Assembly (NCBI GenBank): GCA_000092065.1 | Contig: CP000584.1 | Reading direction: 5' to 3' (one strand) | From: Ostreococcus lucimarinus | Taxonomy: Eukaryota | Length of the DNA: 64,000 bases | In this document: piece by piece, positions 1-64,000 of the stretch | Layout of the letters: every line of letters begins with the position of its first letter | How positions within the stretch are numbered: position 1 is the stretch's first letter | The notes under the pieces: generated by a model | Databases searched by the model: none | The model's input: only the letters and a program-made list of their open reading frames with translations | Told to the model about the DNA's origin: nothing | Position numbers and translations under genes: made by a program

Positions 1-17
1 GCGCGCGCGCGCGCGCG
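1..17. repeat. (GC)n dinucleotide microsatellite at window edge
   Basis: gcgcgcgcgcgcgcgcg read directly. Confidence 0.9.
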
Positions 18-63
18 GACGGGACGCGCGACGGCCGACCGTCGACCGCGTCGACCGCGCGCG

Positions 64-2577
64 ATGGCGGACCTCGACGGCGCGCGCGCGGCGCTGCGTC
101 GCGCGGTCGAGCGGCTCGAGGGCGGCGGCGCGCGCGACGACGGCGGCGCGGACGACGACGGCGGCGCGCGACGACGGCGCGCGGCGTCGCGGCGCGCGCG
201 CGCGGACGTCGATCTGCACCACGCGTTGGGCGCGCGCGCGGAGCGGGCGATCGAGCGCGAGACGGGGGCGTACGCGAGCGCGGCGAGCGCGGCGAGCGCG
301 GCGAAGGACGCGAGCGAGGACGCGTACGAGAGCCTGGCGCACGTCGCGCGAGGATGCAGCGCGAGAGCGTTCGTGCGAGGGTTGGGGACGTGGACGACGA
401 CGCTGAGCGAGCGGGTGAGGGCGAGCGAGCGAGGAGGGGCGAGCGGGGCGACGCGGGCGGCGAGCGAGGCGCTGCGGGAGACGCTGACGCGGGCGGGCGG
501 ACTGGCGGACGTGCCGGGGGTGAGGAAGGAGTGCTCGAACGCGATCGCGACGGCGTCGAGCGGGATGGTGCGGATGATGACGCAGGGAACGCGCGAGGGG
601 TTCGAGTTGGCGACGACGTGCGCGAGGTGGCATCCGGGGGCGCTGCGGCCGCACGCGGCGGCGCTGGAGAAGGCGTGCGCGGCGATCGTGAGTTCGAGCG
701 AGGATGAAGACGCGCGCGGGCGCGCGGTGGTGTGTTTGGCGGCGCTGCCGAGAATCGCGGGCGATGCTGGGGCTTGGAGCGCGCACGCGAGGCGCGTGAT
801 GTACGCCGCGCACTCGGCGATGCACGACGCGTTCGAAGGCGCCGAGGACGGCGAGCTCAAGCGTCAACTCGACGTTACGCTCGCACCTCCGACCGAAACG
901 TTGCCGAAACCGTTCACCGAGGGAGGGTGGCCGCTCGGTTCGATCGAGGCTTTGGTTTCAATGTTGGAGTGTCTCGAGGAAATGTGTCGCGCTCGATTTC
1001 CGTGCGCCGTGCCGATGCCCACCGCCGCCGCGGTGACGCTCGTCGCTCGAGCGCTCGCGTGCGATGGCACGCCGGTGGCGTCCATACCGGGGCTTCCACC
1101 GTCTCCGGTGGCGCCAGAGCTCGTCGTCGCGTTGCCGCGCGTGCACATCGCGGCTTTGGGGGTATTAGAGGCGCTACTAGAGACGGCGCGAACCACGGCG
1201 CTGCCGCAGGGAGGTAGAATAGCTAGAGCTCTCGAGGGCGTGCTGCGGGCTAGCGCGCCTTCGCCGAGCGACGTCGAGAATGGGGAACCAATTCGGCATC
1301 GCATGCACGCTCGCGCGTGCGCGCACGACGCCATCGCCATTGCTTCGTACGCGCTCGGCGGGGCGTACGTGAGCGGCGAGCTCGCATCCGCGGTCGCTTC
1401 GTTCGTCATTCAAGATGCGAAACCGTGTGGAACGGGGAAGAGCGCGCTCGCCAGCGGTGGTCAACAAAGCAAAGCGAGTGCGAAGAAACGCAAAAAAGGT
1501 GGCGCGTGGGGTAACGCCACGGCAGAAGGTTTGGACGATCTCACTACGGCTGCGGCTTTGGACGATATGAGCGGCCCCTCGGCGGGGTCGGCGGCTTTGG
1601 AAGCCATCAAGTTGCAAACATCCGCGCTGCGAGCGCTGACTGCGATGCTCACGATCGCCGGCGCCATGCTCGCTCCGGGCATTCGATCGAGAATGGACGT
1701 CACGATCTCACAAGCAATCGCGCAAGTGTGCGATTTGTCCGCGCCGATGGCTGAGGTGGACGACGCGAGCGCCGAACGCCGCGATGCGGCGTTCGACGCT
1801 CTCCTCGCGTCCGTGCTGGCACCTCGACCTTTCCGATCGCCGAATCTACCCTTAGCCGTGGCTGTGTTCGCCAAGGGTTCGTGCGATCCGCAGACGTCGA
1901 AGAAGTGCGCGCAGGCGGCGCTCGCGATTAACGCGTTGTTGCACCCGTCGGCGCCGCCGTTGGCTTCGCAAGCCATTGCGCCGCCTGTCGAGCGCATGGG
2001 TGCCGAAAGTAACGCGATGGCACCACAGTGGGCGTCATTTACATTTGACGCGCACACTGCGGCGAACGTCGGCGCCGCTGACGCGCTGCGAGCGAGCGTT
2101 GGTGATTATTACAAGACGGCGGATGCGCCGACGGCGATAAACGCCGCGGTCAAACAGAATGCCGTGGCGCCTGCACCCGTCGATGATGAGCCCGACGGCG
2201 AGAATGTCGATATGGAAAACAGCGAATTGCCGGCGAATGCAAACGCAACCGTGCAGCCGGCCGAGGTCGAGGCGTTCAAAAACGTCCCCGTCTCCGGATT
2301 CGGAGCGGCCGCCGGCGCGCCGGCGTTCGCCGCGCCAAAGGCAAATGTCGAACCACCGACGGACTTCATCTCCTTCTCCGCACCCGCGAATAAAAAGGCC
2401 AAATCGGACATGTGGGACACCAATCCCGAACCCGTCGGTCTCGGCAGTGGGAAGTCTAAAGTCGTCATGGAGCTCTCCGACGACTCGGACGGAGAACTAC
2501 CCGAAATTCACAGCGGCGACGACGAAGACGAAGAAGACGAAGAAGACGAAGAAGACGAAGGCGAAGAAGACGAATAA
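64..2577 (+). CDS. hypothetical alpha-helical protein with poly-acidic C-terminal tail (DDEDEEDEEDEEDEGEEDE); possibly Rix1/PELP1-like, family uncertain
   Basis: 837-aa ATG ORF with normal amino-acid composition over most of its length. Acidic tail is encoded by a GAA/GAC repeat at 2518-2575. No confident homology recognised. Confidence 0.5.
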   Translation: MADLDGARAALRRAVERLEGGGARDDGGADDDGGARRRRAASRRARADVDLHHALGARAERAIERETGAYASAASAASAAKDASEDAYESLAHVARGCSARAFVRGLGTWTTTLSERVRASERGGASGATRAASEALRETLTRAGGLADVPGVRKECSNAIATASSGMVRMMTQGTREGFELATTCARWHPGALRPHAAALEKACAAIVSSSEDEDARGRAVVCLAALPRIAGDAGAWSAHARRVMYAAHSAMHDAFEGAEDGELKRQLDVTLAPPTETLPKPFTEGGWPLGSIEALVSMLECLEEMCRARFPCAVPMPTAAAVTLVARALACDGTPVASIPGLPPSPVAPELVVALPRVHIAALGVLEALLETARTTALPQGGRIARALEGVLRASAPSPSDVENGEPIRHRMHARACAHDAIAIASYALGGAYVSGELASAVASFVIQDAKPCGTGKSALASGGQQSKASAKKRKKGGAWGNATAEGLDDLTTAAALDDMSGPSAGSAALEAIKLQTSALRALTAMLTIAGAMLAPGIRSRMDVTISQAIAQVCDLSAPMAEVDDASAERRDAAFDALLASVLAPRPFRSPNLPLAVAVFAKGSCDPQTSKKCAQAALAINALLHPSAPPLASQAIAPPVERMGAESNAMAPQWASFTFDAHTAANVGAADALRASVGDYYKTADAPTAINAAVKQNAVAPAPVDDEPDGENVDMENSELPANANATVQPAEVEAFKNVPVSGFGAAAGAPAFAAPKANVEPPTDFISFSAPANKKAKSDMWDTNPEPVGLGSGKSKVVMELSDDSDGELPEIHSGDDEDEEDEEDEEDEGEEDE

Positions 2578-2723
2578 TATCCCGAACGTCGCACTTGTAA
2601 CCATATCGATTCCTTCCACAACGAAACTCTACAGAAACATTTCACGAAACTCGAAAAGTCAACGCGCCCGAGTTCGCGCGCGCGCGACCGACGAGTCGCG
2701 TCACTCTCCCGCGCGCGTCCACG

Positions 2724-3168
2724 ATGAGTGCCGAGGACGCCGTGAAGGCGATACGCATCAAAACCGGCTCCTTGCGGCGTCTGTTTAAAGAGCGCGCGAT
2801 GTACGCCGAGGAAGTTACGAGCGGCGAGGCGAAAGTCGCCGCGATGAAGCGCGAAAACGTCGACGACGGTGACATCAAGCAGCAGGTGCGCGCCCGAGCG
2901 CGAACGACGCGAGCAACGCGACCTCGATGCGTTTTCGTCGCTCACGGTGACTGACGCGCGATGCGGTCGACGCGCGGGGACGCAGGAGAACGTGCTCGAG
3001 GAGAGTGCCATGATGGTGCAAGACAACGCGACGCGCTTGCACGACGCGCTCGGGTCGTTGCAAGTCACCGTGGAGCATTTCGAGTCAGATGCGATGGTAG
3101 AGGCGAGTGAGGAATATGCGGCGGCGGTGGTGTTGTTGAAGGAGGTCGAGGACGCGCTGAGGAAATGA
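2724..3168 (+). CDS. TBCA: tubulin-folding cofactor A (TBCA); join(2724..2885,2986..3168)
   Basis: Exon 1 MSAEDAVKAIRIKTGSLRRLFKERAMYAEEV...DIKQQ matches the TBCA N-terminus (IKIKTGVVKRLVKE...). Exon 2 ENVLEESAMMVQDNATRLHDA...EEYAAAVVLLKEVEDALRK matches the TBCA C-terminus. Intron 2886..2985 has donor GTGCGC, a gactgac branch and acceptor cag, both phase 0. Confidence 0.8.
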
Positions 3169-3265
3169 AGGGGGCGCGGACGTCGAGCGTCGAGCGCTGA
3201 CGCGGTAGTGCTAACAGTTTGTGATTCTAATGCAACTCTATTGATTCTATGTCTACTGGCGCGCG

Positions 3266-4606
3266 CTACGCAATCGTGAAATCGTCCAATCGCCGACGCG
3301 GACTCGTAGATGAAATCGAGGTGATTTCCACGAGCGGCACGGCGTCGGAATCGTCGCCGCGGCGTTGCGACGTCAACGCTTTCAATTTCAGCTGTTCCCA
3401 CTTGTACTTGTTGTATCCGACCACGCCCACCATGCAAAGTCCGAGGCCGACGACGTTCGCGGATCCGAACTTGTCGCCAAAGAGCAACATCCCACACACG
3501 ATGTTTATGATGTCTTTCAACACTCCTATGAACATCATGGACATCGCGCTCGTCTCGTTGAGCAGCTCGAATTCGGCTAAAGTCAAACAAAACGCCATCG
3601 ACGCCCCGCAGGCGAACACGACCAAGTCGACGAATACGTCGATAGGGCTCGCGAGCCACTTTGAGTGTGGAATCGCGAACCACCACCGCTCTTTCAACGA
3701 AGAGAACGTGAAAACGATGACGAACATTATCGGATAAATCAAGGACACGAACACCACCGGATGACTCACGTGATGCGAATCCTTGATCCCCTTCGCGTGG
3801 TCTCCGGGCTCATCGCGGTCGCGATGCATCACGCGCTGCGAAAAGATCCACCGAAGCGCGCTCATGAGCGCCGCGATGAGACACATGATGAAACCAAACA
3901 CATCAAACTGGGCGTCGCCCTCCACCGACATCACCTGCCCGACGACGACCAGCGTCACCACGCCGCCCAAGAACCACGTCGGCCTTTCAAACCTAAATAA
4001 AAACGCCAACCCAAGCGTGAACACGATCGTGCTCGTCTTCGCCACCGTGTACACCGACACCGTGATGAACGCCAACGACAAATTACTCAGCGCGATGTCC
4101 AACGCCATCGCCGCCCCCACCGGCGCCAAATTTCGCCAGTACACCTCCGACGGCACCTCTTCTCGCTTCCCGCGCGCCTTTTCCGCGTCTTCGAGCACGC
4201 CCGCTCCCAGACACGCCCTCGCCATCGCGTACTGCATCGCAAACTGCATCGAAGTCAGGAATATCGGGCACGGAAACCCTCCTCGCTCGACGCCCAGAAT
4301 CTGTTTGTTGAACAGCGCCAACCCGGTCCCCGTGCTGAACCACACGAGCACCAACAGCGAGCACTTCAGCCCGCGCGCGCGCACGTCGCGCATCGCGCGC
4401 GTCGCGGCGTCTTCCCCGTCGCGTCCATCGCGTCCGCGTCCGCGCTTCGCGCGCATGTACCGACGCACGGCGTTTTGAATCTTCACCACCGCGCGGTGCG
4501 TCGCCCTCGCGCGCTCGCTCGGTCGCGCGTCCTCGCCGTCGCTCGCGCGCGCGCGGCTCGCGGCGTCGCGCGCGCCGCGCGATGCGCTCGGCGAGAGCGT
4601 CTGCAT
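3266..4606 (-). CDS. nucleotide-sugar/triose-phosphate transporter family (SLC35/TPT-like) membrane protein; 5' end uncertain
   Basis: Multi-TM sequence typical of the TPT/NST family (KCSLLVLVWFSTGTGLALFNKQILG...MSMMFIGVLKDIINIVCGMLLFGD). Start set at the ATG at 4606..4604. The upstream part of the 580-aa ORF is R-rich low complexity and probably not coding. Confidence 0.6.
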   Translation of the reverse strand: MQTLSPSASRGARDAASRARASDGEDARPSERARATHRAVVKIQNAVRRYMRAKRGRGRDGRDGEDAATRAMRDVRARGLKCSLLVLVWFSTGTGLALFNKQILGVERGGFPCPIFLTSMQFAMQYAMARACLGAGVLEDAEKARGKREEVPSEVYWRNLAPVGAAMALDIALSNLSLAFITVSVYTVAKTSTIVFTLGLAFLFRFERPTWFLGGVVTLVVVGQVMSVEGDAQFDVFGFIMCLIAALMSALRWIFSQRVMHRDRDEPGDHAKGIKDSHHVSHPVVFVSLIYPIMFVIVFTFSSLKERWWFAIPHSKWLASPIDVFVDLVVFACGASMAFCLTLAEFELLNETSAMSMMFIGVLKDIINIVCGMLLFGDKFGSANVVGLGLCMVGVVGYNKYKWEQLKLKALTSQRRGDDSDAVPLVEITSISSTSPRRRLDDFTIA

Positions 4607-4960
4607 CGCGCGCGGCGCGACGCACCGACGCGCGCGCGATGTGACGCGCGCGAGCGACGCGCGGGACTTCGCGACGCGATGCACCGACGGCGCGCGAGCA
4701 ACTGTCGCATCGTCGTCCCGGGCGCGGACGACGACGCGCGCGAACGCGACGCCGATGACGCCGGCGACGTCGGCGGCGGCGGCGGCGGCGCGCGCGGTGA
4801 GGGAGGCGAACACATGTGCGTGCGCGGGAGACGATGACTTTTCGAGACGACGACGACGACGACGACGGAAGAACGGCGGAAGCGCGCGCGAGAGACGAAC
4901 GACTGACCCAACGCGCGCGCGCGCGCGTCGTCGCGCAGCACGGGGTCGGGGACGCTCACG

Positions 4961-6004
4961 ATGGATGAGTTTCGGTTGAACAAGCTCGGACTCGGGGTGT
5001 CGGCGCAAAACTTGCGAGCGCTCGGCGACGACGGCGGACCGAGCGCGTCGGCGTCGACGAGCGAGGTGAGGGAAGCGAACGAACAGGATGAGTTTATATT
5101 AGGCGTGGCGGATCTGGACATCGTGGGGGTGATCGGGACGGGGTCGGGAGGGGTGGTGCGGTTGGCGAAGCATAAGCGAACGGACGAGGCGCTGGCGGTG
5201 AAGAATATCGCGATTTCACTCGCGAGGGACGACGATGGGCGAAAACGCATCATCACCGAGCTTCGTACGTTGCACAAGAGCTCGTGCGAGTACATCGTTC
5301 GTAGTCTAGGGGCATTTTTCGATCAGGGGAGCGTCAACTTGGTGATGGAGTACATGGAGGCGGGCACGATGAGCGACGCAACCAAGTATCTCGGACCGTG
5401 GGGAGAGGACGATTTAGCCGCGGCGACGGCGATGTTAGCGGATGGATTACATTATTTACACACGAAATTGAGTGTCGTCCATCGAGACATCAAACCGTGT
5501 AACGTCCTGCTCAATTTACGCGGCGAGGCGAAACTGAGCGATTTCGGCGTGAGCGGACATCTCGTCGACGCGAGTAAATGTCACTCGTGGGTGGGAACGG
5601 TTACGTACATGTCACCCGAGCGTATTCAGGGTGAGTCATACGAGTTCACCGCGGACGTGTGGAGTTTCGCTCTCACTGTCATGGAGTGCGCGCTCGGTCG
5701 GTTTCCGTACAATTCGCCCGACGTCGCGAGGCGGTATAGCTTTTGGGATCTACTCGATGTCGTCGTCAAAGAGCCCGTGCCTTGTCTTCGACCCGAGCTC
5801 AACGTTTCGGAGGAATTCGACAATTTCGTCGCCTTGGGCTTGAACAAAGACCCTAGCGGTCGCATGTTGGCGAGAAACATGATCGCGCACCCGTGGATTT
5901 TCGGCCGCGACAGGCGCGAAGACAAGCGTAAAATCGCCGCGCTCTCTCGCAGCGCGCTCGAAGCGCGCACGACCGCGAACGCCGCGCGTGATTCGTCCAG
6001 TTAG
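4961..6004 (+). CDS. dual-specificity MAP kinase kinase (MAPKK/MEK-like Ser/Thr kinase)
   Basis: Glycine loop GTGSGGVV, catalytic HRDIKPCNVLL, DFG, activation segment SGHLVDASKCHSWVGT, and TYMSPER/DVWSF motifs. Confidence 0.8.
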   Translation: MDEFRLNKLGLGVSAQNLRALGDDGGPSASASTSEVREANEQDEFILGVADLDIVGVIGTGSGGVVRLAKHKRTDEALAVKNIAISLARDDDGRKRIITELRTLHKSSCEYIVRSLGAFFDQGSVNLVMEYMEAGTMSDATKYLGPWGEDDLAAATAMLADGLHYLHTKLSVVHRDIKPCNVLLNLRGEAKLSDFGVSGHLVDASKCHSWVGTVTYMSPERIQGESYEFTADVWSFALTVMECALGRFPYNSPDVARRYSFWDLLDVVVKEPVPCLRPELNVSEEFDNFVALGLNKDPSGRMLARNMIAHPWIFGRDRREDKRKIAALSRSALEARTTANAARDSSS

Positions 6005-6120
6005 CCGTCGAACGCGGCGTCATCTTTTGTAACTCACCGCTCGCGCATCGCTCGTTTCACTCATTCGCGCGTCGCTCGCGTGGCGTCGCCTGAAATACCG
6101 GTACTCTGCGGCGCGCAGCG

Positions 6121-8265
6121 ATGCACCTCGAGCGCCTCGTAGCGCCGCCGGCGCCCGCCGCCGGCGCGCCGCTCGACGCGGTCGAAGTCCTCGCGCGCTT
6201 CGTCGCGATGCGAGACGTTCGCGGCGCGACGACGGCGTGCGGCGCCGTCGCGAAGGCGCGTTTCGACGACCGCGTCGTGGAATCCGCGCGCGCGTTCGAG
6301 GTCGCGCTCGACGCGCTCGCGCTCGCGACGGCGCGCGAGGGCGGTGACGCGCTGGGCGCGCGCGCGGCGCGCGTGATCGCCGCGTGCGCGCGCGGACGAC
6401 GGTTCAGAGAGGATGCGTTCGGGTCGCGCGCGGCGACGCGGTGCGCCGCGGCGTTCGCAGAGCGAAGGCGCGGCGAAGGCGCGGCGACGGCGAGCGCGTT
6501 GGCGCTCGCGGCGATCGGAAGCGAAGAGTCGTTCGAGGCGTTGGTGGTGCTGGTGCGATCGGGTATCGGTGCGGTGGCGTTTGAAACGCCGTCGTCGGCG
6601 TTGGAATACGCGTACGCGTACGCGTACGGCGTCGCGGCGGAGCGCGCGAGCGGGACGGCGGCGGCGAGCGCTTTACTCGAAGCTTGGGAACGCGTGGACG
6701 TCGGTGACGAGTATGCGGTGTTACGAAAGTGCCTATTTGGAGGGCGGTCGCTGCGGCGCGTTTTGGAGAGCGTGGTGACGGGTGGGGCGGTGCCGAAGGC
6801 GAACGCGGACGTCGTCGTCGCGGCGTGCGCGAAGGACGGTCGCTGCGGCGCCGTGTACGTCTTATCGGCGATGTATAGATCGAGCGTGGCTTTGAACGAC
6901 GAAGCCATGCGTGCCTCGTGTGGGGTGGCGTTGATGCGTTCGGTCGGCGTCCTCGAGCGCTGGATCGCGTGCACGGCGCGTGACCCGTCGCTGGAAGCGC
7001 GTGCGTTTGCGAGCGTGTCGACGATTTCGGCGTGCTTGGATATGGATGGGCAAAACGGACCGTTACAGTCCGTGCGCGCCGTCGTGGCGCGAGCGACTTG
7101 CAAGATATTCGCTCTCATGAATGTTTCCTTGTTGCAATCGCTAGCGCGCGGGCGGGATCCGCGAGAAGCCTCGAGAATATTAGAGGATCTCACGACGTCG
7201 CCCATTTACATGAATGCGCACTTCATTGCCGAAGCGGTTTCACGAGACGACGGTCTGGATCCGCGGCAATCGCTGCCGATGCTGATGGAATTTTCAAGAA
7301 ACGTATACGACACGGCGCAGGAGCTGGCTGCTTCAGAGTGCGCGGGTTGGACTGACACTTTGGATAATTCAGTTGTGCGCGCGGCGCGTGCGAACATTTA
7401 TGACTTCGCGCTCATTACACTCAAGAACGCTCTACGAGGACGTCTTGAGGCGCATGTCGGTGATGCGATGTTTGTTTTGTCGCACCTTGAATTCGCTAGA
7501 TCAACAAGTCTTGAGTACGCTCAAGTCCTTGGCGCGCTCGCGACGTTGCTGAATAGTTTGCCGTCGAGTAGCGACGCGCCCGCCGCGATGGCGTTTCTCG
7601 CGTCGTTACCCGAGCTCGCGGGCGACGCGTGGCGCGGCGACAAGATTCTCGGCGCTCGAATGCACCTAATCCTCAGGCTACTGCCGTTTGCGTTGTCGAA
7701 GTTTACGACGCCACGCATCATCGTTGATGTGTGTCCTTACGTGCGTCGATGTTGCGACCACGAGGCGAAGCACGTCGTGAAAGCGGCGCACGTGGCGTAC
7801 GTGGGCATTTTCCACGCGCGTCCAGAACTCAACGGACAGTTGTTCCCAGACTATCTTCGAATGTCGCTCGAACGATACCCTGCATCCACGCCCCTAGAGC
7901 CGCTCGTCGCTGCTGTTGGATTGGTGACCAAGTTCGGCGAAGCTGGAAGTGAGTTGGCGCTCTTCGTCGCGCGCGAGCTCTCTGAAAAGGTGAAGAACAT
8001 GGACGCGGCGCCGCCAACGATGAGTTCAGAAGACCCGCCGGTCGAGCCTCTGAGACGATTACTCTTTCAGCTCGTCACTTTGGTCGACTTTCCACTCATA
8101 CCTGTCATACAGGACATCTTAGAGGATGCCGTTTTAGATAGCTCGGACCCGTTCACGAGAGCGAGGCGGCACGAGACGCTCGCATACACGGTGATGCGAT
8201 GCCCGGATTACGCGCGAAAGCCGATGATGGTTGATTGGGTGATGCAAATGAATAGCAAGTTGTGA
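6121..8265 (+). CDS. hypothetical large alpha-helical (HEAT/ARM-like) protein
   Basis: 714-aa ORF with normal composition. No family recognised. Contains a YAYAYAY repeat. Confidence 0.5.
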   Translation: MHLERLVAPPAPAAGAPLDAVEVLARFVAMRDVRGATTACGAVAKARFDDRVVESARAFEVALDALALATAREGGDALGARAARVIAACARGRRFREDAFGSRAATRCAAAFAERRRGEGAATASALALAAIGSEESFEALVVLVRSGIGAVAFETPSSALEYAYAYAYGVAAERASGTAAASALLEAWERVDVGDEYAVLRKCLFGGRSLRRVLESVVTGGAVPKANADVVVAACAKDGRCGAVYVLSAMYRSSVALNDEAMRASCGVALMRSVGVLERWIACTARDPSLEARAFASVSTISACLDMDGQNGPLQSVRAVVARATCKIFALMNVSLLQSLARGRDPREASRILEDLTTSPIYMNAHFIAEAVSRDDGLDPRQSLPMLMEFSRNVYDTAQELAASECAGWTDTLDNSVVRAARANIYDFALITLKNALRGRLEAHVGDAMFVLSHLEFARSTSLEYAQVLGALATLLNSLPSSSDAPAAMAFLASLPELAGDAWRGDKILGARMHLILRLLPFALSKFTTPRIIVDVCPYVRRCCDHEAKHVVKAAHVAYVGIFHARPELNGQLFPDYLRMSLERYPASTPLEPLVAAVGLVTKFGEAGSELALFVARELSEKVKNMDAAPPTMSSEDPPVEPLRRLLFQLVTLVDFPLIPVIQDILEDAVLDSSDPFTRARRHETLAYTVMRCPDYARKPMMVDWVMQMNSKL

Positions 8266-8320
8266 ATAGTAAGCTGTAGAACAAGCTTTAGAAATTCAGT
8301 AAGACTGGTGTAACAACTGC

Positions 8321-9805
8321 TTAGCGCGCGAAAGGAATGGATTTGCGAATGTCTTCTAAAAATCCCACTGGATCTTTTTGAAACGTCTCTATTCCGTCTT
8401 GAATCCACTTCGACCCGAGCTTGAGACGATGTTCGTTTGTGGGCATACGATAGAGGTACGCCAGCCGCCGCAGCGCCGCCGCAGCAGGTCCCTCTAACGT
8501 GATGTCGCCGACGGGAAACGCGACGGCGGCGTCAAGACTACCGAGAACCATCATATCGCCGAGGTGTTGGTAGCGAAACGGAAGCTCCGTTCGTCCGTTC
8601 ATCGAAGCCCAGATGTTCCAGGCCGCGTAGTCGGCCTGTTGGAACGCCACTTGCGCCGTGGACGGTAAGTGGTCCCAGTCCGCGTTCATCACCTCGGCCG
8701 AGCTCGAAGAAGCGTCACCCACGGCATAAATGCGCGAGTGTCCATTCACTCGAAGCGTCGCGTCCGTTTTGATTTTGCGCGCCGGCGTCGTCGCCACGGG
8801 CCAATCACTCGGTGTTTCTGCGCGCTGCCCGACGGTCCAGCAAACGAGGTCGTATGTCTCAACTCCTTCTGCCCCATCGTCGTCGGCGAGAGTGATTTTT
8901 GACGCGGTACTCACAGTCTCTTCGTCGTTTGCGACTTTGTCCAGACGCATGACTCGACCGCCGACGACGTTGACCCGCGCCTTTTCGAGCACTCGCAGCG
9001 CCGCTTCGCGTTGCCCTGGCGGCGCCGTCGCCATCACGCGCTTATTTGGCGTGATCACATCCACCACACCGTTCGTTGATTTCCCATTCAAGCGCTCGGC
9101 GATCACCGAAGCCAACTCTACGCCCGACAGCCCGCCGCCGATGACGGCGACGCGCGCGTCTCGCCCCGCGCGTTCAAGCTCCCCGAGCACTCCCGCGATC
9201 CGCACCGCATCTTCCGCCGTGTTCAGCGCCACCGCACACTCTCTCGCTCCCGCCACACCTCCATCGCTCGTCGACGTCCCGAGCGCGAGCACCAAGTAAT
9301 CGTACGCCAGCGTCGTCCCGTCCCCGAGCGTAATCGACCCTCCCGTCGCGCTGTACGGCGTCCCATCCCGCATCGTACCCCTGTCCTCCGGCTCGAACGA
9401 CACGACTTCACCCTTCACGTGCGTCACCTTCGTCGGCTTCAGCAGCTCTTCGAACGTCGGCGCCACCTCCCACGGCTCCAGCGTCTCGTTGACGAGTTCG
9501 TACAGCAGCGGCTTGAACACGAACGCCTCCGCGCGATCGACCACGGTGATCTCCGGCCTCGTCTCGCCCGCCCACTCGAGCGAGTCCAGCCGCAGGGCGG
9601 TGTAGAGCCCGCCGAATCCACCGCCGAGGACGACGACGCGCCGCGGCGAGGACGAGGACGAAGGTTCGGCGGTCGCTCGAGGCGACGTCACGCATCTTTT
9701 ATCGGGACGCGCGCGAAGCGAACGCGCGCGGGACGGCGCGCGACGCGTCGAACGCGTCGAGCACGATGCGTCGAACGCGGTGCGCGCGATCGAAGGAGGC
9801 ATCAC
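8321..9805 (-). CDS. type II NAD(P)H dehydrogenase (alternative NADH dehydrogenase, NDC1-like) with organellar presequence
   Basis: Rossmann motif VVVLGGGFGGLYTA, a second dinucleotide-binding motif RVAVIGGGLSGVELA, and an S/R-rich N-terminal presequence. Confidence 0.8.
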   Translation of the reverse strand: MMPPSIARTAFDASCSTRSTRRAPSRARSLRARPDKRCVTSPRATAEPSSSSSPRRVVVLGGGFGGLYTALRLDSLEWAGETRPEITVVDRAEAFVFKPLLYELVNETLEPWEVAPTFEELLKPTKVTHVKGEVVSFEPEDRGTMRDGTPYSATGGSITLGDGTTLAYDYLVLALGTSTSDGGVAGARECAVALNTAEDAVRIAGVLGELERAGRDARVAVIGGGLSGVELASVIAERLNGKSTNGVVDVITPNKRVMATAPPGQREAALRVLEKARVNVVGGRVMRLDKVANDEETVSTASKITLADDDGAEGVETYDLVCWTVGQRAETPSDWPVATTPARKIKTDATLRVNGHSRIYAVGDASSSSAEVMNADWDHLPSTAQVAFQQADYAAWNIWASMNGRTELPFRYQHLGDMMVLGSLDAAVAFPVGDITLEGPAAAALRRLAYLYRMPTNEHRLKLGSKWIQDGIETFQKDPVGFLEDIRKSIPFAR

Positions 9806-9979
9806 GGCGCGGGCGCGCGCGTCGGTGTGACGAACGACTCGGCGGACGACGCGAACGACGCGAACGCGCGGCGGACAACGCGAAGGCGAAAGACGCCGCG
9901 CGCGATGGGCTACGCACGTCGTGGACTACACATTACATCGAAAATTATTTCTACGATCGCGAGACGGTCGGCGGCGCGC

Positions 9980-10654
9980 TCACCCCATCGTCTCGCGCGG
10001 CGCGCCGTCGGCGGCGCGCGCGTACAACTTTTGCGTTTCGTCGAGGGCGACGTGCGCGAAGCAATAACTCACGCACGGCATCGACCGCGCCTCGCACGAA
10101 GGTTCCTGACACACCGACGTCGTCCCTTCGAGCGCGCGCGCGGCCTCGGCCTCCTCCGCGGCGTCGCGCGATCCCCCGTGTCCGCGTCGTAACTCAAACC
10201 TTCGATGCTTCTTGCGCAACTCCTCGAGCAGGCGCCAATACTGATCCCTATACATCGACCGAAGCTCGCGCATGCGCTTCAACCGTCGCTCGACGAGCGC
10301 TCGCTGCGTCGTGTTCCCGTCGTCGTCGTCGTCGGCATCGTCGCCGTCCGCACCGACCGACTCGCGTCTCGCGTCGTCGTCGTCGTCGTCGTCGTCGAGC
10401 GCGTCGTCGAGCGCGTCGTCGTCGAAGCCGAGCGCCGCGCGAAACTTGGCGCGAAGCGCGACGTCGCGATCGACGACGTTCGCGCGCGTTCCGTTCGTCG
10501 TCGTCGTCTCGTCCGCGCGCGTCGTCGTCGCCGCGTCCGCGCCGCCGTCGCGCGTCGCGCCTTCGCCGCCCAATCCTCGTCCTTTCCCGTCCTCGTTCGC
10601 GTCGCTCGCCGCGCGCGCGCCTCCCCGCGCCCCTCCCGCGTCGCGCATGTTCAC
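9980..10654 (-). CDS. small acidic protein with C-terminal Cys motif resembling zf-C3Hc3H of INO80D/KANSL2
   Basis: C-terminal half has protein-like composition (...YRDQYWRLLEELRKKHRRF...CQEPSCEARSMPCVSYCFAHV...). It lies antisense to the junk N-terminus of the 884-aa plus ORF. Confidence 0.4.
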   Translation of the reverse strand: MNMRDAGGARGGARAASDANEDGKGRGLGGEGATRDGGADAATTTRADETTTTNGTRANVVDRDVALRAKFRAALGFDDDALDDALDDDDDDDDARRESVGADGDDADDDDDGNTTQRALVERRLKRMRELRSMYRDQYWRLLEELRKKHRRFELRRGHGGSRDAAEEAEAARALEGTTSVCQEPSCEARSMPCVSYCFAHVALDETQKLYARAADGAPRETMG

Positions 10655-10734
10655 CCGCGGTCCGATCGCGCGCGGTTTCGTCGCGCGCGGTCGCGCGCGC
10701 CGCGCAGTGCGTCGTCACACGTCGACGCGCCGCG

Positions 10735-12420
10735 ATGCGATGCCGACGCGCCGTCGCGCCGTCCGAGCCGCTCGCGGCGCGCGCGCGGCCTCGCGACGCG
10801 CGGCGCGCGGCCCGGCGACGCGCGACGCGCGCGCGCGCGTCGTCGACCGCGGTCGATCTCGATCGCGCGCTCGAGCGCGCGCGAGACGCGGTGAACGCGA
10901 ATGAGAATTTGGCGTACGGTTTGTGGGGACACGGGAAGCACCTCGGATTGCCCGCGAAATGGTACCTGCGCGTGGACGACGACGGGTTCGTGGAGGAGAC
11001 GATGAACGCGGAGCTGTGCTACGTGAGCGGACGAGCGAAAGGGCGCGCGGGTGGGTGCTGGGAGGTTGATTTCAGTGGGTACGCGCAGGCGCTGGAGCTG
11101 GACGACGCGGAGGCGTCGACGATGAGCGCGTGGACGCGAAGCGGATACTGGGCCACGCAGGAGTGCGTGAACGAACACTTAGAGCTGACGCTTCGTGACC
11201 GCACGGAAGAGGACGCGCGCGATGGGGTGGTGAGGATGGGGATGAAACTTCGCGGCGGGCGAGTGACGAGCGAGTTGACGCTCGACGCGACGGCGTGGAC
11301 GCCGAAGAAGCTCGCGGTGGCGGTGTGCGGTGACGAGGACTTGTGGACGTTCGATGATTGGACGACGAGTGCGTGCGGGGTGACGTACGCGCGAACGACG
11401 AAGCTGTACGGGGCGAACGGTGGGGTGCAGGAATTCATCGCCGACGGCGTCGCGTGGGGGCGCGGGAAGGAGGGGCGTAAGATTTTTGAGAAACCGACGA
11501 TCGCGACGCCGACGGTGACGGTCGATCCCGATTCGAGTTCGGAGGTGCCGGTCATTCGAGCGTCGTCGTCGCACGTGTTGGTTGAGCCGTTAATCGATGG
11601 TAAGAGCGCGGGACCGTTTATATTAGACACGGGCGCGAGCGGTTTAGTCATCACGCCAAAAGCCGCGAAAACGCTCGGTCTTCGCGCGTTCGGCGAAGTG
11701 CACGTCTCCGGGGTCTCCGGGCGCGTACCTTGTCAGTTTCGTCGGGGGAACAAACTCAAGCTCGGGCCACTGACGCTGCAGAAGCCGCTGTTCATGGAGA
11801 TGGGATTGGACGGCATCGTGAGCGGGGCGTCGAAACCCATCGCCGGAATAATCGGATTCGATGCCTTCAAAAGTGCAATTTTGAGTGTCTCGGAAGGAGG
11901 CGAGCGTGTTAATATTTACGACTCGAGGCAACTGAGTGCGATCGATGAGGACTGGGCGTGGCAGGAACTTCGACTCGTGTCCAACGTGCCGCACGTGGCC
12001 GCGACGTTCTCTGGCGTCAACGATGCGCACAAAACCGAACCAAACATTTTCATGATTGATAGTGGTGCAGGCGGCGCGGACGTGATTTTTCATTCCAAAG
12101 CGGTTGATGAGCTCGGTTTGAGCGATCTTCTCGACTCCGAAGGCAGAAGAGTTTCCAGTCGCGTGCGAGGCGTGAGCGGCGCTAACGGCGAGAGTGGCGG
12201 CGCCACGCTGACGTACCGTACGACGATGGAATGGCTGCAACTCGTCAGCGCCGATGCCAAGGGTGAGTGCGTGCGTTTTGAAAACATCGACACTTTATTA
12301 GCTTCGGGAGAGGGTTTCAGTCTCTCCGAGCACAGTTGTGGGATGATTTGCGCGAGATTATTAGGTAAGAAAACGATCGTCTACGACGTGCCTCGCCGGC
12401 GCATCGCCTTCATTGAATGA
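10735..12420 (+). CDS. single-chain tandem retropepsin-like aspartic peptidase (two D[TS]GA motifs) with organellar-like presequence
   Basis: ATG at 10735 followed by an R/A-rich presequence. Motifs ILDTGASGLVITPKAAKTLGL and FMIDSGAGGADVIFHSKAVDELGL lie about 145 aa apart. The 884-aa track ORF upstream of 10735 is rejected as coding. Confidence 0.5.
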   Translation: MRCRRAVAPSEPLAARARPRDARRAARRRATRARASSTAVDLDRALERARDAVNANENLAYGLWGHGKHLGLPAKWYLRVDDDGFVEETMNAELCYVSGRAKGRAGGCWEVDFSGYAQALELDDAEASTMSAWTRSGYWATQECVNEHLELTLRDRTEEDARDGVVRMGMKLRGGRVTSELTLDATAWTPKKLAVAVCGDEDLWTFDDWTTSACGVTYARTTKLYGANGGVQEFIADGVAWGRGKEGRKIFEKPTIATPTVTVDPDSSSEVPVIRASSSHVLVEPLIDGKSAGPFILDTGASGLVITPKAAKTLGLRAFGEVHVSGVSGRVPCQFRRGNKLKLGPLTLQKPLFMEMGLDGIVSGASKPIAGIIGFDAFKSAILSVSEGGERVNIYDSRQLSAIDEDWAWQELRLVSNVPHVAATFSGVNDAHKTEPNIFMIDSGAGGADVIFHSKAVDELGLSDLLDSEGRRVSSRVRGVSGANGESGGATLTYRTTMEWLQLVSADAKGECVRFENIDTLLASGEGFSLSEHSCGMICARLLGKKTIVYDVPRRRIAFIE

Positions 12421-12457
12421 AAAAATATAGCGTTTGTATTAATGAATCTCGACTATT

Positions 12458-13837
12458 TTAGACTTCAGGCACTTGCGGAAGATGCATTATCTTATCAACC
12501 GCCGTTTTCGCGTCCATGTGCCCGTCCAAGATGCTCGCCACCGCGGTGAGCACGGGCAAGTGCACTCGGTATCTCTTCGCTAATTGTACGACGGCAGCCG
12601 CCGTCGCGACACCCTCAGCCACTTGGTTCATGGACCCTAACACTTCTTCCAAGGTCTCGCCAGAGCCTAATCTCACACCAACTGTGCGGTTTCGGCTCAA
12701 GTTGACGAAACACGTGAGCATGATATCGCCGGTACCGCTCACGCCCGCGAGCGTCTCCGGTCGGGCGCCCATCTTCCCGGCGAGCCAGCGAATCTCAGCC
12801 ACGCCCTGCGCCACGAGCGCAGCCATGGCGTTGTTGCCGAGCTCCAACCCTTCGACAATACCCGCCGCGATCGCCAAGACATTCTTCATCGCGCCCGAAA
12901 GCTCGACACCGGTCACATCGGTGCTCGTGTTCACTCGAAGACACGACGACCCGAAGAGCTGTTGCACGCTTATCGCCAAACTTTCATCCTCGCTCGCGGC
13001 GACTATGGTCGTGGGCAACCCTTGCATCAGCTCCACCGCGAACGTCGGTCCAGAAAGCACCGCGAGCGGCTGATCGCGTCCCAATCCAGAGGGAATGATT
13101 TCGCTCATCATATCGCACGTCCCCGTCTCCAATCCTTTACTCAAGCACAGCATCGGCGTCTTGGGATCGATGTAATCCTTCACCCCCGCCAAAAACTTCC
13201 GCGATTGTTGCACCGGAACGGCGTGAATGATAAAGTCGCACCCCGCCAGCGCCTCCTTCGCGTCCGTGGACGCCCGTATGTTCACCGGCAGCGAGTACTT
13301 TGGCAAATACTTTACGTTTCTATGCTCCTCGTTCAACGCCCTCGCGTCGTCTTCGTTCCGCATCAATATCACGACGTCCAAATCCGCCTTATTCCTCGCC
13401 AACAGCGTCGCCATCGCCGTTCCAAAGCTCCCACCGCCCATGATCGCCACCTTCTTCGAGCTCTGCAGCACGCTCTCGTCGTTCGCGTGCGCGCTCTCCA
13501 CGAACGCCGCCCAGCGCATGATTTTATCCCACTCCGAGCCGATCGCCGCGCGATCCGCCTCGCTCACGCCCGCGCGGAACGCGTCGTACGCGCTCGCCGC
13601 CGTCGTCGTCCCGCGTCGCCGCGCCGCGCGCGCGTTCGCGCGCTCGCGCGTCGTCGTCGCCGTCGCCGTCGCGGATAGCGCGCGTCCCGCGCTCGTCGCC
13701 GTCGTCGTCGCGCGCGTCCTCGCGCGTCGCCGCGCCGGCGCGTCGCGTCGTCGCGCGCGTCCTCGCGCGTCCTCGCGCGTCGCCGCGCGCGCGCCGGCGC
13801 TCGAGCGCGTCGCCGTCGCCGTCGCCATGGTCGTCAC
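12458..13837 (-). CDS. NAD(P)+-dependent glycerol-3-phosphate dehydrogenase (GpsA-type), plastid-targeted
   Basis: KVAIMGGGSFGTAMATLLARNK NAD-binding motif and conserved GPDH core (LSGPTFAVEL, GLELGNNAMAALV). T/A/R-rich transit peptide. Confidence 0.85.
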   Translation of the reverse strand: MTTMATATATRSSAGARAATREDARGRARRRDAPARRRARTRATTTATSAGRALSATATATTTRERANARAARRRGTTTAASAYDAFRAGVSEADRAAIGSEWDKIMRWAAFVESAHANDESVLQSSKKVAIMGGGSFGTAMATLLARNKADLDVVILMRNEDDARALNEEHRNVKYLPKYSLPVNIRASTDAKEALAGCDFIIHAVPVQQSRKFLAGVKDYIDPKTPMLCLSKGLETGTCDMMSEIIPSGLGRDQPLAVLSGPTFAVELMQGLPTTIVAASEDESLAISVQQLFGSSCLRVNTSTDVTGVELSGAMKNVLAIAAGIVEGLELGNNAMAALVAQGVAEIRWLAGKMGARPETLAGVSGTGDIMLTCFVNLSRNRTVGVRLGSGETLEEVLGSMNQVAEGVATAAAVVQLAKRYRVHLPVLTAVASILDGHMDAKTAVDKIMHLPQVPEV

Positions 13838-13917
13838 GCGGTCGGTCGTCGCGCAGTGCCGCGACCGCGGTTCAAATTCGCGCGCGTCGTCGCCCGCACG
13901 GCGCGACGCACGCGCCC

Positions 13918-16284
13918 ATGCGCGCCGCGAACGCCGCCGCGCGGTCCCACGGATCGTGGACGACGCGCGCGCGACGCGACGCGCGCTCCAGCGCCGGAGG
14001 CGCGACGACGCGACGCGCGCGAGTCGCGATGCCGCGACCGCCAGCGCTGGCGACGACGACGACGACGCGCGAGGGACGCGCGACGCGCGACGCGACGCGG
14101 ACGAACGCGGTCGACAGCGCGAAGAGCGTCGACGTCGACGCGACGACGACGCGGGACGGCGCGGAGGCGATCGCGCGGGACGAGGGACTGCGAGGACACG
14201 AGGAACACTTGAAGTATCGGTACGCGACGTATCGAGCGCGGCGAGAGGCGATCGAAAGCGCGGAGGGATCGCTGGATGCGTTTTCGAAATCGTACGAAAA
14301 GTACGGGTTTAACGCGGATGAAAAGAGCGGGGAGATCACGTACCGGGAGTGGGCGCCGGCGGCGGCGCACTGCGCGTTGATCGGGGACTTTAACGGGTGG
14401 AACGGCGAGGCGACGGCGATGACGCGGGACGAGTACGGAACGTGGGAGGTGAAGCTGCCGAAGGGAGCGATCGAGCACGGATCTCGGGTGAAGGTGAGGA
14501 TTTTTACCGGGGATGGCGCGCAGATCGATCGCGTGCCGGCGTGGGTGCGCCGGGCGACGGTCGAGGAGGGAGTGATGGGCGCCGGATACGACGGCGTCTA
14601 CTGGGCGCCCGAGGAAAAGTACGAGTTCAAACACGCGGCGCCGAAAAAGCCGCAGGCGTCGCGAATTTACGAAGCGCACGTTGGGATGAGCTCGAACGAT
14701 GCCAAGGTGAACTCTTACCGCGAGTTCGCCGATGATGTTTTGCCGAGAATCGCCGCCGGTGGGTACAACACCGTGCAACTCATGGCGGTGATGGAGCACG
14801 CGTACTACGGATCCTTCGGCTACCACGTCACGAGTCCGTTCGCGGTGTCGTCGCGAAGCGGGACGCCTGAAGACTTGAAGTACTTGGTCGACAAGGCGCA
14901 CGGCTTGGGCGTGCGCGTGTTGCTCGATATCGTGCACTCGCACGCGTCGAGCAACGTCAATGACGGCATCGCCGGATTTGATTTCGGACAACGCGCCGAG
15001 GATTCGTACTTCGGTCAAGGCGAGGCTGGCTATCACTGGTTGTGGGACTCTCGCCTGTACAAGTACGACAACTGGGAAGTGTTGCGGTATTTGCTCTCGA
15101 ACTTACGCTACTGGGTCGACGAGTACAAATTGGACGGCTTCCGATTCGACGGCGTCACGTCGATGCTGTACCATCACCACGGATTACAAATGGAATTTTC
15201 CGGTGATTACGAACAATACTTTTCTACCGCCACGAACGTCGACGGTGTTGTGTACTTGATGCTCGCGAACGAGATGCTTCACTCGTTGTACCCTGAAATT
15301 GAAGTCATCGCGGAGGACGTGAGCGGCATGCCCACGTTGTGCTTGCCCGTCAACGAAGGCGGCGTCGGTTTCGACGCTCGTTTGGCCATGTCCATCCCCG
15401 ACTTTTGGGTGAAGTATCTGAAAGAACGCCCCGATGAGCAATGGAGCATGTTCGAAATGGTGAGCACGCTGTGCAACCGCCGTTACACCGAGAAGGCCAT
15501 CGCGTACGTCGAGTCGCACGATCAATCCATCGTCGGCGACAAGACGACGGCGTTTTGGTTGATGGATGCGGAAATGTACTCTGGTATGTCCACTTTGAAC
15601 GAACCATCCATCGTGATCCAACGCGGCATCGCGCTTCACAAGATGATGCGTCTCGTCACCGCTTCTCTCGGCGGTGAGGGCTACCTTACCTTCATGGGCA
15701 ACGAGTTCGGGCATCCCGAGTGGGTGGATTTCCCGCGCGAAGGCAACAACTGGAGCCACGACTACTGCCGCCGACGCTGGGACTTGGCCGACGCCGACCA
15801 CTTGCGTTACCAACACCTTCTCAAGTTCGACAAAGCCATGCTCGCGCTGGACAACGATTACCCGTACATGGGTGCCGCCCACCAACACGTGAGCACCGCC
15901 GACGACGGTCGCCAGATCCTCGTCTTCGAGCGCGGCGACCTCCTCTTCGTCTTCAACTTCCATCCCACGAACACGTACGAAGGGCTCGAGATCGGCGTCC
16001 CCGAGCAAGGCAAATACCGTCTCGCTCTCGATACCGACGCCGGTGAATTCGGCGGCGCCTCCCGATGCGGTTTCGGCGTCGATCACTTCACCTCGCCCGA
16101 GCCCGTCGAGAGCTGGGTCGGCCCGTACGAGCAAACGCCTCGCGCGGCGAAGATGTTCGTCTTATCGCCCAGTCGCAGCGCTCAGGTGTACTACCGCGTG
16201 CACGAGCACACGCCCGTATCTTCCGAGCCATCGACCGAGGATATCGTGCGCGAGAACGACGCCTCCGCCTCCAACGCGCGTTAG
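13918..16284 (+). CDS. SBE: 1,4-alpha-glucan (starch) branching enzyme
   Basis: GH13 branching-enzyme motifs YREWAPAA, DGFRFDGVTSMLYHHHG, FMGNEFGHPEW, HDQSIVGDKT. Transit peptide present. Confidence 0.9.
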   Translation: MRAANAAARSHGSWTTRARRDARSSAGGATTRRARVAMPRPPALATTTTTREGRATRDATRTNAVDSAKSVDVDATTTRDGAEAIARDEGLRGHEEHLKYRYATYRARREAIESAEGSLDAFSKSYEKYGFNADEKSGEITYREWAPAAAHCALIGDFNGWNGEATAMTRDEYGTWEVKLPKGAIEHGSRVKVRIFTGDGAQIDRVPAWVRRATVEEGVMGAGYDGVYWAPEEKYEFKHAAPKKPQASRIYEAHVGMSSNDAKVNSYREFADDVLPRIAAGGYNTVQLMAVMEHAYYGSFGYHVTSPFAVSSRSGTPEDLKYLVDKAHGLGVRVLLDIVHSHASSNVNDGIAGFDFGQRAEDSYFGQGEAGYHWLWDSRLYKYDNWEVLRYLLSNLRYWVDEYKLDGFRFDGVTSMLYHHHGLQMEFSGDYEQYFSTATNVDGVVYLMLANEMLHSLYPEIEVIAEDVSGMPTLCLPVNEGGVGFDARLAMSIPDFWVKYLKERPDEQWSMFEMVSTLCNRRYTEKAIAYVESHDQSIVGDKTTAFWLMDAEMYSGMSTLNEPSIVIQRGIALHKMMRLVTASLGGEGYLTFMGNEFGHPEWVDFPREGNNWSHDYCRRRWDLADADHLRYQHLLKFDKAMLALDNDYPYMGAAHQHVSTADDGRQILVFERGDLLFVFNFHPTNTYEGLEIGVPEQGKYRLALDTDAGEFGGASRCGFGVDHFTSPEPVESWVGPYEQTPRAAKMFVLSPSRSAQVYYRVHEHTPVSSEPSTEDIVRENDASASNAR

Positions 16285-16408
16285 CTTTAGAGACGTTGCG
16301 ACGTTGCGACCCTAAACCGCCGCCCGCGCCCCGCGAATCCCTCCACCATTCGTCGCGCGCTCGCGTCACACGCCCGCGCGCGCTCGCGGCGCGAGCCACC
16401 ACGCGCCG

Positions 16409-18307
16409 ATGCGCGCGCCCCTCGCGCTCTCCCTCGCGCTCCTCGCGCTCGTCGCCGCGCGCGTCGACGCCGCGTCGTCGGATCGCGCCGCGCCGACCGC
16501 GCTCCCGACGGCGACGCTCGATGATTTACTCCGCGCCCGCGCCGACGACGTCGTTCGATCGGCGTTCATCGGCGCGAACGCCCCGGGAGCGATGGTCGTG
16601 CGCGAGATCGGCGCGACGTACGCCGAGGCGCGACGACGAGGGCTGGACGCGTTCGCGGCGTGCGCGAGACGAAGCGGCGGACGAGGGAAGACGCTCGGAC
16701 GAAGCGAGGGATGGGAAAAGGCGCACGATGGCGCCGTGCGAACGACGATCGCGAGCTTGGCGAAGGAAAGGCTGAAAATGGACGTCGATGACGATTGCGG
16801 GGGGTCGGCGGTGATGCGGGGAGACTTGGAGATTGTTCGAGACGGGGCGGACGCGGCGGCGCGCGCGGCGCTGGGGCGGTTGGACGCGGCGTTTCATAAC
16901 GCCACGCGCGGGTTCTTCGAGCGGAGCGCGCGATCAGATATGAGTTTGGATAACTTTCACGCGTACGGGGCGCCGAACGTCGGGCGCGCGGAGGGTGAGA
17001 TTGAGGAGGAATTGGATGTCGAAGGGAAGCACGCGCACACGGACGTCGGCGTCGCAATCGTGATGACGCCCGCGTTGCTTCGCGGGGAGAAACCCGGGAC
17101 GGGCGGATCTAGAGGCTTATTTATCGGTGATATCGAACCGGACGTGCCGGACGACGGGATGATCGTCATGTTAGGCGAGGCTGCGCGGGCGTGGGTGCCG
17201 GGATTGAGCGCGGAGTTGCGAAGTTTGATTAAAGTGCCCACGCACACGATGCGCCTCACGGGCGAGCGTGCGTGGTTCGGTAGAATGGTTCTTCCGGAAT
17301 CCTCGCTCGCGCATCCTGAGGGTGAAATGACTTTTGGCGCCTGGCACGCCGGCGCGATCGAAGCGGCGATGGAATCGAATGACAGAGCGGAGAACGAGCG
17401 TTGGGCCGCCGTCGCGTGCCCGTCGCCGGCGGTGGACGAGTCCGGTTTGGCCACGTCGCGCAGACGTATTCTATCCGATGACAACACGTGCCCGGCGGGC
17501 AAAATTTATTGTTGGCTCACGTGCGTCGACGCCCCCGCGGCGTGCGCAGATACGAGTAGCGCCAGCCATGCGGTGTGCATCGACACCGCGACTGGGAACC
17601 CGTGGGTGAACGCGGCGGGCAATCACTGTGGCACGTGCGCGGCGCAGTGCCCTGGGTCAAATATCACCGCACCGACGGGAATGTGTAACACGCGCATTGC
17701 GCCGACGACGATGTACATGGATGGCTTCAAGCTCAACGGCGGCGGCGCTTCGCAGCCCTGCGTGGCGCTTTTGTTCAAAAGCTGGTCATTGCACACCCCC
17801 GCGTTGCTCGCGCTCGGCTTCTTCGCCACCGTCGCGATGGGGATGTCCATCGAGGCCTTAGCGTCACTTCGACGCAACTTACAAAATCCCGGCTTCTGCA
17901 ACTGCCACAACATCCCCACCTCCAAATCGCGCGCGTACGCCGTCGCGCTGTACGCCGTACAAATCACCCTCGGTTATCTCTTAATGCTCGTCTCCATGAC
18001 GTACCATTTCGTCCTCTTCTCCGCCGTCATCGTCGGTCTCCTCATCGGCCACATCGTCTTCGGCGCCAAAGCCCCAGTCGCCGCCAACACCACCGCGTGC
18101 TGTTCTTTCGCCTCTCCCAGCGACAAGCAAGACTGTCCCGGCTGCGCGCCGACGCCCGGCGTCGACGCCGACCCGCTCCCTTCGTGTTGCGCCGCGCGCG
18201 CCGCCGAGTCGCGCGGCTCGCCCGCGAGTTCCGACAGCGGCGACGCCCTTCGCGCGCCCTTGACTCGTCTCCGCCGCGTCCTCACGGGCGTCGCCAGCAA
18301 CGTGTAA
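16409..18307 (+). CDS. CTR-family copper transporter with large Cys-rich N-terminal ectodomain and signal peptide
   Basis: Signal peptide MRAPLALSLALLALVAARVDA. C-terminal three-TM domain with MxxxM (MLVSM) and GxxxG (GLLIG) Ctr hallmarks. Cys-rich tail CCSFASPSDKQDCPGC...SCCAARA. Confidence 0.7.
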   Translation: MRAPLALSLALLALVAARVDAASSDRAAPTALPTATLDDLLRARADDVVRSAFIGANAPGAMVVREIGATYAEARRRGLDAFAACARRSGGRGKTLGRSEGWEKAHDGAVRTTIASLAKERLKMDVDDDCGGSAVMRGDLEIVRDGADAAARAALGRLDAAFHNATRGFFERSARSDMSLDNFHAYGAPNVGRAEGEIEEELDVEGKHAHTDVGVAIVMTPALLRGEKPGTGGSRGLFIGDIEPDVPDDGMIVMLGEAARAWVPGLSAELRSLIKVPTHTMRLTGERAWFGRMVLPESSLAHPEGEMTFGAWHAGAIEAAMESNDRAENERWAAVACPSPAVDESGLATSRRRILSDDNTCPAGKIYCWLTCVDAPAACADTSSASHAVCIDTATGNPWVNAAGNHCGTCAAQCPGSNITAPTGMCNTRIAPTTMYMDGFKLNGGGASQPCVALLFKSWSLHTPALLALGFFATVAMGMSIEALASLRRNLQNPGFCNCHNIPTSKSRAYAVALYAVQITLGYLLMLVSMTYHFVLFSAVIVGLLIGHIVFGAKAPVAANTTACCSFASPSDKQDCPGCAPTPGVDADPLPSCCAARAAESRGSPASSDSGDALRAPLTRLRRVLTGVASNV

Positions 18308-18773
18308 TTCGACCCTCTCTCGAGCGCGCGCGCCGAAAAAAACGCACCACCCTCAACGCGCTAGGTCAGCGCCGGTCGCCAATCGTCACTCCTCGGCGCG
18401 CGCTCGCGGGCCTCTCGGCCGTCGACGCGCTCGTCGCGCGCGCGGGCGGCGCGTGGGCGGCGGCGACGTCATGACCGACGTGTTCCCGCGCGCGCACGAC
18501 GCGCGCGGGAGCGAAAACGACGAGGTGCGACGCGGCGAGAGACGCGCGACGCGTGCGCGATGGCGATGGGAAAACGCGTCACGACGACGTTCGCGAGCGG
18601 TGAAGGGCGCGAAATGCGCGCGAACGCGCGGAAAACGCGCGAAAACGAAGAAGGGGGGACTCTCGCGCGATGCGCGCGCGACGGGGAGGCGGCGAGGCCG
18701 GCGCGCGGGCGCGACGTGGATTTTGAGTGAATGCGCGGACTGACGAACGCGCGCGAGCGAACAGGCGCCGGCG

Positions 18774-20417
18774 ATGCCGATGCCGAAGAGACGGATTCAA
18801 GCGCGCTACCGACGATCTGGCGCGTCTTTTTCGGTGCAAGATCGTGATTTAGTCGCGGCGCTGGAGAATATTAAGAATACGCGCGCGACCGCGTCGTACG
18901 GGAACGCGAACGCGTACTCGAGCGCGACGGCGAGCGGCGTGCACGCGGACGTGCCGACGGCGCTCGGGGTGTACGTCAAGGGCTTGGCGCATACCGTCGG
19001 GTTTAAGGATTCGCTGCAGAATGAACCGGATGCTGAAGAAGTGCCGGTGCCGGAGCAGCCGAAGACGCTGACGCTCGAGCACGTGTACGACGCGTTCACG
19101 GTGGAGACCATCCCGTCGCGAAGGCTGGTCGACGTGCACGCGCGCGCCGCGGAGCTCGTCGAAAAGCATTCTCTCGAGGAAAACTTTTGCATCGTCGACT
19201 TGGCCACGGTGAAGGCGCTTTACGATTACCACAAAGCGAAGCTTCCGCGTGTGCGGCCGCATTTCGCCGTCAAGTGCTTGCCCGACCGCGGCATCATCTC
19301 CACCCTCGCCGCGTTGGGCGCCGGTTTCGACTGCGCGTCTCAAGGCGAAGTTGAGTTGGTTACTGGTCTCGGTGTGCCTTCTGAACGCATTATCCTCGCA
19401 CACCCCGTGAAGCGGCCGTGCGATTTGCGCTGCATCGCCGAGTACGAGGTGCCGTACACCACCTTTGACTCTGTGTCCGAGTTGCACAAGATTCTCGCGT
19501 CCAAGGTCAAGGTGAAGCTCATCTTGCGAATTCGCGCTGATGATCCCATGGCGCGTCTTCCGCTCGGAGCCAAGTACGGCGCGCCACTTGACAAGGTCTC
19601 AGAGCTTCTTTCTGTCGCCGCGTTGCTCAACTTGGACGTCGCCGGCGTTTCGTTTCACGTCGGTTCTTCCTCGCGCAATCCGGACGCCTACCGCAACGCC
19701 ATTCAGTTTGCGAGGAAAATCTTCGACGAAGCGAAAGAGATAGGTTTCAACATGCACCTCTTGGATATCGGCGGTGGTTTCACCGGTTCGTTCGACGCCA
19801 ACGGCAACGTCACCGAAGCGCCATCCAACTTTGATCGCGTTCGAGACGCTCTCGATGAAATTTTTCCCGACGACGGAACGTTTGAAGGTTTGCAAATCAT
19901 CGACGAGCCCGGTCGCTACTTCGCGCAAGCTCCGGTCACGATGGCGTGCCTCGTATACGGTACGCGCGAAGGGACGAACGATGCAGGTGAGCGTCACATG
20001 GATTACTACATCACCGACGGCTTGTACGGCTCGTTCAACGGCATCATCTATGACGGTCTCGACTTGCCGACGTACTTCTTGCAACCGAACAAGGTTGCCC
20101 CGCTCGCTGGAATCGATAACGATTTCGACAAGATTAAGATTTCGTCCACCGTGTACGGGCCGACCTGCGATTCGCTCGATTGCGTCATGCGAAACATTCC
20201 TCTGCCGGAGCTGTCCAACGGTGACTGGCTCATGTTCCCAGATGCCGGAGCTTACACCATGGCTGGTGCGTGCGATTTCAACGGTATCCTGTGCTCGAAA
20301 TATCTTTGCTTCTACGTGAGTAGCGAAAAGATGACGAGCACGGCGACGGAGAAAGAGCTCTCAGATTTGGTTTACGCAAACGATCGACCGGCGTGCACGC
20401 TCGTTCAAAACCGCTGA
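18774..20417 (+). CDS. ODC: ornithine decarboxylase (PLP-dependent Orn/DAP/Arg decarboxylase family 2)
   Basis: HFAVKCLPDRGIISTLAALGAGFDCASQGE (PLP lysine motif), GGGF, and the GPTCDSLD substrate-Cys motif. Confidence 0.85.
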   Translation: MPMPKRRIQARYRRSGASFSVQDRDLVAALENIKNTRATASYGNANAYSSATASGVHADVPTALGVYVKGLAHTVGFKDSLQNEPDAEEVPVPEQPKTLTLEHVYDAFTVETIPSRRLVDVHARAAELVEKHSLEENFCIVDLATVKALYDYHKAKLPRVRPHFAVKCLPDRGIISTLAALGAGFDCASQGEVELVTGLGVPSERIILAHPVKRPCDLRCIAEYEVPYTTFDSVSELHKILASKVKVKLILRIRADDPMARLPLGAKYGAPLDKVSELLSVAALLNLDVAGVSFHVGSSSRNPDAYRNAIQFARKIFDEAKEIGFNMHLLDIGGGFTGSFDANGNVTEAPSNFDRVRDALDEIFPDDGTFEGLQIIDEPGRYFAQAPVTMACLVYGTREGTNDAGERHMDYYITDGLYGSFNGIIYDGLDLPTYFLQPNKVAPLAGIDNDFDKIKISSTVYGPTCDSLDCVMRNIPLPELSNGDWLMFPDAGAYTMAGACDFNGILCSKYLCFYVSSEKMTSTATEKELSDLVYANDRPACTLVQNR

Positions 20418-20419
20418 GC

Positions 20420-20740
20420 GCGGGGACTGAGCCGACCATTCAATTTCCTATGTCCAAACGACAAATTCAACACAATCAATTTTGTTCGAACAAACATAAT
20501 CCAACCTTTGCTTCTTCAGAAGCGAGTCGAGAATGACCGTGGTAGCAGTTCGTCAAGAAGACGAATGCGGACGACATCGATTCCAAGTCGAGCTTCATGG
20601 TCGAGACACATTGTCTCGGGATGCGTCCTGTACAATATTAACAACATGCGATAGATCACACACATAGATGGTGCCACACTGTAAGCTGATCCTCAATATA
20701 TCATCAACCTGACATCGTCGAAAGCGCGCCGCGTCCCGAT
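20420..20740. promoter_or_regulatory. AT-rich intergenic island (ODC 3' flank / ROMO1 5' flank)
   Basis: Local GC drops well below the window average (e.g. ccaaacgacaaattcaacacaatcaattttgttcgaacaaacataatcc). Confidence 0.3.
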
Positions 20741-20940
20741 TTGTCCCGATTCTTCTTTGCTCCAGGCGCGCGCGTGCTCGCGGCAGTCCTCGTCGTGCGA
20801 GCCGTGTCGTCGCGCGCGGACGCCGCGTTCACGAGTTCACGTCATCGCACGCGCGCGCGCGCGTTCGTTCGTCCTTCGACGTCGCGCACCGCCGCGTGTA
20901 ACGTTTCTTTAGCGCCGATTCAATCCAACAATCCTTCGCC

Positions 20941-21165
20941 ATGGCGCTGGATAATCGGTGCTTAAACCGCGTCACCACGGGCGCCGCGCTCGGCGCCGCC
21001 GTGGGCGGCGCCGTGGGGGCGTGTTACGGCACGTACGAGGCGTTCGCGTACAAGGTGCCGGGAATGCTCAAGGTGCGACACATCGGAAGGGCGACGGTGG
21101 GGTCGAGCGCGCTCTTCGGGCTCTTCCTGAGCGCCGGGTCGTTGCTGCAGTGCGGCCGACGATGA
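20941..21165 (+). CDS. ROMO1/Mgr2-family small mitochondrial membrane protein
   Basis: 74-aa ATG ORF MALDNRCLNRVTTGAALGAAVGGAVGACYGTYEAF...GSSALFGLFLSAGSLLQCG with the Gly-rich two-helix architecture of ROMO1/Mgr2. Confidence 0.6.
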   Translation: MALDNRCLNRVTTGAALGAAVGGAVGACYGTYEAFAYKVPGMLKVRHIGRATVGSSALFGLFLSAGSLLQCGRR

Positions 21166-21279
21166 CGCGCGCGAACGCCGAACGAGAGAACGCGTAGGGA
21201 ATTAATTAGGCACGCGCCCGAGCGAGCGGCGCGGTATGAATACAAAACTCAGAGCTTTAGCGACGCGACGTCGCCGAGG

Positions 21280-21915
21280 TCACCTCGCCGCGTCTCGAGC
21301 GGCGACTTGTCGCGCGATGAAATCGGCGTTGATCTCCCGGCACAGCGCCTCCTCGCACCCCACCGCGACTTCGATTCCGGCGTCCAGCAGCGTCTGAATC
21401 CCTCCGCCAGAGACGCGCGGATCCGGATCGATGAATCCCACGACGACGCGCGCCACGCCCGCGTCCACGAGCGCGCGCGCGCACGGCGGCGTCCGTCCGT
21501 AGTGATTACACGGTTCGAGCGTCACGTACGCCGTCGCCCCTCTCGCGAGTTCTCCCGCCGCGCGCAGCGCGAACACCTCGGCGTGCGGTTCGCCCGCTTT
21601 CGGGTGATATCCCTCGCCGACGACGACGTCCTCGCGCGCGTCCACCACGACGCACCCGACGCGCGGATTCGGAAACGTCTCCGCCGTCGTCGCCGTCGCC
21701 GCGACTTCCAGCGCGCGCCGCATGTGCGCCTCGTCTTTCGCGTCCGTCGCGGACGTCGTCGTCGGCGCGACGTCCCCGCTCGAGCTCCCGCGCCGCGCGC
21801 GTCTCGGTCGCCGCGTCGTCGCGTCGCGGCGTTTCGTCGACGCCGCGCGCCGCGCGTCGCGCGCCCCGCACGCGCGCGCGCCGACGCGCGCGCGCGCGAC
21901 CGTCGCGGTCGCCAT
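21280..21915 (-). CDS. riboflavin-biosynthesis RibD-type deaminase (CMP/dCMP deaminase fold), plastid-targeted
   Basis: Zinc-binding HAEV...PCNHYGRTPPC motifs and RVGCVVVD...GEGYH. Confidence 0.75.
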   Translation of the reverse strand: MATATVARARVGARACGARDARRAASTKRRDATTRRPRRARRGSSSGDVAPTTTSATDAKDEAHMRRALEVAATATTAETFPNPRVGCVVVDAREDVVVGEGYHPKAGEPHAEVFALRAAGELARGATAYVTLEPCNHYGRTPPCARALVDAGVARVVVGFIDPDPRVSGGGIQTLLDAGIEVAVGCEEALCREINADFIARQVAARDAAR

Positions 21916-22001
21916 CGCCGCCGTCTCGCGCCGCGCCGCGTCCTCGCGCGCGCGTCTGCGGCGGCGGCACTTCGCGACGCGACGGCGACCGCGCGACCGC
22001 G

Positions 22002-22170
22002 ATGTCCGCCGACACCGCGTCGCTCGTCGCGAACGCGCGGCAGCAGATCGCGCGCTTGCTGACGCAGCTCGCGGACCTGGAGGACGCGCGGGAGGTGCGC
22101 GCGACGGCGCGCGACGGCCGACGCGGCGACGACGGATGAATGCGTGGAACGACGATTGCGAATGGCTGAC

Positions 22171-22206
<36 letters not shown>

Positions 22207-22613
22207 AGGAGTTCGACGACGATGAGTACGCGGAGACGAAGGCGGCGACGCTGACGCAGCTGGACGCGTTCAAGACGTCGCTGCAGCGCATGACGACCGG
22301 GGACGTGACGCTCGAGGACGAGCTCGCGACGGTGAAGGCGGCGACGAAGGCGGCGATCGCGAGCGCGTTCAGGACGCCGGAGGTTTTGAAGATGTTCGCG
22401 CTGCGACAGCCGGACGAACTGCGAGAGCGGATGCAGCGAGCGGCGAGGGACGTGATGCTTGGGAAGATGAGCGCGGAGCGGGGTGAAGTGATACGGGTGG
22501 AGGCGCTGACGGCGCTGAAGAAACTGGGAAGCGAGTTGGAGGCGGAGGAATTGGAGTTTTTACGCGCGCACATGACGCGCGGGTTGACGGATTTCGTGGA
22601 CGCGGTGGAGTGA
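22002..22613 (+). CDS. LZIC: LZIC (leucine zipper and ICAT-homologous domain protein); join(22002..22094,22209..22613)
   Basis: Exon 1 MSADTASLVANARQQIARLLTQLADLEDARE. Exon 2 EFDDDEYAETKAATLTQLDAFKTSLQRMTTGDVTLEDEL...AFRTPEVLKMFALRQPDELRERMQRAARDVMLGKM...LKKLGSELEAEELEFLRAHM matches human LZIC ([37 protein letters not shown]...). Intron 22095..22208 has donor GTGCGC, a (GAC)n tract and a gactgac branch. Confidence 0.75.
22171..22205. repeat. (GAC)n microsatellite inside the LZIC intron
   Basis: gacgacgacgac... read directly. Confidence 0.8.
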
Positions 22614-22676
22614 GCGGACGTAGCGCTGCGGGCGGTTGTAGTATTATATATATGTGTGGTAGCTTGCCTGGCGTGG

Positions 22677-25600
22677 TTAGGGCTGCGGGCGCGCTTGGAC
22701 GATGCAAATTTCCCCAGAGGGAAGGATGCAGCCTTCGACGTCTTGCGGGAGCGTCTCGCCGCGCGGACTCAACTCGCGCTCGAGCTCAGAGCCGATGGCG
22801 AGAAGTTTGGTGGCGATTTCGTCGCGCTTCGCGACGTCGTTGTGAAGCCAGTGGGATGCGTAATCCGCGGCGACAGATTTCATTCCGGTTGCCGAGTCGT
22901 CATCGCGGACGAGGGCGGTTCCGAACGAGGCGAACGCATTCACCGTCGCTTTGCCGGATCGCTTGTCGACGCTCACGCGGCAGGGCGATCCTCGAACCGC
23001 GCCCGACGCCAAAGTCTCGCCCAAACCGAGCGCAAACTCGACGTACGCTTCGTTATTATCATTTGTGAGCGGGTGCTTCGTGTGTAGAACGAAACTGACC
23101 TCGGGCGAGAGCATCTCTTGGACGAGGACGCACATGTGCGCCTCGAGTTGATCGACGCCGGCGGCGGCGCGAGAAGCCACGGCGCGAGTGGTGTACAGGG
23201 ACGCCCATACCTCGCCAACAGCGCGACTGAATGCGTCTTCCGAGTTCGGGTCGACATTTGGGATGGAATCGTACAAACCAGCCGCGGACATCCCCTCGAG
23301 ATCTTCAACGTTGGCGCTACTTCGAACCATGACGCGCGCATTCGGGCCAAACTTTTCAGCGACGGATTGCAGCGCGCTCGCGGACGGCTTGAGCGAACGA
23401 ACGAGGTTCTGGATGGCTTCGCACGTGTGTCGCATCCTCACTGGGTCGTCCGCGTACTGGTTGAGTTCGAGGAGCAAACTGTCGAGATGTTCGAGCTTGC
23501 TGATGCTCGCGCACGCGAATTCCATTGCGCCGAATGGAATGACGACACCGGCGGGCGCGGCGAACGCCGCCGATCCAGAAGAGTTTTCGGCGATAGTGCT
23601 CAATCGTGCGCACATAGCGGACTTCGTACCGGCGATGCGAATCGACTTTTCGAGTCCACGCTTGTCCAGCGCGACGAGATCGAACACGGTTCCCGCTCTT
23701 GAGAGATCAGTGTCGAGGCGGATCACGGGTTTCGTCGCCTGTGGCCCCGCTTCGCTTGAAGCAGCCGCAACAGACGCCGGAGCCGTCGTTGGCTCGAGCT
23801 TAATTCCAGTGGTTTCCGCACTGAGCTTCACGGCAGGTTCATTCGCCAAAGAACGCGCGTAGTCGACAAGCTTGTCGTCTTCGACGGCGATGAGGGGCAC
23901 TTTGGCTTGACGCGCGCGAAGCGCCAAATGACTGAGATGCGGCAACGCGTGACACAGCACCACGCCGCGCACGTTCGGGCCGCACGTCGACACTTCTTCA
24001 TCACCATCAGCACTAGCAACGAGCACGATTACTGGCTCGGTGAACTGCGCGCACTCTTCGGGCGTGAGCCTTTCGACGCACTTGAGCGCGCCGATAGCCT
24101 CGCCTTGCACGACGCAATCCCATCCAGCGGCGCCGGTGATTTGCCGGCTGACTCGCAGCAACAAGGAAGCGATCTTGGCGGATTGGAACACTACGCTCGC
24201 GCGAATCTGACCTTCTGTGAACACACTGATTGAGCCGTGGTCAATACCGAGCGCATTGCCGAGACTCGACGCCCGTCCATCGAATAAAGATTCCAACAGC
24301 GAACAAAAGTCGACGGCGCCGCGTCGAGCGCGTTCGGCGACGGCTTGGACGCGCAAACCGCCTTCCTCGCCCGCGGGCAAACCATTACGAGCCAGTGCTT
24401 CGGCTTCGGACGCGATTGCCTCTAGCTCGTTATCGCCTCCTGCACTCAGCGCCATGGTGCGAGAAGTCAAAGCCAGCGCCTCAAGAGTGAGTTTTACTTC
24501 GCTCGCGCTGATGTCGTTTCGCGGCGGCTCAGACTCTGCGCCGAGCGCGTTGAGCAATCGGCTCAACAACACGAACGCGTAATCTTCCATGCTCACCTCG
24601 GCCAAGCGCCACTGTTGACGCGTCGATGATTCAGCTTGACCCAAATCCCCGCCCGATTCCAAGGCGGCGGTGATGTCCGTTCGCGCGTCGTGAATAGCAC
24701 GCAAGCACGCGACGAGCGCGCTCATAGTCGTTTGATCGCCCACGCGGTCGCTCGCAGGAAGCGCATCCACGGTCGCCTTCGCAGAGAGAAACTTCTTTGA
24801 GCTATCGGCCGCACGGCCAGGGGCGCCATTTTCGTTCGCGATACGATCGATGCGATCGGCCACAGAGGAGGCGTTGAAGAATTCCTTGAGCTCGCGATAG
24901 AAAATCTTAAACTCGTTGACAAACTCTTCGGGGTAGTCGGTTCCCGGAGCGGTGAGTTTGGCGAGCATAGATTCCGTCGCAACTAGATCCTCGGGACCAG
25001 CGCAGCGATGGAGTTTGTTCTGAATCGTGTGCTTGATTTCTTGTCGAACTTCGCGACATTTCCCATGTTGATCACCCTTGCCGTGCGCGATGTCGCGAAT
25101 GCGCGTCAGCGGCACGCTTTGCGTGAACTCGGCGGTGAACGCGGGGAGTCGTGGATGCAGACGGCGAATCAACGCACGAAGCTCACGCGCGCGGTAAATA
25201 TCACCACCACTCGCAACATCGTTCGCGAAACGTTCCGCAGCCTCGATTGCGCCGTACATACGTTCAGCCGAACCGGCGTGGTGGTTTGGACGGTAGTGCG
25301 TACCGTCCTCGACGCACGCGATGGCGCCGACAGATATCCAAAATAAATACACAGTAGCGTACGCCAAAGAGTCAACGTCGGCGCCGTCATCGCAAATTAG
25401 CTTCTCAACCATTTGCAGTTTCTGTCTCCATGAAGAAGAGTCGCGATCGCCCTCGACGATACGGCGCGCGGCGTCGGCGAGATTATCCGTGTTCCACTGA
25501 AGGTTACGTTCGCCGCCGCCGCCTTTGTGCGTTTGTAATTTCACTTCTTGACCGCGCCACTGGTTCAGCGCCGCGAAACTCGTGTCTTCGGTGACTTTGA

Positions 25601-26687
25601 TCGGTTCGACTTGCGGTGGCGGTGGCGGTGGCGGCGGCGGCGGCGGCGACGGCGCTTCCGCGCTCGGCACCTCCCGACGCCGCTCGGGCGTTTCTCTGCG
25701 CTCTTGACGCGACGGCGAATCGACCGCACCGATCGCGCCCGAAAGATCAAACACCAAATCTCTCCCATCGTGCTTGTACCACACCTTGCAATCTTGCGTG
25801 CGAATCAAGCACACGACCGACGCCACGTCACCGTCGCGCGGTTCGACGGCCAGCTCGACGATTTGCTCGCCGCTCCCGTCGTCCCGAAACCCCGACTCGC
25901 ACGACTTCCCATCCGGCGCGCGCGAATTCATCGGCACCGCTCGCAGCGCATCATACGGCGACCACCATTCGCCGCCGGCGCGCGACTGCACCCCCCAGTG
26001 TAGCAACAAGTTCCTCGAATCGCTTCCGCGAGCGTCCACCTCGCTCGTCCGCAGCGTCAGCGTCGCCCCCCCGCCCGCGCGCGCCTTCACCGCGTACGCC
26101 AACCTCGCCGTCGCGCCTTCGCTCGACCGCAGCTCCATCGTTTCCCACGCCTTTCCGTCTCGTCCCTCGCCCGCCCGTCGCGTCGAATCACCGACCGACC
26201 GTTCGCGCGTCGTCGACGCGCCGCCGTCTCGCGCCGCGTTCAAACCGTTCAAACCGTCCGCTCGCCGCACCTCCGCCGCGAGCGCCTCCAGCGTCGCGCG
26301 CGCGTCGTCCGCGCGGAACGGGTCCTTGACGCCGCGCGCGACGCACCCCGCGCGTCCGCGCGCGCCCGTCGTCGCGCCCGTCGTCGTCGTCGCGCGTCGT
26401 CGTCGTCGCGCCAGCGCTGGCGTCGTCGTCGCGTCGCTCGCGCGCGCGCCTCGCGCGTCGCGATGCGCGCGCGCGCCGCCGAGTCGCGCGCGCGCGGGCG
26501 CGGCGCGCGTCGTCGCGCGCATCGCGCTCGACGCGCGCGCTCGCGCCCGTCGCGCGTCGCGATGTCGCGCCGGCGCGGCCGACGCCACATCGCGACGCGT
26601 CGAGCGCCGACCGACGCGCGCGACGCCGACGCGCGACGGCGCGAACGCGGCGACGCGCGACGCGCGACGCGCTCCTGTCGTCGCCAT
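22677..26687 (-). CDS. GWD: alpha-glucan water dikinase (GWD/R1; starch phosphorylation), plastid-targeted
   Basis: C-terminal PEP-utilising/PPDK-type nucleotide-binding domain (VMVRSSANVEDLEGMSAAGLYDS). N-terminal starch-binding repeats (LHWGVQSRAGGEWWSPY). Start chosen at the ATG at 26687..26685 (MATTGARRASR...). Further upstream is antisense of UTP4. Confidence 0.85.
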   Translation of the reverse strand: MATTGARRASRVAAFAPSRVGVARVGRRSTRRDVASAAPARHRDARRARARASSAMRATTRAAPARARLGGARAHRDARGARASDATTTPALARRRRRATTTTGATTGARGRAGCVARGVKDPFRADDARATLEALAAEVRRADGLNGLNAARDGGASTTRERSVGDSTRRAGEGRDGKAWETMELRSSEGATARLAYAVKARAGGGATLTLRTSEVDARGSDSRNLLLHWGVQSRAGGEWWSPYDALRAVPMNSRAPDGKSCESGFRDDGSGEQIVELAVEPRDGDVASVVCLIRTQDCKVWYKHDGRDLVFDLSGAIGAVDSPSRQERRETPERRREVPSAEAPSPPPPPPPPPPPQVEPIKVTEDTSFAALNQWRGQEVKLQTHKGGGGERNLQWNTDNLADAARRIVEGDRDSSSWRQKLQMVEKLICDDGADVDSLAYATVYLFWISVGAIACVEDGTHYRPNHHAGSAERMYGAIEAAERFANDVASGGDIYRARELRALIRRLHPRLPAFTAEFTQSVPLTRIRDIAHGKGDQHGKCREVRQEIKHTIQNKLHRCAGPEDLVATESMLAKLTAPGTDYPEEFVNEFKIFYRELKEFFNASSVADRIDRIANENGAPGRAADSSKKFLSAKATVDALPASDRVGDQTTMSALVACLRAIHDARTDITAALESGGDLGQAESSTRQQWRLAEVSMEDYAFVLLSRLLNALGAESEPPRNDISASEVKLTLEALALTSRTMALSAGGDNELEAIASEAEALARNGLPAGEEGGLRVQAVAERARRGAVDFCSLLESLFDGRASSLGNALGIDHGSISVFTEGQIRASVVFQSAKIASLLLRVSRQITGAAGWDCVVQGEAIGALKCVERLTPEECAQFTEPVIVLVASADGDEEVSTCGPNVRGVVLCHALPHLSHLALRARQAKVPLIAVEDDKLVDYARSLANEPAVKLSAETTGIKLEPTTAPASVAAASSEAGPQATKPVIRLDTDLSRAGTVFDLVALDKRGLEKSIRIAGTKSAMCARLSTIAENSSGSAAFAAPAGVVIPFGAMEFACASISKLEHLDSLLLELNQYADDPVRMRHTCEAIQNLVRSLKPSASALQSVAEKFGPNARVMVRSSANVEDLEGMSAAGLYDSIPNVDPNSEDAFSRAVGEVWASLYTTRAVASRAAAGVDQLEAHMCVLVQEMLSPEVSFVLHTKHPLTNDNNEAYVEFALGLGETLASGAVRGSPCRVSVDKRSGKATVNAFASFGTALVRDDDSATGMKSVAADYASHWLHNDVAKRDEIATKLLAIGSELERELSPRGETLPQDVEGCILPSGEICIVQARPQP

Positions 26688-29109
26688 GCTCGAGCTCCAC
26701 CGCGGGCGCTTCGTGGAGTGGACGCCGAGCGCGGTGACGGCGCTCGCGGTCGCGCCCGGCGGCGCCCTCGTCGCGTGCGCGCGCGAGAGCGGCGCGATCG
26801 AGGCGTACGACGGCGAGTGGCGGTGCGTCGCGCGCGTCCCGGGAAGCGCGGACGCGGCGACGAGCGCGCTGGCGTGGTGCGAGGCGTTCGCGGACGACGA
26901 CGGGGCGACGACGCGGGACGAGGAGGCGGCGGCGGCGGCGACGAAAAAAGAGGAACGACGACGCGAACGACGACGACGAGGAGGCGCGGACGCGCGAAGA
27001 GCGACGCTGCTGAGCGCCTCGCTCGATGGACGCGTTCGGGCGTGGGATCTGGCGACGGGACGGACGACGAGCGAGACGGACAGCCGAGGAGGGGCGATTT
27101 GGGCGATGGAGGCGCAGCCGAGGACGCGGACGAGAAGAGGCGACGCGCAGCTCGTGGCGATCGCGTGCGACGATGGGTGCGCGAGAGTGCTGACGATGGT
27201 GGCGGGGAAAGACGTGGGAAGCGGGTTGGCGCATAAACGGGCGTTTCTGCGAGTGCAGGGTCGATTGCTGAGCCTGGCGTGGCACCCGAGCGAACCGCTG
27301 TTGGCGTGCGGGTCGTCGAGAGGCGCGGCGCACGTCATGGATTGCGTCAATTACAACGAGCTGATGCGCGTGTCGGTGTGTAATATTCCTCACGGGGCGC
27401 ATGGGATACTGAACGCCGGAGATGAGCACTGCGTGTGGGCGCTCAAGTATCTTCCGGACGGGACGCTCGTGACTGGGGATTCGGATGGCGCGGTGACGTT
27501 TTGGGACGGGAAGTTTTCCACCGAGTTGGTGCGATACCAGCAGCACAAGGCTGACGTGCTCGCGCTTGCGACGACTCCGAGTGGGAACAAAGTGTTCGCC
27601 TCGGGTGTGGATTCGCAAGTGGCGGAGTTTGAAAAGCTCGACGAGCACTTGGACAAGGAGGAGGGATACAATCAGTGGACGTACACGACGAGTAAACGAC
27701 CGCACACGCACGACGTGCGCGCGCTCGCCATGCTGACGACGGGCGCGGACGACGAGGACGGTATATTAATTTCGGGTGGTAACGACGCGCAACTCTTAGC
27801 GTACAATGCGGGGTCGTTTAGGAAGCAGCATCCGGTGCGCGTCGTGAGCGTGCCGCAGCGAACGCCGATTTCCATCACGAGCGTTGGGGGACCGAATCCG
27901 CCGCTTCTTCTCGCAGAGCACGCAAAATGGTTAGACATTTGGCGCATTGGTGAAAGTCGCAAGCGCGCGGATAAAAAAGAAGGCACGATGAAGCTCGCTT
28001 CGGCACCGGCGCACGTGTTGCGTGCCGAGCTTGCGGGGACGCGGCACATTTTATGCTCGGCTATTTCACCAAATGGTAAAATGATCGCGGTAAGCGACGT
28101 TCACAGCCTGAGACTGTTCGATATCCAATCACCAAAAGAAGGCGACGACGACTTGACGTGGTCGATTCGTCGTCAAGAACCCCCAGCGGGCGTGACTTCG
28201 GCTCAACTTCTCGCGTTTGCGCCCGATGGAAAGCACCTCACCGCCGTGTCGAATTCGGGCGCCGTGTACGTCATAGACCTCGAGGACTGGGTGGTTTCGA
28301 ACGTCCTCAAGTCGCACTTGCCAAAGCAAAGCGCCGCGGCCGAGGCTCTCGCGGAGGCGGTGCGTCAATCGAGTCAAGGCGTGGAAACGGTTACCGCAAA
28401 CGACATCGCGGTTCCCGTGGTGAGTCACCTGAGAGTGAGTAGCGACAACCAATGGCTCGTTGTCGTCACCGCGCGCGGCGGTGATGAAGCCGAGCGCGCC
28501 GTGGATGGTTTGGCGCCATCCTTCGGTGGCGGTGTTCACGTATACAACTTCGATACGATGAAGCTTCACGTATCTTTACCTCCCCCAAAGACGCACGCGT
28601 TGTGGCCGCCGATTTCGTCCGTCGCGGTGAGCGCCGACGGTGTCTTGGCGCTCGCCGGCCCTTCCAACGCGCTCTTTACGTACGACATCGACAGCGTGAA
28701 ACCGACAAAGTGGAGCGCCGCGCTCGCCGACGCCGGCGTCGACGCTCCAACAGCACTTCGCGAGATGCCCGGCCAGATTTGCGGTTTGAGCTTTGATCCA
28801 AAGTCAAAAAAGTCAGTGTTGCTCGCGCACACGCCCACCGCCATCGCGCGGGTGGATTTGAACGCCAAAATCACCGACGACGCGACTACAACGTCCAAGA
28901 AAAAACGCAGACGCGAGCGCGAGCGTGGGGCTCCCGAAAATTACGCCACAAGCGACGCCCCCGGAGGCGTTCGCGTCGTTAAACTCGACAACCCGTGCTT
29001 GTATTTGGGTTACGCCGGCGTGAACAAGGCACTTTTGATCGAGCGTCCGTGGGCCGACGTACTCAAGTCCTTGGCGCAGCCGTTGTACAGGCATAGATTC
29101 GGCACCTAA
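26686..29109 (+). CDS. UTP4: U3 snoRNP protein UTP4/Cirhin (WD40 repeat)
   Basis: MLELHRGRFVEWTPSAVTALAVAPGGALVACARESGAIEAYD matches the Cirhin N-terminus (MGEFKVHRVRFFNYVPSG...). The C-terminus ends ...LYRHRFGT, like Cirhin ...KKKKFGT. The track ORF upstream of 26686 is antisense of GWD. Confidence 0.8.
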   Translation: MLELHRGRFVEWTPSAVTALAVAPGGALVACARESGAIEAYDGEWRCVARVPGSADAATSALAWCEAFADDDGATTRDEEAAAAATKKEERRRERRRRGGADARRATLLSASLDGRVRAWDLATGRTTSETDSRGGAIWAMEAQPRTRTRRGDAQLVAIACDDGCARVLTMVAGKDVGSGLAHKRAFLRVQGRLLSLAWHPSEPLLACGSSRGAAHVMDCVNYNELMRVSVCNIPHGAHGILNAGDEHCVWALKYLPDGTLVTGDSDGAVTFWDGKFSTELVRYQQHKADVLALATTPSGNKVFASGVDSQVAEFEKLDEHLDKEEGYNQWTYTTSKRPHTHDVRALAMLTTGADDEDGILISGGNDAQLLAYNAGSFRKQHPVRVVSVPQRTPISITSVGGPNPPLLLAEHAKWLDIWRIGESRKRADKKEGTMKLASAPAHVLRAELAGTRHILCSAISPNGKMIAVSDVHSLRLFDIQSPKEGDDDLTWSIRRQEPPAGVTSAQLLAFAPDGKHLTAVSNSGAVYVIDLEDWVVSNVLKSHLPKQSAAAEALAEAVRQSSQGVETVTANDIAVPVVSHLRVSSDNQWLVVVTARGGDEAERAVDGLAPSFGGGVHVYNFDTMKLHVSLPPPKTHALWPPISSVAVSADGVLALAGPSNALFTYDIDSVKPTKWSAALADAGVDAPTALREMPGQICGLSFDPKSKKSVLLAHTPTAIARVDLNAKITDDATTTSKKKRRRERERGAPENYATSDAPGGVRVVKLDNPCLYLGYAGVNKALLIERPWADVLKSLAQPLYRHRFGT

Positions 29110-29170
29110 TCGGCCCGAAATTGTTCAATACGATGAAGTAGTCTAAAATGATGTCGGTCGATTAAAATTC

Positions 29171-30099
29171 CTATTGTTGCAAACCGAGCAACATGTTCGC
29201 GCCACCGCCCGGCAAGTACATGACGTTGCGGCTTCGCGCGAGCGTCTGCGCAATCTCCTTGCTCGCTTCGATTCGGCGCAGCTCGACGAGCGCTGGGCCG
29301 GCAGCCTTGGTCGCTTGCGAGATCAAACGCGCGGATTCGGATTCACCCTCGGCGCGAATAATCGCAGCCTCTCGCTCTTGCTCGGACCGCTTCACGACGT
29401 AGGCCGCGCGTTCCGCTTCCTGTTGACTCACTTGCTTTGCTTCGATCGCCTTGGTGTACTCGGAGGAGAAGCTCAAGTGCGTCAGCGCGACGTCGTCTAA
29501 GATGATGCCGAAATCAGCCGCTCGCAGTCGCAAAGCCTCGCTGACTCGCTGACTCACCAATTGACGCTGCGTCAGCAACTGATCCGCGTTGAACTGCGCC
29601 ACGGTCGCCTTCAAAACTTCGTTCCCGATCGACGGCAACACCCGATCATCGTAGTCTTGCCCGAGCTCTTGATGAATCTTCGGCAGCTTGTCCACGTCCG
29701 GTCTGCACAGCACCCGCAGCGTCAAGTTCACCTGCTGCAAATCCTTCGTCCCCGTCACCGACGTCAGCGACTTCGCTCGCGTGCGCACGTCGTAAATCGT
29801 CGGGTTCTGAATGAACGGCACCACGAAGTGCGTGCCCTCGCCCGACGTCACCGGAAGCACCCCTCTGAAGCGGTCGAACATGACCGCGCGTTCGCCCCCG
29901 TCCACTGCGTACGATTACGCCCCGCGCGCGCGTCTCGTCAGTCTTCGCGCGCCTTCGCGCCGCGCGGGCGGTCGTATCATTTACGCGCCGCGCGTCAATC
30001 GCCTTCGCGTCGCGTCGCGTCGCGTCGACGACGCGCGCTCGTCGACGATTCGCGTCACCAACCCTCGATCGAGGCGTCGTCGCGTGCGTTCGCCGTCGT

Positions 30100-30132
<33 letters not shown>

Positions 30133-30236
30133 CGTCGCGCACCGTCGTAGATGGCCTGCGACGCCACGGAGGCGCCGACGCCGATCGTCACCGCCGCGCG
30201 GGCGAGATTCGTGAGCGCGTTCGCGGCGGCGCTCAT
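29171..30236 (-). CDS. PHB: prohibitin; complement(join(29171..29904,30143..30236))
   Basis: Exon 2 DGGERAVMFDRFRGV...PGGGANMLLGLQQ is prohibitin. Exon 1 MSAAANALTNLARAAVTIGVGASVASQAIYD supplies the TM anchor. The intron is phase 1 with donor GTGCGC, a (GCGTC)n tract, a gactgac branch and acceptor cag. The junction reads ...AIYDVDGGERAVMF, cf. ALYNVDAGHRAVIF. Confidence 0.85.
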
Positions 30237-30549
30237 GGATTCCGGAGCGACGCGACGCGATGTGACGACGACCACTTCGCGGCGCGTCGCGCGGCGCGCG
30301 CGCGCGCGGATGGGCGAGCGCGCGAGTCAGTGGGAACACCAAGCGCAGTTCGCGGGCGAGCTGTTCGTCGGGACGAGCGCGCTGGTGGGGGGATTCTTGA
30401 CGTTCATGTATTGTCACCTGCGAGCGCAAAAGCGTCGCCGCGACCGCGAGCGGTTGCTGTCGCGACAGCAGGAGGCGTTGTTGTAATAGATGAAGAAATT
30501 TGTGTTTGCTTATTAACGCGGCGAATGTTCGGGGACGATCGCGCGTGGA

Positions 30550-32783
30550 TTACTTTTCGCCCTCCTTCTTTTCCTCGGAGACGGTCTCGCCTTCGTACGT
30601 GTTCCCCTCGGATGCGGCGCCCGAGGCGGCACCGCCGGCGTTAAGCGCCTCGCCGATCTTCATCACGGCTTGTTGGAGACCATTGATCGCTTCGCGGAGC
30701 TTGGCGAGGTCTTCGCCCTCGGCCGCGGAGCGCACCTCGGCTTGAGCGTTGGTGATGGCGTCCTTGACGTCTTGCGGCAACTTGTCGCCGTGCTCGCTCA
30801 AGTTCTTATCGGCGCTGTAAACCAACGTATCAGCCTCGTTTCTCACTTCAATGAGTTCCTTTCTCTGCTTGTCGGACTCAGCGTGCGACTCCGCGTCGCG
30901 AACCATTTGCTCGATGTCCGCGTCGGACAAACCGCCAGAGGACTGAATGGTGACCTTTTGTTCCTTATTCGTAGCCTTGTCCTTGGCGCTCACGTTCACG
31001 ATGCCGTTGGCGTCGATGTCGAACGTGACTTCAATTTGCGGGACGCCGCGCGGCGCGGGCGGGATGCCGACGAGGTCGAACTGGCCGAGTGTCTTGTTAT
31101 CCGCCGCCATCTCTCGCTCGCCTTGCAACACCTTGATGCCGACTTGAGTTTGGTTGTCAGCAGCGGTGGAGAACGTTTGACTCTTCTTCGTCGGAATCGT
31201 GGTGTTACGGCTGATCAAGCGCGTGAACACACCACCCAAGGTTTCGATGCCGAGAGAGAGCGGGGTGACGTCCAAGAGCAAAATGTCCTTGACGTCGCCG
31301 CGAAGGACGCCCCCTTGGATGGCGGCGCCCATGGCGACGACTTCATCCGGGTTCACCCCCTTGCTCGGGTCGCGGCCGAAGAGATCTTTGACGATACCTT
31401 GCACCTTGGGCATGCGAGACATACCACCGACGAGCAACACTTCGGAGATTTCACCCGTGCTCACACCCGCATCCTTCAAGCAGTTCTTGCACGGTTGCTT
31501 GGTGCGCTCGAGAAGACTACCCACGAGCTCTTCGAGCTTGGCGCGCGAGAGCGTCATCGCCATGTGCTTCGGGCCCGACGCATCGGCAGTGATGAACGGC
31601 AAGTTGATGTCCGTGCTTTGCGCGGAAGACAACTCAATCTTCGCCTTTTCAGCGGCTTCGCGGAGACGCTGCACGGCGAGCTTGTCTTGCTTGAGGTCGA
31701 TGCCTTGGTCCTTCTTGAAGTTATCAACGAAATGGTCCAACAATACGGTGTCGAAATCTTCCCCACCCAAGAACGTATCACCATTCGTGGCCTTGACTTC
31801 GAACACACCGCCGGAAATCTCGAGGATGGAGACGTCGAAGGTACCGCCACCCAAATCGTAGACGGCGACGAGGCCCTCCTTCTTGTCGACGCCGTACGAA
31901 AGCGCGGCAGCAGTAGGCTCGTTGATGATGCGAAGAACGTCGAGACCGGCAATCTTACCCGCATCCTTCGTCGCCTGTCTTTGAGCATCGTTGAAATACG
32001 CCGGCACGGTGACGACGGCTTGCGACACGCCGTGTCCCAAGTACGCCTCCGCCGTTTCCTTCATCTTTTGCAACACGAAGGCGCCCACCTGGGAGGGAGA
32101 ATATTGCTTCCCACCGGCGGCAACCCAGGCGTCGCCGTTCGACGCCTTGACAATTTCATACGGCACGAGCTTGGCTTCCTTTTGCGTGTGCTCGTCCTCG
32201 AACGTGCGCCCAATGAGACGCTTCGTCGCGTACAAGGTATTCGTCGGGTTCGTCACCGCCTGCCGCTTCGCCGGCTGCCCGACCAAACGCTCCCCCTTAT
32301 CCGTGAACGCCACCATCGACGGCGTCGTTCGCGCGCCCTCGGCGTTCTCGATCACGCGCGCATTCTTTCCCTCCATCACCGCCACACACGAGTTCGTCGT
32401 TCCGAGATCGATCCCGATGACGTCGCCGCCCTTCGCGTACCCGCGCGTAAACGCCGCCGACGCCGCTCTCGCGTTCAACCATCCACCCTCGGGCGCGATC
32501 GCGTCTCGCGCCGCATATCTCTGTCGATAAAGAAAAATCACGCGATCGCGCGTCGTTCATCGTCAGTCCCGCGTCCATCGCCGCGTCTCTCGTCCCGCGT
32601 CGCCGTCGTCCCGAACCTCTCCCGCGCGCGTCCCGACCGCGCGCGTCGAGACCCCCCCCCCGCCGTCCTCCCCGCGCCCGTTCGCCCGTTCGCGTCGCGT
32701 CGATTCGCGCGTCGCGCGCGCCGACGCACGTGCACCGCGCTTCTCGTCGCCCGCGCCGCGCTCTCGCGCAAAAACCGCCGCAT
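30550..32783 (-). CDS. mitochondrial HSP70 (DnaK-type, mortalin/HSC70-9-like); complement(join(30550..32520,32730..32783))
   Basis: [37 protein letters not shown] is diagnostic of mitochondrial HSP70. The presequence exon [18 protein letters not shown] joins to [13 protein letters not shown]...[17 protein letters not shown]. The intron has donor GTGCGT, a gactgac branch and a pyrimidine tract before cag. Confidence 0.85.
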
Positions 32784-33085
32784 CGTTCGTCGTCCCGCCG
32801 TCGATCGAAGCAATCTTCGTCAACCTCCGATGCGTCGTCGTCGCGCTGTGCGTCTCGCTCGCGTCGCGCGCGTCTCGGCCTGTCGTCGCTCGAGCGCGCC
32901 GTCTGTCGATCTTCGTCGCGTCGCGCGCTCGGCCGTCGCGTCGTCGTGTGCGCGCGCGCGGCGTCGCGCCGCGCGTGACGTCGGCGCGATTTCGGCGCGC
33001 GAGTCCCCAGCGCTCGAGTCACGACTCGTCGATGGGTCTTTCACGCGCGCGTCGACGCCGTCGCGCGGCACACCGCGTCGCCGCG

Positions 33086-36000
33086 ATGACGGACGCGCCG
33101 CCGGCGCGCGGCGAGATCCTCGCGCACTTCTGGTCGCTGAGCGCCGACGACGCGTCGACGCGGAAGCGCGCGTGCGAGGCGCTGATGCGCGATCTTCGAG
33201 CCGCCGCCGCCGCCGACGGCGCGCGCGCGCGGCGTGGCGACGACGACGGCGACGAAGGCGCGGACGCGCGGGCGTACGCGCTGCGAAGACTCACGCGAGG
33301 GCTGAGCTCGGGACGGGCGGGCGCGAGGCAGGGGTTCGCGCTGGCGCTGAGCGAACTGGCGACGCACGCGGCGACGCCGGCGGAGGCGCTGGACGCGCTG
33401 GACGCGAACGTCGCGCCGATCACGAAGGCGACGAAGGGACAGGAGGCGAGAGACATACTGTTGGGAAGACTGTTCGGGGCGGCGGCGATCGGATTAGCGC
33501 TGGGAGGGCGAGAAGACGTGCGCGAGGAGGAGCGGAGACGGTGCGGGGCGGAGGTGGCGAGACGCGCGGAGACGCTGTCGAGGGAGAAGACGTACTTGGC
33601 GGAGCCCGCGGCGGCGTGCGTGATCGAGCTCAGGGCTTCGTTGGGGGACGAGACGTTCGCGGGGGTGGTCGAAGACGCGGGAGAAGGGTTGGAGCGGTGG
33701 TTGAGCGGGGATTGCGGCGGCGACGCCGGGGCGGATACGCTTTGGCTGGCGTGCGAGACGTTTGAGGCGTTGCCGCGCGAGACGCGCGATAGAGTTCAGT
33801 GCGTGCGGGCGACGAAGAAGGGCAAGAAGGTTGATTGGGCCGAGATGTTTACTCGAACGCATTTGAGTAAGATTTCAAAGGCGCTTTTGGACACCGCGCA
33901 CACGCACCCGCGCATGCACAGCGCGTGGGAGATGATGCTTCGCGAAGCCCCGGGAGCCCGAGGCGTCGTACCGCTGTGGGAGATTGTGTGCGAAGACGGC
34001 TTATTCGTCTCCGGCTCGCATCAGCGTCGGTTTCTCGGATTCCGCGTGTTCGACACCTTACTCTCTTCCGCGGAAGCTCACGAAATCCCCGCACTGTTTT
34101 CTAGCAACTTTATCAAGTGCTTGTTGAACAACCTGAGCGCGCCGGACAACTACCTCCACGAATGCGCGGTGGACTGTTTGGCGAGAATCGTTGCGTTCGC
34201 GTCGGATAAGAAGACGAGCTCGGAGAAGAAGATTGCCGTCATAGCCGCGCTTCAGCGTCAAGGTCCGACACGTTTCGATAACGTGACGAAGACAAACGCG
34301 GTGCAGGACTTGGTGAAGAGTCTGGACAGCGACGATGCGTTGCACTACTTGCAGAGCATGTACGCCGTCGTGACTAAGGCGCCCGTACAAGATTCCGACG
34401 TCGTCGGCACAGAAGAAGAACTCGCGAGCGCGTTAGCGAACGGTACGGGTCAAAAGCGCCGCCTGTGGGCGCTCGAACAAATGGCTGGATTGGCGCCGAT
34501 GCTCCCGAGCGATAAAGTCGTGGAATTGATGCAGTTTATGCTTTTCCACGCATATTACAAAGCCACGGATGGTAAGGCGGGGAAGAAGGGCAAGTCCAAC
34601 ATTCCAGCGAGCATCCTGAAGTCACCGCTCGAAGAACCCACCGGGTCCGTGCGCTCGGCGTGCTCGACGCGCTTCTTAGCGATGATCAATTCTAACGTTC
34701 GCGCGCAACGCGCGGCGGCAAGTAAGGAGTCGGATGACAAGCAAGACGTCGTCGATTTATTGAGCGAAGCCACTTCGTTTTGCCGCGCTCTCGAGGGCGA
34801 GACAGCGGTGGACATGATCGACAGTATTCCGGACGAGTGCAGAGAAGTGCGCGCTGAGCTGTTCAAAGCCCTCGACGCGTGTGTCGGTAGCGGCGACGAG
34901 TTGGCGGCGAAGGTCGCACCACTCATTCGCGTCTTGTCCGTGCTCCAAGTCGGTGACTGGCGCGAATTCACGCCGGCATTGCAGGACCTTCCGCGTTGCG
35001 TCGGAGAACTCGTGAATCCTAAGAAAAAGTCAAAAAAGTCGAAAAAGTCGAAGAAAGACGGAGAGGACGAGCCTGAAGCGATCGATGTGCTCACTGATAT
35101 TCTTCTCAGCTTGCTTGCTCAACCGAGCGCGTTGCTTCGGGATGTCGTCGAGCACACCTTCAAAGCCGTCTCTGGACAAGTTTCCAAAGAAGGTATTCAG
35201 GACATGCTGCGAATCATCGCCGGGCCAGAAGTCGGTGAAGATGCTGGCGAGGGTGAGGGCGACGGTGAAGACGAAGACGTGCTCATGGAAGATGATGATA
35301 GCGACGTCGATGACGACGATGACGACGACGAAGAGAGCGACGACGACGACGATGACGAAGAGAGCGATGACGAGGAAGACTACGGTGAAGCTAACGATGC
35401 GGAAATCGCGGCTATGCGCGCTGCGGCGAGTAAAATCGTCGGGACTGCGGCGGAAGATTCGGATGATTCTGACTCAGAGTCTGAAGGTATGGATGACGCC
35501 GCGATGTTCCGAATCGACAAACTTCTCGCCGAGGCGTTCAAGAGTCGACAGCAAGATTTGATGCGTAAGAAGAATCTGAAGCGCGCAACGCGCGACTTCA
35601 AATTCCGAGTCATCTCTTTGTTCCAGTTGTACGCGAAAGCGCAGCCGGGAAGTGCATATCTACCTAACGCGGTCGTAACACTCTTGGAAGCTATGCGCGA
35701 CTCGCTCGGCAAGCAAGATCCACAAAGCGCGCAACTCGCTGAGCGCATCGCGGCGCTAATCAGCAAGCACATCGCGCACGCGCGCGATTTGCCCGAGCTC
35801 CTTGGGGACGAGGTGACGTCAAAAACAATCCAGTCCAAGTTGCTGGAAGTCATTGTCGCCGCAAACCGGGGTGCCAGTGACGCGCAGGTGTTCAACAAAG
35901 CAGCCGGCGCTGCTGCGGCGTATTTGTTGCGCGTTCTCGAAGCCGTCGCTCTTCACGAGAAAGGCGGAAAAGCCGCAAAGGTGGGTGAAGAAGTTGCGAG

Positions 36001-36706
36001 CGAAAATGCGATCGATTGTTTCCGCGAAGCATTGAAAATGTTCAAGTCGAAGAAGAGCAAGCTGAAAACGGGCTTCTTTTCGCAAACTTTTGCGAGACAT
36101 CCGGCGCTCGCTTCGGCGCTCTTGCCCGAATTGTTCAGTCTCGTCGCCATCGATGCCGACAAACCCAACGCAAGAGGCGAGTTCCTGCGACTGGAGGCCT
36201 TGAAACTTGTGAACCCAGTGATTCAGTCGGGTAAGAAACGTTATCCGCCGTTGGCGAAGAGCGCGACCAAGTCGATGAAGACGCTTTCGGTATCTTTGGC
36301 GGCAGCCATCGGCGCGCCTTATAAGAACAAGAACACACGCGCAGACGCGTGCCAACAAGCGGCGAACTGCATCGAGTCACTGAATCGATTGATTGGCGAG
36401 ATAGAAATCAAGACTATCATCGACGTCGACGCCATCATCGACGCTGTGGCGAAGCAAATGTCTCGCCCGCCCGCGTTGCCGCAAAAGGCGCAAAAAGCGT
36501 TCCAGCGCATTTGCGCTCTCCTCGATCGCGCTGTGCCGGATGTCGAAATGCAACCCAAGAGCGATGCGAACGACGACGACGGCGACGACGGGAGCGAGTC
36601 TGAAGAAGACGCCCCGAAACAGAAGAAAGATAAAAAGTCGAAGAAGCGGCGCGATTCCTCAGGTGGCGAAAACTCGAGCAAGAAAAAGGTCAAGAAGAAC
36701 CGTTAG
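33086..36706 (+). CDS. DNA polymerase phi / Pol5 / MYBBP1A-like nucleolar protein
   Basis: N-terminus FWSLSADDASTRKRACEALMRDL...AYALRRLTRGLSSGRAGARQGFALALSEL matches yeast Pol5 (SYVLNRLIKGLSSDRNSARLGFSLCLTEV). LTDILLSLLAQPSALLRDV also matches. Acidic D/E block and KKSKKSKKSKK present. Confidence 0.75.
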   Translation: MTDAPPARGEILAHFWSLSADDASTRKRACEALMRDLRAAAAADGARARRGDDDGDEGADARAYALRRLTRGLSSGRAGARQGFALALSELATHAATPAEALDALDANVAPITKATKGQEARDILLGRLFGAAAIGLALGGREDVREEERRRCGAEVARRAETLSREKTYLAEPAAACVIELRASLGDETFAGVVEDAGEGLERWLSGDCGGDAGADTLWLACETFEALPRETRDRVQCVRATKKGKKVDWAEMFTRTHLSKISKALLDTAHTHPRMHSAWEMMLREAPGARGVVPLWEIVCEDGLFVSGSHQRRFLGFRVFDTLLSSAEAHEIPALFSSNFIKCLLNNLSAPDNYLHECAVDCLARIVAFASDKKTSSEKKIAVIAALQRQGPTRFDNVTKTNAVQDLVKSLDSDDALHYLQSMYAVVTKAPVQDSDVVGTEEELASALANGTGQKRRLWALEQMAGLAPMLPSDKVVELMQFMLFHAYYKATDGKAGKKGKSNIPASILKSPLEEPTGSVRSACSTRFLAMINSNVRAQRAAASKESDDKQDVVDLLSEATSFCRALEGETAVDMIDSIPDECREVRAELFKALDACVGSGDELAAKVAPLIRVLSVLQVGDWREFTPALQDLPRCVGELVNPKKKSKKSKKSKKDGEDEPEAIDVLTDILLSLLAQPSALLRDVVEHTFKAVSGQVSKEGIQDMLRIIAGPEVGEDAGEGEGDGEDEDVLMEDDDSDVDDDDDDDEESDDDDDDEESDDEEDYGEANDAEIAAMRAAASKIVGTAAEDSDDSDSESEGMDDAAMFRIDKLLAEAFKSRQQDLMRKKNLKRATRDFKFRVISLFQLYAKAQPGSAYLPNAVVTLLEAMRDSLGKQDPQSAQLAERIAALISKHIAHARDLPELLGDEVTSKTIQSKLLEVIVAANRGASDAQVFNKAAGAAAAYLLRVLEAVALHEKGGKAAKVGEEVASENAIDCFREALKMFKSKKSKLKTGFFSQTFARHPALASALLPELFSLVAIDADKPNARGEFLRLEALKLVNPVIQSGKKRYPPLAKSATKSMKTLSVSLAAAIGAPYKNKNTRADACQQAANCIESLNRLIGEIEIKTIIDVDAIIDAVAKQMSRPPALPQKAQKAFQRICALLDRAVPDVEMQPKSDANDDDGDDGSESEEDAPKQKKDKKSKKRRDSSGGENSSKKKVKKNR

Positions 36707-36772
36707 ACGACGCACACTCGCACTAGTAGCAGTACACTCCGAGTTATAATACACCATCTCTATCTTAGTCTG

Positions 36773-37006
36773 TCACGCCTCTCCCGATATCTCCACGCGC
36801 TGTCGCTTCAACGAGGCCAAAATTTCGCGTCCTCGAGCCGCGTCCCGGTTCTGACGATGTCGTTTCGACGCCACGTGCGTCTCATAGTTGTTCCGCGACC
36901 CACACTTACACGCGCACACGTCGCAAAAGTAATCGTTCTCGCTTCCCGCGACGTGTGCGTCGTCCGATTTCGCCTCCACGACGTCGCCTTCCACCGCGCG
37001 CGCGTC

Positions 37007-37095
<89 letters not shown>

Positions 37096-37396
37096 CCGCC
37101 TCTCGCGCGCGCTTCCTCCCCACCGTCCGCGCCGCCTTCGCCGCCTTCCCCGCCTCGCCCGCCAGGAACCGCGCGCGCAATCGCTGTCGCGCCGCGACCG
37201 AGCGCGCCGAGCCGCCCTCGCCCAGCCGCACGCCCGCGAGTCCGCGATTCGTCGTCGCGACGCCGCCCTGGCCGCCGCCCTTGAACCCGTTCGACTTGAC
37301 GCTGACGTTTTTAATCTCGCGCGTCAGCCCGCGCCGACCGCCGAGATCGCGACTGGCCTTGGACGCGTGCCCGTCCTTCGGGCCGGGCGCGGGCAT
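36773..37396 (-). CDS. C2H2 (U1/matrin-type) zinc-finger protein with poly-Thr tracts
   Basis: YFCDVCACKCGSRNNYETHVASKRHRQN is a matrin/U1-type C2H2 finger. Poly-T/A tracts are encoded by (ACG/GCC)n arrays. Confidence 0.5.
37005..37100. repeat. compound trinucleotide microsatellite (GCC)n(GTC)n, coding poly-Thr on the minus strand
   Basis: gccgccgccgccgtcgtcgtcgtcgtcgtcgtcgtcgccgtcgccgccgtcgtcgtcg... read directly. Confidence 0.85.
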
Positions 37397-37474
37397 GACG
37401 GCGCGACCGAGAGTGACGACCGACGACGAAGAATGGCTCGTCGAAACGCGCCGACGAGGGAGAACGGAGTGGCA

Positions 37475-38167
37475 TCACAACGCGCGTAATTTATCCATGA
37501 TGGTCGGCTCGGGCGCGGGTAATAAATCGCGCGCCTCGTACAGACGCGATAAAATCCTGTCGCGCACCTCCGCGCTCATCTCCGCCGTGGCGCCGTTCTT
37601 CTTGTAAAACGCGCTCAACTCGCGCAGCGCCTCGGCGATGTCGGCGTACGACGCGCTCGAGGACGCCGACGCGCTCCCTCCGCCGCCATCGTACGATATG
37701 TACGCCTTCACCGCCTCCTTGGCCGGTTTCGCGAATTTATACCGCTCTCCCGGGGATTTATTCGCGTTTCGCGCCTCGTGCTCGAGCGACGTCGACAGCG
37801 CGTCGACGAGCTCGCGCGCGACTCTCGCGTAGTCCCTCGGGACGTCCTCCAGCGCGTTCGCCGCGTCCGTCGCCGTCGAGCACGCCCCCGCCGCGAGCGC
37901 GATCGCGTTCGTCGCGAAGAACGTTCGACGTCGCACGTCGCGCGCGTCCGCGCCGCCCGCGCCGTCGTCGTCGCGCGCCGTCGTCGACGTCGCGTCGTCG
38001 CCGCGCACCAGCCCGAGCGCCTCGCAGCGGAAGATTTCCCCGACGCACGGCGTCACGCGCACGAGATTCGCCCTCGAGCGCGGGTCGCACGCGCGCGCGG
38101 ACGCATCGCGTCGCGTCGCGCGCGTCGGCGTCGTCGCGCGCGTCGGCGTCGTCGCGCGCGTCGGCAT
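37475..38167 (-). CDS. PSB27: Psb27-like photosystem II assembly/repair protein with transit peptide plus twin-arginine (TAT) lumenal signal; alternative upstream ATG at 38479
   Basis: RRTFFATNAIALAAGAC is a TAT motif. The C-terminus ...YADIAEALRELSAFYKKNGATAEMSAEVRDRILSRLYEAR resembles Psb27 (NALAGHYNSFGATAPIPKKRLERLLQEL). Confidence 0.6.
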   Translation of the reverse strand: MPTRATTPTRATTPTRATRRDASARACDPRSRANLVRVTPCVGEIFRCEALGLVRGDDATSTTARDDDGAGGADARDVRRRTFFATNAIALAAGACSTATDAANALEDVPRDYARVARELVDALSTSLEHEARNANKSPGERYKFAKPAKEAVKAYISYDGGGGSASASSSASYADIAEALRELSAFYKKNGATAEMSAEVRDRILSRLYEARDLLPAPEPTIMDKLRAL

Positions 38168-38270
38168 CGCGCGTCGGCGTGTGCCGACCAACGGTCTCGT
38201 CGCGCGGCGCGCGCGCGGCCCGCACACGACGACGCGCGTCGCGTCGAGCCGCGTCGAGTCGCGCCGACGG

Positions 38271-38891
38271 ATGGCGACGCCGCGGACGCCGGCGCGCGCG
38301 CGCGCGACGGCGCGCGCGCGCGTCGACGCGCGCCGAGCGACGCGCGCGCGCGCGCGCGGGGAGAGTGCGCGCGCGGCGACGTCGGAAAACGCCGGCGCGC
38401 GCGTCGCGCTCGTCGCCGGCGCGCTCGCGGTGTCGCTGGCGCGCGACGTCGACGTCGCGAGGGCGTTCGTCGGCGACATCGCGCTCGACGACGTGCGGTA
38501 CGAGGCGATGGAGAGGTGTCCGGAGAATCAGTACGTGCCAAACAAACAGAAGACGACGTGCCTGCGGTTCACCGCGCGAGCGACGAATGCGGTGAAAGGA
38601 CGGACGATCGAGAGCGCGAACGTGTTTGGGTTCGTGGAAGACGCGCAAGGGAACAGCGCGGCGACGGTGAACGCGGATGGGAATTCGAGGACGGTGTTGG
38701 CGAGCATCGACGCGCCGATACCGAAGGGCGAGTCCGACGTGCACTTCGTCGTCACGGTGTTCAAGGACTCGTTGGAGAATAATGGGCCGTTGAGATTGAA
38801 AGCGTTCAAGGCGGTGGGATCGGTGGCGGATATCGATAAGCGGTTCACGCCGTTCGACGCGTGCGAGGTCGATCCGGACTCGTGTCTTTGA
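38271..38891 (+). CDS. hypothetical protein with plastid-type transit peptide
   Basis: High GC3 with normal composition (ERCPENQYVPNKQKTTCLRF...KAFKAVGSVADIDKRFTPFDACEVDPDSCL). Start set at the ATG at 38271; the track ORF starts at 38181. Confidence 0.5.
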   Translation: MATPRTPARARATARARVDARRATRARARGESARAATSENAGARVALVAGALAVSLARDVDVARAFVGDIALDDVRYEAMERCPENQYVPNKQKTTCLRFTARATNAVKGRTIESANVFGFVEDAQGNSAATVNADGNSRTVLASIDAPIPKGESDVHFVVTVFKDSLENNGPLRLKAFKAVGSVADIDKRFTPFDACEVDPDSCL

Positions 38892-38986
38892 TTTAGGCGG
38901 TTAATTTAATTACAAGGCGTGTGACGTGTTAAAATGCACATAAATGTTTAAGTCAAACATGCGTCCTCTTAAGACTTCTCTCTGCG

Positions 38987-40768
38987 CTAGTAAAGACCGA
39001 TGAACTTCCACCACGACATACCGACGGTGCCATAGATGAAAAAGTTTACCACGGACATGTACAAGCCCTGTTTCCAAAGCTTGTTCAAACTGATTTCACC
39101 CGCGCCAAAGTATACAGCAGCTTGTCCACTGGCGTAGTGCGTCAAACCACCCATGTTGTTCGTGTTGAATGCCAACGAAAGCGCCGCGAGCGGCGGTGGC
39201 ACGCCCGCCGCCAAGAGGAGCGTCAGGAACGCCGGATACAACGCGCCGACGTGCGCCGACTGAGACGCGAAGAAGTAGTGCAAGAAGAAGTAAAACACAT
39301 GGAGCGCTGTGAACATACCCCACACGCCCAAGTTCAGGCTCAAGAGGTACGTAGACACGAATCCACTCAACCAGGAGACGACGCCCATCGCGTTGAGCTG
39401 GCCGCTGAAACCGACCAAAACGGCGAACCAAATCAGCGTATCCCATGAGCCTTTTTGCCCGAGCGCTTCGTCCCAAGACAGCACGCCGAACATGAGCATG
39501 AAGCACATGCCAATCATGGCCGCAACTACGGCGCTGATACCGAGCTGGACGCCGAACACCCACAAAAACACAGTCAAACTGAGCGACCCGACCATCTTCT
39601 TCTCGATGCTACTCAAAGGGCCGAGTTGTTTGAGACGTTCTGCTGCCGCCATGGGCGCCTCCGGGGTCTCGTTCAGCTCCGGTGGATCGAGCATAAACAC
39701 TACGAACGGAGTAGCGAGAAGTGACACGAGCGCGGGCACGCTCGCCGCGACGAACCAAGTATTGAACGGGTTCGAGAATGGAATTCCGCTCTGCAGTGCG
39801 ATTTGCATCGCCAAAAAGTTTTGAGCGGCACCAGATAACAAAAATGTCGACGTCGCGCTCGTGCCTTGGATTTGTTGTCCGATGAGATACTCTCGCGTGC
39901 GCTTATCGAGCGACTTGATGACCGGTACGAAGACACCAGCCGCTCGCGCGGTGGTGGACGGCATCGCCGGCGAAAGCAACGCCTCGGCGATTTGAAAACC
40001 GTACGCGAGTGAAAGCGTCGTCCCACCCGCGATGGACACGAAAAGCAACGCCAATCTATCACCAAAGCCAGTTTTTATGAACGCCCTGGCAAAAAACCCC
40101 GTGACGACGATGAGCCACACGACCTCGTTCGTTATCGCGCTCATACCCTGCGTAAACGTAAGCGTCTTCGTCGCCAGCGCCACCGTCAACGCCCCGAACG
40201 CCCACGCCCCGATCGGCATCGGTTTCAGCACTAAACCCGTCACCGTACTCACAAATATACTCAACAAGTCCCACGCCGGTGGATCCAGCGCCGCTGGACA
40301 ACCGATCCCGAACCGCAAAAACGCCCCGACCCCGACGGCGACGAGCGCGTTCGTCACGTTCAACTCGTCCGCCTCCTCCACCACCGCTCTCGTCGTCGAC
40401 GCGCCTCCCGCCGCGCTCACCGTCACATCCACCGTCTCCTTCTCGCCGTCTCCATCACCGTTCGACGACCGCATCGCGACCCGTCTCGCGCGTCTCGTCG
40501 TCCCTCGCGCGTCTCCCAGACACCCGATCGCGCGTTCGCCTCCCCCGTCGCCTCCGACCGCGTCCCGTCGCGCGCGCGCGCCGACGCGAACGAACCCATC
40601 GTACACGCTTCGCGCCTTGGCCTCGCACGTCTCTCCTCGCGCGCGGCGTCGCGCGCCGACGTGCGCGAAACGCGTCGCTTTTTGATTCCGGCGGCTCGAC
40701 GCGCGCGCGCGCGCGCCGTCGCACCGCGATCGCTCGACGCCCAGCGCGGGCGCGGCGACGACGCGCAT
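38987..40768 (-). CDS. DIT: plastidic 2-oxoglutarate/malate (dicarboxylate) translocator, DASS/SLC13 family (DiT1/DiT2-like)
   Basis: GAWAFGALTVALATKTLTFTQGMSAITNEVVWLIVVTGFFARAFIKTGFGDRLALLFV...STTARAAGVFVP...WWKFIGLY is near-collinear with spinach/Arabidopsis DiT1. Confidence 0.85.
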   Translation of the reverse strand: MRVVAAPALGVERSRCDGARARASSRRNQKATRFAHVGARRRARGETCEAKARSVYDGFVRVGARARRDAVGGDGGGERAIGCLGDARGTTRRARRVAMRSSNGDGDGEKETVDVTVSAAGGASTTRAVVEEADELNVTNALVAVGVGAFLRFGIGCPAALDPPAWDLLSIFVSTVTGLVLKPMPIGAWAFGALTVALATKTLTFTQGMSAITNEVVWLIVVTGFFARAFIKTGFGDRLALLFVSIAGGTTLSLAYGFQIAEALLSPAMPSTTARAAGVFVPVIKSLDKRTREYLIGQQIQGTSATSTFLLSGAAQNFLAMQIALQSGIPFSNPFNTWFVAASVPALVSLLATPFVVFMLDPPELNETPEAPMAAAERLKQLGPLSSIEKKMVGSLSLTVFLWVFGVQLGISAVVAAMIGMCFMLMFGVLSWDEALGQKGSWDTLIWFAVLVGFSGQLNAMGVVSWLSGFVSTYLLSLNLGVWGMFTALHVFYFFLHYFFASQSAHVGALYPAFLTLLLAAGVPPPLAALSLAFNTNNMGGLTHYASGQAAVYFGAGEISLNKLWKQGLYMSVVNFFIYGTVGMSWWKFIGLY

Positions 40769-41174
40769 CGTCCGTTCGCTGCGCGGCTCGCACGCGCGGG
40801 CGCTCGCGCGTGCGCGTGTGAAGAGCGCGCCGCGCGCGAATCACTTTTTGGAAATGGTCACGCGGCGACGGTCGGCCGGTCGACGGCGCCGCGGGACGAC
40901 GAGCGAAACGCGAGAGCGAAGCGCGCGACGAAGCGCGCGAAATGGATGCATGGCCGCTGTGAATACACGCGAACTAATGATGATGCGCGAGAAAATCCGA
41001 GACGCACGCGCGGGAGACGGAATATCGACGCGAGCGGGGCGCGCCGAAGCGCGCGTGACCGCTCGCGCGTCACGGAGCGGAGAGGCTCGACGTCGTCTCC
41101 GCGGACGTTTGAAACGCGGATATATCGCGCGCGGCGTCGTCGATGGATGACGACGACGACGCGAAATAATGTGG

Positions 41175-41912
41175 TTAAATACCGACGGCTTTTAAGACGT
41201 CGGCGATCTCGGGATGCGCACCCGGGAGCGCGTCGGCCCAAGCGTATTCGACGTCGTCGCCGGCTAAAACGAACGTGCCGCCGAGACGCAACACACCCTC
41301 TGGAACGCCCTTTTGACCCTTCTTGATCGGCGCCAACTTCCCCGCGTTCCCGAGATACGCCAACCAATCCTTGAACGAAAAGTTCGTCGGCTTCAAATCC
41401 ACCTTCTCCGGCTTGGCGTCGGTAAATTTCCCGAATCCGCACGCGTCGTACAGCGCGAAATCGTCGCTATCGTCGACGAACGCGATGTCGCTCGGAATCT
41501 CCGGATTCAACTCCAAAAACGTCCTCAACTGCTCCGCCGTCCCGAGACTCACGAGCGTCACGCTCCCGCCCGCCGCCTCGATCCGTCCTCGACTGTCCGC
41601 CACGCTCCGCGCGTAGCTCCAACAAAACAGTCACGCGAGGTGACGAAGCACGACGACGACGTTCGGCGCGCCCGACGTCGCGCGTCCGAGCGGCGCGCGC
41701 GTCCCGTCGGCGCCGACGATCTCGCACGCGCGCAGCGCGGCCGCGGAGACGCTCGCGCCGTTGATGGTCGCCGTTCGCGCGCCGACGTCGTCGTCGACCG
41801 CGCACGCGATCTCGCCGCAGTCGAGCGCGCGCGGCGCGACGCGGCGCGCGGCGCGCGCGCGACGCGCGGCGACCGGCGCGGGCGCGACGGTCGGCGCGCG
41901 CGCGGCGCGCAT
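41175..41912 (-). CDS. SELU: selenoprotein U (SelU/PRXL2 family, AhpC/TSA thioredoxin-like) with in-frame TGA, candidate Sec codon, at 41631..41633
   Basis: Track ORFs 41631..41912 and 41175..41603 are in the same frame, separated only by the TGA at 41633..41631. Read-through gives ...APNVVVVLRHLA-U-LFCWSYARSVADSRGRIEAAGGSVTLVSLGTAEQLRTFLE...LGGTFVLAGDDVEYAWADALPGAHPEIADVLKAVGI. This is collinear with PRXL2B ...[40 protein letters not shown]...GGLLVVSKGGDKVLLHFVQ..., with the TGA at the first Cys of CxxC. Confidence 0.7.
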
Positions 41913-41995
41913 GGCGTCGCTCGAGCGTCGCGATGTGACTCGCGCGCGGTGCGCGGTCGCGCGTCAGACGCGCGCGCGGCGCGACGGCGGCGACG

Positions 41996-42868
41996 ATGCC
42001 GGCGCGCGCGCGCGGGGCGACGCTCGCGTACGACGTCCCGAGGCTTCGCCTGGACGCCGCGACGCGCGCGGAGGTGGACGCGCTCCTGCGACGACGCGCG
42101 CCGTTGATTTTGGTGGATGACGACGCGCGCGCGCGCGTGCCGCGGTGGACGACGGAGACGCTCGCGCGCGCGGCGAGTCGCGACGCCGTCCCGCTCGAGC
42201 GCACGGGCGCGAACGAACGCGCGTGCGTCTTGACGGAGTATCTCAAGTTTGAAGACGAAGAGACGCGCGGGATGTACATGCGAAACTTGCACCTGTCGCG
42301 GTACTTTCCGAAGCTCGCCGAGGAGATTCGGTTGCCGGAGGATTTGTTCGGCGAGAACGCGCTGGCGGACGAGACGAAAACGCCGAACGCGCCCGCCGTC
42401 TGGCGGAATTGGTTCGAGCTGTTCGTGTGTCACGCGAAGCACTGCGCCGGGTTTCCTTTTTTACATCGCGATTCGTGCTGCGTGCACGCGGCGTCGTATC
42501 AAATTCTCGGTCGCAAGCGCTTCACGCTGTTCGCGCCGAGCGAAGGTCCGCGACTGTACCAATCCGGCGGCACTGGGAATCGTTCGATGATCGAAGACAT
42601 CGACGCCCCGGACGTCTTCGAGCGATATCCAGAGTTTCGACGCGCCCGCCGCTTAACGGTGGACGTCTCGGAGGGGGAAATATTAGTCGTGCCGTCGATG
42701 TGGTGGCACACCGCTTCGCCGCTCCCGTGCGAAGCCTCGGACGACGTCTGCGTCAGCGTCGCCGCGTCCTTCGTCGATGATTCCGTGTACGAAAACTTCT
42801 TAGACGCGCACGCGGAGTTTCAGGCGATGCAAAGCCTCGTCGCCGCCGGCGCGGCGAAGATGTTGTAG
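41996..42868 (+). CDS. JmjC-domain (cupin-8) protein
   Basis: WRNWFELFVCHAKHCAGFPFLHRDSCCVHAASYQILGRKRFTLFAPS...VVPSMWWHTA is the JmjC double-stranded beta-helix with the HxD...H iron ligands. Confidence 0.65.
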   Translation: MPARARGATLAYDVPRLRLDAATRAEVDALLRRRAPLILVDDDARARVPRWTTETLARAASRDAVPLERTGANERACVLTEYLKFEDEETRGMYMRNLHLSRYFPKLAEEIRLPEDLFGENALADETKTPNAPAVWRNWFELFVCHAKHCAGFPFLHRDSCCVHAASYQILGRKRFTLFAPSEGPRLYQSGGTGNRSMIEDIDAPDVFERYPEFRRARRLTVDVSEGEILVVPSMWWHTASPLPCEASDDVCVSVAASFVDDSVYENFLDAHAEFQAMQSLVAAGAAKML

Positions 42869-42906
42869 TCGTAACGTACGAAAAGTTCTCAGACTGCGAC
42901 GCCGCG

Positions 42907-44946
42907 ATGCGAAGCGCGTCCGGCGCCGCCGCCTCGACGGCGTCGTCACCGCGCGCGCGCGATCCTCGCGCGCGCCGCGCCGCGCCGCGCGTCGCCGTCA
43001 CCGCGCGCGCGGTGACGCGAGCGGACGCACCGCGCGCGCCGTCGCCCGCGCCCGAGAACGCGGACCAGAACACGCTGCTCGCGACCGCCGCGGTCGTCGG
43101 CGTCGCGAGCGGACTCGCGGTGTCCGCGTTCGCGGCGACGGAGAAGGCGATCAACGTGGTGGCGAGCGCGAGCTGCGCGAGCGTCGGGTGCGACGGCGCG
43201 GCGGCGTTCGGCGCGCTGGATCCGGGAGGAGAACTGGGGAACGCGCTGGGCACGGTCGCGGTGCCAGCGCTCGGAGGATTGTGCGTGAGTGCGCTTCGAG
43301 CGCTCGCGGGGGGGTTCGCGGGAGAACCGGAGCGAGGATGGATGTTTGGGAAGGCGAGCGCGAACGCGGGGAGCGCGAGCACGGACGATTACGCGGGGAT
43401 CGATTTGAATGAGTTCGATGAGAACGAGGACGTCAGGGTCGGCGTTAAGGTGCTCGCGAAGACCGCGGCGGCGGCGATCACACTCGGGACGGGATGTTCG
43501 CTCGGGCCAGAAGGGCCAAGCGTGGAGATTGGCGCGGCGGTGGCGGATCGAGTGGGCGCGGCGTTTCCATCCGTGGCGCCGAATAGATTGGGATTATTAG
43601 CCGCGGGGGCCGCCGCGGGGTTTAGCGCGGGTTTCGGCGCGCCGATTTCCGGGTTGTTCTTCGGGTTTGAGTCAATTCTCGTGCCCGGGTCGAAAGCTGG
43701 TGGTGATGGCGACACCAAAGCTGGCGCGGTGACGACGGAGATGGTCATCTTGGCGAGTGTCTTGGCGACAGTGGCGAGTAAAGCCGTCCTCGGCGCGCTG
43801 CCTTCCGTGGACGTGCCGCCGTTTGAAATTTCGGACTTTGTCGAGCTTCCTTTGTACCTGCCGCTCGGGTTCGCGTGTGGAGTCACCGCCGCTGCTCTGA
43901 GAAAGATGAATGTCGTTTTTGACGATTTCGCGGAGAATTTCGTCGCCGTAGAACGCGAAAAAGGCGGGTTGGGCATTTCTAGAATATGGCACGCCCCGAT
44001 AGGGGGATTTCTGCTCGGCTGCCTGGCGTTGAAGTTTCCTCAGGTGACGTACCAAGGTTTCGATAACGTCAACGCGCTGCTTGTGCAAAACGATGCCGGC
44101 GCTGGTTGGGCCGCGGCGACGTATACTCCATTGGTTCTCGGCGAGTTCGTGCTCGCGAAACTGCTCGCGACGGCGATTTGTCGAGGTTCAGGGTTGGTCG
44201 GTGGCGTATATGCACCTTCTCTATTTTTAGGCGCCGCTTTGGGTACGGCTTTCGGTGGCGCACTGGAATCGACGTATTTCCCACCTATGTTTGTCGCGCC
44301 GCCGCAAGCATACGCGCTCGTCGCCATGGCCGGCGTTCTCGGGGGCGTTTGTCGCGTCCCTCTCACAGCCATATTGCTTTTGTTCGAGCTCACAGGTGAT
44401 TATAGAATAATTTTGCCGCTGATGGGTACCGTCACGGTCGCAACCTCCATCGTGAATTCAGTGGAGACGAGCGCGGTGCCTTTCAGCACGAGCGACATCG
44501 AGACGCGCGGCGTGGCGGCTCTCGCTAGCTCGCTCGTGGCCCGTCCGCGTGATCTCATGAGGAGCGATATCGTCATCATCGATGAGGAGACTACGATTGA
44601 AGCGGCTTCGATGACTCTTTTGAGGGTATCTGATTCCGAAAATCCGCCGCCGTGCGCGTTCGTCGTCGCCGACGGCGTGTTCGTCGGCGTCGTCACTCCG
44701 AGTAGCATCGCGGATGCCATTGTGCAGCGCGGATTTGATACGCGTGCGCGCGTCGCTGAAGCATTGATCGACGTGAAGGTCATAGAGCCCGACGTCAAGT
44801 TACGAGACGTCGACTTCGCCGATGACGGCGCATTCGCCGTCGTTGTCGACTCGTCCAATCAGCCCTTGGGCGTGGTCGAGACTAGCGCGGCGTTGAAGCA
44901 AATGAGTCGCGAGCGTCTTCGTTCTGCCTTGTCTGGCGAATTGTAA
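42907..44946 (+). CDS. CLC: CLC-family chloride channel/transporter with C-terminal CBS domains (plastid ClC-e/f-like)
   Basis: GSGLVGGVYAPSLFLGAALG, GPEGPSVEIGAAVA and GFGAPISGLFFGFE are CLC selectivity/gating motifs. Transit peptide present. Confidence 0.85.
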   Translation: MRSASGAAASTASSPRARDPRARRAAPRVAVTARAVTRADAPRAPSPAPENADQNTLLATAAVVGVASGLAVSAFAATEKAINVVASASCASVGCDGAAAFGALDPGGELGNALGTVAVPALGGLCVSALRALAGGFAGEPERGWMFGKASANAGSASTDDYAGIDLNEFDENEDVRVGVKVLAKTAAAAITLGTGCSLGPEGPSVEIGAAVADRVGAAFPSVAPNRLGLLAAGAAAGFSAGFGAPISGLFFGFESILVPGSKAGGDGDTKAGAVTTEMVILASVLATVASKAVLGALPSVDVPPFEISDFVELPLYLPLGFACGVTAAALRKMNVVFDDFAENFVAVEREKGGLGISRIWHAPIGGFLLGCLALKFPQVTYQGFDNVNALLVQNDAGAGWAAATYTPLVLGEFVLAKLLATAICRGSGLVGGVYAPSLFLGAALGTAFGGALESTYFPPMFVAPPQAYALVAMAGVLGGVCRVPLTAILLLFELTGDYRIILPLMGTVTVATSIVNSVETSAVPFSTSDIETRGVAALASSLVARPRDLMRSDIVIIDEETTIEAASMTLLRVSDSENPPPCAFVVADGVFVGVVTPSSIADAIVQRGFDTRARVAEALIDVKVIEPDVKLRDVDFADDGAFAVVVDSSNQPLGVVETSAALKQMSRERLRSALSGEL

Positions 44947-44957
44947 TTACATTATTT

Positions 44958-47642
44958 CTAGTCAACTCGCGAAATTGTCGCCATTTCGTTCATTACCTGG
45001 CCGTTCTCGACCCATGATAACTTCAGACGGAGCGCTATCGGCTTGCCTTCGTGTCCCGCCGCCGCCGAGACGAGCATGTTTTGCGTCACCGGCGCGCTCG
45101 ATGATATCGTCGACCCACTCGCCGCTTGCATGCTAAGAGTCATGGTTTTAGGAACCGCTGCGTGTAGAGAAAAGTTTTCGATATCAGCTGGACCCGCGTT
45201 AACGTAGCGAGCGCTCACGAGCGTCTTGCTTTGGTCGAGCTGATTCGGCTTTGACGCCGACAAGAAGATTGACAAAGAACCTTTCGCGTACGCCGGTTGC
45301 GGTGCTGTCGGAGGCGTGGGGGCCGTAGGCGCACCCAGCGCATCGATCAAGGATCCGGTAGAGGACGAAGAAACCACCGGGACATCGTCTGACATTAGAT
45401 CCATCAAGCCCGCGACGGCAGCCGGATGTGCCGCGTCCATGTTAGCAAACGGATCCGTCGTGGGCACTGGCGAAGACGACGACATCAGATCGCCGAGAAC
45501 ATCAACACGTGCCGAAGTAATAGTATGTGACACCGATGCCGAGCTCATATCGGTGCTACCGAAAAGATCAGCCAACGCGTCCGGCGCCGACGCCTTCGGT
45601 GGCGCGCTCGCCGGTATCGCTACGTCGGCTAGCATGTCACCGAGTAAATCCATCGCCTGACTTTGTTTCGCAGGCGTCACCGGCGCCGACGTCGGCGCAT
45701 CTGCCGAACTAGGGCTGAGTAAATCGTTCAACAAGTCGGCGCCGCTAGTTTGCGCCTGCGACGAGTCACCTTCATCGAAATTCAACAAGTCGCCAAAGCT
45801 TCTCGCCGGTCGAGCCGCGTCCGCAGCCTTTTTCTGAGCTAGAGTTTCCATGGTATCCGCAGCGACGAATTTCGGTGCCTCGGGAGGTGGCATGTGCTCG
45901 AAGAGCATATCCCGGAGATCTGGCATCTTTTCAAACATCGATTTGTACTCGTGCGCGCGCTTTTGCGTTTCGAGCTCGAGTGTTGTCTCATACTTGGCCA
46001 AGACGGGTATGATGACGGCTTGTTCGCTCGGTTCGCGCACCGCAATCTTGGCAAGCGCCGTCATGACTAACGGTCTCAACATCAGGTACTTTTCCTCGCT
46101 CAGAATCGCGATCATAAGCTTCGTGACATCGTTATGCTTCACCTTGGTCAATACTTCGTCCTCGACGGACGGCGCGTGCACCATCGCGTCTGAGTATTCC
46201 CCGCACACCCACACCGCGACTGCGCACAAACGCACGGGAGCATAATCGTCGCACGCCGCGCGATACAATGAACGCGCAGCGTAGCCGTGAAGCTGAGGCG
46301 TCCGCGCGACGAGCCCCATGAAATCGTTGCACTCGAGCTCGTCAATGTACTGCCCAGCGCGAATGAGGAGGGCGATGAACGTGTCAATGTACCACTGCTT
46401 ACTCGGCGAAAACTTCAATGCCAAGGAGGATATTTTCTTTGCCAACTCACACTTGAACTCCTCATCGCACACCTCCAAGTACTCGAGCAACTCATGTGAC
46501 AGCGTGGTGACGTTCTTGGCGTTCACCAAGCCGTACACTAATTGCAGCGCGCTTCGCCGAATGGTGATGTCCGCGTCTTTCACGCAATTCACGATGATAG
46601 CGCGGTGACGTTGGATGGCTTGCATGTCCACCTCGACAACTTTCGCGAGCGTATTCAGCGCGACGTAACGTATGTTGTTATCCTTGTTCTGTAAAAACCT
46701 GCCCAGAATGTTCACCGCCAGCACGCGCAAACCACCCACGGCCTCGATGGCGATGATGGTCTCGACAGCCTCGTACAGAATAGCGTTCCCGGCATTCTTC
46801 GCGCCATCCGTGTTCGACGCGATCTGCGCCAATATGTCGCTCATCGCATCGCTCGCGTCCGCGTCGCCTCGACCGAGCACGCGAAGCAATCGTAAAATCG
46901 CCACTTGCAAAAACGGATCCGCGTGACCGGCGATGTCGTGCTCAACACTCTTCCCCGCGTAAATCAACGACTTCAAAACCTTGCACAACTGCGGCACCTG
47001 CGCTCGCATTCTCTGCCGCACGTCGTCATCGTCTTCACACATCTCCGTCGCCAGCGTACACGCCGCCAGCAGCACCCCGTGATGCCTATCGCTCAACAAC
47101 TTTTCCGCCGCCGGCACGAACCCCTCCGTCAACTCTGGCACTTTTTTAATCACCCTCGTCGCCGTCAGCGCCGCCTTCTTCCTCACGTACGAATTCCCGT
47201 GTCCCATCAACTGCTCAACCTCCCCCGCCACGTCCCTCGCCATCTCCGCGCTGCATATGCTCCCCAACATGCACAACCCGAGTCCCACCACGTAGTGATT
47301 CTTATGACTCAAGTCGTTCTTCACGCTATTCGTCACCAGCATCGTCACCTCCTGGTCCTCGTCCAGCAGCAGCATCAGCCCCAGGTACCCGATCCGTTTC
47401 TCCGGGAACCCGTTCCTCGCCGTCAATCGCACGCACTCCATCTGCCCGAAGTGCGTCGCGTGTCCGAGCATGTGCACGAACATCAGCTTCGCGACGTTTC
47501 TCGGGACGAATCGCGCCTCGTCGGGGTTCCTGAACGACTCCCGAATCGCGCTCGACTCGCGCGCGATCACCGCGCGCTCCTCCGCCGCGGTCTTGCACTC
47601 GCGCACCTTGCGGATGAGGTCCCGCAGGCGCAGCGTCGACAT
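44958..47642 (-). CDS. AP-1 complex gamma-adaptin (with C-terminal GAE ear)
   Basis: N-terminus MSTLRLRDLIRKVRECKTAAEERAVIARESSAIRESF...NVAKLMFVHMLGHATHFGQMECVRLTA matches gamma-adaptin [38 protein letters not shown]... Confidence 0.85.
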   Translation of the reverse strand: MSTLRLRDLIRKVRECKTAAEERAVIARESSAIRESFRNPDEARFVPRNVAKLMFVHMLGHATHFGQMECVRLTARNGFPEKRIGYLGLMLLLDEDQEVTMLVTNSVKNDLSHKNHYVVGLGLCMLGSICSAEMARDVAGEVEQLMGHGNSYVRKKAALTATRVIKKVPELTEGFVPAAEKLLSDRHHGVLLAACTLATEMCEDDDDVRQRMRAQVPQLCKVLKSLIYAGKSVEHDIAGHADPFLQVAILRLLRVLGRGDADASDAMSDILAQIASNTDGAKNAGNAILYEAVETIIAIEAVGGLRVLAVNILGRFLQNKDNNIRYVALNTLAKVVEVDMQAIQRHRAIIVNCVKDADITIRRSALQLVYGLVNAKNVTTLSHELLEYLEVCDEEFKCELAKKISSLALKFSPSKQWYIDTFIALLIRAGQYIDELECNDFMGLVARTPQLHGYAARSLYRAACDDYAPVRLCAVAVWVCGEYSDAMVHAPSVEDEVLTKVKHNDVTKLMIAILSEEKYLMLRPLVMTALAKIAVREPSEQAVIIPVLAKYETTLELETQKRAHEYKSMFEKMPDLRDMLFEHMPPPEAPKFVAADTMETLAQKKAADAARPARSFGDLLNFDEGDSSQAQTSGADLLNDLLSPSSADAPTSAPVTPAKQSQAMDLLGDMLADVAIPASAPPKASAPDALADLFGSTDMSSASVSHTITSARVDVLGDLMSSSSPVPTTDPFANMDAAHPAAVAGLMDLMSDDVPVVSSSSTGSLIDALGAPTAPTPPTAPQPAYAKGSLSIFLSASKPNQLDQSKTLVSARYVNAGPADIENFSLHAAVPKTMTLSMQAASGSTISSSAPVTQNMLVSAAAGHEGKPIALRLKLSWVENGQVMNEMATISRVD

Positions 47643-47707
47643 GATTCGCGCGCCGAGCGGACCCGGGCGTCACACTCTGCCGCGCCGCGTCGCGATTCGC
47701 GCGAGCG

Positions 47708-48967
47708 ATGCGCGCGCACGGCGTCGTGCTCGCGCTCGAGCGCGACGCGCCGTTCGGAGACGCGCTCCTGCGCGACGGCGACGCGTCGAGATACGACCTG
47801 GAGTGCGGCATGGCGCCGCTCGCGCACCACGCGCTGCGCGCGATCGCGTCGATGCGGCGACATCGCTGCGAGAAAATCACCGTCGTGTGCGCGGGAGACG
47901 CGCACGCGAGCGTCGCGCGCGAGCGAATCGAGCGATGGCGGGGAGAACCGTCGAGCGCGCTGCGAGAGGCGCCGACGATCGACGTGGTGGCGGCGGACGA
48001 GGGGACGGACACGGCGCGCGCGCTGGCGGCGTGCGAACGGTTCGCGGACGAGACGACGACGACGCTGCTGGTCGTGCAGGGAGACGTCGTGACGGATGTC
48101 GCGCTGGATGATGTGCTGAGCACACATTTGGTGAACGCGGCGACGGCGACGTGCGCGCTGGCGAAGAAACGGGCGTGGGCGGAGGTTGAGACGAAGGCGG
48201 GGCGAGCGCCGAAGGGGATGCGATACGTCGGGTTGAACGCGGATGAGACGCGCGTGGTTTTTCTCGCGGGAGGCGAACACGACGAGGCGAAGAAACGGTT
48301 GAAGTTGCAGCGGTCGGCGCTGAACGCGACGGCGGAGATGGTGATCAGGACGGATGTGATCGACGTGGGGATTTACGCTTTGGAGGCGCGAGAGACGTTC
48401 GCGGCGCTGCGAGAGAAGACGCATTTGAAGAGCTTACGGTTCGACTTGGTGCCGCACTTCGCCGCCGAGCAGTTTCGCGGCACCACCGCGGGCGGGGTGG
48501 CGGCGTACATGGTGAAGCCGGACAAGTATTGCGTCGCCGTGGATACGGCGAAGCCGGCGCTTCTCGAGGCGTCGCGAGAAATCGCCGCCGAGTTCCATCA
48601 CTTGCTCGAACGACCTCTGAGCAAGTACGACAACGTCGTCGACCCATCAACGGTGATCGGGGCCAAGAGTACGATCGGACCGGGATGTGCGGTGGCTGGT
48701 CAGTGCACGTTCAAGGACAAATGTTCGGTGAAGAAATCCGTCGTCGCCGCGGATTGCGTGTTTGGGTCGGGCGTTAAAATTTCCAACTCTCTCATTCTTA
48801 GAGGCGCCGTCGTGCACGATGGCGCACAGATTCAAGGCTGTATCGTCGGTCCCGGCGCCGTCATCGGCGCGCGTGTCACGGCAAAGGATAGCATCATCGG
48901 CGCCGCGTACGAAGTCGAAGAAGACGCCGACTTGGACGCCGAGACCGTGGTGGTCCAGAACAAGTAG
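47708..48967 (+). CDS. eIF2B gamma-like (nucleotidyltransferase plus left-handed beta-helix hexapeptide repeats)
   Basis: N-terminal NTP-transferase-like fold. C-terminal hexapeptide repeats (VIGAKSTIGPGCAVAGQCTF...VVHDGAQIQGCIVGPGAVIGARV). Size fits eIF2B gamma. Confidence 0.55.
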   Translation: MRAHGVVLALERDAPFGDALLRDGDASRYDLECGMAPLAHHALRAIASMRRHRCEKITVVCAGDAHASVARERIERWRGEPSSALREAPTIDVVAADEGTDTARALAACERFADETTTTLLVVQGDVVTDVALDDVLSTHLVNAATATCALAKKRAWAEVETKAGRAPKGMRYVGLNADETRVVFLAGGEHDEAKKRLKLQRSALNATAEMVIRTDVIDVGIYALEARETFAALREKTHLKSLRFDLVPHFAAEQFRGTTAGGVAAYMVKPDKYCVAVDTAKPALLEASREIAAEFHHLLERPLSKYDNVVDPSTVIGAKSTIGPGCAVAGQCTFKDKCSVKKSVVAADCVFGSGVKISNSLILRGAVVHDGAQIQGCIVGPGAVIGARVTAKDSIIGAAYEVEEDADLDAETVVVQNK

Positions 48968-49170
48968 CTAGCGTGCAATTAATATGGTACAACACGATTA
49001 TTTCAAGACGCGACGCAATTCGTCGATTTTAAACCCTCGACTCCGCCGACGCGCGCCGTGTGACTAGGCTAAAGACTACGCTACGCTAAAACTCTCAAGC
49101 CGCGAGCGCCGACAACGTCGGCGACACCGCGACGATTTCGCACGCGCACGCCCGCTCCTGCGACTCGTCC

Positions 49171-50433
49171 ATGTACCCCGTCAAACTCAACGCGCTCCAC
49201 AACTTCCTACGATTCTCGTGCGCCACCTTCACCACGAACGTCCCCGCGAACGCCTCCCCCGCGCCCGCGCGCTCGCCGCCGACGAATTCCACCTCGAACC
49301 CGCCGTCGATCGCCCCGTGCGCCCGTCGCACCGCCGCGCGCACCATCGACTCCAAGCCCGCGCGCGACCACTTCCACGTCGCGTCTCGCGTGATCCTGCG
49401 CGTCGTTCGCGCGCGCGTCGTCGTCGTCAGTCTTCCAGTCTTCGTCCTCCCGCGCGCCTCGCGAGCGCCGACGCGTCCGTTCGCCGTCGCGCGCGCGCCT
49501 CGCCTCGCCTCGCCGACGCACAGTCGTATCCTCACGTACGCCCACCGCGCGCGCGGGAGCTCGAACGTGCGCTGCGCGACGTCGCTATCCATCGCGCGCG
49601 CTCGCGTGACGCCGCACTCCATGCCGACGCCCGCGCTCGCGCGCCTCGCGCTCGCGCGCCCGCGCGCGGACGTCCGCGCGGCGCGCGCGCGCGCGCGCGC
49701 CAACGTCAACGCCGACCTCGCGGACGTCGAGCGCGACGCGCGGAACGCCGGGCGCGCGCTCGTGCGCGTCTCGCGCGCGTTCGCCGTCGACCTCGGCGAC
49801 GCCGCGCGCGACGGCGCGCGCACCGCGCGCGAGTACGTCGCGCTGCCGGCGACGGAGTACAATCTCATCGACCCGGAGAACGTGTCGCGCGCGAGCGACG
49901 ACGCGAACGGGTTCGTCGTGAGCGCGGGGAGGCAAAAGCTGCTGTTTCTGGACGTCGAGCCGCGCGGGACGGTGCGCGTCGACGCGAGCGAGGAGGGATG
50001 CGTGCAGTCGCTCGTGGACGCGGTGATCGTGAATCGTAACCCGGACGACGCGAAGGCGACGAAAATAATCGACGCGATCAACGCGAGCCTGAAGGACCTG
50101 CGGTTGAGGAACGAGGTGACGGCGACGCGCTGCGAGGACACGGGGCGGGCGAGCATACGATGCCAAATCGACGTGTGGGGGGACTTTCGAGAGGGCGTGT
50201 TCGCGCGCGCGGGAACGCGGTTGAACACGATCTTAGGATGGAGCTTGGGGGCGGTGATGCCGTGGTTTTTGACGCAGCTCGCGGCGGATTACGCGAGATG
50301 GGCGCGCGACGAGCCGCGGACGACGGCGGAGAACGCGTCCCTGGCGAGCGTGGCGGGGAAAATCATCGCGGGGAGTCGAGGGAAGCTTCCCGAGGGCGTG
50401 CGCGAGTGCGAGTGCGTTGAAATAGTGCGATAA
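49171..50433 (+). CDS. conserved hypothetical protein (plastid-targeted; DUF-type)
   Basis: ATG at 49171. The plus frame has strong GC3 bias from the first codons (atg tac ccc gtc aaa ctc aac gcg ctc cac aac ttc...), which rejects the overlapping minus ORF 49095..50228. Confidence 0.55.
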   Translation: MYPVKLNALHNFLRFSCATFTTNVPANASPAPARSPPTNSTSNPPSIAPCARRTAARTIDSKPARDHFHVASRVILRVVRARVVVVSLPVFVLPRASRAPTRPFAVARAPRLASPTHSRILTYAHRARGSSNVRCATSLSIARARVTPHSMPTPALARLALARPRADVRAARARARANVNADLADVERDARNAGRALVRVSRAFAVDLGDAARDGARTAREYVALPATEYNLIDPENVSRASDDANGFVVSAGRQKLLFLDVEPRGTVRVDASEEGCVQSLVDAVIVNRNPDDAKATKIIDAINASLKDLRLRNEVTATRCEDTGRASIRCQIDVWGDFREGVFARAGTRLNTILGWSLGAVMPWFLTQLAADYARWARDEPRTTAENASLASVAGKIIAGSRGKLPEGVRECECVEIVR

Positions 50434-50456
50434 ATATTGATTGATTTACATATTAC

Positions 50457-50990
50457 CTACAGCTCGTCGCGCGCGGTTGGACACGACCCGCTCGCCGCGT
50501 CGCACGTCTCCTCCTCCGCGAACGCCGCCGCGGTGTCGAACTCCAATCCATTCAGCACAAACCACGTGTTCGCGTCGTATTCGTCCCCGACCACTATTTT
50601 CCCATCCATCGTCACCGTCAACGAGCGCTCCGCGCCCTTCATCGTCACCTTCCACGGTTCGTCTCGCGTCGGTCGCGCCTCCGCCGGCAGCGGCGTCGCC
50701 AGCGCGTCGCTCCCCGCCTCCGTCGTCGCCGTGTTCGAGAACCATCCCCTGAACCGCGCCCGTCCGCCCGCGTCGACGTAATAACTCGGTCGATCGTACG
50801 ATTTCACCGTCTCGAACGCGTCCTCGTCCAGCGCGAGCTCGCGCCAGCGCGACGCCGCGGCCGATGGCGCCGATGGCTCGACCGACGCCTCCGCCGCGGC
50901 GCGTCCGCGCGTCGCCGCGCCGAGCGCGAGCGTCACCGCGATCGCGACGCGCGTCGACCACCCCGCGCGCGCGCGCGCGCGTCGCGACAT
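50457..50990 (-). CDS. small secretory-pathway protein with signal peptide and C-terminal RDEL ER-retention motif
   Basis: MSRRARARAGWSTRVAIAVTLALGAA signal peptide with ATG at 50990..50988. Ends ...CPTARDEL. Confidence 0.5.
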   Translation of the reverse strand: MSRRARARAGWSTRVAIAVTLALGAATRGRAAAEASVEPSAPSAAASRWRELALDEDAFETVKSYDRPSYYVDAGGRARFRGWFSNTATTEAGSDALATPLPAEARPTRDEPWKVTMKGAERSLTVTMDGKIVVGDEYDANTWFVLNGLEFDTAAAFAEEETCDAASGSCPTARDEL

Positions 50991-51697
50991 CGATCTCCGA
51001 GCGCGCGCGTGTGCCGACGCGGCGACGCGCGATGATGATATGATGGCGTTCGCGCGCGTATTATATGAACGACCCCCGTTTCGCTTGAGTCGCGAACCGT
51101 CGCAGCGAATCCGACGGATGGTCGATCCCGCGACGACGCGCGCGACACAACACGACGACGCCATGAACGCGATCACGCAAACCATCGCCAGCTCGGCCGT
51201 CCGCGTCAACGCGACGTCCGCGAACGCCAAGCGCGTCAACCGGTGCGTCGGCGACGCGAACGCGACGACGAACGCGCGATGACGCGCGCGACGCGACGAC
51301 GCGAGCGATCGCGCGATCGCGCGCGCGCGCGCGGAGATGGACGCGCGCGCGCGAGTTCTGGGCGTGGAAACGCGCGCGCGCGTGGATGAATTTGCGTCGC
51401 GTCGAACGACGCGCGCGAAGGCGAGGGAGACGGGATCGGAGACGGCGCGGGCGTCGAACGTCGATGGGGGCGCGGTGAAGCCCTATCCACTGGATAAACC
51501 GACGCGCGCGGCGGTTCGCGCGGCGAACGGGGCGTTCGTGGACGAAGGTTCGGGCGAGGATGGGTGATTCATCGCGGGCGAGGGATAGCGCGCGAGCGAG
51601 CGCGGACGTGGGATGAGGACTGACGTGATGACGCGGGTGATTTTCGAAACGCAGCGCGACGCGACTCTCCGCGACGCGCGCCGTCGCCGGCGTCCCG

Positions 51698-52015
51698 GTG
51701 AAGAGGTGCGCGGAGGCGATTTTCGCGAACGCGCGCGGTGTCGTCGTCTTTCGTGTGCGAAGTGGGATAACGCCTGAACGCAGACTGACGTTTGATTATT
51801 TTTTCGTACGACGCAGCGCCCGTGTCGCGCCGCGCAAGTCCGTCCGCGGCGGCGCCGCCGTGACCAAGGCTTCCATGGTTGAGGTTGCGCAAATCGCCAA
51901 CCAGGGTGCGGAGATTGCGTCTATCGCCACGACGTGCTTCATCATCACCCTCATCGGTCTCGCCTTCGGTTTTGTGCTCCTTCGCGTCGAGGACTCCGTC
52001 GTGAACGGCGAATAA
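51698..52015 (+). CDS. PETM: cytochrome b6f subunit PetM (nuclear-encoded precursor); 5' exon(s) and start unresolved, terminal exon begins at 51817
   Basis: C-terminus ...IASIATTCFIITLIGLAFGFVLLRVEDSVVNGE matches Chlamydomonas PetM TALTMVGMTLVGLAIGFVLLRVESLVEEGKI. The upstream gactgac branch, ttttttcgtacgacgcag tract and acceptor at 51815-51816 imply a spliced phase-2 exon. No in-frame ATG was found. Confidence 0.55.
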   Translation: MKRCAEAIFANARGVVVFRVRSGITPERRLTFDYFFVRRSARVAPRKSVRGGAAVTKASMVEVAQIANQGAEIASIATTCFIITLIGLAFGFVLLRVEDSVVNGE

Positions 52016-52273
52016 ACGCTCGTCGATCGGTTTTGACCACGGCGGCGTTCGGAGGGCGATTTGTTTGATTTTTGCTCAGCGAGTAGCGACGTCGCGCGCC
52101 ACGCGTGCGGCGACACATAGAAGCGATAAATATTACATCACACGATGTGCGTAACCACCGCGTTTTCCACGCACCAGCGCCCGCGTCCGTCGCCGAGCCG
52201 TTCGCCGACTCTCGCGCGTCTCGTCTCGCGCGAGGCGCGAGGCACACGCCGCGTCCGCACTTCAGAGCGTGAG

Positions 52274-52832
52274 ATGGAGTCCGTGTGGTGCCACGACTGC
52301 GCTCGGCGCGTGCACGTCGCCGCCGCGGCGCTGGATCAGGGCTCGCGAGACGCCAAGTGCCCGTCCTGCGACGGCATCTTTCTCGAGCGCGCCGAGTCGT
52401 CGTCCGCTGCCGCGCCCGCGCGCGGTCAAAGGACGGGCATCTCCGTCGTCTTCGGTCCCGCGTTCGTCGCGCACGGCGACGGCGCGTTCGGCGACTTTGA
52501 CTTCACGCAGTTGGACACGCGAAACTTCGACGCGCCGTGCGACGCGCGCGCGGTGGAGGCGCTTCCGGAGCGCGCGTGGGACGGCGGCGACGAGAAGACG
52601 TGCTCGGTGTGCCTCAGCGAGTTCGCGCGCGGCGATCGCGTGAAAACGATACCGAAGTGCTCGCATGAGTTTCATTTGAATTGTTTGACGGAGTGGTTGA
52701 AACTGGTGCGTGCGCGACGACGCGCGAGGATGAACGGATGGCGCGGACTGACGACGAATATAGCGCGATACGTGTCCGGTGTGCAGATGCAAGGTGTGCG
52801 ACGATGGCGTGGCGACGACGACGACGGCGTGA
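52274..52832 (+). CDS. BCA2/RNF126-type E3 ubiquitin ligase (N-terminal zinc ribbon plus RING-H2); join(52274..52705,52764..52832)
   Basis: WCHDCARRVH...CPSCDGIFLE is a BCA2 zinc finger. CSVCLSEFARGDRVKTIPKCSHEFHLNCLTEWLKL is a RING-H2 lacking its last Cys pair. Splicing a 58-nt intron (donor GTGCGT at 52706, gactgac branch, acceptor at 52762-52763) restores ...RDTCPVCRCKVC. Confidence 0.7.
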
Positions 52833-53048
52833 GCGCGCGCGGGAGTACAAACAAACATAGCGATATAGATAGTCACCGCTTCGTGACTTTGCGAGCGAAA
52901 TGCAATGCGATTTAGACGAGCGCCGCGCGATATGATTTCGACGACTCCGTTCGATTACAACCGCTTCTCAAACGACGGTATCGCCGCCTGAGAAGCCAAT
53001 ATATCCACTAAGTAGAACTCGCTAAGATTGATCATTCACGCCCTGCGC

Positions 53049-53738
53049 TTACTTGCCTTCCTTGGCGGCTTGGAGCTTGAGCACTTTCTGTTTCGAGGAA
53101 AATCGCGTTCGTCGCGTGGGTTAGTCGCCGCGCTCGTCGTCGTCGCTTCACATCGCCTTTACACGCGCACAAACCGCTCGCAATGCGACGCACCTTGACA
53201 ATCTTTTGCTCCTCGACGAGGAACGCGCGCACGATGCGCTCACGAACCGCGCCAGCGGACAAGACGCCGCCGTACGCGCGCGTCACGCTCTTCTTGTTCT
53301 TGGACATGTGCTTGCGGCTATACTTTTGCGTCGCCACGCGCGGAACCTATCGATCGCGGACCATCAACGCGCGTCAACGTCAGTCAAAATGCTCTTCACC
53401 GCACGCGTCCTCCCTCGCGCGCGTTTGCGTCGCGCGCGCGTCGCGTCGACGACATCGATCGCGACGAAAGCCCTAGCGCGTCGACACCGATCGACATCGC
53501 CGCGCCCTCGCGCGCCTCTTCGCGCGCTCCCGCGCCCGCGCCCGCGAATCGACGACGAGTAATTATCCACACGCACCCCGTGAATGCGACCGGCATCACC
53601 AGCCGGCGTTTGCGCGCCCTTGGTCGTCTTCTTGACGTAGGCGATGCCCAAAGACCCGCCGGGCAATCGCTTCTTGACGATCTTGTTCGAGCGCGTGTTG
53701 TACGCGTGGCGTCGCTTGTACGTGATACGGGGCGCCAT
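53049..53738 (-). CDS. RPL34: 60S ribosomal protein L34e (eL34), 117 aa; complement(join(53049..53087,53194..53346,53577..53738))
   Basis: Exon 1 [54 protein letters not shown]. Exon 2 [51 protein letters not shown]. Exon 3 [12 protein letters not shown]. The whole is collinear with human RPL34 at the same length. Both donors are GTGCGT, branches are gactgac and gactaac, all junctions phase 0. Confidence 0.85.
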
Positions 53739-53952
53739 GTTTGTTTTCGTGCGTTTGGTGTCGCGCGGGAGCGAGCGAGGCGCAAAGAGACGGATTGTGC
53801 GCGCGATTGCTTCGTTTTGGTACCCGCGATCGAGTACAGGGTTGTGGGAACACATGTGCGCGCCGCGGCGCTTGATAAGTTAATACACGAGCTAGCGCGC
53901 GCGCGAGGACTAAACAACGCGCGCTTACGCGCGGGAAAATCACACAATCAAA

Positions 53953-55440
53953 TCACGGAAACCCTAAATCGCTCTCTTCATGGTCGTCGTCGTGGACGTA
54001 ACGCGATGGATGCGACGGGCGGCGCCAGAGCTTGATTTCGTTGAGCGTCGCGGTGAGCGCGGCTTCGGCGGTGAAACGCACGGCGGTGACGGGCGAGGTG
54101 TGGAGCTTGTGGGTCATGATAGGGACGAGACGTTCAACCTCGTCGCGATGGGCGGACTGAACGATGTTAGCGTCGGGGCCGACGAAAGAGGGCGCGCGAC
54201 GAGACGCGCGCGCGGCGCCGACGGAGAGTCGCGAGGCTTGGTCCGCGAGCGTGGCGGTGTTCGAGTCGCGCGCCGCGGTTTCGCCGAAGTCGTCGTCTTC
54301 GGGGAAATGCCAGTCCCAGAACGCCACTCGACAGTCCTCGCCCACGGAGGCGATTCGAAGGAAGCGATGACCTTCGCCGGCGGCGCGCTCGTCCACGGCG
54401 ACGTCGGTGATCCAGCTGCGATGGCCGCCGCACCCCCACGCGACGACTTCTCGCTCGTACAACCCCCATATTTCGAGCATATCGCTCTCACCACCAGCTA
54501 TGACGTACCGACCGCACGGGCTCCAAGTCACGGCGTTGAAACCGGCGTAGTAGGACTTGAAGCCGGCGACGATGTTCGGCCTGTCGAGCTCGACGTCCAA
54601 CACGCGACACATCCCCGCCCCATTCACGACGACTAAATAACGACAATCGGGAGAAAATGCCGCGGCATTCAGCGTATGTCGTCCGAAATGCCATCGCGCG
54701 CTCGGATTCGACCCGGGAACTTGCGACGCGGCGACGCTCAGCGCCGACGCGTCCGCCAACGCCTCAAACTTTGCCGCGACGACATCCTTCGACGAATCGT
54801 ACGTGTACATGCTCCCATCGGCGTGCAACGACACGAAATCGAACCCCGTCGCGAGGTTCTCCTTATCGTCCCCTCTCGTTCGCCACCGCACGCACGTCGT
54901 CCTCGACGCGTTCACCCCGTCGCCGTCCGCGTTCCATCGCGTCGTCGTCGCCGTCGCCCGCTTCGCCTTCTCCCCCAACCATCTCCCCAAATCCACCCCA
55001 CACACCTCCCCGTTCGCCAATCCGACGAGCAAATCGCATCGTTCGCCCTCCTCTTTCGCCCTCCACGCCAGCGACGTCACGCACGCGCCTCCGAACGTCA
55101 CGCTCGCCGCCGTCTTCGCGTCGTTCGCCTCGTCCAACGCCATCGCGCGCACCCCCTCTCCCGCGTTCACCAGCGCGTACCGCCGCCCCTCCACCGTCGC
55201 CACCTCCACGCGCTGTCGATTTCTCGCGTCGTACGCCTCGCGCGCGCCCGCGCCTCGCGCGCGCGCCCCCGCGCGTCGCAGCGACACCGCGCGCTCCAGG
55301 TTGTACCGCCCCTCGGGCGTCTTGAAGCAATCGCGCGCGTCGCCGCGCTCGCGCGCGCGGTCGAGCGACGTCGACGCGCGCGTCGCGTCGTCGAGCGACG
55401 CGCGCGCGCGCGACGGCGCGTCGAGCGACGCGCGCGGCAT
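53953..55440 (-). CDS. WD40-repeat protein (family uncertain)
   Basis: WD repeats in the C-terminal ~330 aa (LVVVNGAGMCRVLDV...GHRSWITDVAV...VGEDCRVAFWDW). Start set at the ATG at 55440..55438. The 5' ~1.2 kb of the 885-aa track ORF is R-rich junk. Confidence 0.55.
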   Translation of the reverse strand: MPRASLDAPSRARASLDDATRASTSLDRARERGDARDCFKTPEGRYNLERAVSLRRAGARARGAGAREAYDARNRQRVEVATVEGRRYALVNAGEGVRAMALDEANDAKTAASVTFGGACVTSLAWRAKEEGERCDLLVGLANGEVCGVDLGRWLGEKAKRATATTTRWNADGDGVNASRTTCVRWRTRGDDKENLATGFDFVSLHADGSMYTYDSSKDVVAAKFEALADASALSVAASQVPGSNPSARWHFGRHTLNAAAFSPDCRYLVVVNGAGMCRVLDVELDRPNIVAGFKSYYAGFNAVTWSPCGRYVIAGGESDMLEIWGLYEREVVAWGCGGHRSWITDVAVDERAAGEGHRFLRIASVGEDCRVAFWDWHFPEDDDFGETAARDSNTATLADQASRLSVGAARASRRAPSFVGPDANIVQSAHRDEVERLVPIMTHKLHTSPVTAVRFTAEAALTATLNEIKLWRRPSHPSRYVHDDDHEESDLGFP

Positions 55441-55624
55441 CGCGCGGCGGAGTGTCGCCGTCGCGTCTCGCCCCGCAGACGGCGACGCGATGGCGACCGC
55501 GGACGCGCGCGTCGACGCGTCGAGCGACGCCGACGCCGACGCCGACGCCGATGCGTCGTCGCCGACGCCGACGGCGCGCCGCCGCGACGGCGCGCCGCCG
55601 ACGCGACGCGCGCGGCGCGACGCG

Positions 55625-55942
55625 ATGGCGACGGACGCATCGAACGCGGACGACGCGCGCGGCGCGCGACGACCGAGCGACGACGCGCTGGCGCGCGCGT
55701 ACGAACTCCTGGACGCGCGCGGACGCGGATATTTCACCGCGCGCGACGTGCGGCGCGTGGCGGACGCGAACGGGTTCGCGGACTGGTCGGACGAGCGCGT
55801 GCGCGCGATGGTGTCGGCGTTCAAGCCCGAGGTCGAGCGGCGCGTCACGCGCGACGGCGCGGACGAGAGTTTGTTTAGAATGAGTAGAGTAGAGTTTGAG
55901 CGCGCGGTCGCGCGCGCGGGGGCGCGCGCGCCGCGCGCGTGA
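55625..55942 (+). CDS. small hypothetical protein with degenerate EF-hand-like pair
   Basis: ATG ORF MATDASNADD...ELLDARGRGYFTARDVRRVADANGFADWSDERVRAMVSAF... with partly protein-like composition. Weak call. Confidence 0.25.
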   Translation: MATDASNADDARGARRPSDDALARAYELLDARGRGYFTARDVRRVADANGFADWSDERVRAMVSAFKPEVERRVTRDGADESLFRMSRVEFERAVARAGARAPRA

Positions 55943-56020
55943 TTGAAACGTACGACGGAGGCGCGCGCGCGCTCGAACGACTTCGGCGACGACGACGCGC
56001 GACACTCGACGACGCCGCCG

Positions 56021-56878
56021 ATGATGGCGCCGCGCGAGCGCGCGAGGACGATGTCTCGCGCGAGCGCGCGATCCCGCGCCGCGGTCGTCGCGGTGGTTTT
56101 CGCGGCGTGCGCGCTGTGCGGCGTCGTCGACGCCGCGCGCTTATCCGCCGCGGATCGCGCGGGCGACGACCTCACCGCGCTCGGCGCGGACGCCGTGCCC
56201 GAGGGCGACGGCGGATTCAACGACGGGTTCGTGTCTTCGCTCGGCATGGTGCTCGTGAGCGAACTCGGGGACGAGACGTTCATCATCGCCGCCATCATGG
56301 CGATGCGAAACTCGCGAGGCGTCGTCCTCGCGGGCGGGCTGTGCGCGCTCACCATCATGACCGTGCTGTCCGTCATGCTCGGGTTGGTGGTGCCGCAGTT
56401 GATTAGTAAAGAGACGGTGAGTAAGGCGGCGTTCGTTTTGTACACGTTCTTTGGATGTCGGTTGATGTACTTGGCGTACAAATCGGACGGCGCGGCGTCG
56501 ATGACGGGGGAAATCGAAGAGGTTGAAGAAAAGTTGGAAAAGGGAACGTCCGTGAGCACGCGCACGCGCGTGGCGCGTGTTTTGGCCAAGATTTCGTCCC
56601 CAGTGTTCATCGAAGCCTTTGTGCTGATCTTTTTGGCCGAGTGGGGTGACAGAAGTCAGATCACGACCATCGCGTTGGCGACGCATAAAAACCCGTACGG
56701 CGTCGCCATCGGCGGTATCCTGGGCCACACGTTCTGCACCTCCTTGGCGGTTGCTGGAGGCAGAATCGTCGCCATGAAGATTTCCCCTCGAACGGTGTCG
56801 TTCGTCGGTGGTATTCTCTTCTTCGGTTTCGCGTTGCACGCGCTTTATTTCGGCGCGCCCGGAACTGAGCACATGTGA
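56021..56878 (+). CDS. GDT1/TMEM165/UPF0016-family cation (Mn2+/Ca2+) transporter, PAM71-like, with presequence
   Basis: Two E-x-G-D-[KR]-[ST] signature motifs (ELGDETF and EWGDRSQ), each within three TM segments. Start at the ATG at 56021. Confidence 0.8.
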   Translation: MMAPRERARTMSRASARSRAAVVAVVFAACALCGVVDAARLSAADRAGDDLTALGADAVPEGDGGFNDGFVSSLGMVLVSELGDETFIIAAIMAMRNSRGVVLAGGLCALTIMTVLSVMLGLVVPQLISKETVSKAAFVLYTFFGCRLMYLAYKSDGAASMTGEIEEVEEKLEKGTSVSTRTRVARVLAKISSPVFIEAFVLIFLAEWGDRSQITTIALATHKNPYGVAIGGILGHTFCTSLAVAGGRIVAMKISPRTVSFVGGILFFGFALHALYFGAPGTEHM

Positions 56879-57012
56879 GCGAAGCGCTCCGGCTTGACAA
56901 TAGCGATCACCGTAGTTTTTTAGAAGCGCGCCACACGGTGCGATGATTGAAAGCAATTCATATGGTTAATAAATCAAGCGATAACTACCAGTACTAGACA
57001 TCGATGGCGACT

Positions 57013-57792
57013 CTAAGAGCGATCTCTCTCGTCTTTGTTCTTTTGCATTTCGTCGATGAAGCGGTCGATGGCTGTCACCATCTCTAAGTTCACCTCATAC
57101 TCCGCCTTGAGCTCCTCCGTCGCGTCCGGCGACTCGTACATGTCTTGCAAGAACGAAACCATGTATTCGTACTCCTCCTTCGTGAATAACAGCGCGGCTT
57201 CCGCGACAGCGGACGTCGCCAACAAGCTCTGCCGCTTCAACTGCGGCGGCAAATCGTGAAACTTCTTGTAGCAGTTCCCGATTCGTTCCCAGTCCCCGTC
57301 GATCATGCTCTCGCACAAGATGCGCAAGTGCACATCAATGATCGTGCTGCACGTCGTGAGATCGCCTTCGTACACTTGCGTGTACACTTCCACCACGCTC
57401 AGTTCGTTCACCGCGTCGTACGTCGTCGTCGCCCCCAGCAGCGCCGCCGCCTGGAACCTCGCGTTCACGCTCGAGTCCCCGACGTTCGTCGCGCACGCGG
57501 CGATGAGCTTCGACTCGAGCTGCGCCCACCCGAGGACGTCGTCGTGCTCGATGATCTTCGCGGGCGCGTCCGGGAACTGCCGAAGCGCCGCGTTCGCGGG
57601 CGCCTCCGCCGTCGCGGCGAACGGTTTGGCGACGCGCGCGCGGTGCGCGCGCGATGCGCGCGCGATTCGCGCGGTCGGAGTGAAAACGGACGCACGCGCG
57701 GTGCTCATCGTTCGTCTCGAGGCGCGCGAGGGCGCGGACGGGCGCGAGCACGGCGCGATGTGCGGATAAGATGCGAGTCGCTCTGACGTCAT
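57013..57792 (-). CDS. hypothetical organelle-targeted protein
   Basis: 259-aa ATG ORF with an S/T/A/R-rich N-terminus (MSTARASVFTPTARIARASRAHRARV...) and an ordinary-composition body. No family recognised. Confidence 0.5.
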   Translation of the reverse strand: MTSERLASYPHIAPCSRPSAPSRASRRTMSTARASVFTPTARIARASRAHRARVAKPFAATAEAPANAALRQFPDAPAKIIEHDDVLGWAQLESKLIAACATNVGDSSVNARFQAAALLGATTTYDAVNELSVVEVYTQVYEGDLTTCSTIIDVHLRILCESMIDGDWERIGNCYKKFHDLPPQLKRQSLLATSAVAEAALLFTKEEYEYMVSFLQDMYESPDATEELKAEYEVNLEMVTAIDRFIDEMQKNKDERDRS

Positions 57793-57975
57793 TTCCAGTG
57801 TGCCAGACGCCGTGAGAGCGGACGCGCCGATCGTGTCGCGAAACGATGGATTGCGGGACGAAAGCGAAGCGAAACGGGTGATGTGAAACTTGCGAGCGTT
57901 GCAAATATGTTGGTCTAGCGTACAACCCGTCGCGCGCGACGGGGAAAGAATCGCTCGCCTCGGCGAGGCGAATCG

Positions 57976-59043
57976 TCATCCATACTTCGGCTTCCAAACC
58001 TTTTCGAACCAATCTCTGGTTTTCGCCCACGCCTCGTCGGGGGTGTAGATCGGCTCGTACCCGAGATCGTTTTTCGCGGCCTCGATGTTGAACCATCTGT
58101 TGATGAGCAACATGCGCACGGAGAACGGAGTAAGTTTGAACTTTTTGCCGCACAGGTAGCCGACGGCGTCGCACGCGTACGCGAGCGGCATCATGAAAGT
58201 CCAACCGGGAAGCTTGAACTTGTTCTTCAACGACGGATAGCCGAGTTCGACGAATGCGCGATCCAAGAAGTCCCACAGCTTGACCGGCTCACCGTCGGTG
58301 CAAATGTAAAACTTCTTCAACGCCGGCGAATTTGGATACAACGCTCGCTCGCCCAAAATCAACCCGTGGCAATAATTATCCACGTAACACACGCTGATCA
58401 AGTTTTCCCCGTTCCCGAAAATCCTCAACCTCTTGGCGTTGATCAGGAAGTTGTGCATGAACAGCATATCCCTCGGTCCGTACACCTGATGCGGCGCCAC
58501 GGCGACGCTAAAAAACGTCTTCCCGTCGCACGCGTCCATCATCGCCTGCTCACCCATCGCCTTACTCTCCGCGTACTCCTGCAAGAACACCTTCGGGAAA
58601 CCCAATTCGCTCTCTCGCTTTCCATTGATATCGTTCCCATCGAACCGCGTCGAGGGCGACGACGACATCACGCACTTCGTAATCCCGTGCTTTTTGCACG
58701 CCGCGATCACGTTCAGCGTCCCCACGCGATTCACCGCGTCGTACAGCTCGCGCTTATGATACGGCCCGACCAGCGCCGCGATGTGCCACACGCACTCCGC
58801 GCCCTCGAACGCTCGATCGACGTCATCGGGCTTCGTGAGATCGCCCTGAAACCACACGATGCGGTCGTCGTCCTCGGCGTCGCTCGGCCTCGGCGCGACG
58901 TCGAACGCCACCACGCGCTCGGCGCCGCGCTCGACGAGCATCTCGACCAGGCGACGGCCGACGAAGCCCATGCCGCCGGTGACGACGCATCGCTTGGGGA
59001 CGGGCGGGAAGGCGGCGGGGACGGATTTCTTCGACCTCGCCAT
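57976..59043 (-). CDS. sterol-4-alpha-carboxylate 3-dehydrogenase, decarboxylating (NSDHL/ERG26; 3beta-HSD family)
   Basis: VVTGGMGFVGRRLVEML Rossmann motif, catalytic YxxxK (YAESK), and overall collinearity with NSDHL. Confidence 0.85.
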   Translation of the reverse strand: MARSKKSVPAAFPPVPKRCVVTGGMGFVGRRLVEMLVERGAERVVAFDVAPRPSDAEDDDRIVWFQGDLTKPDDVDRAFEGAECVWHIAALVGPYHKRELYDAVNRVGTLNVIAACKKHGITKCVMSSSPSTRFDGNDINGKRESELGFPKVFLQEYAESKAMGEQAMMDACDGKTFFSVAVAPHQVYGPRDMLFMHNFLINAKRLRIFGNGENLISVCYVDNYCHGLILGERALYPNSPALKKFYICTDGEPVKLWDFLDRAFVELGYPSLKNKFKLPGWTFMMPLAYACDAVGYLCGKKFKLTPFSVRMLLINRWFNIEAAKNDLGYEPIYTPDEAWAKTRDWFEKVWKPKYG

Positions 59044-59211
59044 CGCGCGAGGCGAACAGTGCGGCGAAGAGCGAGCGCGCGCGAGCGACGTCGACGAGCG
59101 CGCGTTCGGCTAAGAAGAGTTCGTGATGATGATCAACGCTACCTAGGATTGTGATCTCTCCGGATGAGTGGCTAATTCTATCGCGCGCGCGGCCGGCGCT
59201 CGTCTCTGCGC

Positions 59212-59702
59212 TCACGGCGCGCTCGGCGCCGTCGCGGAGTCGATGGCCGACTTCGCCGCTTTCAAACGCTCCTTCAACTCCAACGCGAACACGCTCTTTA
59301 AATCTTGATCGCGCGTGCGCAAGATGTACTCGTCCAACCCGCCGGCTTTGTCCATGCAGCGGAGCGCGTGCGCGGTGACGCGCATCGGGATCATCTCCTC
59401 CAGGAGTTCGCTGTACACTCGCTTCTTTTGCGCGTTCGGAAGCCATCGACGGCGAGTTCTGCGCGCGCGAAAATGCGACACGAATCGTTAGTCGATGACC
59501 GGCGGCGCGGCGGCGCGCCGAGACCGTGCGTCGGGGCGGTGAGATCGCTCGAACGCGACGCGAACACGCACTTGTTGCCCCCGTCCTCGCTCACGTTGTT
59601 GCCGAATTTGATGTGTTTACCCGCGAACAGACCGCGGCGCGCCTTGCCTTGCACCACGCGCGCGAGGGCGCGTCGCACGGCGGGCGCGAGCTCGGTGGAC
59701 AT
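59212..59702 (-). CDS. mitochondrial ribosomal protein bL28m; complement(join(59212..59458,59572..59702))
   Basis: Exon 1 MSTELAPAVRRALARVVQGKARRGLFAGKHIKFGNNVSEDGGN(K). Exon 2 (K)TRRRWLPNAQKKRVYSELLEEMIPMRVTAHALRCMDKAGGLDEYILR. Matches Arabidopsis bL28m RAKRGLYAGRHIQYGNRVSEDGGNKSRRCWKPNVQEKR...THALRCIDKAGGIDEYLL. The intron is phase 2 with donor GTGCGT, a gactaac branch and acceptor cag. Confidence 0.8.
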
Positions 59703-59873
59703 CGAGGCGCGGCGCGGACGTGTGCGGTGAGGTATCGTTTTCGTGGGTGATATCGTACAGCGCGAGCTAGGTATGAGTGAATGAATGTTTCGTTTGTGCG
59801 CGCGACGCGCCGTGCGGTTTCGGTGGCGACCTCGGCGAGTGTTTCACGTTCGAGCGCGACGACTTGCGTCTCC

Positions 59874-61991
59874 TTAGCCGTCGTAGCTATCGCACGGCGA
59901 GTCGGGGACGCGACCGTGTCTGAACTTGCACGCGTCGCCGTTCCAGCAGTTGCCACGATCGAAGTGTTTGCAATACACCGGCCCTCGGCGCGGCGGATCG
60001 GGTTTCCTCGCGAAGAGCTCAATGCGCTTCCGCTTTAAACTCTGCTGCTGATGCTGTACGTTTTGTAAACGCTGTTGAATTTGCCGTCCGACGACGTCAC
60101 CGTATCTCGCGCCGTTGTTCATCGCCCCGACGTGTGTCTCTGTCGATGAACGACTCACGACTTCGCCCTCTTCGCCGGGCACCCAAAGCTTTTCTAACGG
60201 ATGCGACACACCGGCGTTTTTGTACTGGAACCCGAGCGCGCGTGCGCACCCTTCTGGTGGTGGCGGTGGAACTTCCGTGGCTTGTGTAATTTGCGCTTTC
60301 ATGATTCGGACATCTCCTTGATTCTCACCCTTAGCCATGGACGTCGGAGGCGGAGGAACGTCGACCATCTGCGCATACGCACGCTCTACGGGGGCCAACG
60401 AAGCGAGAGGATGAGGTGCTTGCTGCGGCGTATTCTTCGCATCTTTCTTCGCCTGCACCGCTGCTTTGTGCATCTTCGAAGTCTGATGCTGCGCCCAGAC
60501 GTTCGCCAAGGACGTAGGCGTAGGCGCATGGACGGTGTGATCGCAAATCTTGCACCGCTTTGAATGTTTGAAATCCTTGGTAGTTTCAGCTTTCAGCTGA
60601 GTTTTCGTCTTCTTCACTTGCACTTTTTCTCCGAGTCTTTCGAAAACAGAAGACGCCGGTGGAACTGGAAGTGACGGTATTGGCGACGACGACAACGATT
60701 GCAAGAGCGCGTGACTCTGCGGTGCGTTGTCTTCTTCCCACTTAATGTGTTGCTCCGCACCCTCGAGTGCAGCGTTCGCTTCTTGCCTCGTGATGCTGGC
60801 GTGAAACGGAATTCCGGCCCGATTTAATCGCGCTATTTGCTCTGTAGTGGCGCGCTGGACAAAAAGAACATCGTTCGCGCTTGGAGCGAGCGCGTGACCG
60901 TGGATCTTCATGAACTGGATGCTCGTCGGCAGCGCGACTTCGACTGGATTTGAGAGCACTTCGCGAATCTTTGTCACCTTATCTGACGACATCGAACCGT
61001 AGGCCGCGATGACGAGCGCTGGAAATAACTTGACTCGCTTCACCAAAGTATCCAAAGCGCAGTCCTTGGACGTTCGATTTTTGAAGAAGTCGCGCGCCTC
61101 CTTTTGTAGTGACGACGGAATCGCCTTGGCTATGAAAGAATCGACCGAATGTTGCTCAAAGAGCGCCTGCGAAAACGCGCGCAACACGCGCCACAAATAT
61201 TGCGCGTCTGTCGTCTTTTCGTCATGCGACATTTCCGTGAGCTGGTCGCTCGCAAAAGCGTCCAGTGCGTGCATCGGACCGCCCAAGTACTGCGAGTGCA
61301 TCGTCACCTTGGTGTCCGCTTCGGTGACGTTGAGCAAAGCCTGCGCCACGTCCTTGCAGCGCGTCGCCTTGTCATCCCACGCACTACCCGCTTTGCTCGA
61401 CGCCGCGCCTCGGGTGCGATCCAACGTGAGCTTCAAAGCGTTCAAAGATGTGATCGCATTGCGACCGTCGCTCTTATTCATCGCCTCGGGCACGCTCTCG
61501 GCGAGCGCGTTCGCCGCGTCTTCGATCGCGCGCACCGTCGACTCCGGCAAGTTCTTCGACATGTCATCGCGAACACCAACGCGCTGCGTCAGATGTCGCG
61601 TATATCGCATCAGTTTTTCGTACGGCGACTCCGCCGGAATGCGCATCTCCGACGGCAATCGATCGTGCGCGTCTCGCACGAGCTCCACCGCGTTCGCGAC
61701 CTCCGCGTCTCGCGTCCGCCCAGATCTCTTACACGCCCGAAACGCATTCGCCACCGCGTGCAGCGCGTCTTGAAATCTCTGTTGTCCCTCCCTGTCCGCC
61801 ACGCGCGTCGTCACGCGCGCGTCGTGCCCGCTCTGCAAACCTCGCGAGAGCGTGTTCGCGAACGCCGCGTCCTCGTCATCCTCCTCCGCCGCCGCCGCCG
61901 CCGCCGCGCGTCGCTTCTTCGCCGTCGGCGTCGCGCGCGCGCCGTCCGCGCGCGCGTCGTCCTCGTCGTCCGAGCTCTCCGCCGCGGGCAT
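59874..61991 (-). CDS. NYN/limkain-b1-type domain protein with C-terminal CCCH zinc finger (RNA-binding/RNase-like)
   Basis: MKIHGHALAPSANDVLFVQRATTEQIARLNRAGIPF is NYN-like. CKHFDRGNCWNGDACKFRHG is a C-x7-C-x5-C-x3-H finger. Acidic N-terminus. Confidence 0.55.
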   Translation of the reverse strand: MPAAESSDDEDDARADGARATPTAKKRRAAAAAAAEEDDEDAAFANTLSRGLQSGHDARVTTRVADREGQQRFQDALHAVANAFRACKRSGRTRDAEVANAVELVRDAHDRLPSEMRIPAESPYEKLMRYTRHLTQRVGVRDDMSKNLPESTVRAIEDAANALAESVPEAMNKSDGRNAITSLNALKLTLDRTRGAASSKAGSAWDDKATRCKDVAQALLNVTEADTKVTMHSQYLGGPMHALDAFASDQLTEMSHDEKTTDAQYLWRVLRAFSQALFEQHSVDSFIAKAIPSSLQKEARDFFKNRTSKDCALDTLVKRVKLFPALVIAAYGSMSSDKVTKIREVLSNPVEVALPTSIQFMKIHGHALAPSANDVLFVQRATTEQIARLNRAGIPFHASITRQEANAALEGAEQHIKWEEDNAPQSHALLQSLSSSPIPSLPVPPASSVFERLGEKVQVKKTKTQLKAETTKDFKHSKRCKICDHTVHAPTPTSLANVWAQHQTSKMHKAAVQAKKDAKNTPQQAPHPLASLAPVERAYAQMVDVPPPPTSMAKGENQGDVRIMKAQITQATEVPPPPPEGCARALGFQYKNAGVSHPLEKLWVPGEEGEVVSRSSTETHVGAMNNGARYGDVVGRQIQQRLQNVQHQQQSLKRKRIELFARKPDPPRRGPVYCKHFDRGNCWNGDACKFRHGRVPDSPCDSYDG

Positions 61992-62529
61992 GCCCGCGCG
62001 CCTCGCGTTGACCGACGCCGCCGCGCCGCCGCGCGTCGGCGCCTCGCCCGCGCCTCCACCGCCGCCGTCAGCGACCTCGACGTCGCATCCGCGCGCCGAC
62101 GCGTCGCGCGATGCCGACGCGCGACGCGACGCCGCGCGTCGTCGATGTCGCGTCCGTCGCGTCGGATCTCGGTCGCCCCGTCGATGGGTCGCGACTCGAC
62201 GAGAGTCTCACACTACGCGCCTCGTCCCATCATCCACGCGCGCGATCGCGGCGCGGCGATCGCGCGCGTCGGCGAATCGAAACGCGCGATCTCGACGTCG
62301 TCAGCCAATCGAAACGCGCCGTGGGTCTCCGGTGATCGCGCGAAAGATCGCGCGAAAAAGCGCTCGCCGCGAAAAAGCGCGCGCGCGACGCGCTTTTTCG
62401 CGCGACGCGTCGCGCGCGCGAGACGGCGACGCGCGACGACACGCGAAGCGCGCGGGCGCGATCGAAGGGAACGGGCGTTTAGGGAACGCGCGCGAACGGA
62501 CGGACGGACGCGCGGACGGACGGCGGACG

Positions 62530-63150
62530 GCGGACATGCTGACGCGGGACGACAGCGCGAAGGCGCGACGCGGCGACGATTTCGGAAAGGGCGCGACGCC
62601 GCGGTGCGTGACGGGGTTCGGCGCGAGCGATGGATCGACGACGACGTCGGCGCGATCGACGCCGTCGACGAGCCCGCCGTCGGTGACCGTGGGGGCGTCG
62701 ACGAGCCCGCGACGGGCGCTGCTCGCCGAGGCGCTGCGATCGCGGGCGCGCGATGGCGCGGACGGGGGAACGACGCGCGACGCGCGCGCGCGACGGTCGC
62801 CGAGCGAGGACAGCGAGTATTCGTGCGATGAGAATTTCGTTTTAAAGAGTGCGGGCGGTGGTGTGGATGTCGGCGCGCGCGCGCGCGTTGGGAGCGGGCG
62901 AGACGTCGATGCCGACGTGGCGGTGCGCGAGGCGAGGGACTCGGACGAGGGGGGCTTCGCGTGCGAGTCGCGCGCGGCGTCGACGCCGATCGACATCCCG
63001 CGCGGGAGCGATGGAATGTTACACTGGAAAACATGCGTTCAAACGCGCGAGCGAGCGACGCGGGCCGATGCGCGACGCGCGCGAGGCGACGCGCGAGCGA
63101 GCCCGCCCGTTTTCGGGTGTTCTGACCTAACGACTGACGATCTGGTGTGA
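62530..63150 (+). CDS. possible small hypothetical gene (weak)
   Basis: ATG ORF with fairly high GC3 in a low-complexity GC-rich region. A branch-like cctaacgactgac and a ccag acceptor-like site lie just 3' of it. Confidence 0.2.
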   Translation, partial: ADMLTRDDSAKARRGDDFGKGATPRCVTGFGASDGSTTTSARSTPSTSPPSVTVGASTSPRRALLAEALRSRARDGADGGTTRDARARRSPSEDSEYSCDENFVLKSAGGGVDVGARARVGSGRDVDADVAVREARDSDEGGFACESRAASTPIDIPRGSDGMLHWKTCVQTRERATRADARRARGDARASPPVFGCSDLTTDDLV

Positions 63151-63489
63151 TTCGACCGAATCCAGGCGCCGAAGACGACCGCTCGAACAGCCGCACGTGG
63201 CTTGACGAAGCGCGAACGAAGCGCGATCAAAGAAACTGATGATGACGACGACGTGTACTTTTTTATGATTCTTCGAATGATGCGCCCGAGACGTCGCGGG
63301 CGGTTTTGCACGCAATAAGGCTTCGAGTCCGCTCCTTCGCGTAATACGCGAAGGAACGATGGAACGCGACGCCTCGTGATTATTTTTTGCCGGTTTAGCT
63401 GGCCCAAGCCATATGTATATTCTGCGCCTCAATATCACTCCTTTCGCGCCGAGCAGTGCTGGCACTTGTGTCGATGTAAACTAACATGT

Positions 63490-63945
63490 TCAATTTTCAA
63501 ATTCTAAGACTTGCGCTTCGTTCGCGTCGCACTGTACCGCCATCGCGAGGAGAGGACCAATTTGAACGGTGAATAAATCGCAGAGAGCGTTCGATAGCTC
63601 GCTTGGTTTATCCTCACGCCGAATGAGGGCGGTAAGGAGCGGGTAGATATCGGAGAGGTGCGTTTTGAAACTCGCCGCGTCGAGCGAGCGAACGGCGTCG
63701 AGCGCGTCGACGCACACCTGCGAGTACACGCGCGAGTACTCGCGCAAGTCGACGTCCGATGTCACGGTCTGTAAGCATTCGTAGTTCTTGAATGCGACCG
63801 ACGCGGTGCGCGCGAGCTGATTCGATCGCGCTTCAGATCCATTCGCCGTTACTTGCAAACCGGCGAGCGTACGGAGCGCCAGAGACGCGGCGCTCGCTTC
63901 GACGCCGAGGACGTGTGGACGGGCTTCGTGAATGATGGCTGACAC
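63490..63945 (-). CDS. 3' terminal part of a gene for an alpha-helical (HEAT/ARM-like) protein, probably continuing beyond the window
   Basis: ORF with ordinary composition ending ...LAMAVQCDANEAQVLEFEN. The 5' part lies outside or upstream of the window. Confidence 0.4.
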   Translation of the reverse strand: MSAIIHEARPHVLGVEASAASLALRTLAGLQVTANGSEARSNQLARTASVAFKNYECLQTVTSDVDLREYSRVYSQVCVDALDAVRSLDAASFKTHLSDIYPLLTALIRREDKPSELSNALCDLFTVQIGPLLAMAVQCDANEAQVLEFEN

Positions 63946-64000
63946 GCGCGGTATCGTTTCGTGCTCGCTGAAACATATGAGCGAAAGTGATGCCTTTGAT

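Follow-up and report, generated by a model that had tools for sequence, protein, structure and literature searches.

The window analysed here, a 64,000-nucleotide stretch of contig CP000584.1 from Ostreococcus lucimarinus, encodes a 561-aa protein with two aspartic protease-type motifs in one chain. Aspartic proteases are conventionally split into homodimeric retropepsins and bilobal pepsins, and the pepsins are thought to derive from a duplicated retropepsin. The locus raises the question of which kind of protein carries both motifs, where it came from, and whether it is an enzyme. We consider it likely that this nuclear single-exon gene encodes a three-domain protein of bacterial origin that is directed to an organelle. 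It would consist of a presequence of about 38 residues, a LolA/LolB-like barrel, and two retropepsin-type lobes forming an intramolecular pseudo-dimer.

The gene and its neighbourhood

The gene is complete and located at 10735..12420 on the plus strand, as are all of its parts described below. The ORF listing and translation give one unbroken frame of 561 codons plus the stop codon. An identical 561-aa protein (P0001) was found on marine contigs from Tara, ENA, and JGI, flanked by the same neighbour genes. We favour the start at 10735 because this identical product was called on several marine metagenome contigs, because orthologue lengths are similar, and because the in-frame upstream extension (9766-10734) runs on the strand opposite a genuine gene, located at 9980-10654 (-). 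The longer 884-aa ORF (9766-12420) was rejected as a gene; its added part is Arg-rich, of low complexity, and antisense to this KANSL2-like gene. In databases, the product is already named as a hypothetical or 'Peptidase A2 domain-containing' protein.

The neighbouring genes encode a kinase, an NDH-2-type oxidoreductase, a KANSL2-type zinc finger protein, a GPDH, a starch branching enzyme, and a Ctr transporter. No reverse transcriptase (RT), integrase, gag, or RNase H genes were found near the gene. The gene order is kept around a 76%-identical orthologue in an Ostreococcus-like species. These housekeeping neighbours and their conserved order agree with the sequence-only reading, which had held that the gene is not part of a retroelement. 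Bacterial contamination was rejected on the basis of the synteny with eukaryotic genes and the matching GC content.

Two retropepsin-type lobes in one chain

The two D[TS]GA motifs, which had been described as lying about 145 residues apart, are ILDTGASG at aa 296-303 and MIDSGAGG at aa 440-447, and D298 and D442 are separated by 144 residues. The Gly-Leu hydrophobic motif said to follow each was also found, as L-G-L 16-18 residues after each motif at a helix end (AAKTLGL and AVDELGL). The protein's own composition predicts 0.057 D[TS]GA motifs per protein, so two are unlikely to occur by chance. Conservation is the stronger argument. When 37 algal, land plant, and bacterial sequences were aligned (mean column identity 25%), only six columns proved invariant: D298, G300, G320, G374, D442, and G444. 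These comprise both catalytic D-x-G triplets, one flap Gly, and the G-loop Gly.

Lobe 1 (aa 271-405, 11545..11949) is an Asp_protease_2 domain. Pfam family PF13650 (Asp_protease_2) matched aa 287-376 at 55.4 bits against a cut-off of 24.3 (E=1e-14), and PF13975 (gag-asp_proteas) scored 36.2 bits against 28.2 (E=9e-9). The first motif thus falls inside an aspartic-peptidase domain, and ApRick also aligns with this lobe at the sequence level. Asp_protease_2 was matched in 54/54 family members. Within the lobe, catalytic loop 1 (ILDTGASG, 11620..11643) is followed by a flap-like beta-hairpin at aa 317-337 (RAFGEVHVSGVSGRVPCQFRR, 11683..11745), modelled as strands 317-326 and 329-337, in which G320 is invariant and G326 nearly so. 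By analogy with retropepsins, this hairpin may act as a flap. The hydrophobic-hydrophobic-Gly motif GIIGFD, containing G374 (11845..11862), matches the G-loops IGLD/LGMS/LGRD of Ddi1, ApRick, and XMRV protease, using published definitions of the psi-loop motifs (PMC11313796).

Lobe 2 (aa 406-561, 11950..12417) is probably a diverged second retropepsin-type domain, judging from self-alignment, bacterial homologues, and a profile match to the structure 9iy9. It contains catalytic loop 2 (MIDSGAGG, 12052..12075) and a Gly-rich flap-like hairpin at aa 474-506 (SSRVRGVSGANGESGGATLTY..., 12154..12252) with modelled strands 474-478 and 490-506. The tip of this hairpin (481-488) is of low confidence in the model, and G479 and G485 are near-invariant. 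Both lobes have the hydrophobic-hydrophobic-D-T/S-G-A element of clan AA loops and a downstream hydrophobic-hydrophobic-Gly counterpart. In the modified G-loop of lobe 2 (GMICAR, 12340..12357), however, Cys (C539) replaces the Gly, giving MICAR against IIGFD in lobe 1, while G536 is near-invariant. At this position, eukaryotes have hydrophobic-Cys-(Ala/Gly) whereas bacteria have G-N-[IV]-G.

Pfam gave no direct match to lobe 2 of the 561-aa protein. Lobe 2 nevertheless aligns in register with lobe 1 by BLASTP (E=0.005), and profile-profile comparison with hhalign aligned the two at E=4e-5 with 70% probability, placing DTGASG over DSGAGG and VSGVSG over VRGVSG. Two Asp_protease_2 stretches were found by Pfam in collinear bacterial homologues, and a second stretch matching TIGR02281, the NCBIfam clan AA model, in the Selaginella homologue. 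The family profile aligned both lobes to 9iy9 (E=6.3e-10), followed by ApRick, Ddi1, and SIV/HIV protease. These results support the proposal of a fused retroviral-type pseudo-dimer, as does the AlphaFold2 model (pLDDT 85.7, pTM 0.83). The fold is bilobal within a single chain and each lobe supplies one catalytic Asp, an arrangement shared with the pepsin family. Judging from structural superpositions, D298 and D442 would meet at the lobe interface.

The protein differs from the Rickettsia protease APRc/ApRick (5c9b), Ddi1, and the retroviral proteases (MEROPS A2, A28, and relatives), which have one domain per chain and acquire an active site only as dimers. The Ostreococcus protein instead joins two diverged copies, which gives an asymmetric site. 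The chain also departs from the MEROPS A2 definition, that of a one-domain chain active only as a homodimer and encoded as part of a retroelement or a retroviral polyprotein, by having two diverged domains and by lying outside any such element.

N-terminal domains and bacterial relatives

The region preceding the lobes had been described as a Trp/Cys-rich domain. This was right for Trp, at 4.0% (9 residues), but not for Cys, which accounts for just 2.2%. We found that aa 39-245 (10849..11469) have a LolA/LolB-like fold, an open antiparallel beta-barrel with a helical plug, and carry a conserved W109-E-x-D-x-x-G motif and a plug helix with the pattern LDDxEA...W..(T/S)G.W. This identity had been missed by the sequence-only reading. 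Searched alone against Pfam, the domain matched 0 families at E<=1, LolA and LolB families included. It differs from lipoprotein carriers of the LolA/LolB/RseB type in that it lacks this sequence-family match, is fused to a protease, and occurs in a eukaryote; ligand binding is putative. A linker at aa 246-270 (11470..11544), with a conserved Pro254, was delimited from two alignments and the secondary structure of the model.

The first 38 residues (MRCRRAVAPSEPLAARARPRDARRAARRRATRARASST, 10735..10848) form a probable organellar transit peptide. They contain 13 Arg, 11 Ala, and 2 acidic residues, and have no hydrophobic core; the AlphaFold model is disordered there (pLDDT 30-43), in line with the Arg/Ala-rich presequence that had been proposed. 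Relative to prokaryotic homologues, this is a basic, acidic-poor N-terminal extension of the kind seen in transit peptides. The alignment with a Planctomycetota homologue begins at aa 37 in both proteins, right after the homologue's signal peptide. The signal peptide of these collinear proteins thus appears to be replaced by an Arg/Ala-rich leader. Extensions in other eukaryotic homologues are basic, rich in Ala, Ser, and Thr, and have no hydrophobic core, and this presequence-like character was seen in most complete eukaryotic members although the sequences are unrelated. Two database homologues (P0024 and P0026) have short or acidic N-termini. The presequence is probably organelle-targeting. 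The plastid is probably the destination, as judged from the taxonomic distribution of the family, since composition does not tell a plastid from a mitochondrial presequence.

The family is large, with 3828 matches at E<=1e-3 and 490 at E<=1e-30 among 1.84 billion representatives. Many matches are full-length (500-545 aa), and most of those read start with a signal-peptide-like hydrophobic stretch. Named eukaryotic members come from Ostreococcus, Cymbomonas, Bryopsis, Volvox, Mesotaenium, Marchantia, Riccia, Calypogeia, Selaginella, Adiantum, Ginkgo, Cryptomeria, and the haptophyte Diacronema; the Marchantia gene is MPTK1_2g21310. The phylogenetic distribution that the sequence-only reading had wished to see spans chlorophytes, liverworts, a lycophyte, ferns, gymnosperms, and a haptophyte, with homologues in bacteria. 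We constructed a neighbour-joining tree of 37 sequences, with PDZ-containing bacterial proteins (P0073-P0077) as the outgroup and the bacteria mostly unlabelled. The eukaryotes were monophyletic with 100% bootstrap and placed beside the bacterial group of 500-545 aa.

The Planctomycetota protein P0313 (L005:2893-4488), annotated as a 'pepsin/retropepsin-like aspartic protease family protein', is collinear with the Ostreococcus protein over aa 37-560 (28% identity, E=6e-49). It carries a signal peptide, and Pfam detected two Asp_protease_2 stretches in it. Together with the bacterial 500-545 aa group, it has the same three-domain order and conserved motifs and is likewise uncharacterised. These bacterial proteins differ in two respects: where the Ostreococcus protein has the Arg/Ala presequence, they begin with a classical signal peptide or a lipoprotein-type N-terminus, and they keep the Gly of the lobe-2 G-loop. 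The outgroup proteins have the same N-domain and two D-T-G lobes, but have in addition a PDZ domain of Prc/Ctp/DegP type at the C-terminus and are just 18-20% identical. The structure 9iy9, of a Bacteroides fragilis 'exported protein / putative endopeptidase' (420 aa, released 2025-08-06), is a homologous single-chain structure, bacterial and exported, with 13% identity to the 561-aa protein; the likeness established is that of the lobes, which follow an N-terminal region of about 150 aa in 9iy9. The sequence-only reading had not noticed the bacterial three-domain architecture or this existing structure.

The family has no NCBIfam model of its own; matches to TIGR02281 stay below the cut-off of that model, and the bacterial relatives likewise reach no cut-off. 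Some family fragments are named 'cold shock CspA family protein' by JGI, which we rejected because the sole support for this name is a chance-level match to 2lss (aa 433-468, E=1). There was no obvious shared neighbour among the ORFs around eight bacterial homologues (L006-L015), where shadow ORFs blur the high-GC loci. At the Planctomycetota locus, an ORF (1372-2850, +) lies upstream of the homologue gene. Our literature search found no paper on the family, 9iy9, or any named orthologue, no function for 9iy9, and no activity, inhibitor, localisation, or substrate data for any member.

Alternative readings and predicted function

Both motifs could in principle belong to a diverged member of the pepsin family (MEROPS A1, PF00026). 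We regard this as very unlikely. Neither PF00026 nor TAXi matched even at E<=10 in Pfam, while the families matched above threshold were Asp_protease_2 and gag-asp_proteas. The PDB relatives found at the sequence level were 9iy9, ApRick, Ddi1, and SIV/HIV protease, with no pepsin chain among them, which upholds the earlier statement that the protein is not a pepsin. Pepsins have one flap and are made as zymogens with an N-terminal propeptide. The model, by contrast, suggests a Gly-rich hairpin at the flap position of both lobes, against the single N-lobe flap (Tyr75) of pepsins, and the lobes, at 135-156 aa, are smaller than those of pepsin A1 or of the mycobacterial PE_PGRS C-terminal (PecA-type) domain (4ehc). 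Neither of these shares significant sequence similarity with the 561-aa protein, and the Pfam PE-PGRS_C model scored 16.3 bits against a cut-off of 33. Still less credible is a domesticated retrotransposon or retroviral protease, such as Ddi1 or SASPase, that was duplicated within the alga. The above-cut-off match to gag-asp_proteas would fit this origin, but the surroundings are free of retroelement genes, all three domains have collinear counterparts in bacterial proteins with a signal peptide, and the eukaryotic members form one clade beside bacteria.

A different possibility is that the bilobal fold is kept but catalytically dead, with a binding or inhibitor role like that of plant xylanase inhibitors and basic 7S globulin, which are inactive pepsin-family proteins. 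This seems quite improbable to us: these two known inactive examples have no detectable sequence similarity to the 561-aa protein, and both Asp residues and the Gly that follows each are invariant from bacteria to gymnosperms amid otherwise variable columns, a pattern typical of active sites under selection. An active protease located outside organelles, whose Arg/Ala-rich N-terminus is a disordered cytosolic tail or a start-codon artefact, is unlikely but deserves more weight. Targeting is predicted from sequence, Arg/Ala-rich stretches arise readily in high-GC genomes, as in antisense shadow ORFs, and the short or acidic N-termini of P0024 and P0026 would fit this possibility. Against this, similar extensions recur in most complete eukaryotic members despite their unrelated sequences, they occupy the position of the bacterial signal peptide, and the named eukaryotic members are all from plastid-bearing lineages.

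The protein is most likely an active aspartic endopeptidase targeted to an organelle, probably the plastid, as predicted from its conserved motifs and leader. Judging from the fold, D298 of lobe 1 and D442 of lobe 2 would activate a water molecule at the lobe interface for general acid-base cleavage of the peptide bond, and one Gly-rich hairpin per lobe would cover the substrate, much as the flaps of retroviral protease dimers do. With both halves in one chain, no dimerisation would be needed for activity, and the two half-sites would be free to diverge. This involves no new catalytic principle; the protein is otherwise an ordinary aspartic protease. The architecture was probably inherited from exported bacterial proteins, the closest labelled relatives being Planctomycetota, in a single acquisition by a green plant ancestor, and the signal peptide would have been swapped for an organellar presequence, most likely plastid-directed. 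The donor lineage and the single origin are provisional because the tree is a neighbour-joining tree of 37 sequences with mostly unlabelled bacteria. The LolA-like domain might recruit or hold a hydrophobic or lipid-modified partner, which is a guess; our literature search found no mention of such a domain in plastid biology.

The family lies between retropepsins and pepsins, since it has a single chain but its lobes can still be told to be retropepsin-type domains, and it could shed light on how fusion and asymmetry evolved in the aspartic-protease fold. A fuller scenario is possible, although we hold it to be doubtful. In this scenario, a retropepsin-type domain would have been duplicated and fused independently, in an event that parallels the proposed origin of pepsins and can still be recognised in the sequence. 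A green plant ancestor would have captured the family once from bacteria and redirected it from periplasm to plastid, where the LolA-like domain would bring very hydrophobic or lipid-modified proteins to an asymmetric site with two Asp residues. The protease would have been retained in lineages from picoalgae to gymnosperms but lost in flowering plants. The locus points to an uncharacterised, apparently organelle-targeted protein with conserved members in green algae and in non-flowering land plants, and tractable models carrying it include Ostreococcus, Marchantia, and Selaginella.

Two retropepsin-type lobes in one polypeptide

The gene was found to run for 561 codons and a stop, without interruption, on the + strand at window positions 10735-12420, and gene calls on several marine metagenome contigs give an identical 561-aa product. 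A longer in-frame ORF opens at 9766. The added stretch (9766-10734 (+), 969 nt) is Arg-rich, of low complexity and runs antisense to the gene called at 9980-10654 (-), which is real, encodes 222-224 aa and has a weak zf-C3HC3H_KANSL2 match. As a high-GC "shadow ORF", the extension could lead gene callers astray to an 884-aa product.

The sequence-only reading had described two D[TS]GA motifs about 145 aa apart, each followed by a G-L hydrophobic motif, in a peptidase of retroviral rather than pepsin type. We confirmed the coordinates of both motifs, ILDTGASG (aa 296-303, +) with D298 and MIDSGAGG (aa 440-447, +) with D442. The two aspartates are 144 residues apart, and L-G-L follows each motif after 16-18 residues, closing a short helix. 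The protein's own composition predicts 0.057 D[TS]GA motifs per protein. HMM searches placed the first motif inside a retropepsin-like fold: Pfam Asp_protease_2 covers aa 287-376 (55.4 bits, cut-off 24.3), gag-asp_proteas also matches the lobe 1 region (lobe 1, aa 271-405), and no pepsin model scored even at E<=10. The Pfam outcome was the same for 54/54 aligned family members. Among the family members tested, none reached the cut-off of an NCBIfam model.

Lobe 2 (aa 406-561) was not detected directly by Pfam. It aligns in register with lobe 1 (BLASTP E=0.005), and a profile-profile comparison (E=4e-5) pairs DTGASG with DSGAGG and VSGVSG with VRGVSG. Pfam finds two Asp_protease_2 stretches in collinear bacterial homologues, and the clan AA model TIGR02281 matches two stretches of the Selaginella orthologue. 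By these indirect lines, lobe 2 is a diverged copy of lobe 1.

In the structure comparison, the Bacteroides fragilis "putative endopeptidase" 9iy9 ranked first (score 22.0, 296 residues), followed by the top pepsin-family enzymes (15.0-15.8, about 230), the C-terminal domain of M. tuberculosis Rv0977 (15.7, 228), a covalently tethered HIV-1 protease dimer (13.1, 180 of 192 at 2.8 A) and the Rickettsia protease ApRick (10.3, 113). Foldseek was concordant. That nearly the whole tethered HIV dimer superposes implies that the two lobes would pack as a canonical pseudo-dimer with their Asp loops face to face. Together with the in-register lobes, this superposition supports the fused pseudo-dimer proposed earlier, in which the aspartates are predicted to be adjacent.

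Genomic setting and distribution of the family

GC content is about 63% across the whole window, and the protease gene has eukaryotic housekeeping genes around it. They encode a protein kinase, an NDH-2-type oxidoreductase, a KANSL2-type zinc-finger protein, NAD-dependent glycerol-3-phosphate dehydrogenase, starch branching enzyme and a Ctr copper transporter. This gene order recurs on a 0.93-Mb contig, around an orthologue of 76% identity. Another orthologue, P0016 (69% identical), clusters at 90% identity with a protein of Ostreococcus mediterraneus. By these relationships the source alga is Ostreococcus-like and belongs to the Mamiellales. Based on the GC content, the neighbours and the conserved gene order, the protease gene is a stable nuclear gene, and a mobile element or contaminant was rejected on the same grounds. 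No reverse transcriptase, integrase or gag was found among its neighbours in the window, which, with the gene order kept around the orthologue, agrees with the initial view that it is not part of a retroelement. The order of the flanking block was kept in locus L031, and KANSL2-like and Pyr_redox_2 genes lie <6 kb from a more distant homologue in L033. Arg/Ala/Ser/Thr-rich N-terminal extensions similar to that of the protease occur on the flanking ORFs 8321-9805 (-), 12458-13837 (-) and 13918-16284 (+), encoding the NDH-2-type oxidoreductase, the NAD-dependent dehydrogenase and the starch branching enzyme, respectively.

A word-indexed search uncovered some 70 homologues of eukaryote type, plus a few weak bacterial matches that carry an added PDZ domain. 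The named members are chlorophytes (Ostreococcus, Cymbomonas, Bryopsis, Volvox), streptophytes (Mesotaenium, Marchantia, Riccia, Calypogeia, Selaginella, Adiantum, Ginkgo, Cryptomeria) and the haptophyte Diacronema, labelled hypothetical, uncharacterised or "Peptidase A1/A2 domain-containing". UniRef names differ among orthologues, "Peptidase A1" for Riccia and "Peptidase A2" for Ostreococcus and Cymbomonas. Land-plant orthologues (P0305, P0306, P0307, P0168, P0150, P0176, P0174, P0309) were found in liverworts, a lycophyte, ferns, Ginkgo and Cryptomeria. Because the gene is present from liverworts to gymnosperms and no angiosperm member surfaced in any of the non-exhaustive searches run, gene loss in flowering plants is suggested.

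A pattern scan of bacterial genomes identified a 531-aa Planctomycetota protein that opens with a signal peptide and aligns collinearly with residues 37-560 of the window protein (28% identity, E=6e-49). A full profile search over 1.84 billion representatives gave 3828 matches at E<=1e-3, of which 490 reached E<=1e-30. Among the top 150, many were full-length (500-545 aa), and most of those whose sequences were inspected start with a hydrophobic stretch resembling a signal peptide. Those bacterial relatives that carry a label are Planctomycetota, annotated "pepsin/retropepsin-like aspartic protease family protein".

Bacterial relatives varied in length at the match, from 326-340 aa (L006, L007, short ORFs with lipoprotein-like N-termini) through 393-396 aa (L011, L014) to 636-638 aa (L012, L015). 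By Pfam, P0072 (406 aa) has two lobes and a PDZ domain without the N-domain, and P0073-P0077 have all three. The tandem-lobe core thus appears to be a module joined to differing accessory domains. In JGI/IMG, many C-terminal family fragments (P0001 and P0016 clusters) carry the label "cold shock CspA family protein". A cold-shock identity was rejected, since aa 433-468 (nt 12031-12138) matched 2lss only at chance level (E=1), and the label looks like a propagated mis-annotation.

Conservation, ancestry and probable targeting

We aligned 37 sequences over eukaryotic and bacterial groups. Mean column identity was 25%, and the sole invariant columns were D298, G300, G320, G374, D442 and G444, corresponding to both catalytic triplets, one flap glycine and the G-loop glycine. 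A catalytically dead pseudo-protease is disfavoured, as exactly the catalytic residues are invariant. At the lobe-2 hydrophobic-hydrophobic-Gly motif, bacteria have G-N-[IV]-G and eukaryotes a near-invariant Cys instead of Gly (GMICAR, aa 536-541, window 12340-12357), a lineage-specific change beside the active site.

Searched against the PDB, the 37-sequence profile matched 9iy9 over both lobes (E=6.3e-10), then ApRick, a UBA-domain protein, Ddi1 proteins and SIV/HIV proteases. One designed protein also matched at chance level, and no pepsin chain appeared. Membership of the pepsin family is therefore disfavoured, since there is no sequence signal for it at all and the relatives are retropepsin-type. 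In a distance-based neighbour-joining tree, in which the bacteria are mostly unlabelled, all 16 eukaryotic sequences formed one clade (100% bootstrap) with a streptophyte subclade (92%), adjoining the bacterial 500-545 aa group. This tree, the gene context and the three-domain collinearity with bacterial proteins argue against a domesticated retroelement protease, which is also disfavoured. Diacronema (Pavlova) lutheri P0279 (P0139 cluster) sits beside Cymbomonas, nested among the chlorophytes of the eukaryotic clade. This placement, in a neighbour-joining tree, hints that a haptophyte acquired the gene from a green alga.

The N-terminal features described earlier stood in part. The first 38 residues are indeed R/A-rich (13 Arg, 11 Ala, 2 acidic), with no hydrophobic stretch. 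The N-domain was said to be Trp/Cys-rich, which held for Trp (4% of the next 224 residues) and not for Cys (only 2.2%). The presequence starts where bacterial homologues carry a signal peptide, most complete eukaryotic members have similar basic, Ala/Ser/Thr-rich extensions, and the named eukaryotic members belong without exception to plastid-bearing lineages. For these reasons plastid import is favoured, with the mitochondrion as the alternative destination. Possibly the protein is instead cytosolic and its N-terminus merely a disordered tail.

Proposed mechanism and relation to known proteins

This analysis establishes the fold, the duplication of the domain, the invariance of the D-x-G pairs and a bacterial ancestry. 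D298 and D442 would together activate the water that hydrolyses the peptide bond, a mechanism common to all clan AA enzymes. By analogy, the conserved Gly-rich hairpins 317-337 and 474-506 could form two flaps; retroviral dimers are two-flapped and pepsins have one flap. Fusion of the lobes would make dimerisation unnecessary and allow asymmetric subsites. More speculatively, the N-domain might serve to hold a partner that is hydrophobic or acylated, by analogy with LolA, LolB and RseB.

In the literature searched, we found no paper on 9iy9 and no mention of the family's green-lineage branch, its LolA-like domain, the replacement of signal peptide by presequence or the breadth of its distribution. 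Mechanistically, the protein would be an ordinary aspartic protease. Its architecture is that of a poorly known class, the single-chain tandem retropepsin-type proteins, of which the bacterial 9iy9 is a member with a deposited structure.

Follow-up and report, generated by a model that had tools for sequence, protein, structure and literature searches.

Over-extension of open reading frames at the N-terminus is a known annotation artefact in high-GC genomes. Head-to-head gene pairs, in divergent orientation and with short bidirectional promoters, are found in the compact genomes of the Mamiellales (Ostreococcus tauri and O. lucimarinus), and the human INO80E and HIRIP3 genes are reported to be head-to-head overlapping protein-coding genes (PMC11890862). 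An RNA-seq assembly of O. tauri contained concatenated transcripts, which were put down to overlapping UTRs (PMC4378021). That source, which states overlapping UTRs to be frequent in O. tauri, was the only relevant item returned by our literature search for Ostreococcus TSS or CAGE data, and overlapping UTRs in the genus are already on record and not new. Here we describe a divergent gene pair in a window of 64,000 nucleotides, the whole stretch analysed, from O. lucimarinus CCE9901, in which the apparent start codons of a glucan water dikinase (GWD) and of UTP4 overlap on a single CATG palindrome.

The plus-strand gene (26686-29109; 807 aa) encodes UTP4/Cirhin, a t-UTP/UTP-A subunit of the SSU processome, and ATG 26686 is its true start. 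The translation from this ATG, which opens MLELHRGRFVEW..., is identical to XP_001417326.1 (Ostreococcus lucimarinus CCE9901) and shows similarity to solved structures from its N-terminus to its C-terminus. Human UTP4 (7mq8_LN, E = 5e-51) is matched in three stretches that span query residues 3-807 and chain residues 5-686, with query residue 3 pairing with human residue 5 and the C-termini coinciding (807 versus 686); yeast and Chaetomium Utp4 are also matched. The minus-strand gene (22677-26522 from its most likely start; 1281 aa) has Pfam matches to PF23166 Ig_N_CWD1 (5e-8), PF22973 GWD1_pHisD (2e-18), and PF01326 PPDK_N (7e-34). It thereby combines the phosphohistidine domain and the PPDK_N-type nucleotide-binding domain of GWD/PWD enzymes. 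Its closest named relatives are annotated 'phosphoglucan, water dikinase', and plant PWD matches carry PF00686; on these predicted domains, we place the gene at the level of the glucan water dikinase (GWD/PWD) family, the two types being kept together. The first-pass annotation had thus correctly recognized a divergent pair made up of a GWD-family gene and a UTP4 gene that starts at 26686. The starch-binding domains that it placed at the N-terminus of GWD did not emerge from the search, however: no CBM20 or CBM45 module has a Pfam match at E <= 0.001 in the dikinase, the N-terminus of which holds only the Ig-like GWD1 domain.

The CATG palindrome lies at 26685-26688, where it comprises the UTP4 start codon and the C at position -1. 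As had been noted, it carries overlapping ATGs on the two strands, each in frame with its gene, and the minus-strand ATG (26687-26685; M1) opens MATTGARRASRVAAF... and is followed by an open frame that continues into the dikinase ORF. A GWD protein initiated there would carry the additional stretch M1-A55 (26523-26687, minus strand), with the peptide MATTGARRASRVAAFAPSR.... This ATG looks like a GWD start because the extreme GC content strips stops from every frame. All six frames lack a stop across the interval, as do 66% of shuffles matched in composition, and 26328-26736 (82% GC) is one of 51 stretches of at least 120 nt in the window without a stop triplet in any frame; an in-frame minus-strand ATG is therefore uninformative at this position. 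Genes with a GC-rich 5' end occur repeatedly in the window, and ~80% GC is typical of gene 5' ends in the O. lucimarinus genome. In the window, ~20% of ATGs follow a C, and the chance that such an ATG falls in frame is 1/3. The coincidence lies within chance expectation, the joint chance being about 5-10% for each tight divergent pair. Neither codon-position GC nor a log-odds model of codon use discriminates at 81-84% GC; part of this calculation drew on a mis-phased training set, and we give it no weight.

Natural haplotypes are more informative about where coding sequence begins. Polymorphism statistics were taken from 17 short-read haplotypes that are nearly identical, 16 of them environmental contigs and one the reference, leaving aside the long-read contigs L018-L022, the indels of which may have arisen in sequencing. 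Between the UTP4 start and the next candidate GWD start lie 163 bp (26523-26685; ~81% GC over the 165-nt segment 26523-26687) that are hypervariable. They hold 19 SNPs, as well as 1-bp and 10-bp indels that shift the frame, and together these variants define 14 haplotypes with lengths of 162, 163, or 172. SNPs number 104/kb in this spacer, as compared with 3-4/kb in coding sequence and none in 26327-26522 at similar GC content, and 24 of the 74 variable columns in an 8.4-kb alignment fall within the spacer. Across all 22 environmental contigs, the UTP4 proteins of which are a few residues apart, variation in 26230-26760 is confined to 26545-26676, the error-laden long-read contig L020 excepted. 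The changes in M1-A55 number 11 non-synonymous and 8 synonymous, a ratio that is about neutral. The spacer also carries CG-rich imperfect tandem repeats. As a polymorphism hotspot, it is the sole curiosity of the locus.

The indels bear directly on the reading frame. The reference and 12 of the 16 short-read environmental contigs keep M1 in frame with GWD; in the other four (L001-L003, from three independent samples, with 26573delG, and L005 with 26582delA), as well as in L022 and probably in L020, the minus-strand ATG of the CATG reads a frame other than that of GWD. Contig L013 carries a +10/-1 change. Read from the CATG, L001-L003 and L005 yield an unrelated 145-aa product. From M56 (ATG 26522-26520), the next in-frame Met and 165 nt downstream of M1, by comparison, there is no SNP in 196 equally GC-rich bp, and the stretch M56-V120 is identical in every frame-resolved contig, that is, in all except L020. 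Although metagenomic assemblies of 80%-GC DNA may hold errors, the recurrence of the variants in independent samples and the invariance of the adjacent, equally GC-rich coding stretch argue against assembly error as their source. Two overlapping coding sequences would be expected to keep frame from each ATG and to show coding constraint 3' of each start. Here the frame is kept from the UTP4 ATG and lost from the GWD-direction ATG, and coding constraint is absent across M1-A55. This stretch behaves as non-coding DNA in natural populations, and purifying selection starts at the M56 ATG.

Comparison with related species points the same way. In a second Ostreococcus species (L023), synteny is conserved, the MLELHRGRFVEW N-terminus of UTP4 is conserved, and the same CATG is present at the UTP4 start (L023 5630-5633). 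The GWD-direction ORF from this CATG is in a different frame and stops after 52 codons, and the spacer measures 367 bp; the CATG of L023 cannot serve GWD. The M1 extension is absent from both sister species, L023 and L024. Two more distant relatives (L025 and L026) are silent on the spacer, as GWD does not adjoin UTP4 in them. The presequence before the conserved DGPF motif would measure 120 aa from M1 and 65 aa from M56, as compared with 42 and 59 aa in two other Ostreococcus species and 33-59 aa among orthologues. From the CATG to the conserved KDPF...ARATL motif, M56 is the sole Met. The sequence M56-V120 (26327-26522, minus strand; 65 aa, 84% GC, one haplotype among the 17 sequences) is Ala/Arg/Thr-rich, similar in length and composition to the presequences of P0016, P0017, and P0024, and a putative plastid transit peptide. 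An exact look-up in the protein collection found none of the GWD models, whether from M1, from M56, or in the environmental 1281-aa version. A search with the GWD N-terminus gave 9 matches only, swamped by low-complexity words; a search without the presequence retrieved orthologues, but neither an entry from O. lucimarinus nor a close ORF derived from transcripts.

M56 is most likely the GWD start because the spacer is variable and frameshifted, the sequence from M56 onward is invariant, and the frame differs in L023. We therefore regard the locus, with considerable confidence, as an ordinary head-to-head pair in which UTP4 begins at 26686, GWD begins at M56, and a non-coding spacer of 163 bp lies between them. 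UTP4 is translated from ATG 26686, and the dikinase would be translated from M56 with its 65-aa presequence, which probably directs it to the plastid. The segment 26523-26685 would be non-coding and would have to accommodate the 5' UTRs of both genes along with a short bidirectional promoter, and the minus-strand ATG in the CATG would be a by-product of the C at the UTP4 -1 position. Out-of-frame ATGs lie upstream of each start. The one at 26588-26590 on the minus strand would hold the GWD 5' UTR to ~65 nt or less if an upstream AUG is not tolerated. The one at 26562-26564 on the plus strand comes into frame with UTP4 in L001-L003 through 26573delG. These upstream ATGs (26590, minus; 26562, plus), together with the tolerated frameshift haplotypes, suggest that transcription of both genes starts within the shared spacer. 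A GWD start at M56 leaves a normal bidirectional spacer of well under 1 kb between divergent genes, an arrangement that L023 shares. The first-pass annotation had preferred the CATG as the GWD start and noted that use of both starts would leave no intergenic promoter, an arrangement it judged unusual even for a compact genome. This reading gives way to a short divergent spacer of an ordinary kind; the comparison of orthologous loci that it proposed speaks against its own preference, and the alternative downstream Met that it named, MRATTRAAPARARLGG, is the better-supported start. The following count against M56: the stronger Kozak-like context of M1 (AGCATGG, with A at -3 and G at +4, as compared with GCGATGC at M56), the in-frame position of M1 in the reference and most short-read contigs, and the transit-peptide-like composition of the M1 product.

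Some of these features would also suit initiation that is dual or polymorphic among strains, with M56 used constitutively and a longer, dispensable presequence supplied by a share of transcripts with 5' ends upstream of the CATG in those haplotypes that have M1 in frame, the 5' ends of the two mRNAs then overlapping in antisense. Most haplotypes do have M1 in frame and in good context, and the concatenated transcripts of O. tauri were ascribed to overlapping UTRs (PMC4378021). However, were such transcripts frequent, a 145-codon upstream ORF that runs past M56 would be present in the frameshifted haplotypes and should block GWD translation, yet these haplotypes are found in several independent samples, and M1-A55 is without sequence constraint; we consider this model unlikely. 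It is slightly less likely still that, in the reference and most wild haplotypes, some GWD transcripts begin inside the UTP4 coding sequence and are translated from ATG 26687. A model in which both ATGs of the CATG are functional, with a 120-aa GWD presequence, no intergenic promoter, and 5' UTRs that lie fully antisense within the partner coding sequence, accounts for the open frame from M1 in the reference and 12 of the 16 short-read contigs, the strong initiation context, and the Ala/Arg/Ser-rich N-terminus. It is at odds with the indels that uncouple M1 from GWD in L001-L003 and L005, with the 104 SNPs/kb and the nearly neutral ratio of changes, and with the missing extension in L023 and L024, and an open frame is uninformative at 82% GC; we hold it to be very improbable. 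A separate 5' exon elsewhere, which the first-pass annotation had itself raised, or a non-AUG start, with neither Met used, found no supporting evidence in this analysis and is the least credible reading of all, given that M56 is followed by an unbroken ORF that leads into the DPF...ARATL motif and the Ig-like domain, that conservation begins at M56, and that the N-termini of orthologues are collinear and unspliced, a Met lying 33-59 aa before the motif.

With GWD starting at M56, nothing essential separates the locus from other Mamiellales head-to-head pairs. Other divergent spacers at the same locus measure about 202-582 bp from gene calls, and the GWD/UTP4 spacer, which falls within the 162-582 bp of neighbouring divergent pairs, is at the short end locally and unusually polymorphic. 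If each 5' UTR reached beyond the other, the two mRNAs would resemble those of INO80E/HIRIP3 in having antisense 5' ends. The difference from that human pair is that here the coding sequences are most likely separate, the start overlap having failed when the frame was followed through the population. There is a further likeness to high-GC over-extension. Stops are depleted at ~80% GC, an upstream in-frame ATG gives a plausible extension, and the same spacer yielded an 848-aa UTP4 model (P0002) on the other strand, created by the 1-bp deletion 26573delG. P0002 is a database cluster representative; its extension is spurious. Unlike the usual case, the spurious GWD ATG is the neighbour's true start context read in reverse complement and hence looks designed.

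A real overlap, if true, would represent extreme genome compaction without promoter DNA. Initiation at 26687 in some transcripts, if it occurs, would mean a strain-polymorphic, dispensable GWD extension, a palindromic start site shared by both genes, 5' ends fully antisense to each other, and the absence of DNA dedicated to a promoter. The evidence instead points to a normal, very short bidirectional promoter and to an ORF-extension artefact as the origin of the apparent start overlap. This single spacer has given rise to a spurious extension on either strand, namely the 848-aa UTP4 model and, for GWD, the 120-aa presequence. At ~80% GC, open frames and transit-peptide-like translations are nearly uninformative, and start codons are better placed by conservation together with population variation.

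The plus-strand ORF that begins at ATG 26686 (MLELHRGRFVEW...) encodes an 807-aa protein identical, by exact look-up, to XP_001417326.1 / ABO95619.1 of O. lucimarinus CCE9901, and environmental proteins closely related to it bear the annotation U3 small nucleolar RNA-associated protein 4. The ORF matches human UTP4 of the solved SSU processome (7mq8_LN, E = 5e-51), with query residue 3 aligned to chain residue 5 and the final residues of both paired, and likewise matches yeast and Chaetomium Utp4. The alignment is interrupted between query residues 67 and 107, where human UTP4 lacks a counterpart of an acidic/basic low-complexity insertion (residues ~68-106, window ~26887-27003, DDDGATTRDEEAAAAATKKEERRRERRRRGG...) that is overlapped by tandem-repeat DNA. 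The closest named relatives of the minus-strand ORF are phosphoglucan/glucan water dikinases (GWD), and Pfam places Ig_N_CWD1, GWD1_pHisD, and PPDK_N domains on it. The starch-binding domains ascribed to this gene in the first-pass annotation are not confirmed as stated, as Pfam detected no CBM20 or CBM45 module in the dikinase ORF.

That annotation also had the two genes starting on a shared CATG palindrome. The palindrome lies at 26685-26688, and the minus-strand ATG at 26687-26685 opens a translation (MATTGARRASRVAAF...) in the same frame as the dikinase; these elements, together with the plus-strand ATG, are all correct by sequence. The arrangement is nevertheless no more than chance. The region is a GC spike (80-83%). 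No stop codon interrupts any of the six frames over 26328-26736, and the open stretch reaches 27350 in the dikinase frame and extends back to 25774 in that of UTP4. The 64-kb window has 51 stretches, each 120 nt or longer, that lack a stop triplet in every frame; ≈20% of its ATGs have a C immediately 5', and of the shuffled, composition-matched versions of the 162 nt, 66% stay open; with an in-frame chance of 1/3, the joint probability is ≈5-10% per tight divergent pair. Composition-based coding measures, run with a partly mis-phased script, gave no discrimination at this GC content.

GC spikes of 77-82% recur in the window at ~1-400, 4400-4800, 10400-10800, 13600-14000, 21600-22000, 26400-26800, 38000-38400, 41600-42000, 49600-50000, 55200-55600, and 62400-62800. 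GC skew turns from negative to positive across every one of them, and many of the 51 stop-free stretches coincide with them. Together, spike and skew switch seem to mark divergent 5' gene ends generally in this genome.

Between the CATG and the conserved N-terminal motif of the dikinase, (K/D)(D/G)PF...(D/E)(D/E)AR.TL, the dikinase frame contains only two methionines, M1 (26687) and M56 (ATG 26522-26520). We aligned 26200-26760 with 22 environmental contigs whose encoded UTP4 is almost identical to that of the window. Except in L020, an error-laden long-read contig whose frame is not resolvable, all differences are confined to 26545-26676, exactly between the M56 and UTP4 ATGs. Among them are indels whose length is not divisible by three: 26573delG in L001-L003, which come from three independent studies, and 26582delA in L005, in all four of which the CATG ATG would yield an unrelated 145-aa peptide. 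L013 carries a 10-bp insertion and a 1-bp deletion, and long-read contigs hold further indels. Among 17 short-read haplotypes, window included, the 163-bp interval 26523-26685 has 17 SNP columns (19 substitutions, 104/kb), 14 haplotypes, and lengths of 162, 163, and 172 bp, versus 3-4 SNPs/kb in the dikinase and UTP4 coding sequences. Substitutions in the hypothetical M1-A55 frame (11 non-synonymous, 8 synonymous) are near the neutral expectation. Residues M56-V120 are identical in every contig with a resolvable frame, and the adjoining 196 bp that encode them form a single haplotype. Metagenome assemblies can contain errors in such GC-rich DNA; against this, the variants recur in independent samples, and the adjoining coding stretch, at 84% GC and also CG-repeat-rich, is invariant. 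Shared start codons without an intervening promoter are thus not supported, the M1-A55 frame being frameshifted or near-neutral in wild haplotypes.

Comparison with related picoalgae points the same way. L023, a contig of a different Ostreococcus-like species with UTP4 segments 42-78% identical to those of the window, retains the synteny HSP70 - Band_7 - UTP4 - GWD, and its UTP4 likewise begins MLELHRGRFVEW at the same CATG. Its ORF from the CATG toward GWD is out of the GWD frame and terminates after 52 codons, stops occur in all three frames within a less GC-rich core, and the first Met in the GWD frame lies 42 aa upstream of DGPF, leaving a 367-bp spacer. In a third species (L024), the upstream region is AT-rich and a Met precedes DGPF by 59 aa. 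The presequence of the dikinase orthologue P0017 measures 33 aa, versus 65 aa from M56 and 120 aa from M1. In the more distant L025 and L026, the dikinase does not adjoin UTP4.

The spacer itself is made up of CG-rich, imperfect tandem repeats and stands out as a strong hotspot of polymorphism: an 8.4-kb alignment of the 17 haplotypes has 74 variable columns, 24 of which are packed into ≈150 bp here, and another divergent spacer (29882-30083) has only ≈10 SNPs/kb. Slippage, CpG mutation, or recombination could be the cause. At 26639, none of the 22 environmental contigs shares the G of the reference strain, each showing either A or a deletion; the G is an error in the reference or a variant private to the cultured strain. 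The database representative of the UTP4 protein cluster, P0002 (848 aa), owes its 41-aa N-terminal extension (L001 6001-6123, window 26562-26685) solely to the 26573delG haplotype, which brings an upstream ATG in frame, and its start is probably a mis-call. Elsewhere at the locus, a 133-aa ORF between Band_7 and HSP70 (30084-30485, plus strand) is called at 58, 111, or 133 aa depending on the contig, with 1-bp and 4-bp indels segregating at 30268-30272 and 30294; it may not be simple protein-coding, or may contain an intron.

Most likely, UTP4 translation starts at 26686 and dikinase translation at 26522, and the 163 bp between them would serve as a bidirectional promoter and supply both 5' UTRs. 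The apparent overlap is an artefact of ORF extension; the bidirectional spacer is an ordinary, short one whose size fits the locus: on L001, gene calls place other divergent spacers at ~202-582 bp and convergent spacers at 61-114 bp. The CATG ATG has a good initiation context in the GWD direction (AGCATGG), and GWD mRNAs that included it would burden the frameshifted haplotypes with a long upstream ORF that extends beyond M56. Because these haplotypes persist in several samples, GWD transcription arguably starts inside the spacer. The transcription start sites are inferred: out-of-frame ATGs at 26590 (minus strand) and 26562 (plus strand) suggest 5' UTRs of at most ≈65 nt for GWD and ≈120 nt for UTP4. 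Stop codons of convergent pairs lie just 61-63 bp apart at 29110-29170 and at the ICAT/GWD and ORF133/HSP70 junctions (L001 2053-2115 and 9924-9986), a distance implying 3' UTRs that are very short or that overlap, consistent with a remark in the O. tauri re-annotation paper that overlapping UTRs made RNA-seq assembly concatenate transcripts (PMC4378021). Given that report, some transcript overlap at GWD-UTP4 would not be novel.

What the first reader, a model, noticed from the sequence alone, without database searches (positions are those of the whole stretch)
41175..41912. Candidate Sec-encoding selenoprotein U gene: in-frame TGA sits exactly at the first Cys of the CxxC redox motif
Two adjacent minus-strand ORFs in the track are the same gene in the same frame, interrupted only by the TGA at 41631..41633. 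Translating through it gives ...VVVVLRHLA-U-LFCWSYARS..., collinear with the vertebrate PRXL2 (FAM213) redox site ...[19 protein letters not shown]..., and homology continues on both sides. PRXL2 proteins are the Cys paralogues of selenoprotein U, and green picoalgae have large selenoproteomes, so a UxxC SelU is the natural reading. The standard ORF track splits it into two fragments, so routine annotation would probably miss it.
Basis: partly seen in the sequence, partly recalled or inferred. Interest (0 to 1): 0.9.

Follow-up and report, generated by a model that had tools for sequence, protein, structure and literature searches.

The report
Known Ostreococcus Prx-like selenoprotein gene
The two adjacent reading frames are one real selenocysteine-encoding gene for a peroxiredoxin-like redox enzyme in the green picoalga Ostreococcus lucimarinus, but this exact gene was already published as a selenoprotein in 2007, so the finding is correct yet not new.

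Summary
On the minus strand, 41912..41175 is one frame broken only by TGA at 41633..41631. Reading through gives ...VVVVLRHLA-U-LFCWSYARS. The window comes from Ostreococcus lucimarinus or a near-identical strain. This exact 245-residue protein, with U at this site, is listed in Lobanov et al. 2007 (Genome Biol 8:R198, Additional file 2) as "O. lucimarinus Prx-like protein", Chr-4 [713178, 713915], which is 738 nt like 41175..41912.

Independent support:
- The TGA sits at the same codon in 11 distinct related sequences among about 30 loci fetched, with protein conservation on both sides.
- More distant homologues carry Cys there; the one checked at DNA level has TGC.
- A SECIS element lies 101 nt after the stop. 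Its core GUGA is at 41073..41070 and its GA at 41026..41025, with a 10-bp helix 2 and a mini-stem. It is conserved with compensatory changes in orthologous 3'UTRs.
- The "non-canonical" GUGA is the normal Ostreococcus SECIS type.

"SelU" fits only at superfamily level (Pfam PF13911; best fold match human PRXL2B). The O. lucimarinus SelU orthologue is a different gene on chromosome 9. GenBank still annotates only the C-terminal fragment.

Verdict: real, correctly read, already known, low interest.

The parts
41175..41912 (-). Complete coding sequence of the Prx-like selenoprotein: 245 codons plus TAA stop, with one in-frame UGA (Sec94)
   Evidence: Same length (738 nt) and, apart from OCR differences, same protein as 'O. 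lucimarinus Prx-like protein, Chr-4 [713178,713915]' in PMC2375036 Additional file 2.
41910..41912 (-). ATG start codon, the first in-frame ATG after the upstream stop
   Evidence: upstream in-frame translation has no earlier Met; same start as the published model.
41826..41912 (-). Arg/Ala-rich N-terminal presequence (about residues 1-29). Probably an organellar targeting peptide; this is inference only
   Evidence: Sequence shows no acidic residues before residue 31. Orthologues have equally basic, poorly conserved N-termini that end just before the conserved ALDCGE motif. No targeting predictor was available.
41802..41819 (-). Conserved CxxxxC motif (C32-GEIA-C37) at the start of the mature protein
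   Evidence: CGEIAC in window, L003 and L006; CGERAC in L005; CELVEC in L008 and L010. Function unknown.
41631..41633 (-). UGA codon 94, read as selenocysteine
   Evidence: TGA conserved in 11 distinct related sequences. (aligned to Cys in homologues, TGC in the one checked at DNA level). Published as U.
41622..41633 (-). U94-L-F-C97 redox motif (UxxC)
41232..41588 (-). Region matching Pfam PF13911 AhpC-TSA_2 (residues 109-227)
   Evidence: 27.1 bits against a cutoff of 27.0. 25 of 27 aligned homologues also match.
41175..41177 (-). TAA stop codon
41013..41100 (-). SECIS element region in the 3'UTR, including a tentative helix 1 (GGAGACG 41100..41094 with CGUCUCC 41019..41013)
   Evidence: Helix 1 is my reading of the sequence and is the least certain part.
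41070..41073 (-). SECIS core 5' side: G-UGA (G before the quartet, the Ostreococcus type)
   Evidence: GTGA invariant in the 6 aligned orthologous elements. for the Ostreococcus norm.
41059..41068 (-). SECIS helix 2, 5' strand GCGCGAGCGG
41039..41058 (-). Apical part: 5' bulge UCAC (no AA motif), then mini-stem GCGCGC / UUCG loop / GCGCGC
   Evidence: the MFE and the centroid are the same structure. Same architecture in 8 orthologous elements folded separately.
41028..41037 (-). SECIS helix 2, 3' strand CCGCUCGCGU
41025..41026 (-). SECIS core 3' side: GA

Best explanation
This is the Ostreococcus lucimarinus 'Prx-like protein' selenoprotein gene. It is one intronless minus-strand gene (41912..41175).

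How it most likely works:
- Translation starts at AUG 41912.
- At codon 94 (UGA, 41633..41631) the ribosome does not terminate. A SECIS element in the 3'UTR directs insertion of selenocysteine. The element has its core G-UGA at 41073..41070 and GA at 41026..41025, a 10-bp helix 2, a UCAC bulge and a GC mini-stem. It lies 101 nt after the TAA stop and 560 nt after the UGA. Insertion would go through the standard eukaryotic machinery (SBP2, eEFSec, Sec-tRNA); that step is inferred from established knowledge.
- The product is a 245-residue preprotein with a basic N-terminal presequence. Organellar targeting is inferred, not shown.
- The mature domain has a thioredoxin/peroxiredoxin-like fold of the PF13911 (AhpC-TSA_2 / PRXL2 / SelU-type) superfamily.
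- Its active site is U94-x-x-C97. It presumably cycles between selenol/thiol and selenenylsulfide as a thiol-dependent oxidoreductase. The substrate is unknown.

Shown here: gene continuity, conservation of the UGA, Sec/Cys correspondence, a conserved and covarying SECIS, fold family, and identity with the published gene. Inferred: actual Sec insertion in vivo, targeting and chemistry.
For: 1. Identity with the literature. PMC2375036 Additional file 2 gives this protein with U at this position, labelled 'O. lucimarinus Prx-like protein', Chr-4 [713178,713915]. The neighbouring genes and the C-terminal fragment match O. lucimarinus CCE9901 entries XP_001417575, XP_001417576 and XP_001417329.

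2. The TGA is at the identical codon in 11 distinct related sequences among about 30 loci. The amino-acid flanks are conserved on both sides, and the synteny JmjC/Cupin_8 - this gene - DiT transporter is kept.

3. Cys homologues exist. Representatives at 38-46% identity have LRHL(G/A)-C-xx-CWSYA. The codon was verified as TGC in L031. In pairwise alignments with the plant At5g65840-type protein, the Chlamydomonas SelU-aligned sequence, and the O. lucimarinus Trx-fold and SelU selenoproteins, this site falls on their first Cys or Sec.

4. SECIS element.
- There is exactly one GTGA...GA candidate with a helix 2 of at least 9 bp in the window's 3'UTR, against 0 of 500 dinucleotide shuffles. The same holds in six other lineages, with at most 10 of 500 shuffles each.
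- Eight orthologous elements fold on their own into the same architecture.
- Helix 2 shows changes on both sides at 5 of 10 pairs. 78% of cells are paired, against 30-55% when the partner strand is slid (per-sequence pairs).
- A covariance model built from 6 elements recovers elements it was not built from at the expected place: L017/L018 at 43 bits and L021/L022 at 21 bits.
- A G before the quartet and a long mini-stem are the described Ostreococcus SECIS features.

5. Fold. Pfam PF13911 matches. An AlphaFold model of the homologue P0010 has pLDDT above 90 over most of the core domain (residues 80-190 and 240-293). Its best match among solved structures is human prostamide/PGF synthase (PRXL2B; 9usa, E 2e-8), followed by BCP/PrxQ peroxiredoxins.
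Against: - No direct expression or 75Se evidence exists for this protein. The 75Se labelling in PMC2375036 was done on O. tauri, where this gene was not reported.
- Rfam SECIS covariance models give no hit here at E up to 10. They also miss all orthologous elements, including AUGA-type ones, so this says little.
- The window's SECIS has no AA dinucleotide anywhere between GUGA and GA. The apical bulge is UCAC, whereas most orthologues have AA there.
- Helix 1 is poorly defined, and the 3' strand of helix 2 has a competing pairing with upstream sequence in the 96-nt MFE fold.
- The Pfam score is only just at threshold (27.1 against 27.0).
- The structure model is of a 35-44% identical homologue, not of the window protein.
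Confidence: 0.93

Rival explanations
1. It is the selenoprotein U (SelU/PRXL2A-type) orthologue of O. lucimarinus.
For: - PF13911 is the SelU/PRXL2 domain.
- The UxxC motif is collinear with the PRXL2 CxxC.
Against: - PMC2375036 lists a separate O. lucimarinus SelU at Chr_9 [184824,185411] with the SelU1 motif RRPGUxLCR, and files this gene separately as 'Prx-like'.
- BLASTP gives 36 bits to O. lucimarinus SelU, against 55 to the plant At5g65840-type protein and 47 to the Ostreococcus Trx-fold selenoprotein. Human PRXL2A is not significant.
- A profile search against PDB sequences reaches PRXL2B only at E = 2.
Confidence: 0.04
2. It is a pseudogene, or two unrelated small ORFs, and the TGA is a genuine stop.
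For: - GenBank annotates only the downstream fragment as 'predicted protein, partial'.
- There is no Rfam SECIS hit.
Against: - The TGA and both flanks are conserved across lineages down to 42% identity.
- The downstream part has no ATG of its own near the break.
- Cys (TGC) sits at the same codon in a homologue.
- A conserved, covarying SECIS lies in the 3'UTR.
Confidence: 0.02
3. The UGA is decoded by SECIS-independent read-through (near-cognate Trp, Cys or Arg), or lies in an unrecognised intron.
For: The base after UGA is C in all 11 distinct sequences. From general knowledge, UGA-C is a weak termination context.
Against: - The codon aligns with the catalytic Cys of a redox motif.
- A SECIS is present and conserved.
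- Frame and homology run straight through the codon, with no splice-like discontinuity.
- Ostreococcus is a documented heavy Sec user, with 29 selenoproteins.
Confidence: 0.01

Closest known systems
O. lucimarinus 'Prx-like protein' selenoprotein (Lobanov et al. 2007, Genome Biol 8:R198, Additional data file 2; Chr-4 [713178,713915])
   Same: Same protein sequence apart from OCR noise, same Sec position, same 738-nt span, same species and same chromosome-scale context. This is the same gene.
   Different: - The paper reports it as one of three selenoproteins found in O. lucimarinus but not O. tauri.
- Here, syntenic Sec-containing orthologues are seen in several other Mamiellales-like metagenome lineages, and Cys forms in more distant algae.
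- The window may come from a near-identical strain rather than CCE9901 itself. Some neighbouring proteins are exact only in other assemblies.
Selenoprotein U / PRXL2 family (SelU1-3, which I equate from my own knowledge with PRXL2A, PRXL2B and PRXL2C; Pfam PF13911 AhpC-TSA_2)
   Same: - PF13911 domain.
- Thioredoxin/peroxiredoxin-like fold.
- U/CxxC at the same structural position.
- Best solved-structure match is human PRXL2B (prostamide/PGF synthase; 9usa, 9us9).
   Different: - Not orthologous to SelU1. O. lucimarinus has its own SelU on Chr 9.
- Sequence similarity is remote: 36 bits to O. lucimarinus SelU, not significant to human PRXL2A, and profile E = 2 to PRXL2B.
- The motif is LRHL(A/G)U(L/P)xCWSYA rather than RRPGUxLCR.
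Ostreococcus/diatom 'Trx-fold selenoprotein' and plant At5g65840-type (NP_201385) Cys proteins
   Same: Among the five sequences transcribed from the Lobanov et al. supplement, the plant At5g65840-type protein scored highest (55 bits), followed by the Chlamydomonas SelU-aligned sequence (48) and the O. lucimarinus Trx-fold selenoprotein (47). Motifs are similar (LLRHFGCVCCWELA and LRSFGUFFASERA), and the U/C site aligns.
   Different: - Only about 27% identity.
- The Trx-fold selenoprotein is a separate O. lucimarinus gene, at Chr_1 [945135,945881].
- This clade has its own signature (PEGVLRLGGTFV, LELNP) and an N-terminal CxxxxC.
Typical peroxiredoxins (BCP/PrxQ, AhpE, Tpx; Pfam PF00578/PF08534)
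   Same: Same overall fold. These are the second tier of structural matches (3hjp, 5iox, 1xvw and others, E 1e-6 to 1e-3).
   Different: - No PF00578 or PF08534 match.
- The active site is UxxC at the helix N-terminus, not the PxxxT/SxxC peroxidatic motif. Residue -3 is His.
Eukaryotic type-II SECIS element, Ostreococcus variant
   Same: - G-UGA...GA quartet.
- Helix 2 of about 10 bp.
- 5' bulge followed by a long mini-stem.
- Located in the 3'UTR.
This is the form described for Ostreococcus.
   Different: - The window element lacks the AA(R) motif and has UCAC instead. A near-identical strain has UCG plus an extra A-U pair.
- It is not detected by Rfam models.

Membership tests
Eukaryotic selenoprotein gene (UGA-Sec plus SECIS) | In-frame UGA with coding conservation on both sides, kept in orthologues | tested here: met
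   TGA at the same codon in 11 distinct related sequences among about 30 loci, with flanks conserved.
Eukaryotic selenoprotein gene (UGA-Sec plus SECIS) | UGA aligns with Cys (TGC/TGT) in homologues at a functional site | tested here: met
   LRHLGCxxCWSYA in many representatives; TGC in L031; aligned to the first Cys or Sec of the CxxC motif in four relatives.
Eukaryotic selenoprotein gene (UGA-Sec plus SECIS) | SECIS in the 3'UTR: (A/G)UGA...GA quartet flanking a stable helix 2 | tested here: met
   (0 of 500 shuffles). Conserved position and covariation in orthologues.
Eukaryotic selenoprotein gene (UGA-Sec plus SECIS) | Conserved unpaired AA(R) in the apical loop or bulge of the SECIS | tested here: not met
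   There is no AA between GUGA and GA in the window; the bulge is UCAC. AA is present in the elements of L003, L005, L006, L008, L010 and L030. From general knowledge, functional SECIS elements with CC instead of AA exist, so this is a deviation rather than an exclusion.
Eukaryotic selenoprotein gene (UGA-Sec plus SECIS) | Match to the Rfam SECIS covariance models | tested here: not met
   No hit at E up to 10 in the window or in 9 orthologous loci, including AUGA-type elements. The test is insensitive for these algae.
Eukaryotic selenoprotein gene (UGA-Sec plus SECIS) | Selenium actually incorporated (75Se labelling or mass spectrometry) | not testable with these tools
   The published labelling was on O. 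tauri only.
SelU / PRXL2 (PF13911 AhpC-TSA_2) superfamily | PF13911 domain at or above Pfam's gathering score | tested here: met
   27.1 bits against a cutoff of 27.0 for the window protein. 25 of 27 homologues match, best E 5e-10. The margin is small for the window protein itself.
SelU / PRXL2 (PF13911 AhpC-TSA_2) superfamily | Thioredoxin/Prx-like fold closest to a PRXL2 structure | tested here: met
   The model of homologue P0010 has human PRXL2B (9usa, 9us9) as its top hits, E 2e-8 to 4e-6. Tested on a homologue, not on the window protein.
SelU sensu stricto (SelU1/PRXL2A orthologue) | Orthology to SelU1 and the RRPG(U/C)xLCR active-site signature | tested here: not met
   The motif here is LRHLAULFCWSY. 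The O. lucimarinus SelU is a different gene on Chr_9. Similarity is the weakest among algal relatives, at 36 bits, and human PRXL2A is not significant.
Typical peroxiredoxin (PF00578 / PF08534) | Pfam AhpC-TSA or Redoxin domain and the PxxxT/SxxC peroxidatic motif | tested here: not met
   No such Pfam hit. The sequence before U94 is R-H-L-A, without Thr or Ser at -3.

The most novel reading that the evidence does not exclude
The gene itself is known, but two details may not be described.

1. The clade is not specific to O. lucimarinus. It appears to be a syntenic, always-Sec gene across Mamiellales-like lineages, with Cys forms only in more distant algae.

2. Its recoding signals look unusual.
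- The O. lucimarinus-type SECIS has no AA motif (UCAC or UCG bulge).
- The nucleotides around the Sec codon are frozen at synonymous sites. They read G-UGA-CUG in all 9 Mamiellales-like sequences compared (GGG-UGA-CUG in 7, GCG in the window and L017), and C follows UGA in all 11. This hints at a local context element that assists Sec decoding.
Probability: 0.3. Interest if true: 0.3.

Novelty: already known. Interest (0 to 1): 0.12.

Why it matters
- It confirms that reading raw sequence can recover a genuine selenoprotein gene that standard ORF calling and the GenBank record split. XP_001417576.1 is still only a 'partial' C-terminal fragment.
- It also shows that diatom gene models skip the Sec segment.
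- Scientifically it adds little. The gene, its Sec site and the peculiar G-UGA SECIS type of Ostreococcus were published in 2007.
- The modest extras are the wider, syntenic distribution of Sec orthologues, an AA-less SECIS variant, and the conserved UGA context. These could interest people who curate selenoproteomes or build SECIS detectors for algae.

Tried and rejected
- Rfam scans at E up to 10 on the window region and on 9 orthologous loci found no SECIS family hit anywhere. The only matches were miRNA-like or snoRNA-like noise, so I treated the result as uninformative.
- The first MAFFT alignment of SECIS regions with long flanks put L003 and L010 out of register. I re-did it anchored at GUGA...GA.
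- The afdb50 fold library was unavailable, so the PDB library was used.
- Sequence searches of PDB gave nothing significant, either with the single protein or with a profile (PRXL2B only at E = 2).
- A terminator-like 5-bp hairpin spanning the UGA (41644..41630) is not conserved in orthologues and was dropped.
- Weak covariance-model hits elsewhere are GC-rich noise: window 35874..35916 at 17.7 bits, window 40785..40847 at 14.8 bits, and minus-strand hits in L017/L018 at about 23 bits with at most 6 bp of helix 2.
- A second GUGA further downstream (about 40845) does not form a SECIS-like helix.
- No other published O. lucimarinus selenoprotein maps to this stretch of chromosome 4.
- The only tRNA in the window is tRNA-Ala, so there is no tRNA-Sec here.

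Full report
**Observation**

On the minus strand, 41912..41175 is one reading frame of 245 codons interrupted only by TGA at 41633..41631. The read-through product is MRAARAPTV...NVVVVLRHLA-U-LFCWSYARSVADSRG...KAVGI. The split into two ORFs comes from the ORF lister. The second ORF's GTG start at 41603 has no meaning in a eukaryote, and coding similarity resumes directly after the TGA. The coordinates and the quoted motif in the finding are correct.

**Source organism and prior publication**

Exact-sequence look-ups of the neighbouring proteins and the C-terminal fragment place the window in Ostreococcus lucimarinus or a near-identical strain:
- the DiT/DASS transporter clusters with XP_001417575;
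- the JmjC protein clusters with XP_001417329;
- the 142-aa fragment matches XP_001417576.1, 'predicted protein, partial', differing only in how the initial GTG is translated.

Lobanov et al. 2007 (PMC2375036) report 29 selenoproteins in O. lucimarinus. [quoted passage not shown] Their Additional data file 2 prints '>O. lucimarinus Prx-like protein'. Apart from OCR noise this is the window's protein, with U in ...LRHLAULFCWSYARS.... The coordinates given are Chr-4 [713178, 713915], which is 738 nt, the same as 41175..41912. The gene and its Sec codon are therefore already in the literature.

**Independent check of the Sec codon**

- Nearly all of the 60 closest database proteins are fragments of 135-160 aa that begin just after this position. 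This is what gene callers produce when a TGA is present.
- The homologous loci fetched (translated) and the 20 metagenome loci all carry TGA at the same codon. They collapse to 11 distinct sequences, 100% to 42% identical to the window.
- The motif (V/L/Y)LRH(L/M)(A/G)-TGA-(L/P)xC(W/A)S(Y/F)A is conserved, and so is the N-terminal half.
- The synteny JmjC/Cupin_8 - this gene - DiT is kept in L005, L006 and L010.
- In one full-length database protein (P0010) the TGA had been translated as Trp.
- Two diatom gene models (Pseudo-nitzschia, Attheya) simply skip the U-x-x-C segment.
- An exhaustive HMMER search found only 194 cluster representatives.
- The full-length representatives mostly have Cys at the Sec column, for example FLRHLGCPYCWSYA. 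In one of them the codon is TGC.

So the classical Sec/Cys signature is met.

**SECIS element**

Anatomy on the minus strand:

| Part | Coordinates | Sequence |
|---|---|---|
| Quartet, 5' side | 41073..41070 | G-UGA |
| Unpaired | 41069 | C |
| Helix 2, 5' strand | 41068..41059 | GCGCGAGCGG |
| Bulge | 41058..41055 | UCAC |
| Mini-stem with loop | 41054..41039 | GCGCGC-UUCG-GCGCGC |
| Unpaired | 41038 | C |
| Helix 2, 3' strand | 41037..41028 | CCGCUCGCGU |
| Unpaired | 41027 | C |
| Quartet, 3' side | 41026..41025 | GA |
| Tentative helix 1 | 41100..41094 with 41019..41013 | GGAGACG / CGUCUCC |

The element starts 101 nt after the stop and 560 nt after the UGA.

Evidence for it:
- Lobanov et al. 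state that nearly all Ostreococcus SECIS elements have a G before the quartet and a long mini-stem. The element is therefore typical for the genus, not non-canonical.
- A simple structural pattern (GTGA, N, at least 9 bp allowing one irregularity, N, GA) occurs exactly once in the 300 nt after the stop, and in 0 of 500 dinucleotide shuffles.
- Six other lineages each have a candidate at 48-127 nt after their stop (L006 has a second GA partner for the same GTGA), with at most 10 of 500 shuffles.
- Eight orthologous elements, folded separately, all give the same architecture.
- On an anchored alignment, helix 2 shows changes on both sides at 5 of 10 pairs. 78% of cells are paired, against 30-55% for slid partners. 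Examples are GCGCAAACU/AGUUUGAGC in L008 and GCUCAACG/CGUUGGAGC in L010.
- A covariance model built from six elements recovers elements it was not built from at the expected place: L017/L018 at 43 bits and L021/L022 at 21 bits. It finds nothing else convincing in the 64-kb window.
- More distant homologues (L002, L030) have AUGA-type elements with an AA bulge.

Evidence against or neutral:
- Rfam's SECIS models detect none of these elements, so that negative result is uninformative.
- The window's element, like that of L021, has no AA motif. A near-identical strain has UCG plus an extra A-U pair.

**Protein family**

- Pfam gives only PF13911 (AhpC-TSA_2), just at threshold for the window protein (27.1 against 27.0). 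It matches 25 of 27 aligned homologues.
- The tool would not accept the read-through sequence, so an AlphaFold model was made for the full-length homologue P0010. It has high confidence over most of the core domain.
- Its best match among solved structures is human prostamide/prostaglandin F synthase (9usa and 9us9, E 2e-8 to 4e-6), ahead of BCP/PrxQ-type peroxiredoxins. I equate this enzyme with PRXL2B, one of the SelU paralogues, from my own knowledge.
- At sequence level the relationship is remote. A profile reaches PRXL2B only at E = 2.
- BLASTP scores against sequences transcribed from the Lobanov supplement:

| Subject | Bits |
|---|---|
| Plant At5g65840-type protein | 55 |
| Chlamydomonas 'SelU' | 48 |
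| O. lucimarinus 'Trx-fold' selenoprotein | 47 |
| O. lucimarinus SelU | 36 |
| Human PRXL2A | not significant |

- O. lucimarinus SelU proper is a separate gene on chromosome 9, with the motif VVMRRPGUVLCRGEA.

The gene is therefore a distinct paralogue within the PF13911 superfamily. It is 'SelU-like' only in the broad sense, and 'Prx-like protein' is its published name.

**Mechanism**

Shown:
- one gene;
- a conserved UGA at the position of the first redox Cys;
- a conserved and covarying 3'UTR SECIS;
- a Trx/Prx-like fold.

Inferred from established knowledge of eukaryotic Sec decoding and of CxxC/UxxC oxidoreductases:
- SBP2/eEFSec-dependent insertion of Sec at codon 94;
- a selenenylsulfide U94-C97 redox cycle;
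- organellar targeting through the Arg/Ala-rich presequence.

The substrate is unknown. No 75Se or transcript data for this particular gene could be reached with the tools.

**Rivals**

- A pseudogene or two separate ORFs is excluded by conservation, the Cys homologues and the SECIS.
- SECIS-independent read-through or an intron is very unlikely for the same reasons.
- Strict SelU orthology fails the membership test.

**Verdict**

The family label is too specific, and the finding is not new. Novelty is 'already known' and interest is low. Minor possibly undescribed details are listed under things noticed in passing.

Noticed in passing
window 41628..41636 (minus strand); L003, L005, L006, L008, L010, L017, L021, L026, L030, L002: Synonymous positions around the Sec codon do not vary. 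The codon before is GGG in 7 of the 9 Mamiellales-like sequences (GCG in the window and L017). The codon after is always CTG, even in AT-rich L010, which uses TTA for Leu nearby. The base after UGA is C in all 11 distinct sequences. This may be a local context constraint on recoding.
   Followed up: partly
window 41055..41058 (minus strand); L017:581-635; L021:1789-1848: The O. lucimarinus-type SECIS has no AA motif: the bulge is UCAC here and in L021, and UCG in L017. Elements in L003, L005, L006, L008, L010 and L030 have AA at that place.
   Followed up: partly
window 41802..41819 (minus strand): A CxxxxC motif (CGEIAC) at the start of the mature protein is conserved in Mamiellales-like orthologues (CGERAC, CELVEC) but absent from the diatom-like homologue P0010. 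It could be a second redox or metal site.
   Followed up: no
L001 (ENA ERZ23495712, scaffold_51282), 1..310: This metagenome contig is identical to the window from 'DDDVGART' through the SECIS to the DiT start, but carries about 300 nt of unrelated AT-rich sequence upstream. That gives a different N-terminus (P0048). It looks like a chimeric assembly.
   Followed up: partly
P0037 (Pseudo-nitzschia multistriata, NCBI) and P0022 (Attheya, EukProt): Database gene models of diatom homologues jump from ...FLRHMG (P0037), or from shortly before that motif (P0022), straight to the next conserved block, omitting the U-x-x-C segment. This suggests the TGA was spliced out as a false intron or otherwise lost during gene or ORF calling.
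   Followed up: no
window 38987..44946; L005, L006, L010: The gene order JmjC/Cupin_8 (divergent, only 83 nt between the two start codons), then the Prx-like selenoprotein, then the DiT/DASS transporter, is conserved in several related picoalgal lineages. A ClC channel with CBS domains follows the JmjC gene in the window.
   Followed up: partly
74 representatives (e.g. P0144, P0202): A few homologues have lost the redox residue altogether: Asp or Ser at the Sec/Cys column, and DPYSWSY in P0144. The family therefore contains Sec, Cys and apparently redox-dead forms.
   Followed up: no
window 49545..49639 (minus strand): ARAGORN called a 95-nt tRNA-Ala(CGC), the only tRNA in the window. It is longer than a standard tRNA, so it may contain an intron or be a loose call.
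   Followed up: no
L005:389-506: A GACGAT/GTCGAC-rich near-palindromic repeat lies in the N-terminal coding region of the L005 orthologue, which encodes an MSTTMSTS repeat. It gives sub-threshold miRNA-family hits in Rfam, which is most likely an artefact of the repeat.
   Followed up: no

Follow-up and report, generated by a model that had tools for sequence, protein, structure and literature searches.

Introns with a shared donor, branch motif and branch-to-acceptor spacing in a 64-kb stretch of the Ostreococcus lucimarinus genome

The introns of Ostreococcus lucimarinus that lie outside chromosome 2 were characterized from 319 EST-confirmed examples (Irimia and Roy, 2008; PMC2483917). Their donor is GTGCGTG (4.8 bits), the acceptor shows a preference for CGCAG, and the branch region contains ACTGAC in 87%, ACTRAC in 90% and GACTGACG in 66.5% of the cases, with the branch-to-AG distance peaking at 20–35 nt. 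The canonical introns of Micromonas possess the donor AG/GTGCGT and the branch NCTGAC (Verhelst et al., 2013; PMC3879977). Ostreococcus chromosome 2 carries numerous introns of another kind (BOC1 in Verhelst et al., 2013), which are 40–65 nt in length and have a weak GTRNGT donor and no common branch motif. Intron retention in highly expressed O. lucimarinus genes was discussed by Lanier et al. (2008), who drew a comparison with yeast, many of whose intron-containing genes encode ribosomal proteins. Uniformity of the donor and the branch is, according to the literature, the usual correlate of intron poverty.

We analyzed a stretch of 64,000 nucleotides of contig CP000584.1 from O. lucimarinus (hereafter the window), for which a preliminary description made from the sequence alone had listed eight introns in seven genes and had attributed to them a strict, yeast-like grammar. 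To these eight we added two introns of PetM and one of a Pop5/Rpp14-family gene, giving the 11 supported introns considered below. They are almost certainly ordinary U2-type GT-AG spliceosomal introns of O. lucimarinus of the canonical, non-chromosome-2 class. Their placement in this class, that of the normal-composition genome, follows from G+C content (0.59–0.67 along the whole window and 63% overall), intron length and signals. The window introns share with the introns of PMC2483917 the organism, the donor, the branch, the 20–35 nt spacing and the preference for a CGCAG acceptor, and are members of that class; ACT[GA]AC occurs in all 11, a small sample, as against 90% genome-wide. The description of the signals as strict does not hold absolutely: the published figure for EST-confirmed introns outside chromosome 2 is about 90% ACTRAC (PMC2483917). 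The chromosome-2 introns, although they occupy the same genome and are apparently removed by the same spliceosome, are of a class to which the window introns do not belong. Micromonas, a member of the same algal order, has introns like those of the window in donor and branch, but its branch lies 43–52 nt upstream of the acceptor (PMC3879977) compared with approximately 30 nt in the window.

The likeness to Saccharomyces cerevisiae resides in the near-invariant donor and branch, the small number of introns per gene, a possible 5' bias, the frequency of ribosomal protein genes among the carriers and a weak dependence on a pyrimidine tract. The term yeast-like is apt for the strictness of the signals but not for the signals themselves, since the yeast sequences are GUAUGU and UACUAAC whereas those of the window are GUGCGY and, mostly, ACUGAC; the branch-to-AG spacing is also tighter in the window. 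This resemblance is a case of convergence in an unrelated lineage. Overall, the earlier observation was correct and its interpretation is supported, and both were already on record for this species in 2008; the splice rule itself contains nothing new, and most of the gene models were already in GenBank.

Splice signals and gene models in the window

Reading the eight listed junctions back from the sequence showed that each carries the donor, branch and acceptor reported for it; the donor heptamers, branch contexts and acceptors agreed letter for letter in every intron. The donors of these eight were GTGCGCG (three), GTGCGTC (two) and GTGCGTG (three), and their acceptors were CAG or TAG. Across the 11 supported introns, all of which begin with GT and end with AG, the donor was invariably GTGCG[CT] (GTGCGTG in 3, GTGCGTC in 4 and GTGCGCG in 4). 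Exactly one branch hexamer was present per intron, ACTGAC in nine and ACTAAC in two, with a G on its 5' side in 11/11 and on its 3' side in 10/11. Counted from the branch A to the G of the AG, the spacing was 12–42 nt in the listed introns (29–35 nt in six of the eight) and 28–35 nt in nine of the 11 supported ones, the outliers being those of the RING gene (12 nt) and HSP70 (42 nt), and the acceptor used was in all 11 the first AG past the branch that is not part of GAG. The introns hence share a GTGCG[CT] donor, a GACT[GA]AC(G) branch and, some 30 nt past the latter, the first AG. The reported length range of 58–238 nt was reproduced for the eight listed introns, but the range in the window is wider, with PetM intron 1 reaching 412 nt. 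A pyrimidine-rich stretch had been claimed to follow every branch, but about half of the introns lack it: from the branch to the AG, pyrimidines made up a fraction of 0.25 to 0.62, and a run of at least four T residues was observed in 5/11. In the TBCA, LZIC, prohibitin, Pop5 and RING introns the fraction was 0.25–0.38 and no T run was present.

Most of the introns appear to lie toward the 5' end of short genes. The first exon, earlier described as usually tiny, has a coding part of 54–162 nt in eight of the nine genes, and the first intron falls at 3–47% of the CDS in eight of nine genes of this small sample; the exception is the RING gene, whose intron is at 86%, so that a first exon is not tiny in every case. 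Coordinates of all features are collected in Table 1.

Table 1. Exons, supported introns and candidate introns of the window, with splice signals and the transcript-like contigs that contain the exact spliced junction
Feature	Position	Strand	Length	Donor	Branch	Branch A to AG (nt)	Acceptor	Coding segments and remarks	Contigs
TBCA intron	2886..2985	+	100 nt	GTGCGCG	GTGACTGACGC	31	CAG	CDS 2724-2885, 2986-3168	
Candidate intron	4816-4938							Rule match; in the 147-nt gap that separates the first ATG of a kinase ORF from the start called for a divergent TPT-transporter gene	
Candidate intron	18553-18764							Rule match; would lie in the 5' UTR, 9 nt upstream of the ornithine decarboxylase ATG	
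LZIC/ICAT-domain gene intron	22095..22208	+	114 nt					CDS 22002-22094, 22209-22613; Pfam ICAT	
Prohibitin intron	29905..30142	-	238 nt					CDS 30236-30143, 29904-29171	L093-L095
Mitochondrial HSP70 intron	32521..32729	-	209 nt					CDS 32783-32730, 32520-30550	L096-L100
Pop5/Rpp14-family gene intron	49396..49521	-	126 nt	GTGCGTC	AGACTGACGA	31	CAG	CDS 49592-49522, 49395-49095	
PetM intron 1	51243..51654	+	412 nt	GTGCGTC	GGACTGACGT	31	CAG	Exon 1 51163-51242	L089
PetM exon 2	51655..51705	+	51 nt					Without ORF signature	L089
PetM intron 2	51706..51816	+	111 nt	GTGCGCG	AGACTGACGT	28	CAG	Exon 3 51817-52015	L089
RING-H2 ligase intron	52706..52763	+	58 nt			12		CDS 52274-52705, 52764-52832	L088-L092
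RPL34 (eL34) exon 3	53049..53087	-	12 codons + TAA						
RPL34 intron 2	53088..53193	-	106 nt	GTGCGTC	GCGACTAACCC (A at 53121)	33	CAG		L081, L088, L090, L091
RPL34 exon 2	53194..53346	-	51 codons						
RPL34 intron 1	53347..53576	-	230 nt	GTGCGTG	TTGACTGACGT (A at 53380)	33	TAG		L081
RPL34 exon 1	53577..53738	-	54 codons					ATG 53738; contig L081 matches 53767-53575 at 100%	
bL28m intron	59459..59571	-	113 nt					CDS 59702-59572, 59458-59212	L082-L087 (six contigs)
Candidate intron	62923-63165							Rule match	

The three exons of RPL34, when joined, give 354 nt encoding 117 aa, the size that had been predicted, and the product is identical to XP_001417580.1. It covers positions 1–94 of the 94 of Pfam L34e and is colinear across both junctions with residues 1–115 of a plant eL34 from a solved ribosome (8azw_T). 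Four further proteins among the seven rebuilt genes are likewise identical to the public annotation of O. lucimarinus CCE9901: prohibitin (275 aa; XP_001417571.1), mitochondrial HSP70 (674 aa; XP_001417572.1), the RING-H2 ligase (166 aa from the ATG at 52274; XP_001417334.1) and bL28m (125 aa; XP_001417584.1). For a sixth, LZIC, the junction is that of the partial GenBank model XP_001417325.1, and the 165-aa model had no exact match in the public collection. The TBCA protein had no exact match there from any of three alternative starts; its spliced model covers positions 2–97 of the 99 of Pfam TBCA, spanning the junction, and aligns with human TBCA (1h7c_A) colinearly and without gaps across junction residues 54/55. 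The Pop5 product equals XP_001417578.1 and contains the Pfam Rpp14/Pop5 domain.

A two-exon PetM of 92 aa had no exact public match and was replaced by a three-exon model based on relatives and on contig L089. The product of the latter is 109 aa, its exon 3 holds the Pfam PetM domain, and a short exon equivalent to exon 2 is found in all relatives. The acceptor that had been predicted at 51815–51816, upstream of the PetM terminal exon, is correct according to L089 and is that of intron 2. Even for an intron-poor alga, correct gene models can hence be obtained by reading the raw sequence alone, down to an acceptor that was only predicted.

Spliced transcripts and orthologous introns

Each junction was represented by a 40-base probe (20 + 20 nt), for which a verbatim match was required. 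Exact junction 40-mers were found for 8/11 supported introns, including both of PetM, in 20 transcript-like contigs (L081–L100) from independent public runs. Within these contigs the CDS is uninterrupted, and their alignment to the window displays gaps exactly at the predicted introns. Identity to the window was approximately 94–100%, the lower values being confined to short 5' segments and all other pieces reaching at least 97.5%. Since precise GT-AG excisions recur in many independent runs, we infer that the contigs are RNA-derived. Splicing removes these eight introns precisely at the predicted sites and joins the exons in frame. Some of the contigs are composite: several fuse neighboring genes, and L081 is chimeric, with adapter and unrelated sequence at its 5' end.

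Six of the eight junctions of the preliminary description were thus seen as exact spliced 40-mers, whereas those of TBCA and LZIC are supported by homology and annotation only. For the TBCA junction no transcript was found in public assemblies, and for Pop5 none is on record in them; judged on homology and annotation, the TBCA, LZIC and Pop5 junctions are counted among the supported ones. One further interruption, a 150-nt gap of contig L085 near 60055–60204, was rejected as an intron; a direct repeat of GCATC borders the gap, no GT-AG solution exists for it, and we regard it as an indel or a template-switch artefact. RPL34 intron 1 is kept in two contigs (L088 and L091), which indicates that splicing is incomplete in some RNA.

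The position of RPL34 intron 1 is common to other Ostreococcus clades and to a Micromonas-like contig. Intron 2 of the same gene is missing from several other Ostreococcus clades and the bL28m intron from one; comparison of the clades indicates that these introns were gained or lost between them. When RPL34 intron 1 of eight relatives was aligned, nothing was invariant except for the donor GT..GT, a single internal motif and the AG; the six Ostreococcus sequences in addition kept the branch ACT[GA]AC. The orthologous donor is GTACGT in other Ostreococcus clades and GTAAGT in the Micromonas-like contig, where it is accompanied by CTGAC. Judged on this intron, GTGCG is the form that the donor takes in O. 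lucimarinus, and the branch is kept genus-wide. The idea that RPL34 intron 1 houses a snoRNA was dropped, as no conserved C or D boxes were seen on reading the orthologous introns.

Recognition of the introns and specificity of the rule

From established spliceosome biology, U1 and then U6 would read the GUGCGY 5' end of these introns. The branch-recognition sequence of U2 would pair with GACUGACG and leave the second A bulged as the nucleophile, the position of the branch adenosine being predicted from the ACT[GA]AC motif; the 3' splice site would be the first usable AG at a fixed distance past the branch. Because a pyrimidine tract is often missing, recognition probably rests mainly on the branch sequence and its spacing, as in yeast. 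The donor has a G at +3 and a C at +4, and GUGCGU mismatches canonical U1 at +4, so that it might be imagined to be read by a spliceosome that has co-evolved with it or by a second one, through an altered U1 or a U12-type machinery, a possibility raised by Irimia and Roy (PMC2483917). We consider this very improbable: a U1 candidate with the standard 5' pairing region has been described, one in each of five Mamiellales species (preprint, 10.1101/2022.06.08.495308), and none of the introns carries the U12 signals, a RTATCCTT donor and a TCCTTAAC branch. The question of a matching donor and U1 has thus also been examined already, with a negative result. Given that the U1 5' end is standard, the mismatch caused by the C at +4 is presumably tolerated, with no compensating change. 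An Rfam scan of the window returned no match, and hence no snRNA or snoRNA gene.

Even less probable is that these introns are copies belonging to a family of mobile introner elements. Such elements are present in the related Micromonas genomes, where the IE-C class carries the same GACTGACG, but all-against-all BLASTN of the 11 introns yielded short, low-complexity, CG-rich matches only and revealed no common body sequence. Moreover, the positions of RPL34 intron 1 and of the PetM introns are common across genera, which points to old introns and not to recent insertions.

The ordinary U2-type reading was also set against what the motifs would yield by chance. Counted on both strands, neither motif was enriched by itself relative to dinucleotide shuffles: GTGCG[CT] occurred 213 times against 231–233 in the shuffles, and ACT[AG]AC 23 times against 27.5. 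CGCAG was depleted in the window relative to shuffles. The full combination, defined as a donor, a branch within 300 nt and then a YAG within 8–45 nt, was enriched, with 19 observed and 6.4 ± 3.1 (maximum 16) in 100 shuffles. The supported introns, which total 1,817 nt or about 1.4% of the sequence searched, contain 11 of the 23 branch hexamers of both strands. A G precedes 16 of the 23; none of the other seven falls within a supported intron or a candidate of the grammar scan. Least probable of all is that the introns are modelling artefacts, chance motif matches in G+C-rich DNA: the donor is indeed very common and the rule also matches sequences that are not introns, but this reading is refuted by the exact 40-mers of eight junctions in transcript-like contigs of independent origin and by spliced products that are annotated proteins. 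These products also give full-length domain matches, and the combined count exceeds that of every one of the 100 shuffles.

The specificity of the rule is nonetheless incomplete, with at least two false positives in the window. One, 7072–7372 (301 nt), lies within a conserved 714-aa ORF, which relatives possess without interruption, and the other, 45951–46085, is antisense within the Adaptin_N coding sequence of an adaptin gene; both were rejected as introns. The length limit of 60–300 nt in the scan proposed in the preliminary description would miss PetM intron 1, as would our 300-nt scan. Three other matches are retained as candidates in Table 1. With regard to the one at 4816–4938, the start of the TPT-transporter gene is a prokaryote-style gene call, a search of public assemblies with the kinase ORF returned solely genomic contigs of about 99.8% identity, presumably of the same species, which do not bear on the candidate. 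Two MAP-kinase-kinase models had no exact match in the public protein collection. For gene prediction in Mamiellales, GACT[GA]ACG together with the first AG approximately 30 nt downstream is the better anchor, the donor being uninformative in this G+C-rich DNA; introns longer than 300 nt should also be permitted.

A telo-box-like element in the first intron of RPL34

The plant telo-box, AAACCCTAA, is found in promoters, 5' UTRs and first introns of genes of the translation apparatus. RPL34 intron 1 of the window carries a telo-box-like sequence, TAGGGCTT, at 53468–53475 on the minus strand. In the eight-sequence alignment of this intron TAGGGCTT is the sole invariant internal block, the rest of the intron body being unalignable, and it is present in RPL34 intron 1 of every Ostreococcus clade. 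Compared with the plant element, Ostreococcus and Micromonas carry this one-base variant, whereas relatives in which the first RPL34 intron is placed differently, following codon ~9, have TAGGGTTT, the canonical telo-box core, and Bathycoccus has AGGGGCTTTT. Throughout the class Mamiellophyceae, TAGGG[C/T]TT is a feature of the first RPL34 intron. The portion of the literature that is searchable as full text yielded no report of a telo-box in these algae, and among the literature matches listed for the 8-mer AAGCCCTA/TAGGGCTT none was relevant by its title.

As a tentative suggestion from these sequence comparisons, which we regard as possible although somewhat short of an even chance, these first introns may persist in this intron-poor genome by housing promoter-proximal regulatory elements. 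If this is true, the link between the plant telo-box and ribosomal protein genes extends to the base of the green lineage.

In four Ostreococcus clades, only two copies of TAGGGCTT each were found in 11–16 kb, one in RPL34 intron 1 and one in PetM intron 1. The PetM intron 1 element, GAAGCCCTATC, is conserved in the genus and is reduced outside it to CTATCC, and may be a different site from that of RPL34. The single canonical AAACCCTA of the window is located approximately 190 nt upstream of the RPL34 mRNA start.

A telo-box-like block in RPL34 and a possibly different element in PetM

The body of RPL34 intron 1 cannot be aligned across the Ostreococcus clades, one additional relative and a Micromonas-like contig, except for a single invariant internal block, TAGGGCTT. 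The first intron is placed differently in the Mamiellophyceae contigs L010 and L013, which carry TAGGGTTT, and also in Bathycoccus, in which AGGGGCTTTT is found. Judged from the sequence comparison, the first-intron block looks like a telo-box-type element preserved in a ribosomal protein gene. The 64-kb window contains one copy of the canonical telo-box 8-mer, written AAACCCTA on the given strand and TAGGGTTT in the sense direction of RPL34. This copy is approximately 190 nt upstream of the 5′ end of the RPL34 mRNA (53767 in the transcript-like contig L081) and just within the 3′ end (53953) of the upstream ORF.

In PetM intron 1, GAAGCCCTATC was common to all four Ostreococcus clades examined, while the rest of this 400–500-nt intron is divergent. 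Outside Ostreococcus, CTATCC alone is left (L043 and L013, contigs of relatives). The PetM and RPL34 elements have AAGCCCTA in common, but in opposite orientations relative to transcription. GAAGCCCTATC may be a GGATAG/MYB-type site and not the RPL34 element.

Intronic elements and candidate introns (window coordinates)
Feature	Position	Strand	Details
RPL34 element TAGGGCTT	53468–53475	minus	Inside RPL34 intron 1; also in contigs L026, L028, L017/L019–L022, L027, L039–L041, L043, L062
PetM element GAAGCCCTATC	51476–51486	plus	Inside PetM intron 1
Canonical telo-box AAACCCTA	53959–53966		Upstream of RPL34
Candidate intron	18553–18764	plus	Complete splice-rule match: GTGCGCG ... GGACTGACGA ... 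21 nt ... CAG
Candidate intron	4816–4938		Full donor–branch–acceptor set

Intron variation and candidate 5′-UTR introns

Intron presence or absence varies by clade in both bL28m and RPL34. The bL28m intron is absent from the L026 clade (L026 region 2161–2496); several clades are without RPL34 intron 2, and some of these carry an additional intron close to codon 10 instead (variation cited for L017, L019–L022, L027 and L043).

The candidate intron on the plus strand ends 9 nt upstream of the ATG of ornithine decarboxylase (18774–20417; identical to XP_001417323.1) and, from its sequence signals, would be a 5′-UTR intron of that gene. The other candidate falls within the 147 nt (4814–4960) separating the first ATG of a kinase ORF (4961) from the called start of a TPT-family transporter (minus strand, ATG near 4813), the latter being a prokaryote-style gene call. 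It may be either a 5′-UTR intron or a chance match.

Transcript-like contigs and a database record

In the transcript-like contigs L088 and L091, RPL34 intron 2 is spliced out and intron 1 (53347–53576) is still present, in full in L088 and in part in L091, which stops within it at 53547. Some RNA therefore keeps intron 1. The retained intron is the same one that contains the conserved element. L081, the contig showing RPL34 splicing, is a chimera: a Nextera-type adapter (GATGTGTATAAGAGACAG) at its start and an unrelated Cys-rich repeat ORF stretching over 694 nt (positions 1–694) precede the Ostreococcus RPL34 cDNA.

L085, a metatranscriptome-type contig, lacks 150 nt at approximately 60055–60204 (minus strand), within the 705-aa ORF upstream of bL28m; five other contigs show no break there. 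Since a GCATC direct repeat is present on both sides of the gap and no GT-AG solution was found for it, an intron was ruled out, and the gap is therefore either a variant with an in-frame deletion or the result of template switching by reverse transcriptase.

P0052 (MDA9599443.1), recorded in GenBank as 'hypothetical protein [bacterium]' and encoded on a 925,621-bp contig, shares a 90%-identity cluster with the Ostreococcus RING protein; a deposited Ostreococcus chromosome thus seems to be filed under a bacterial metagenome bin.
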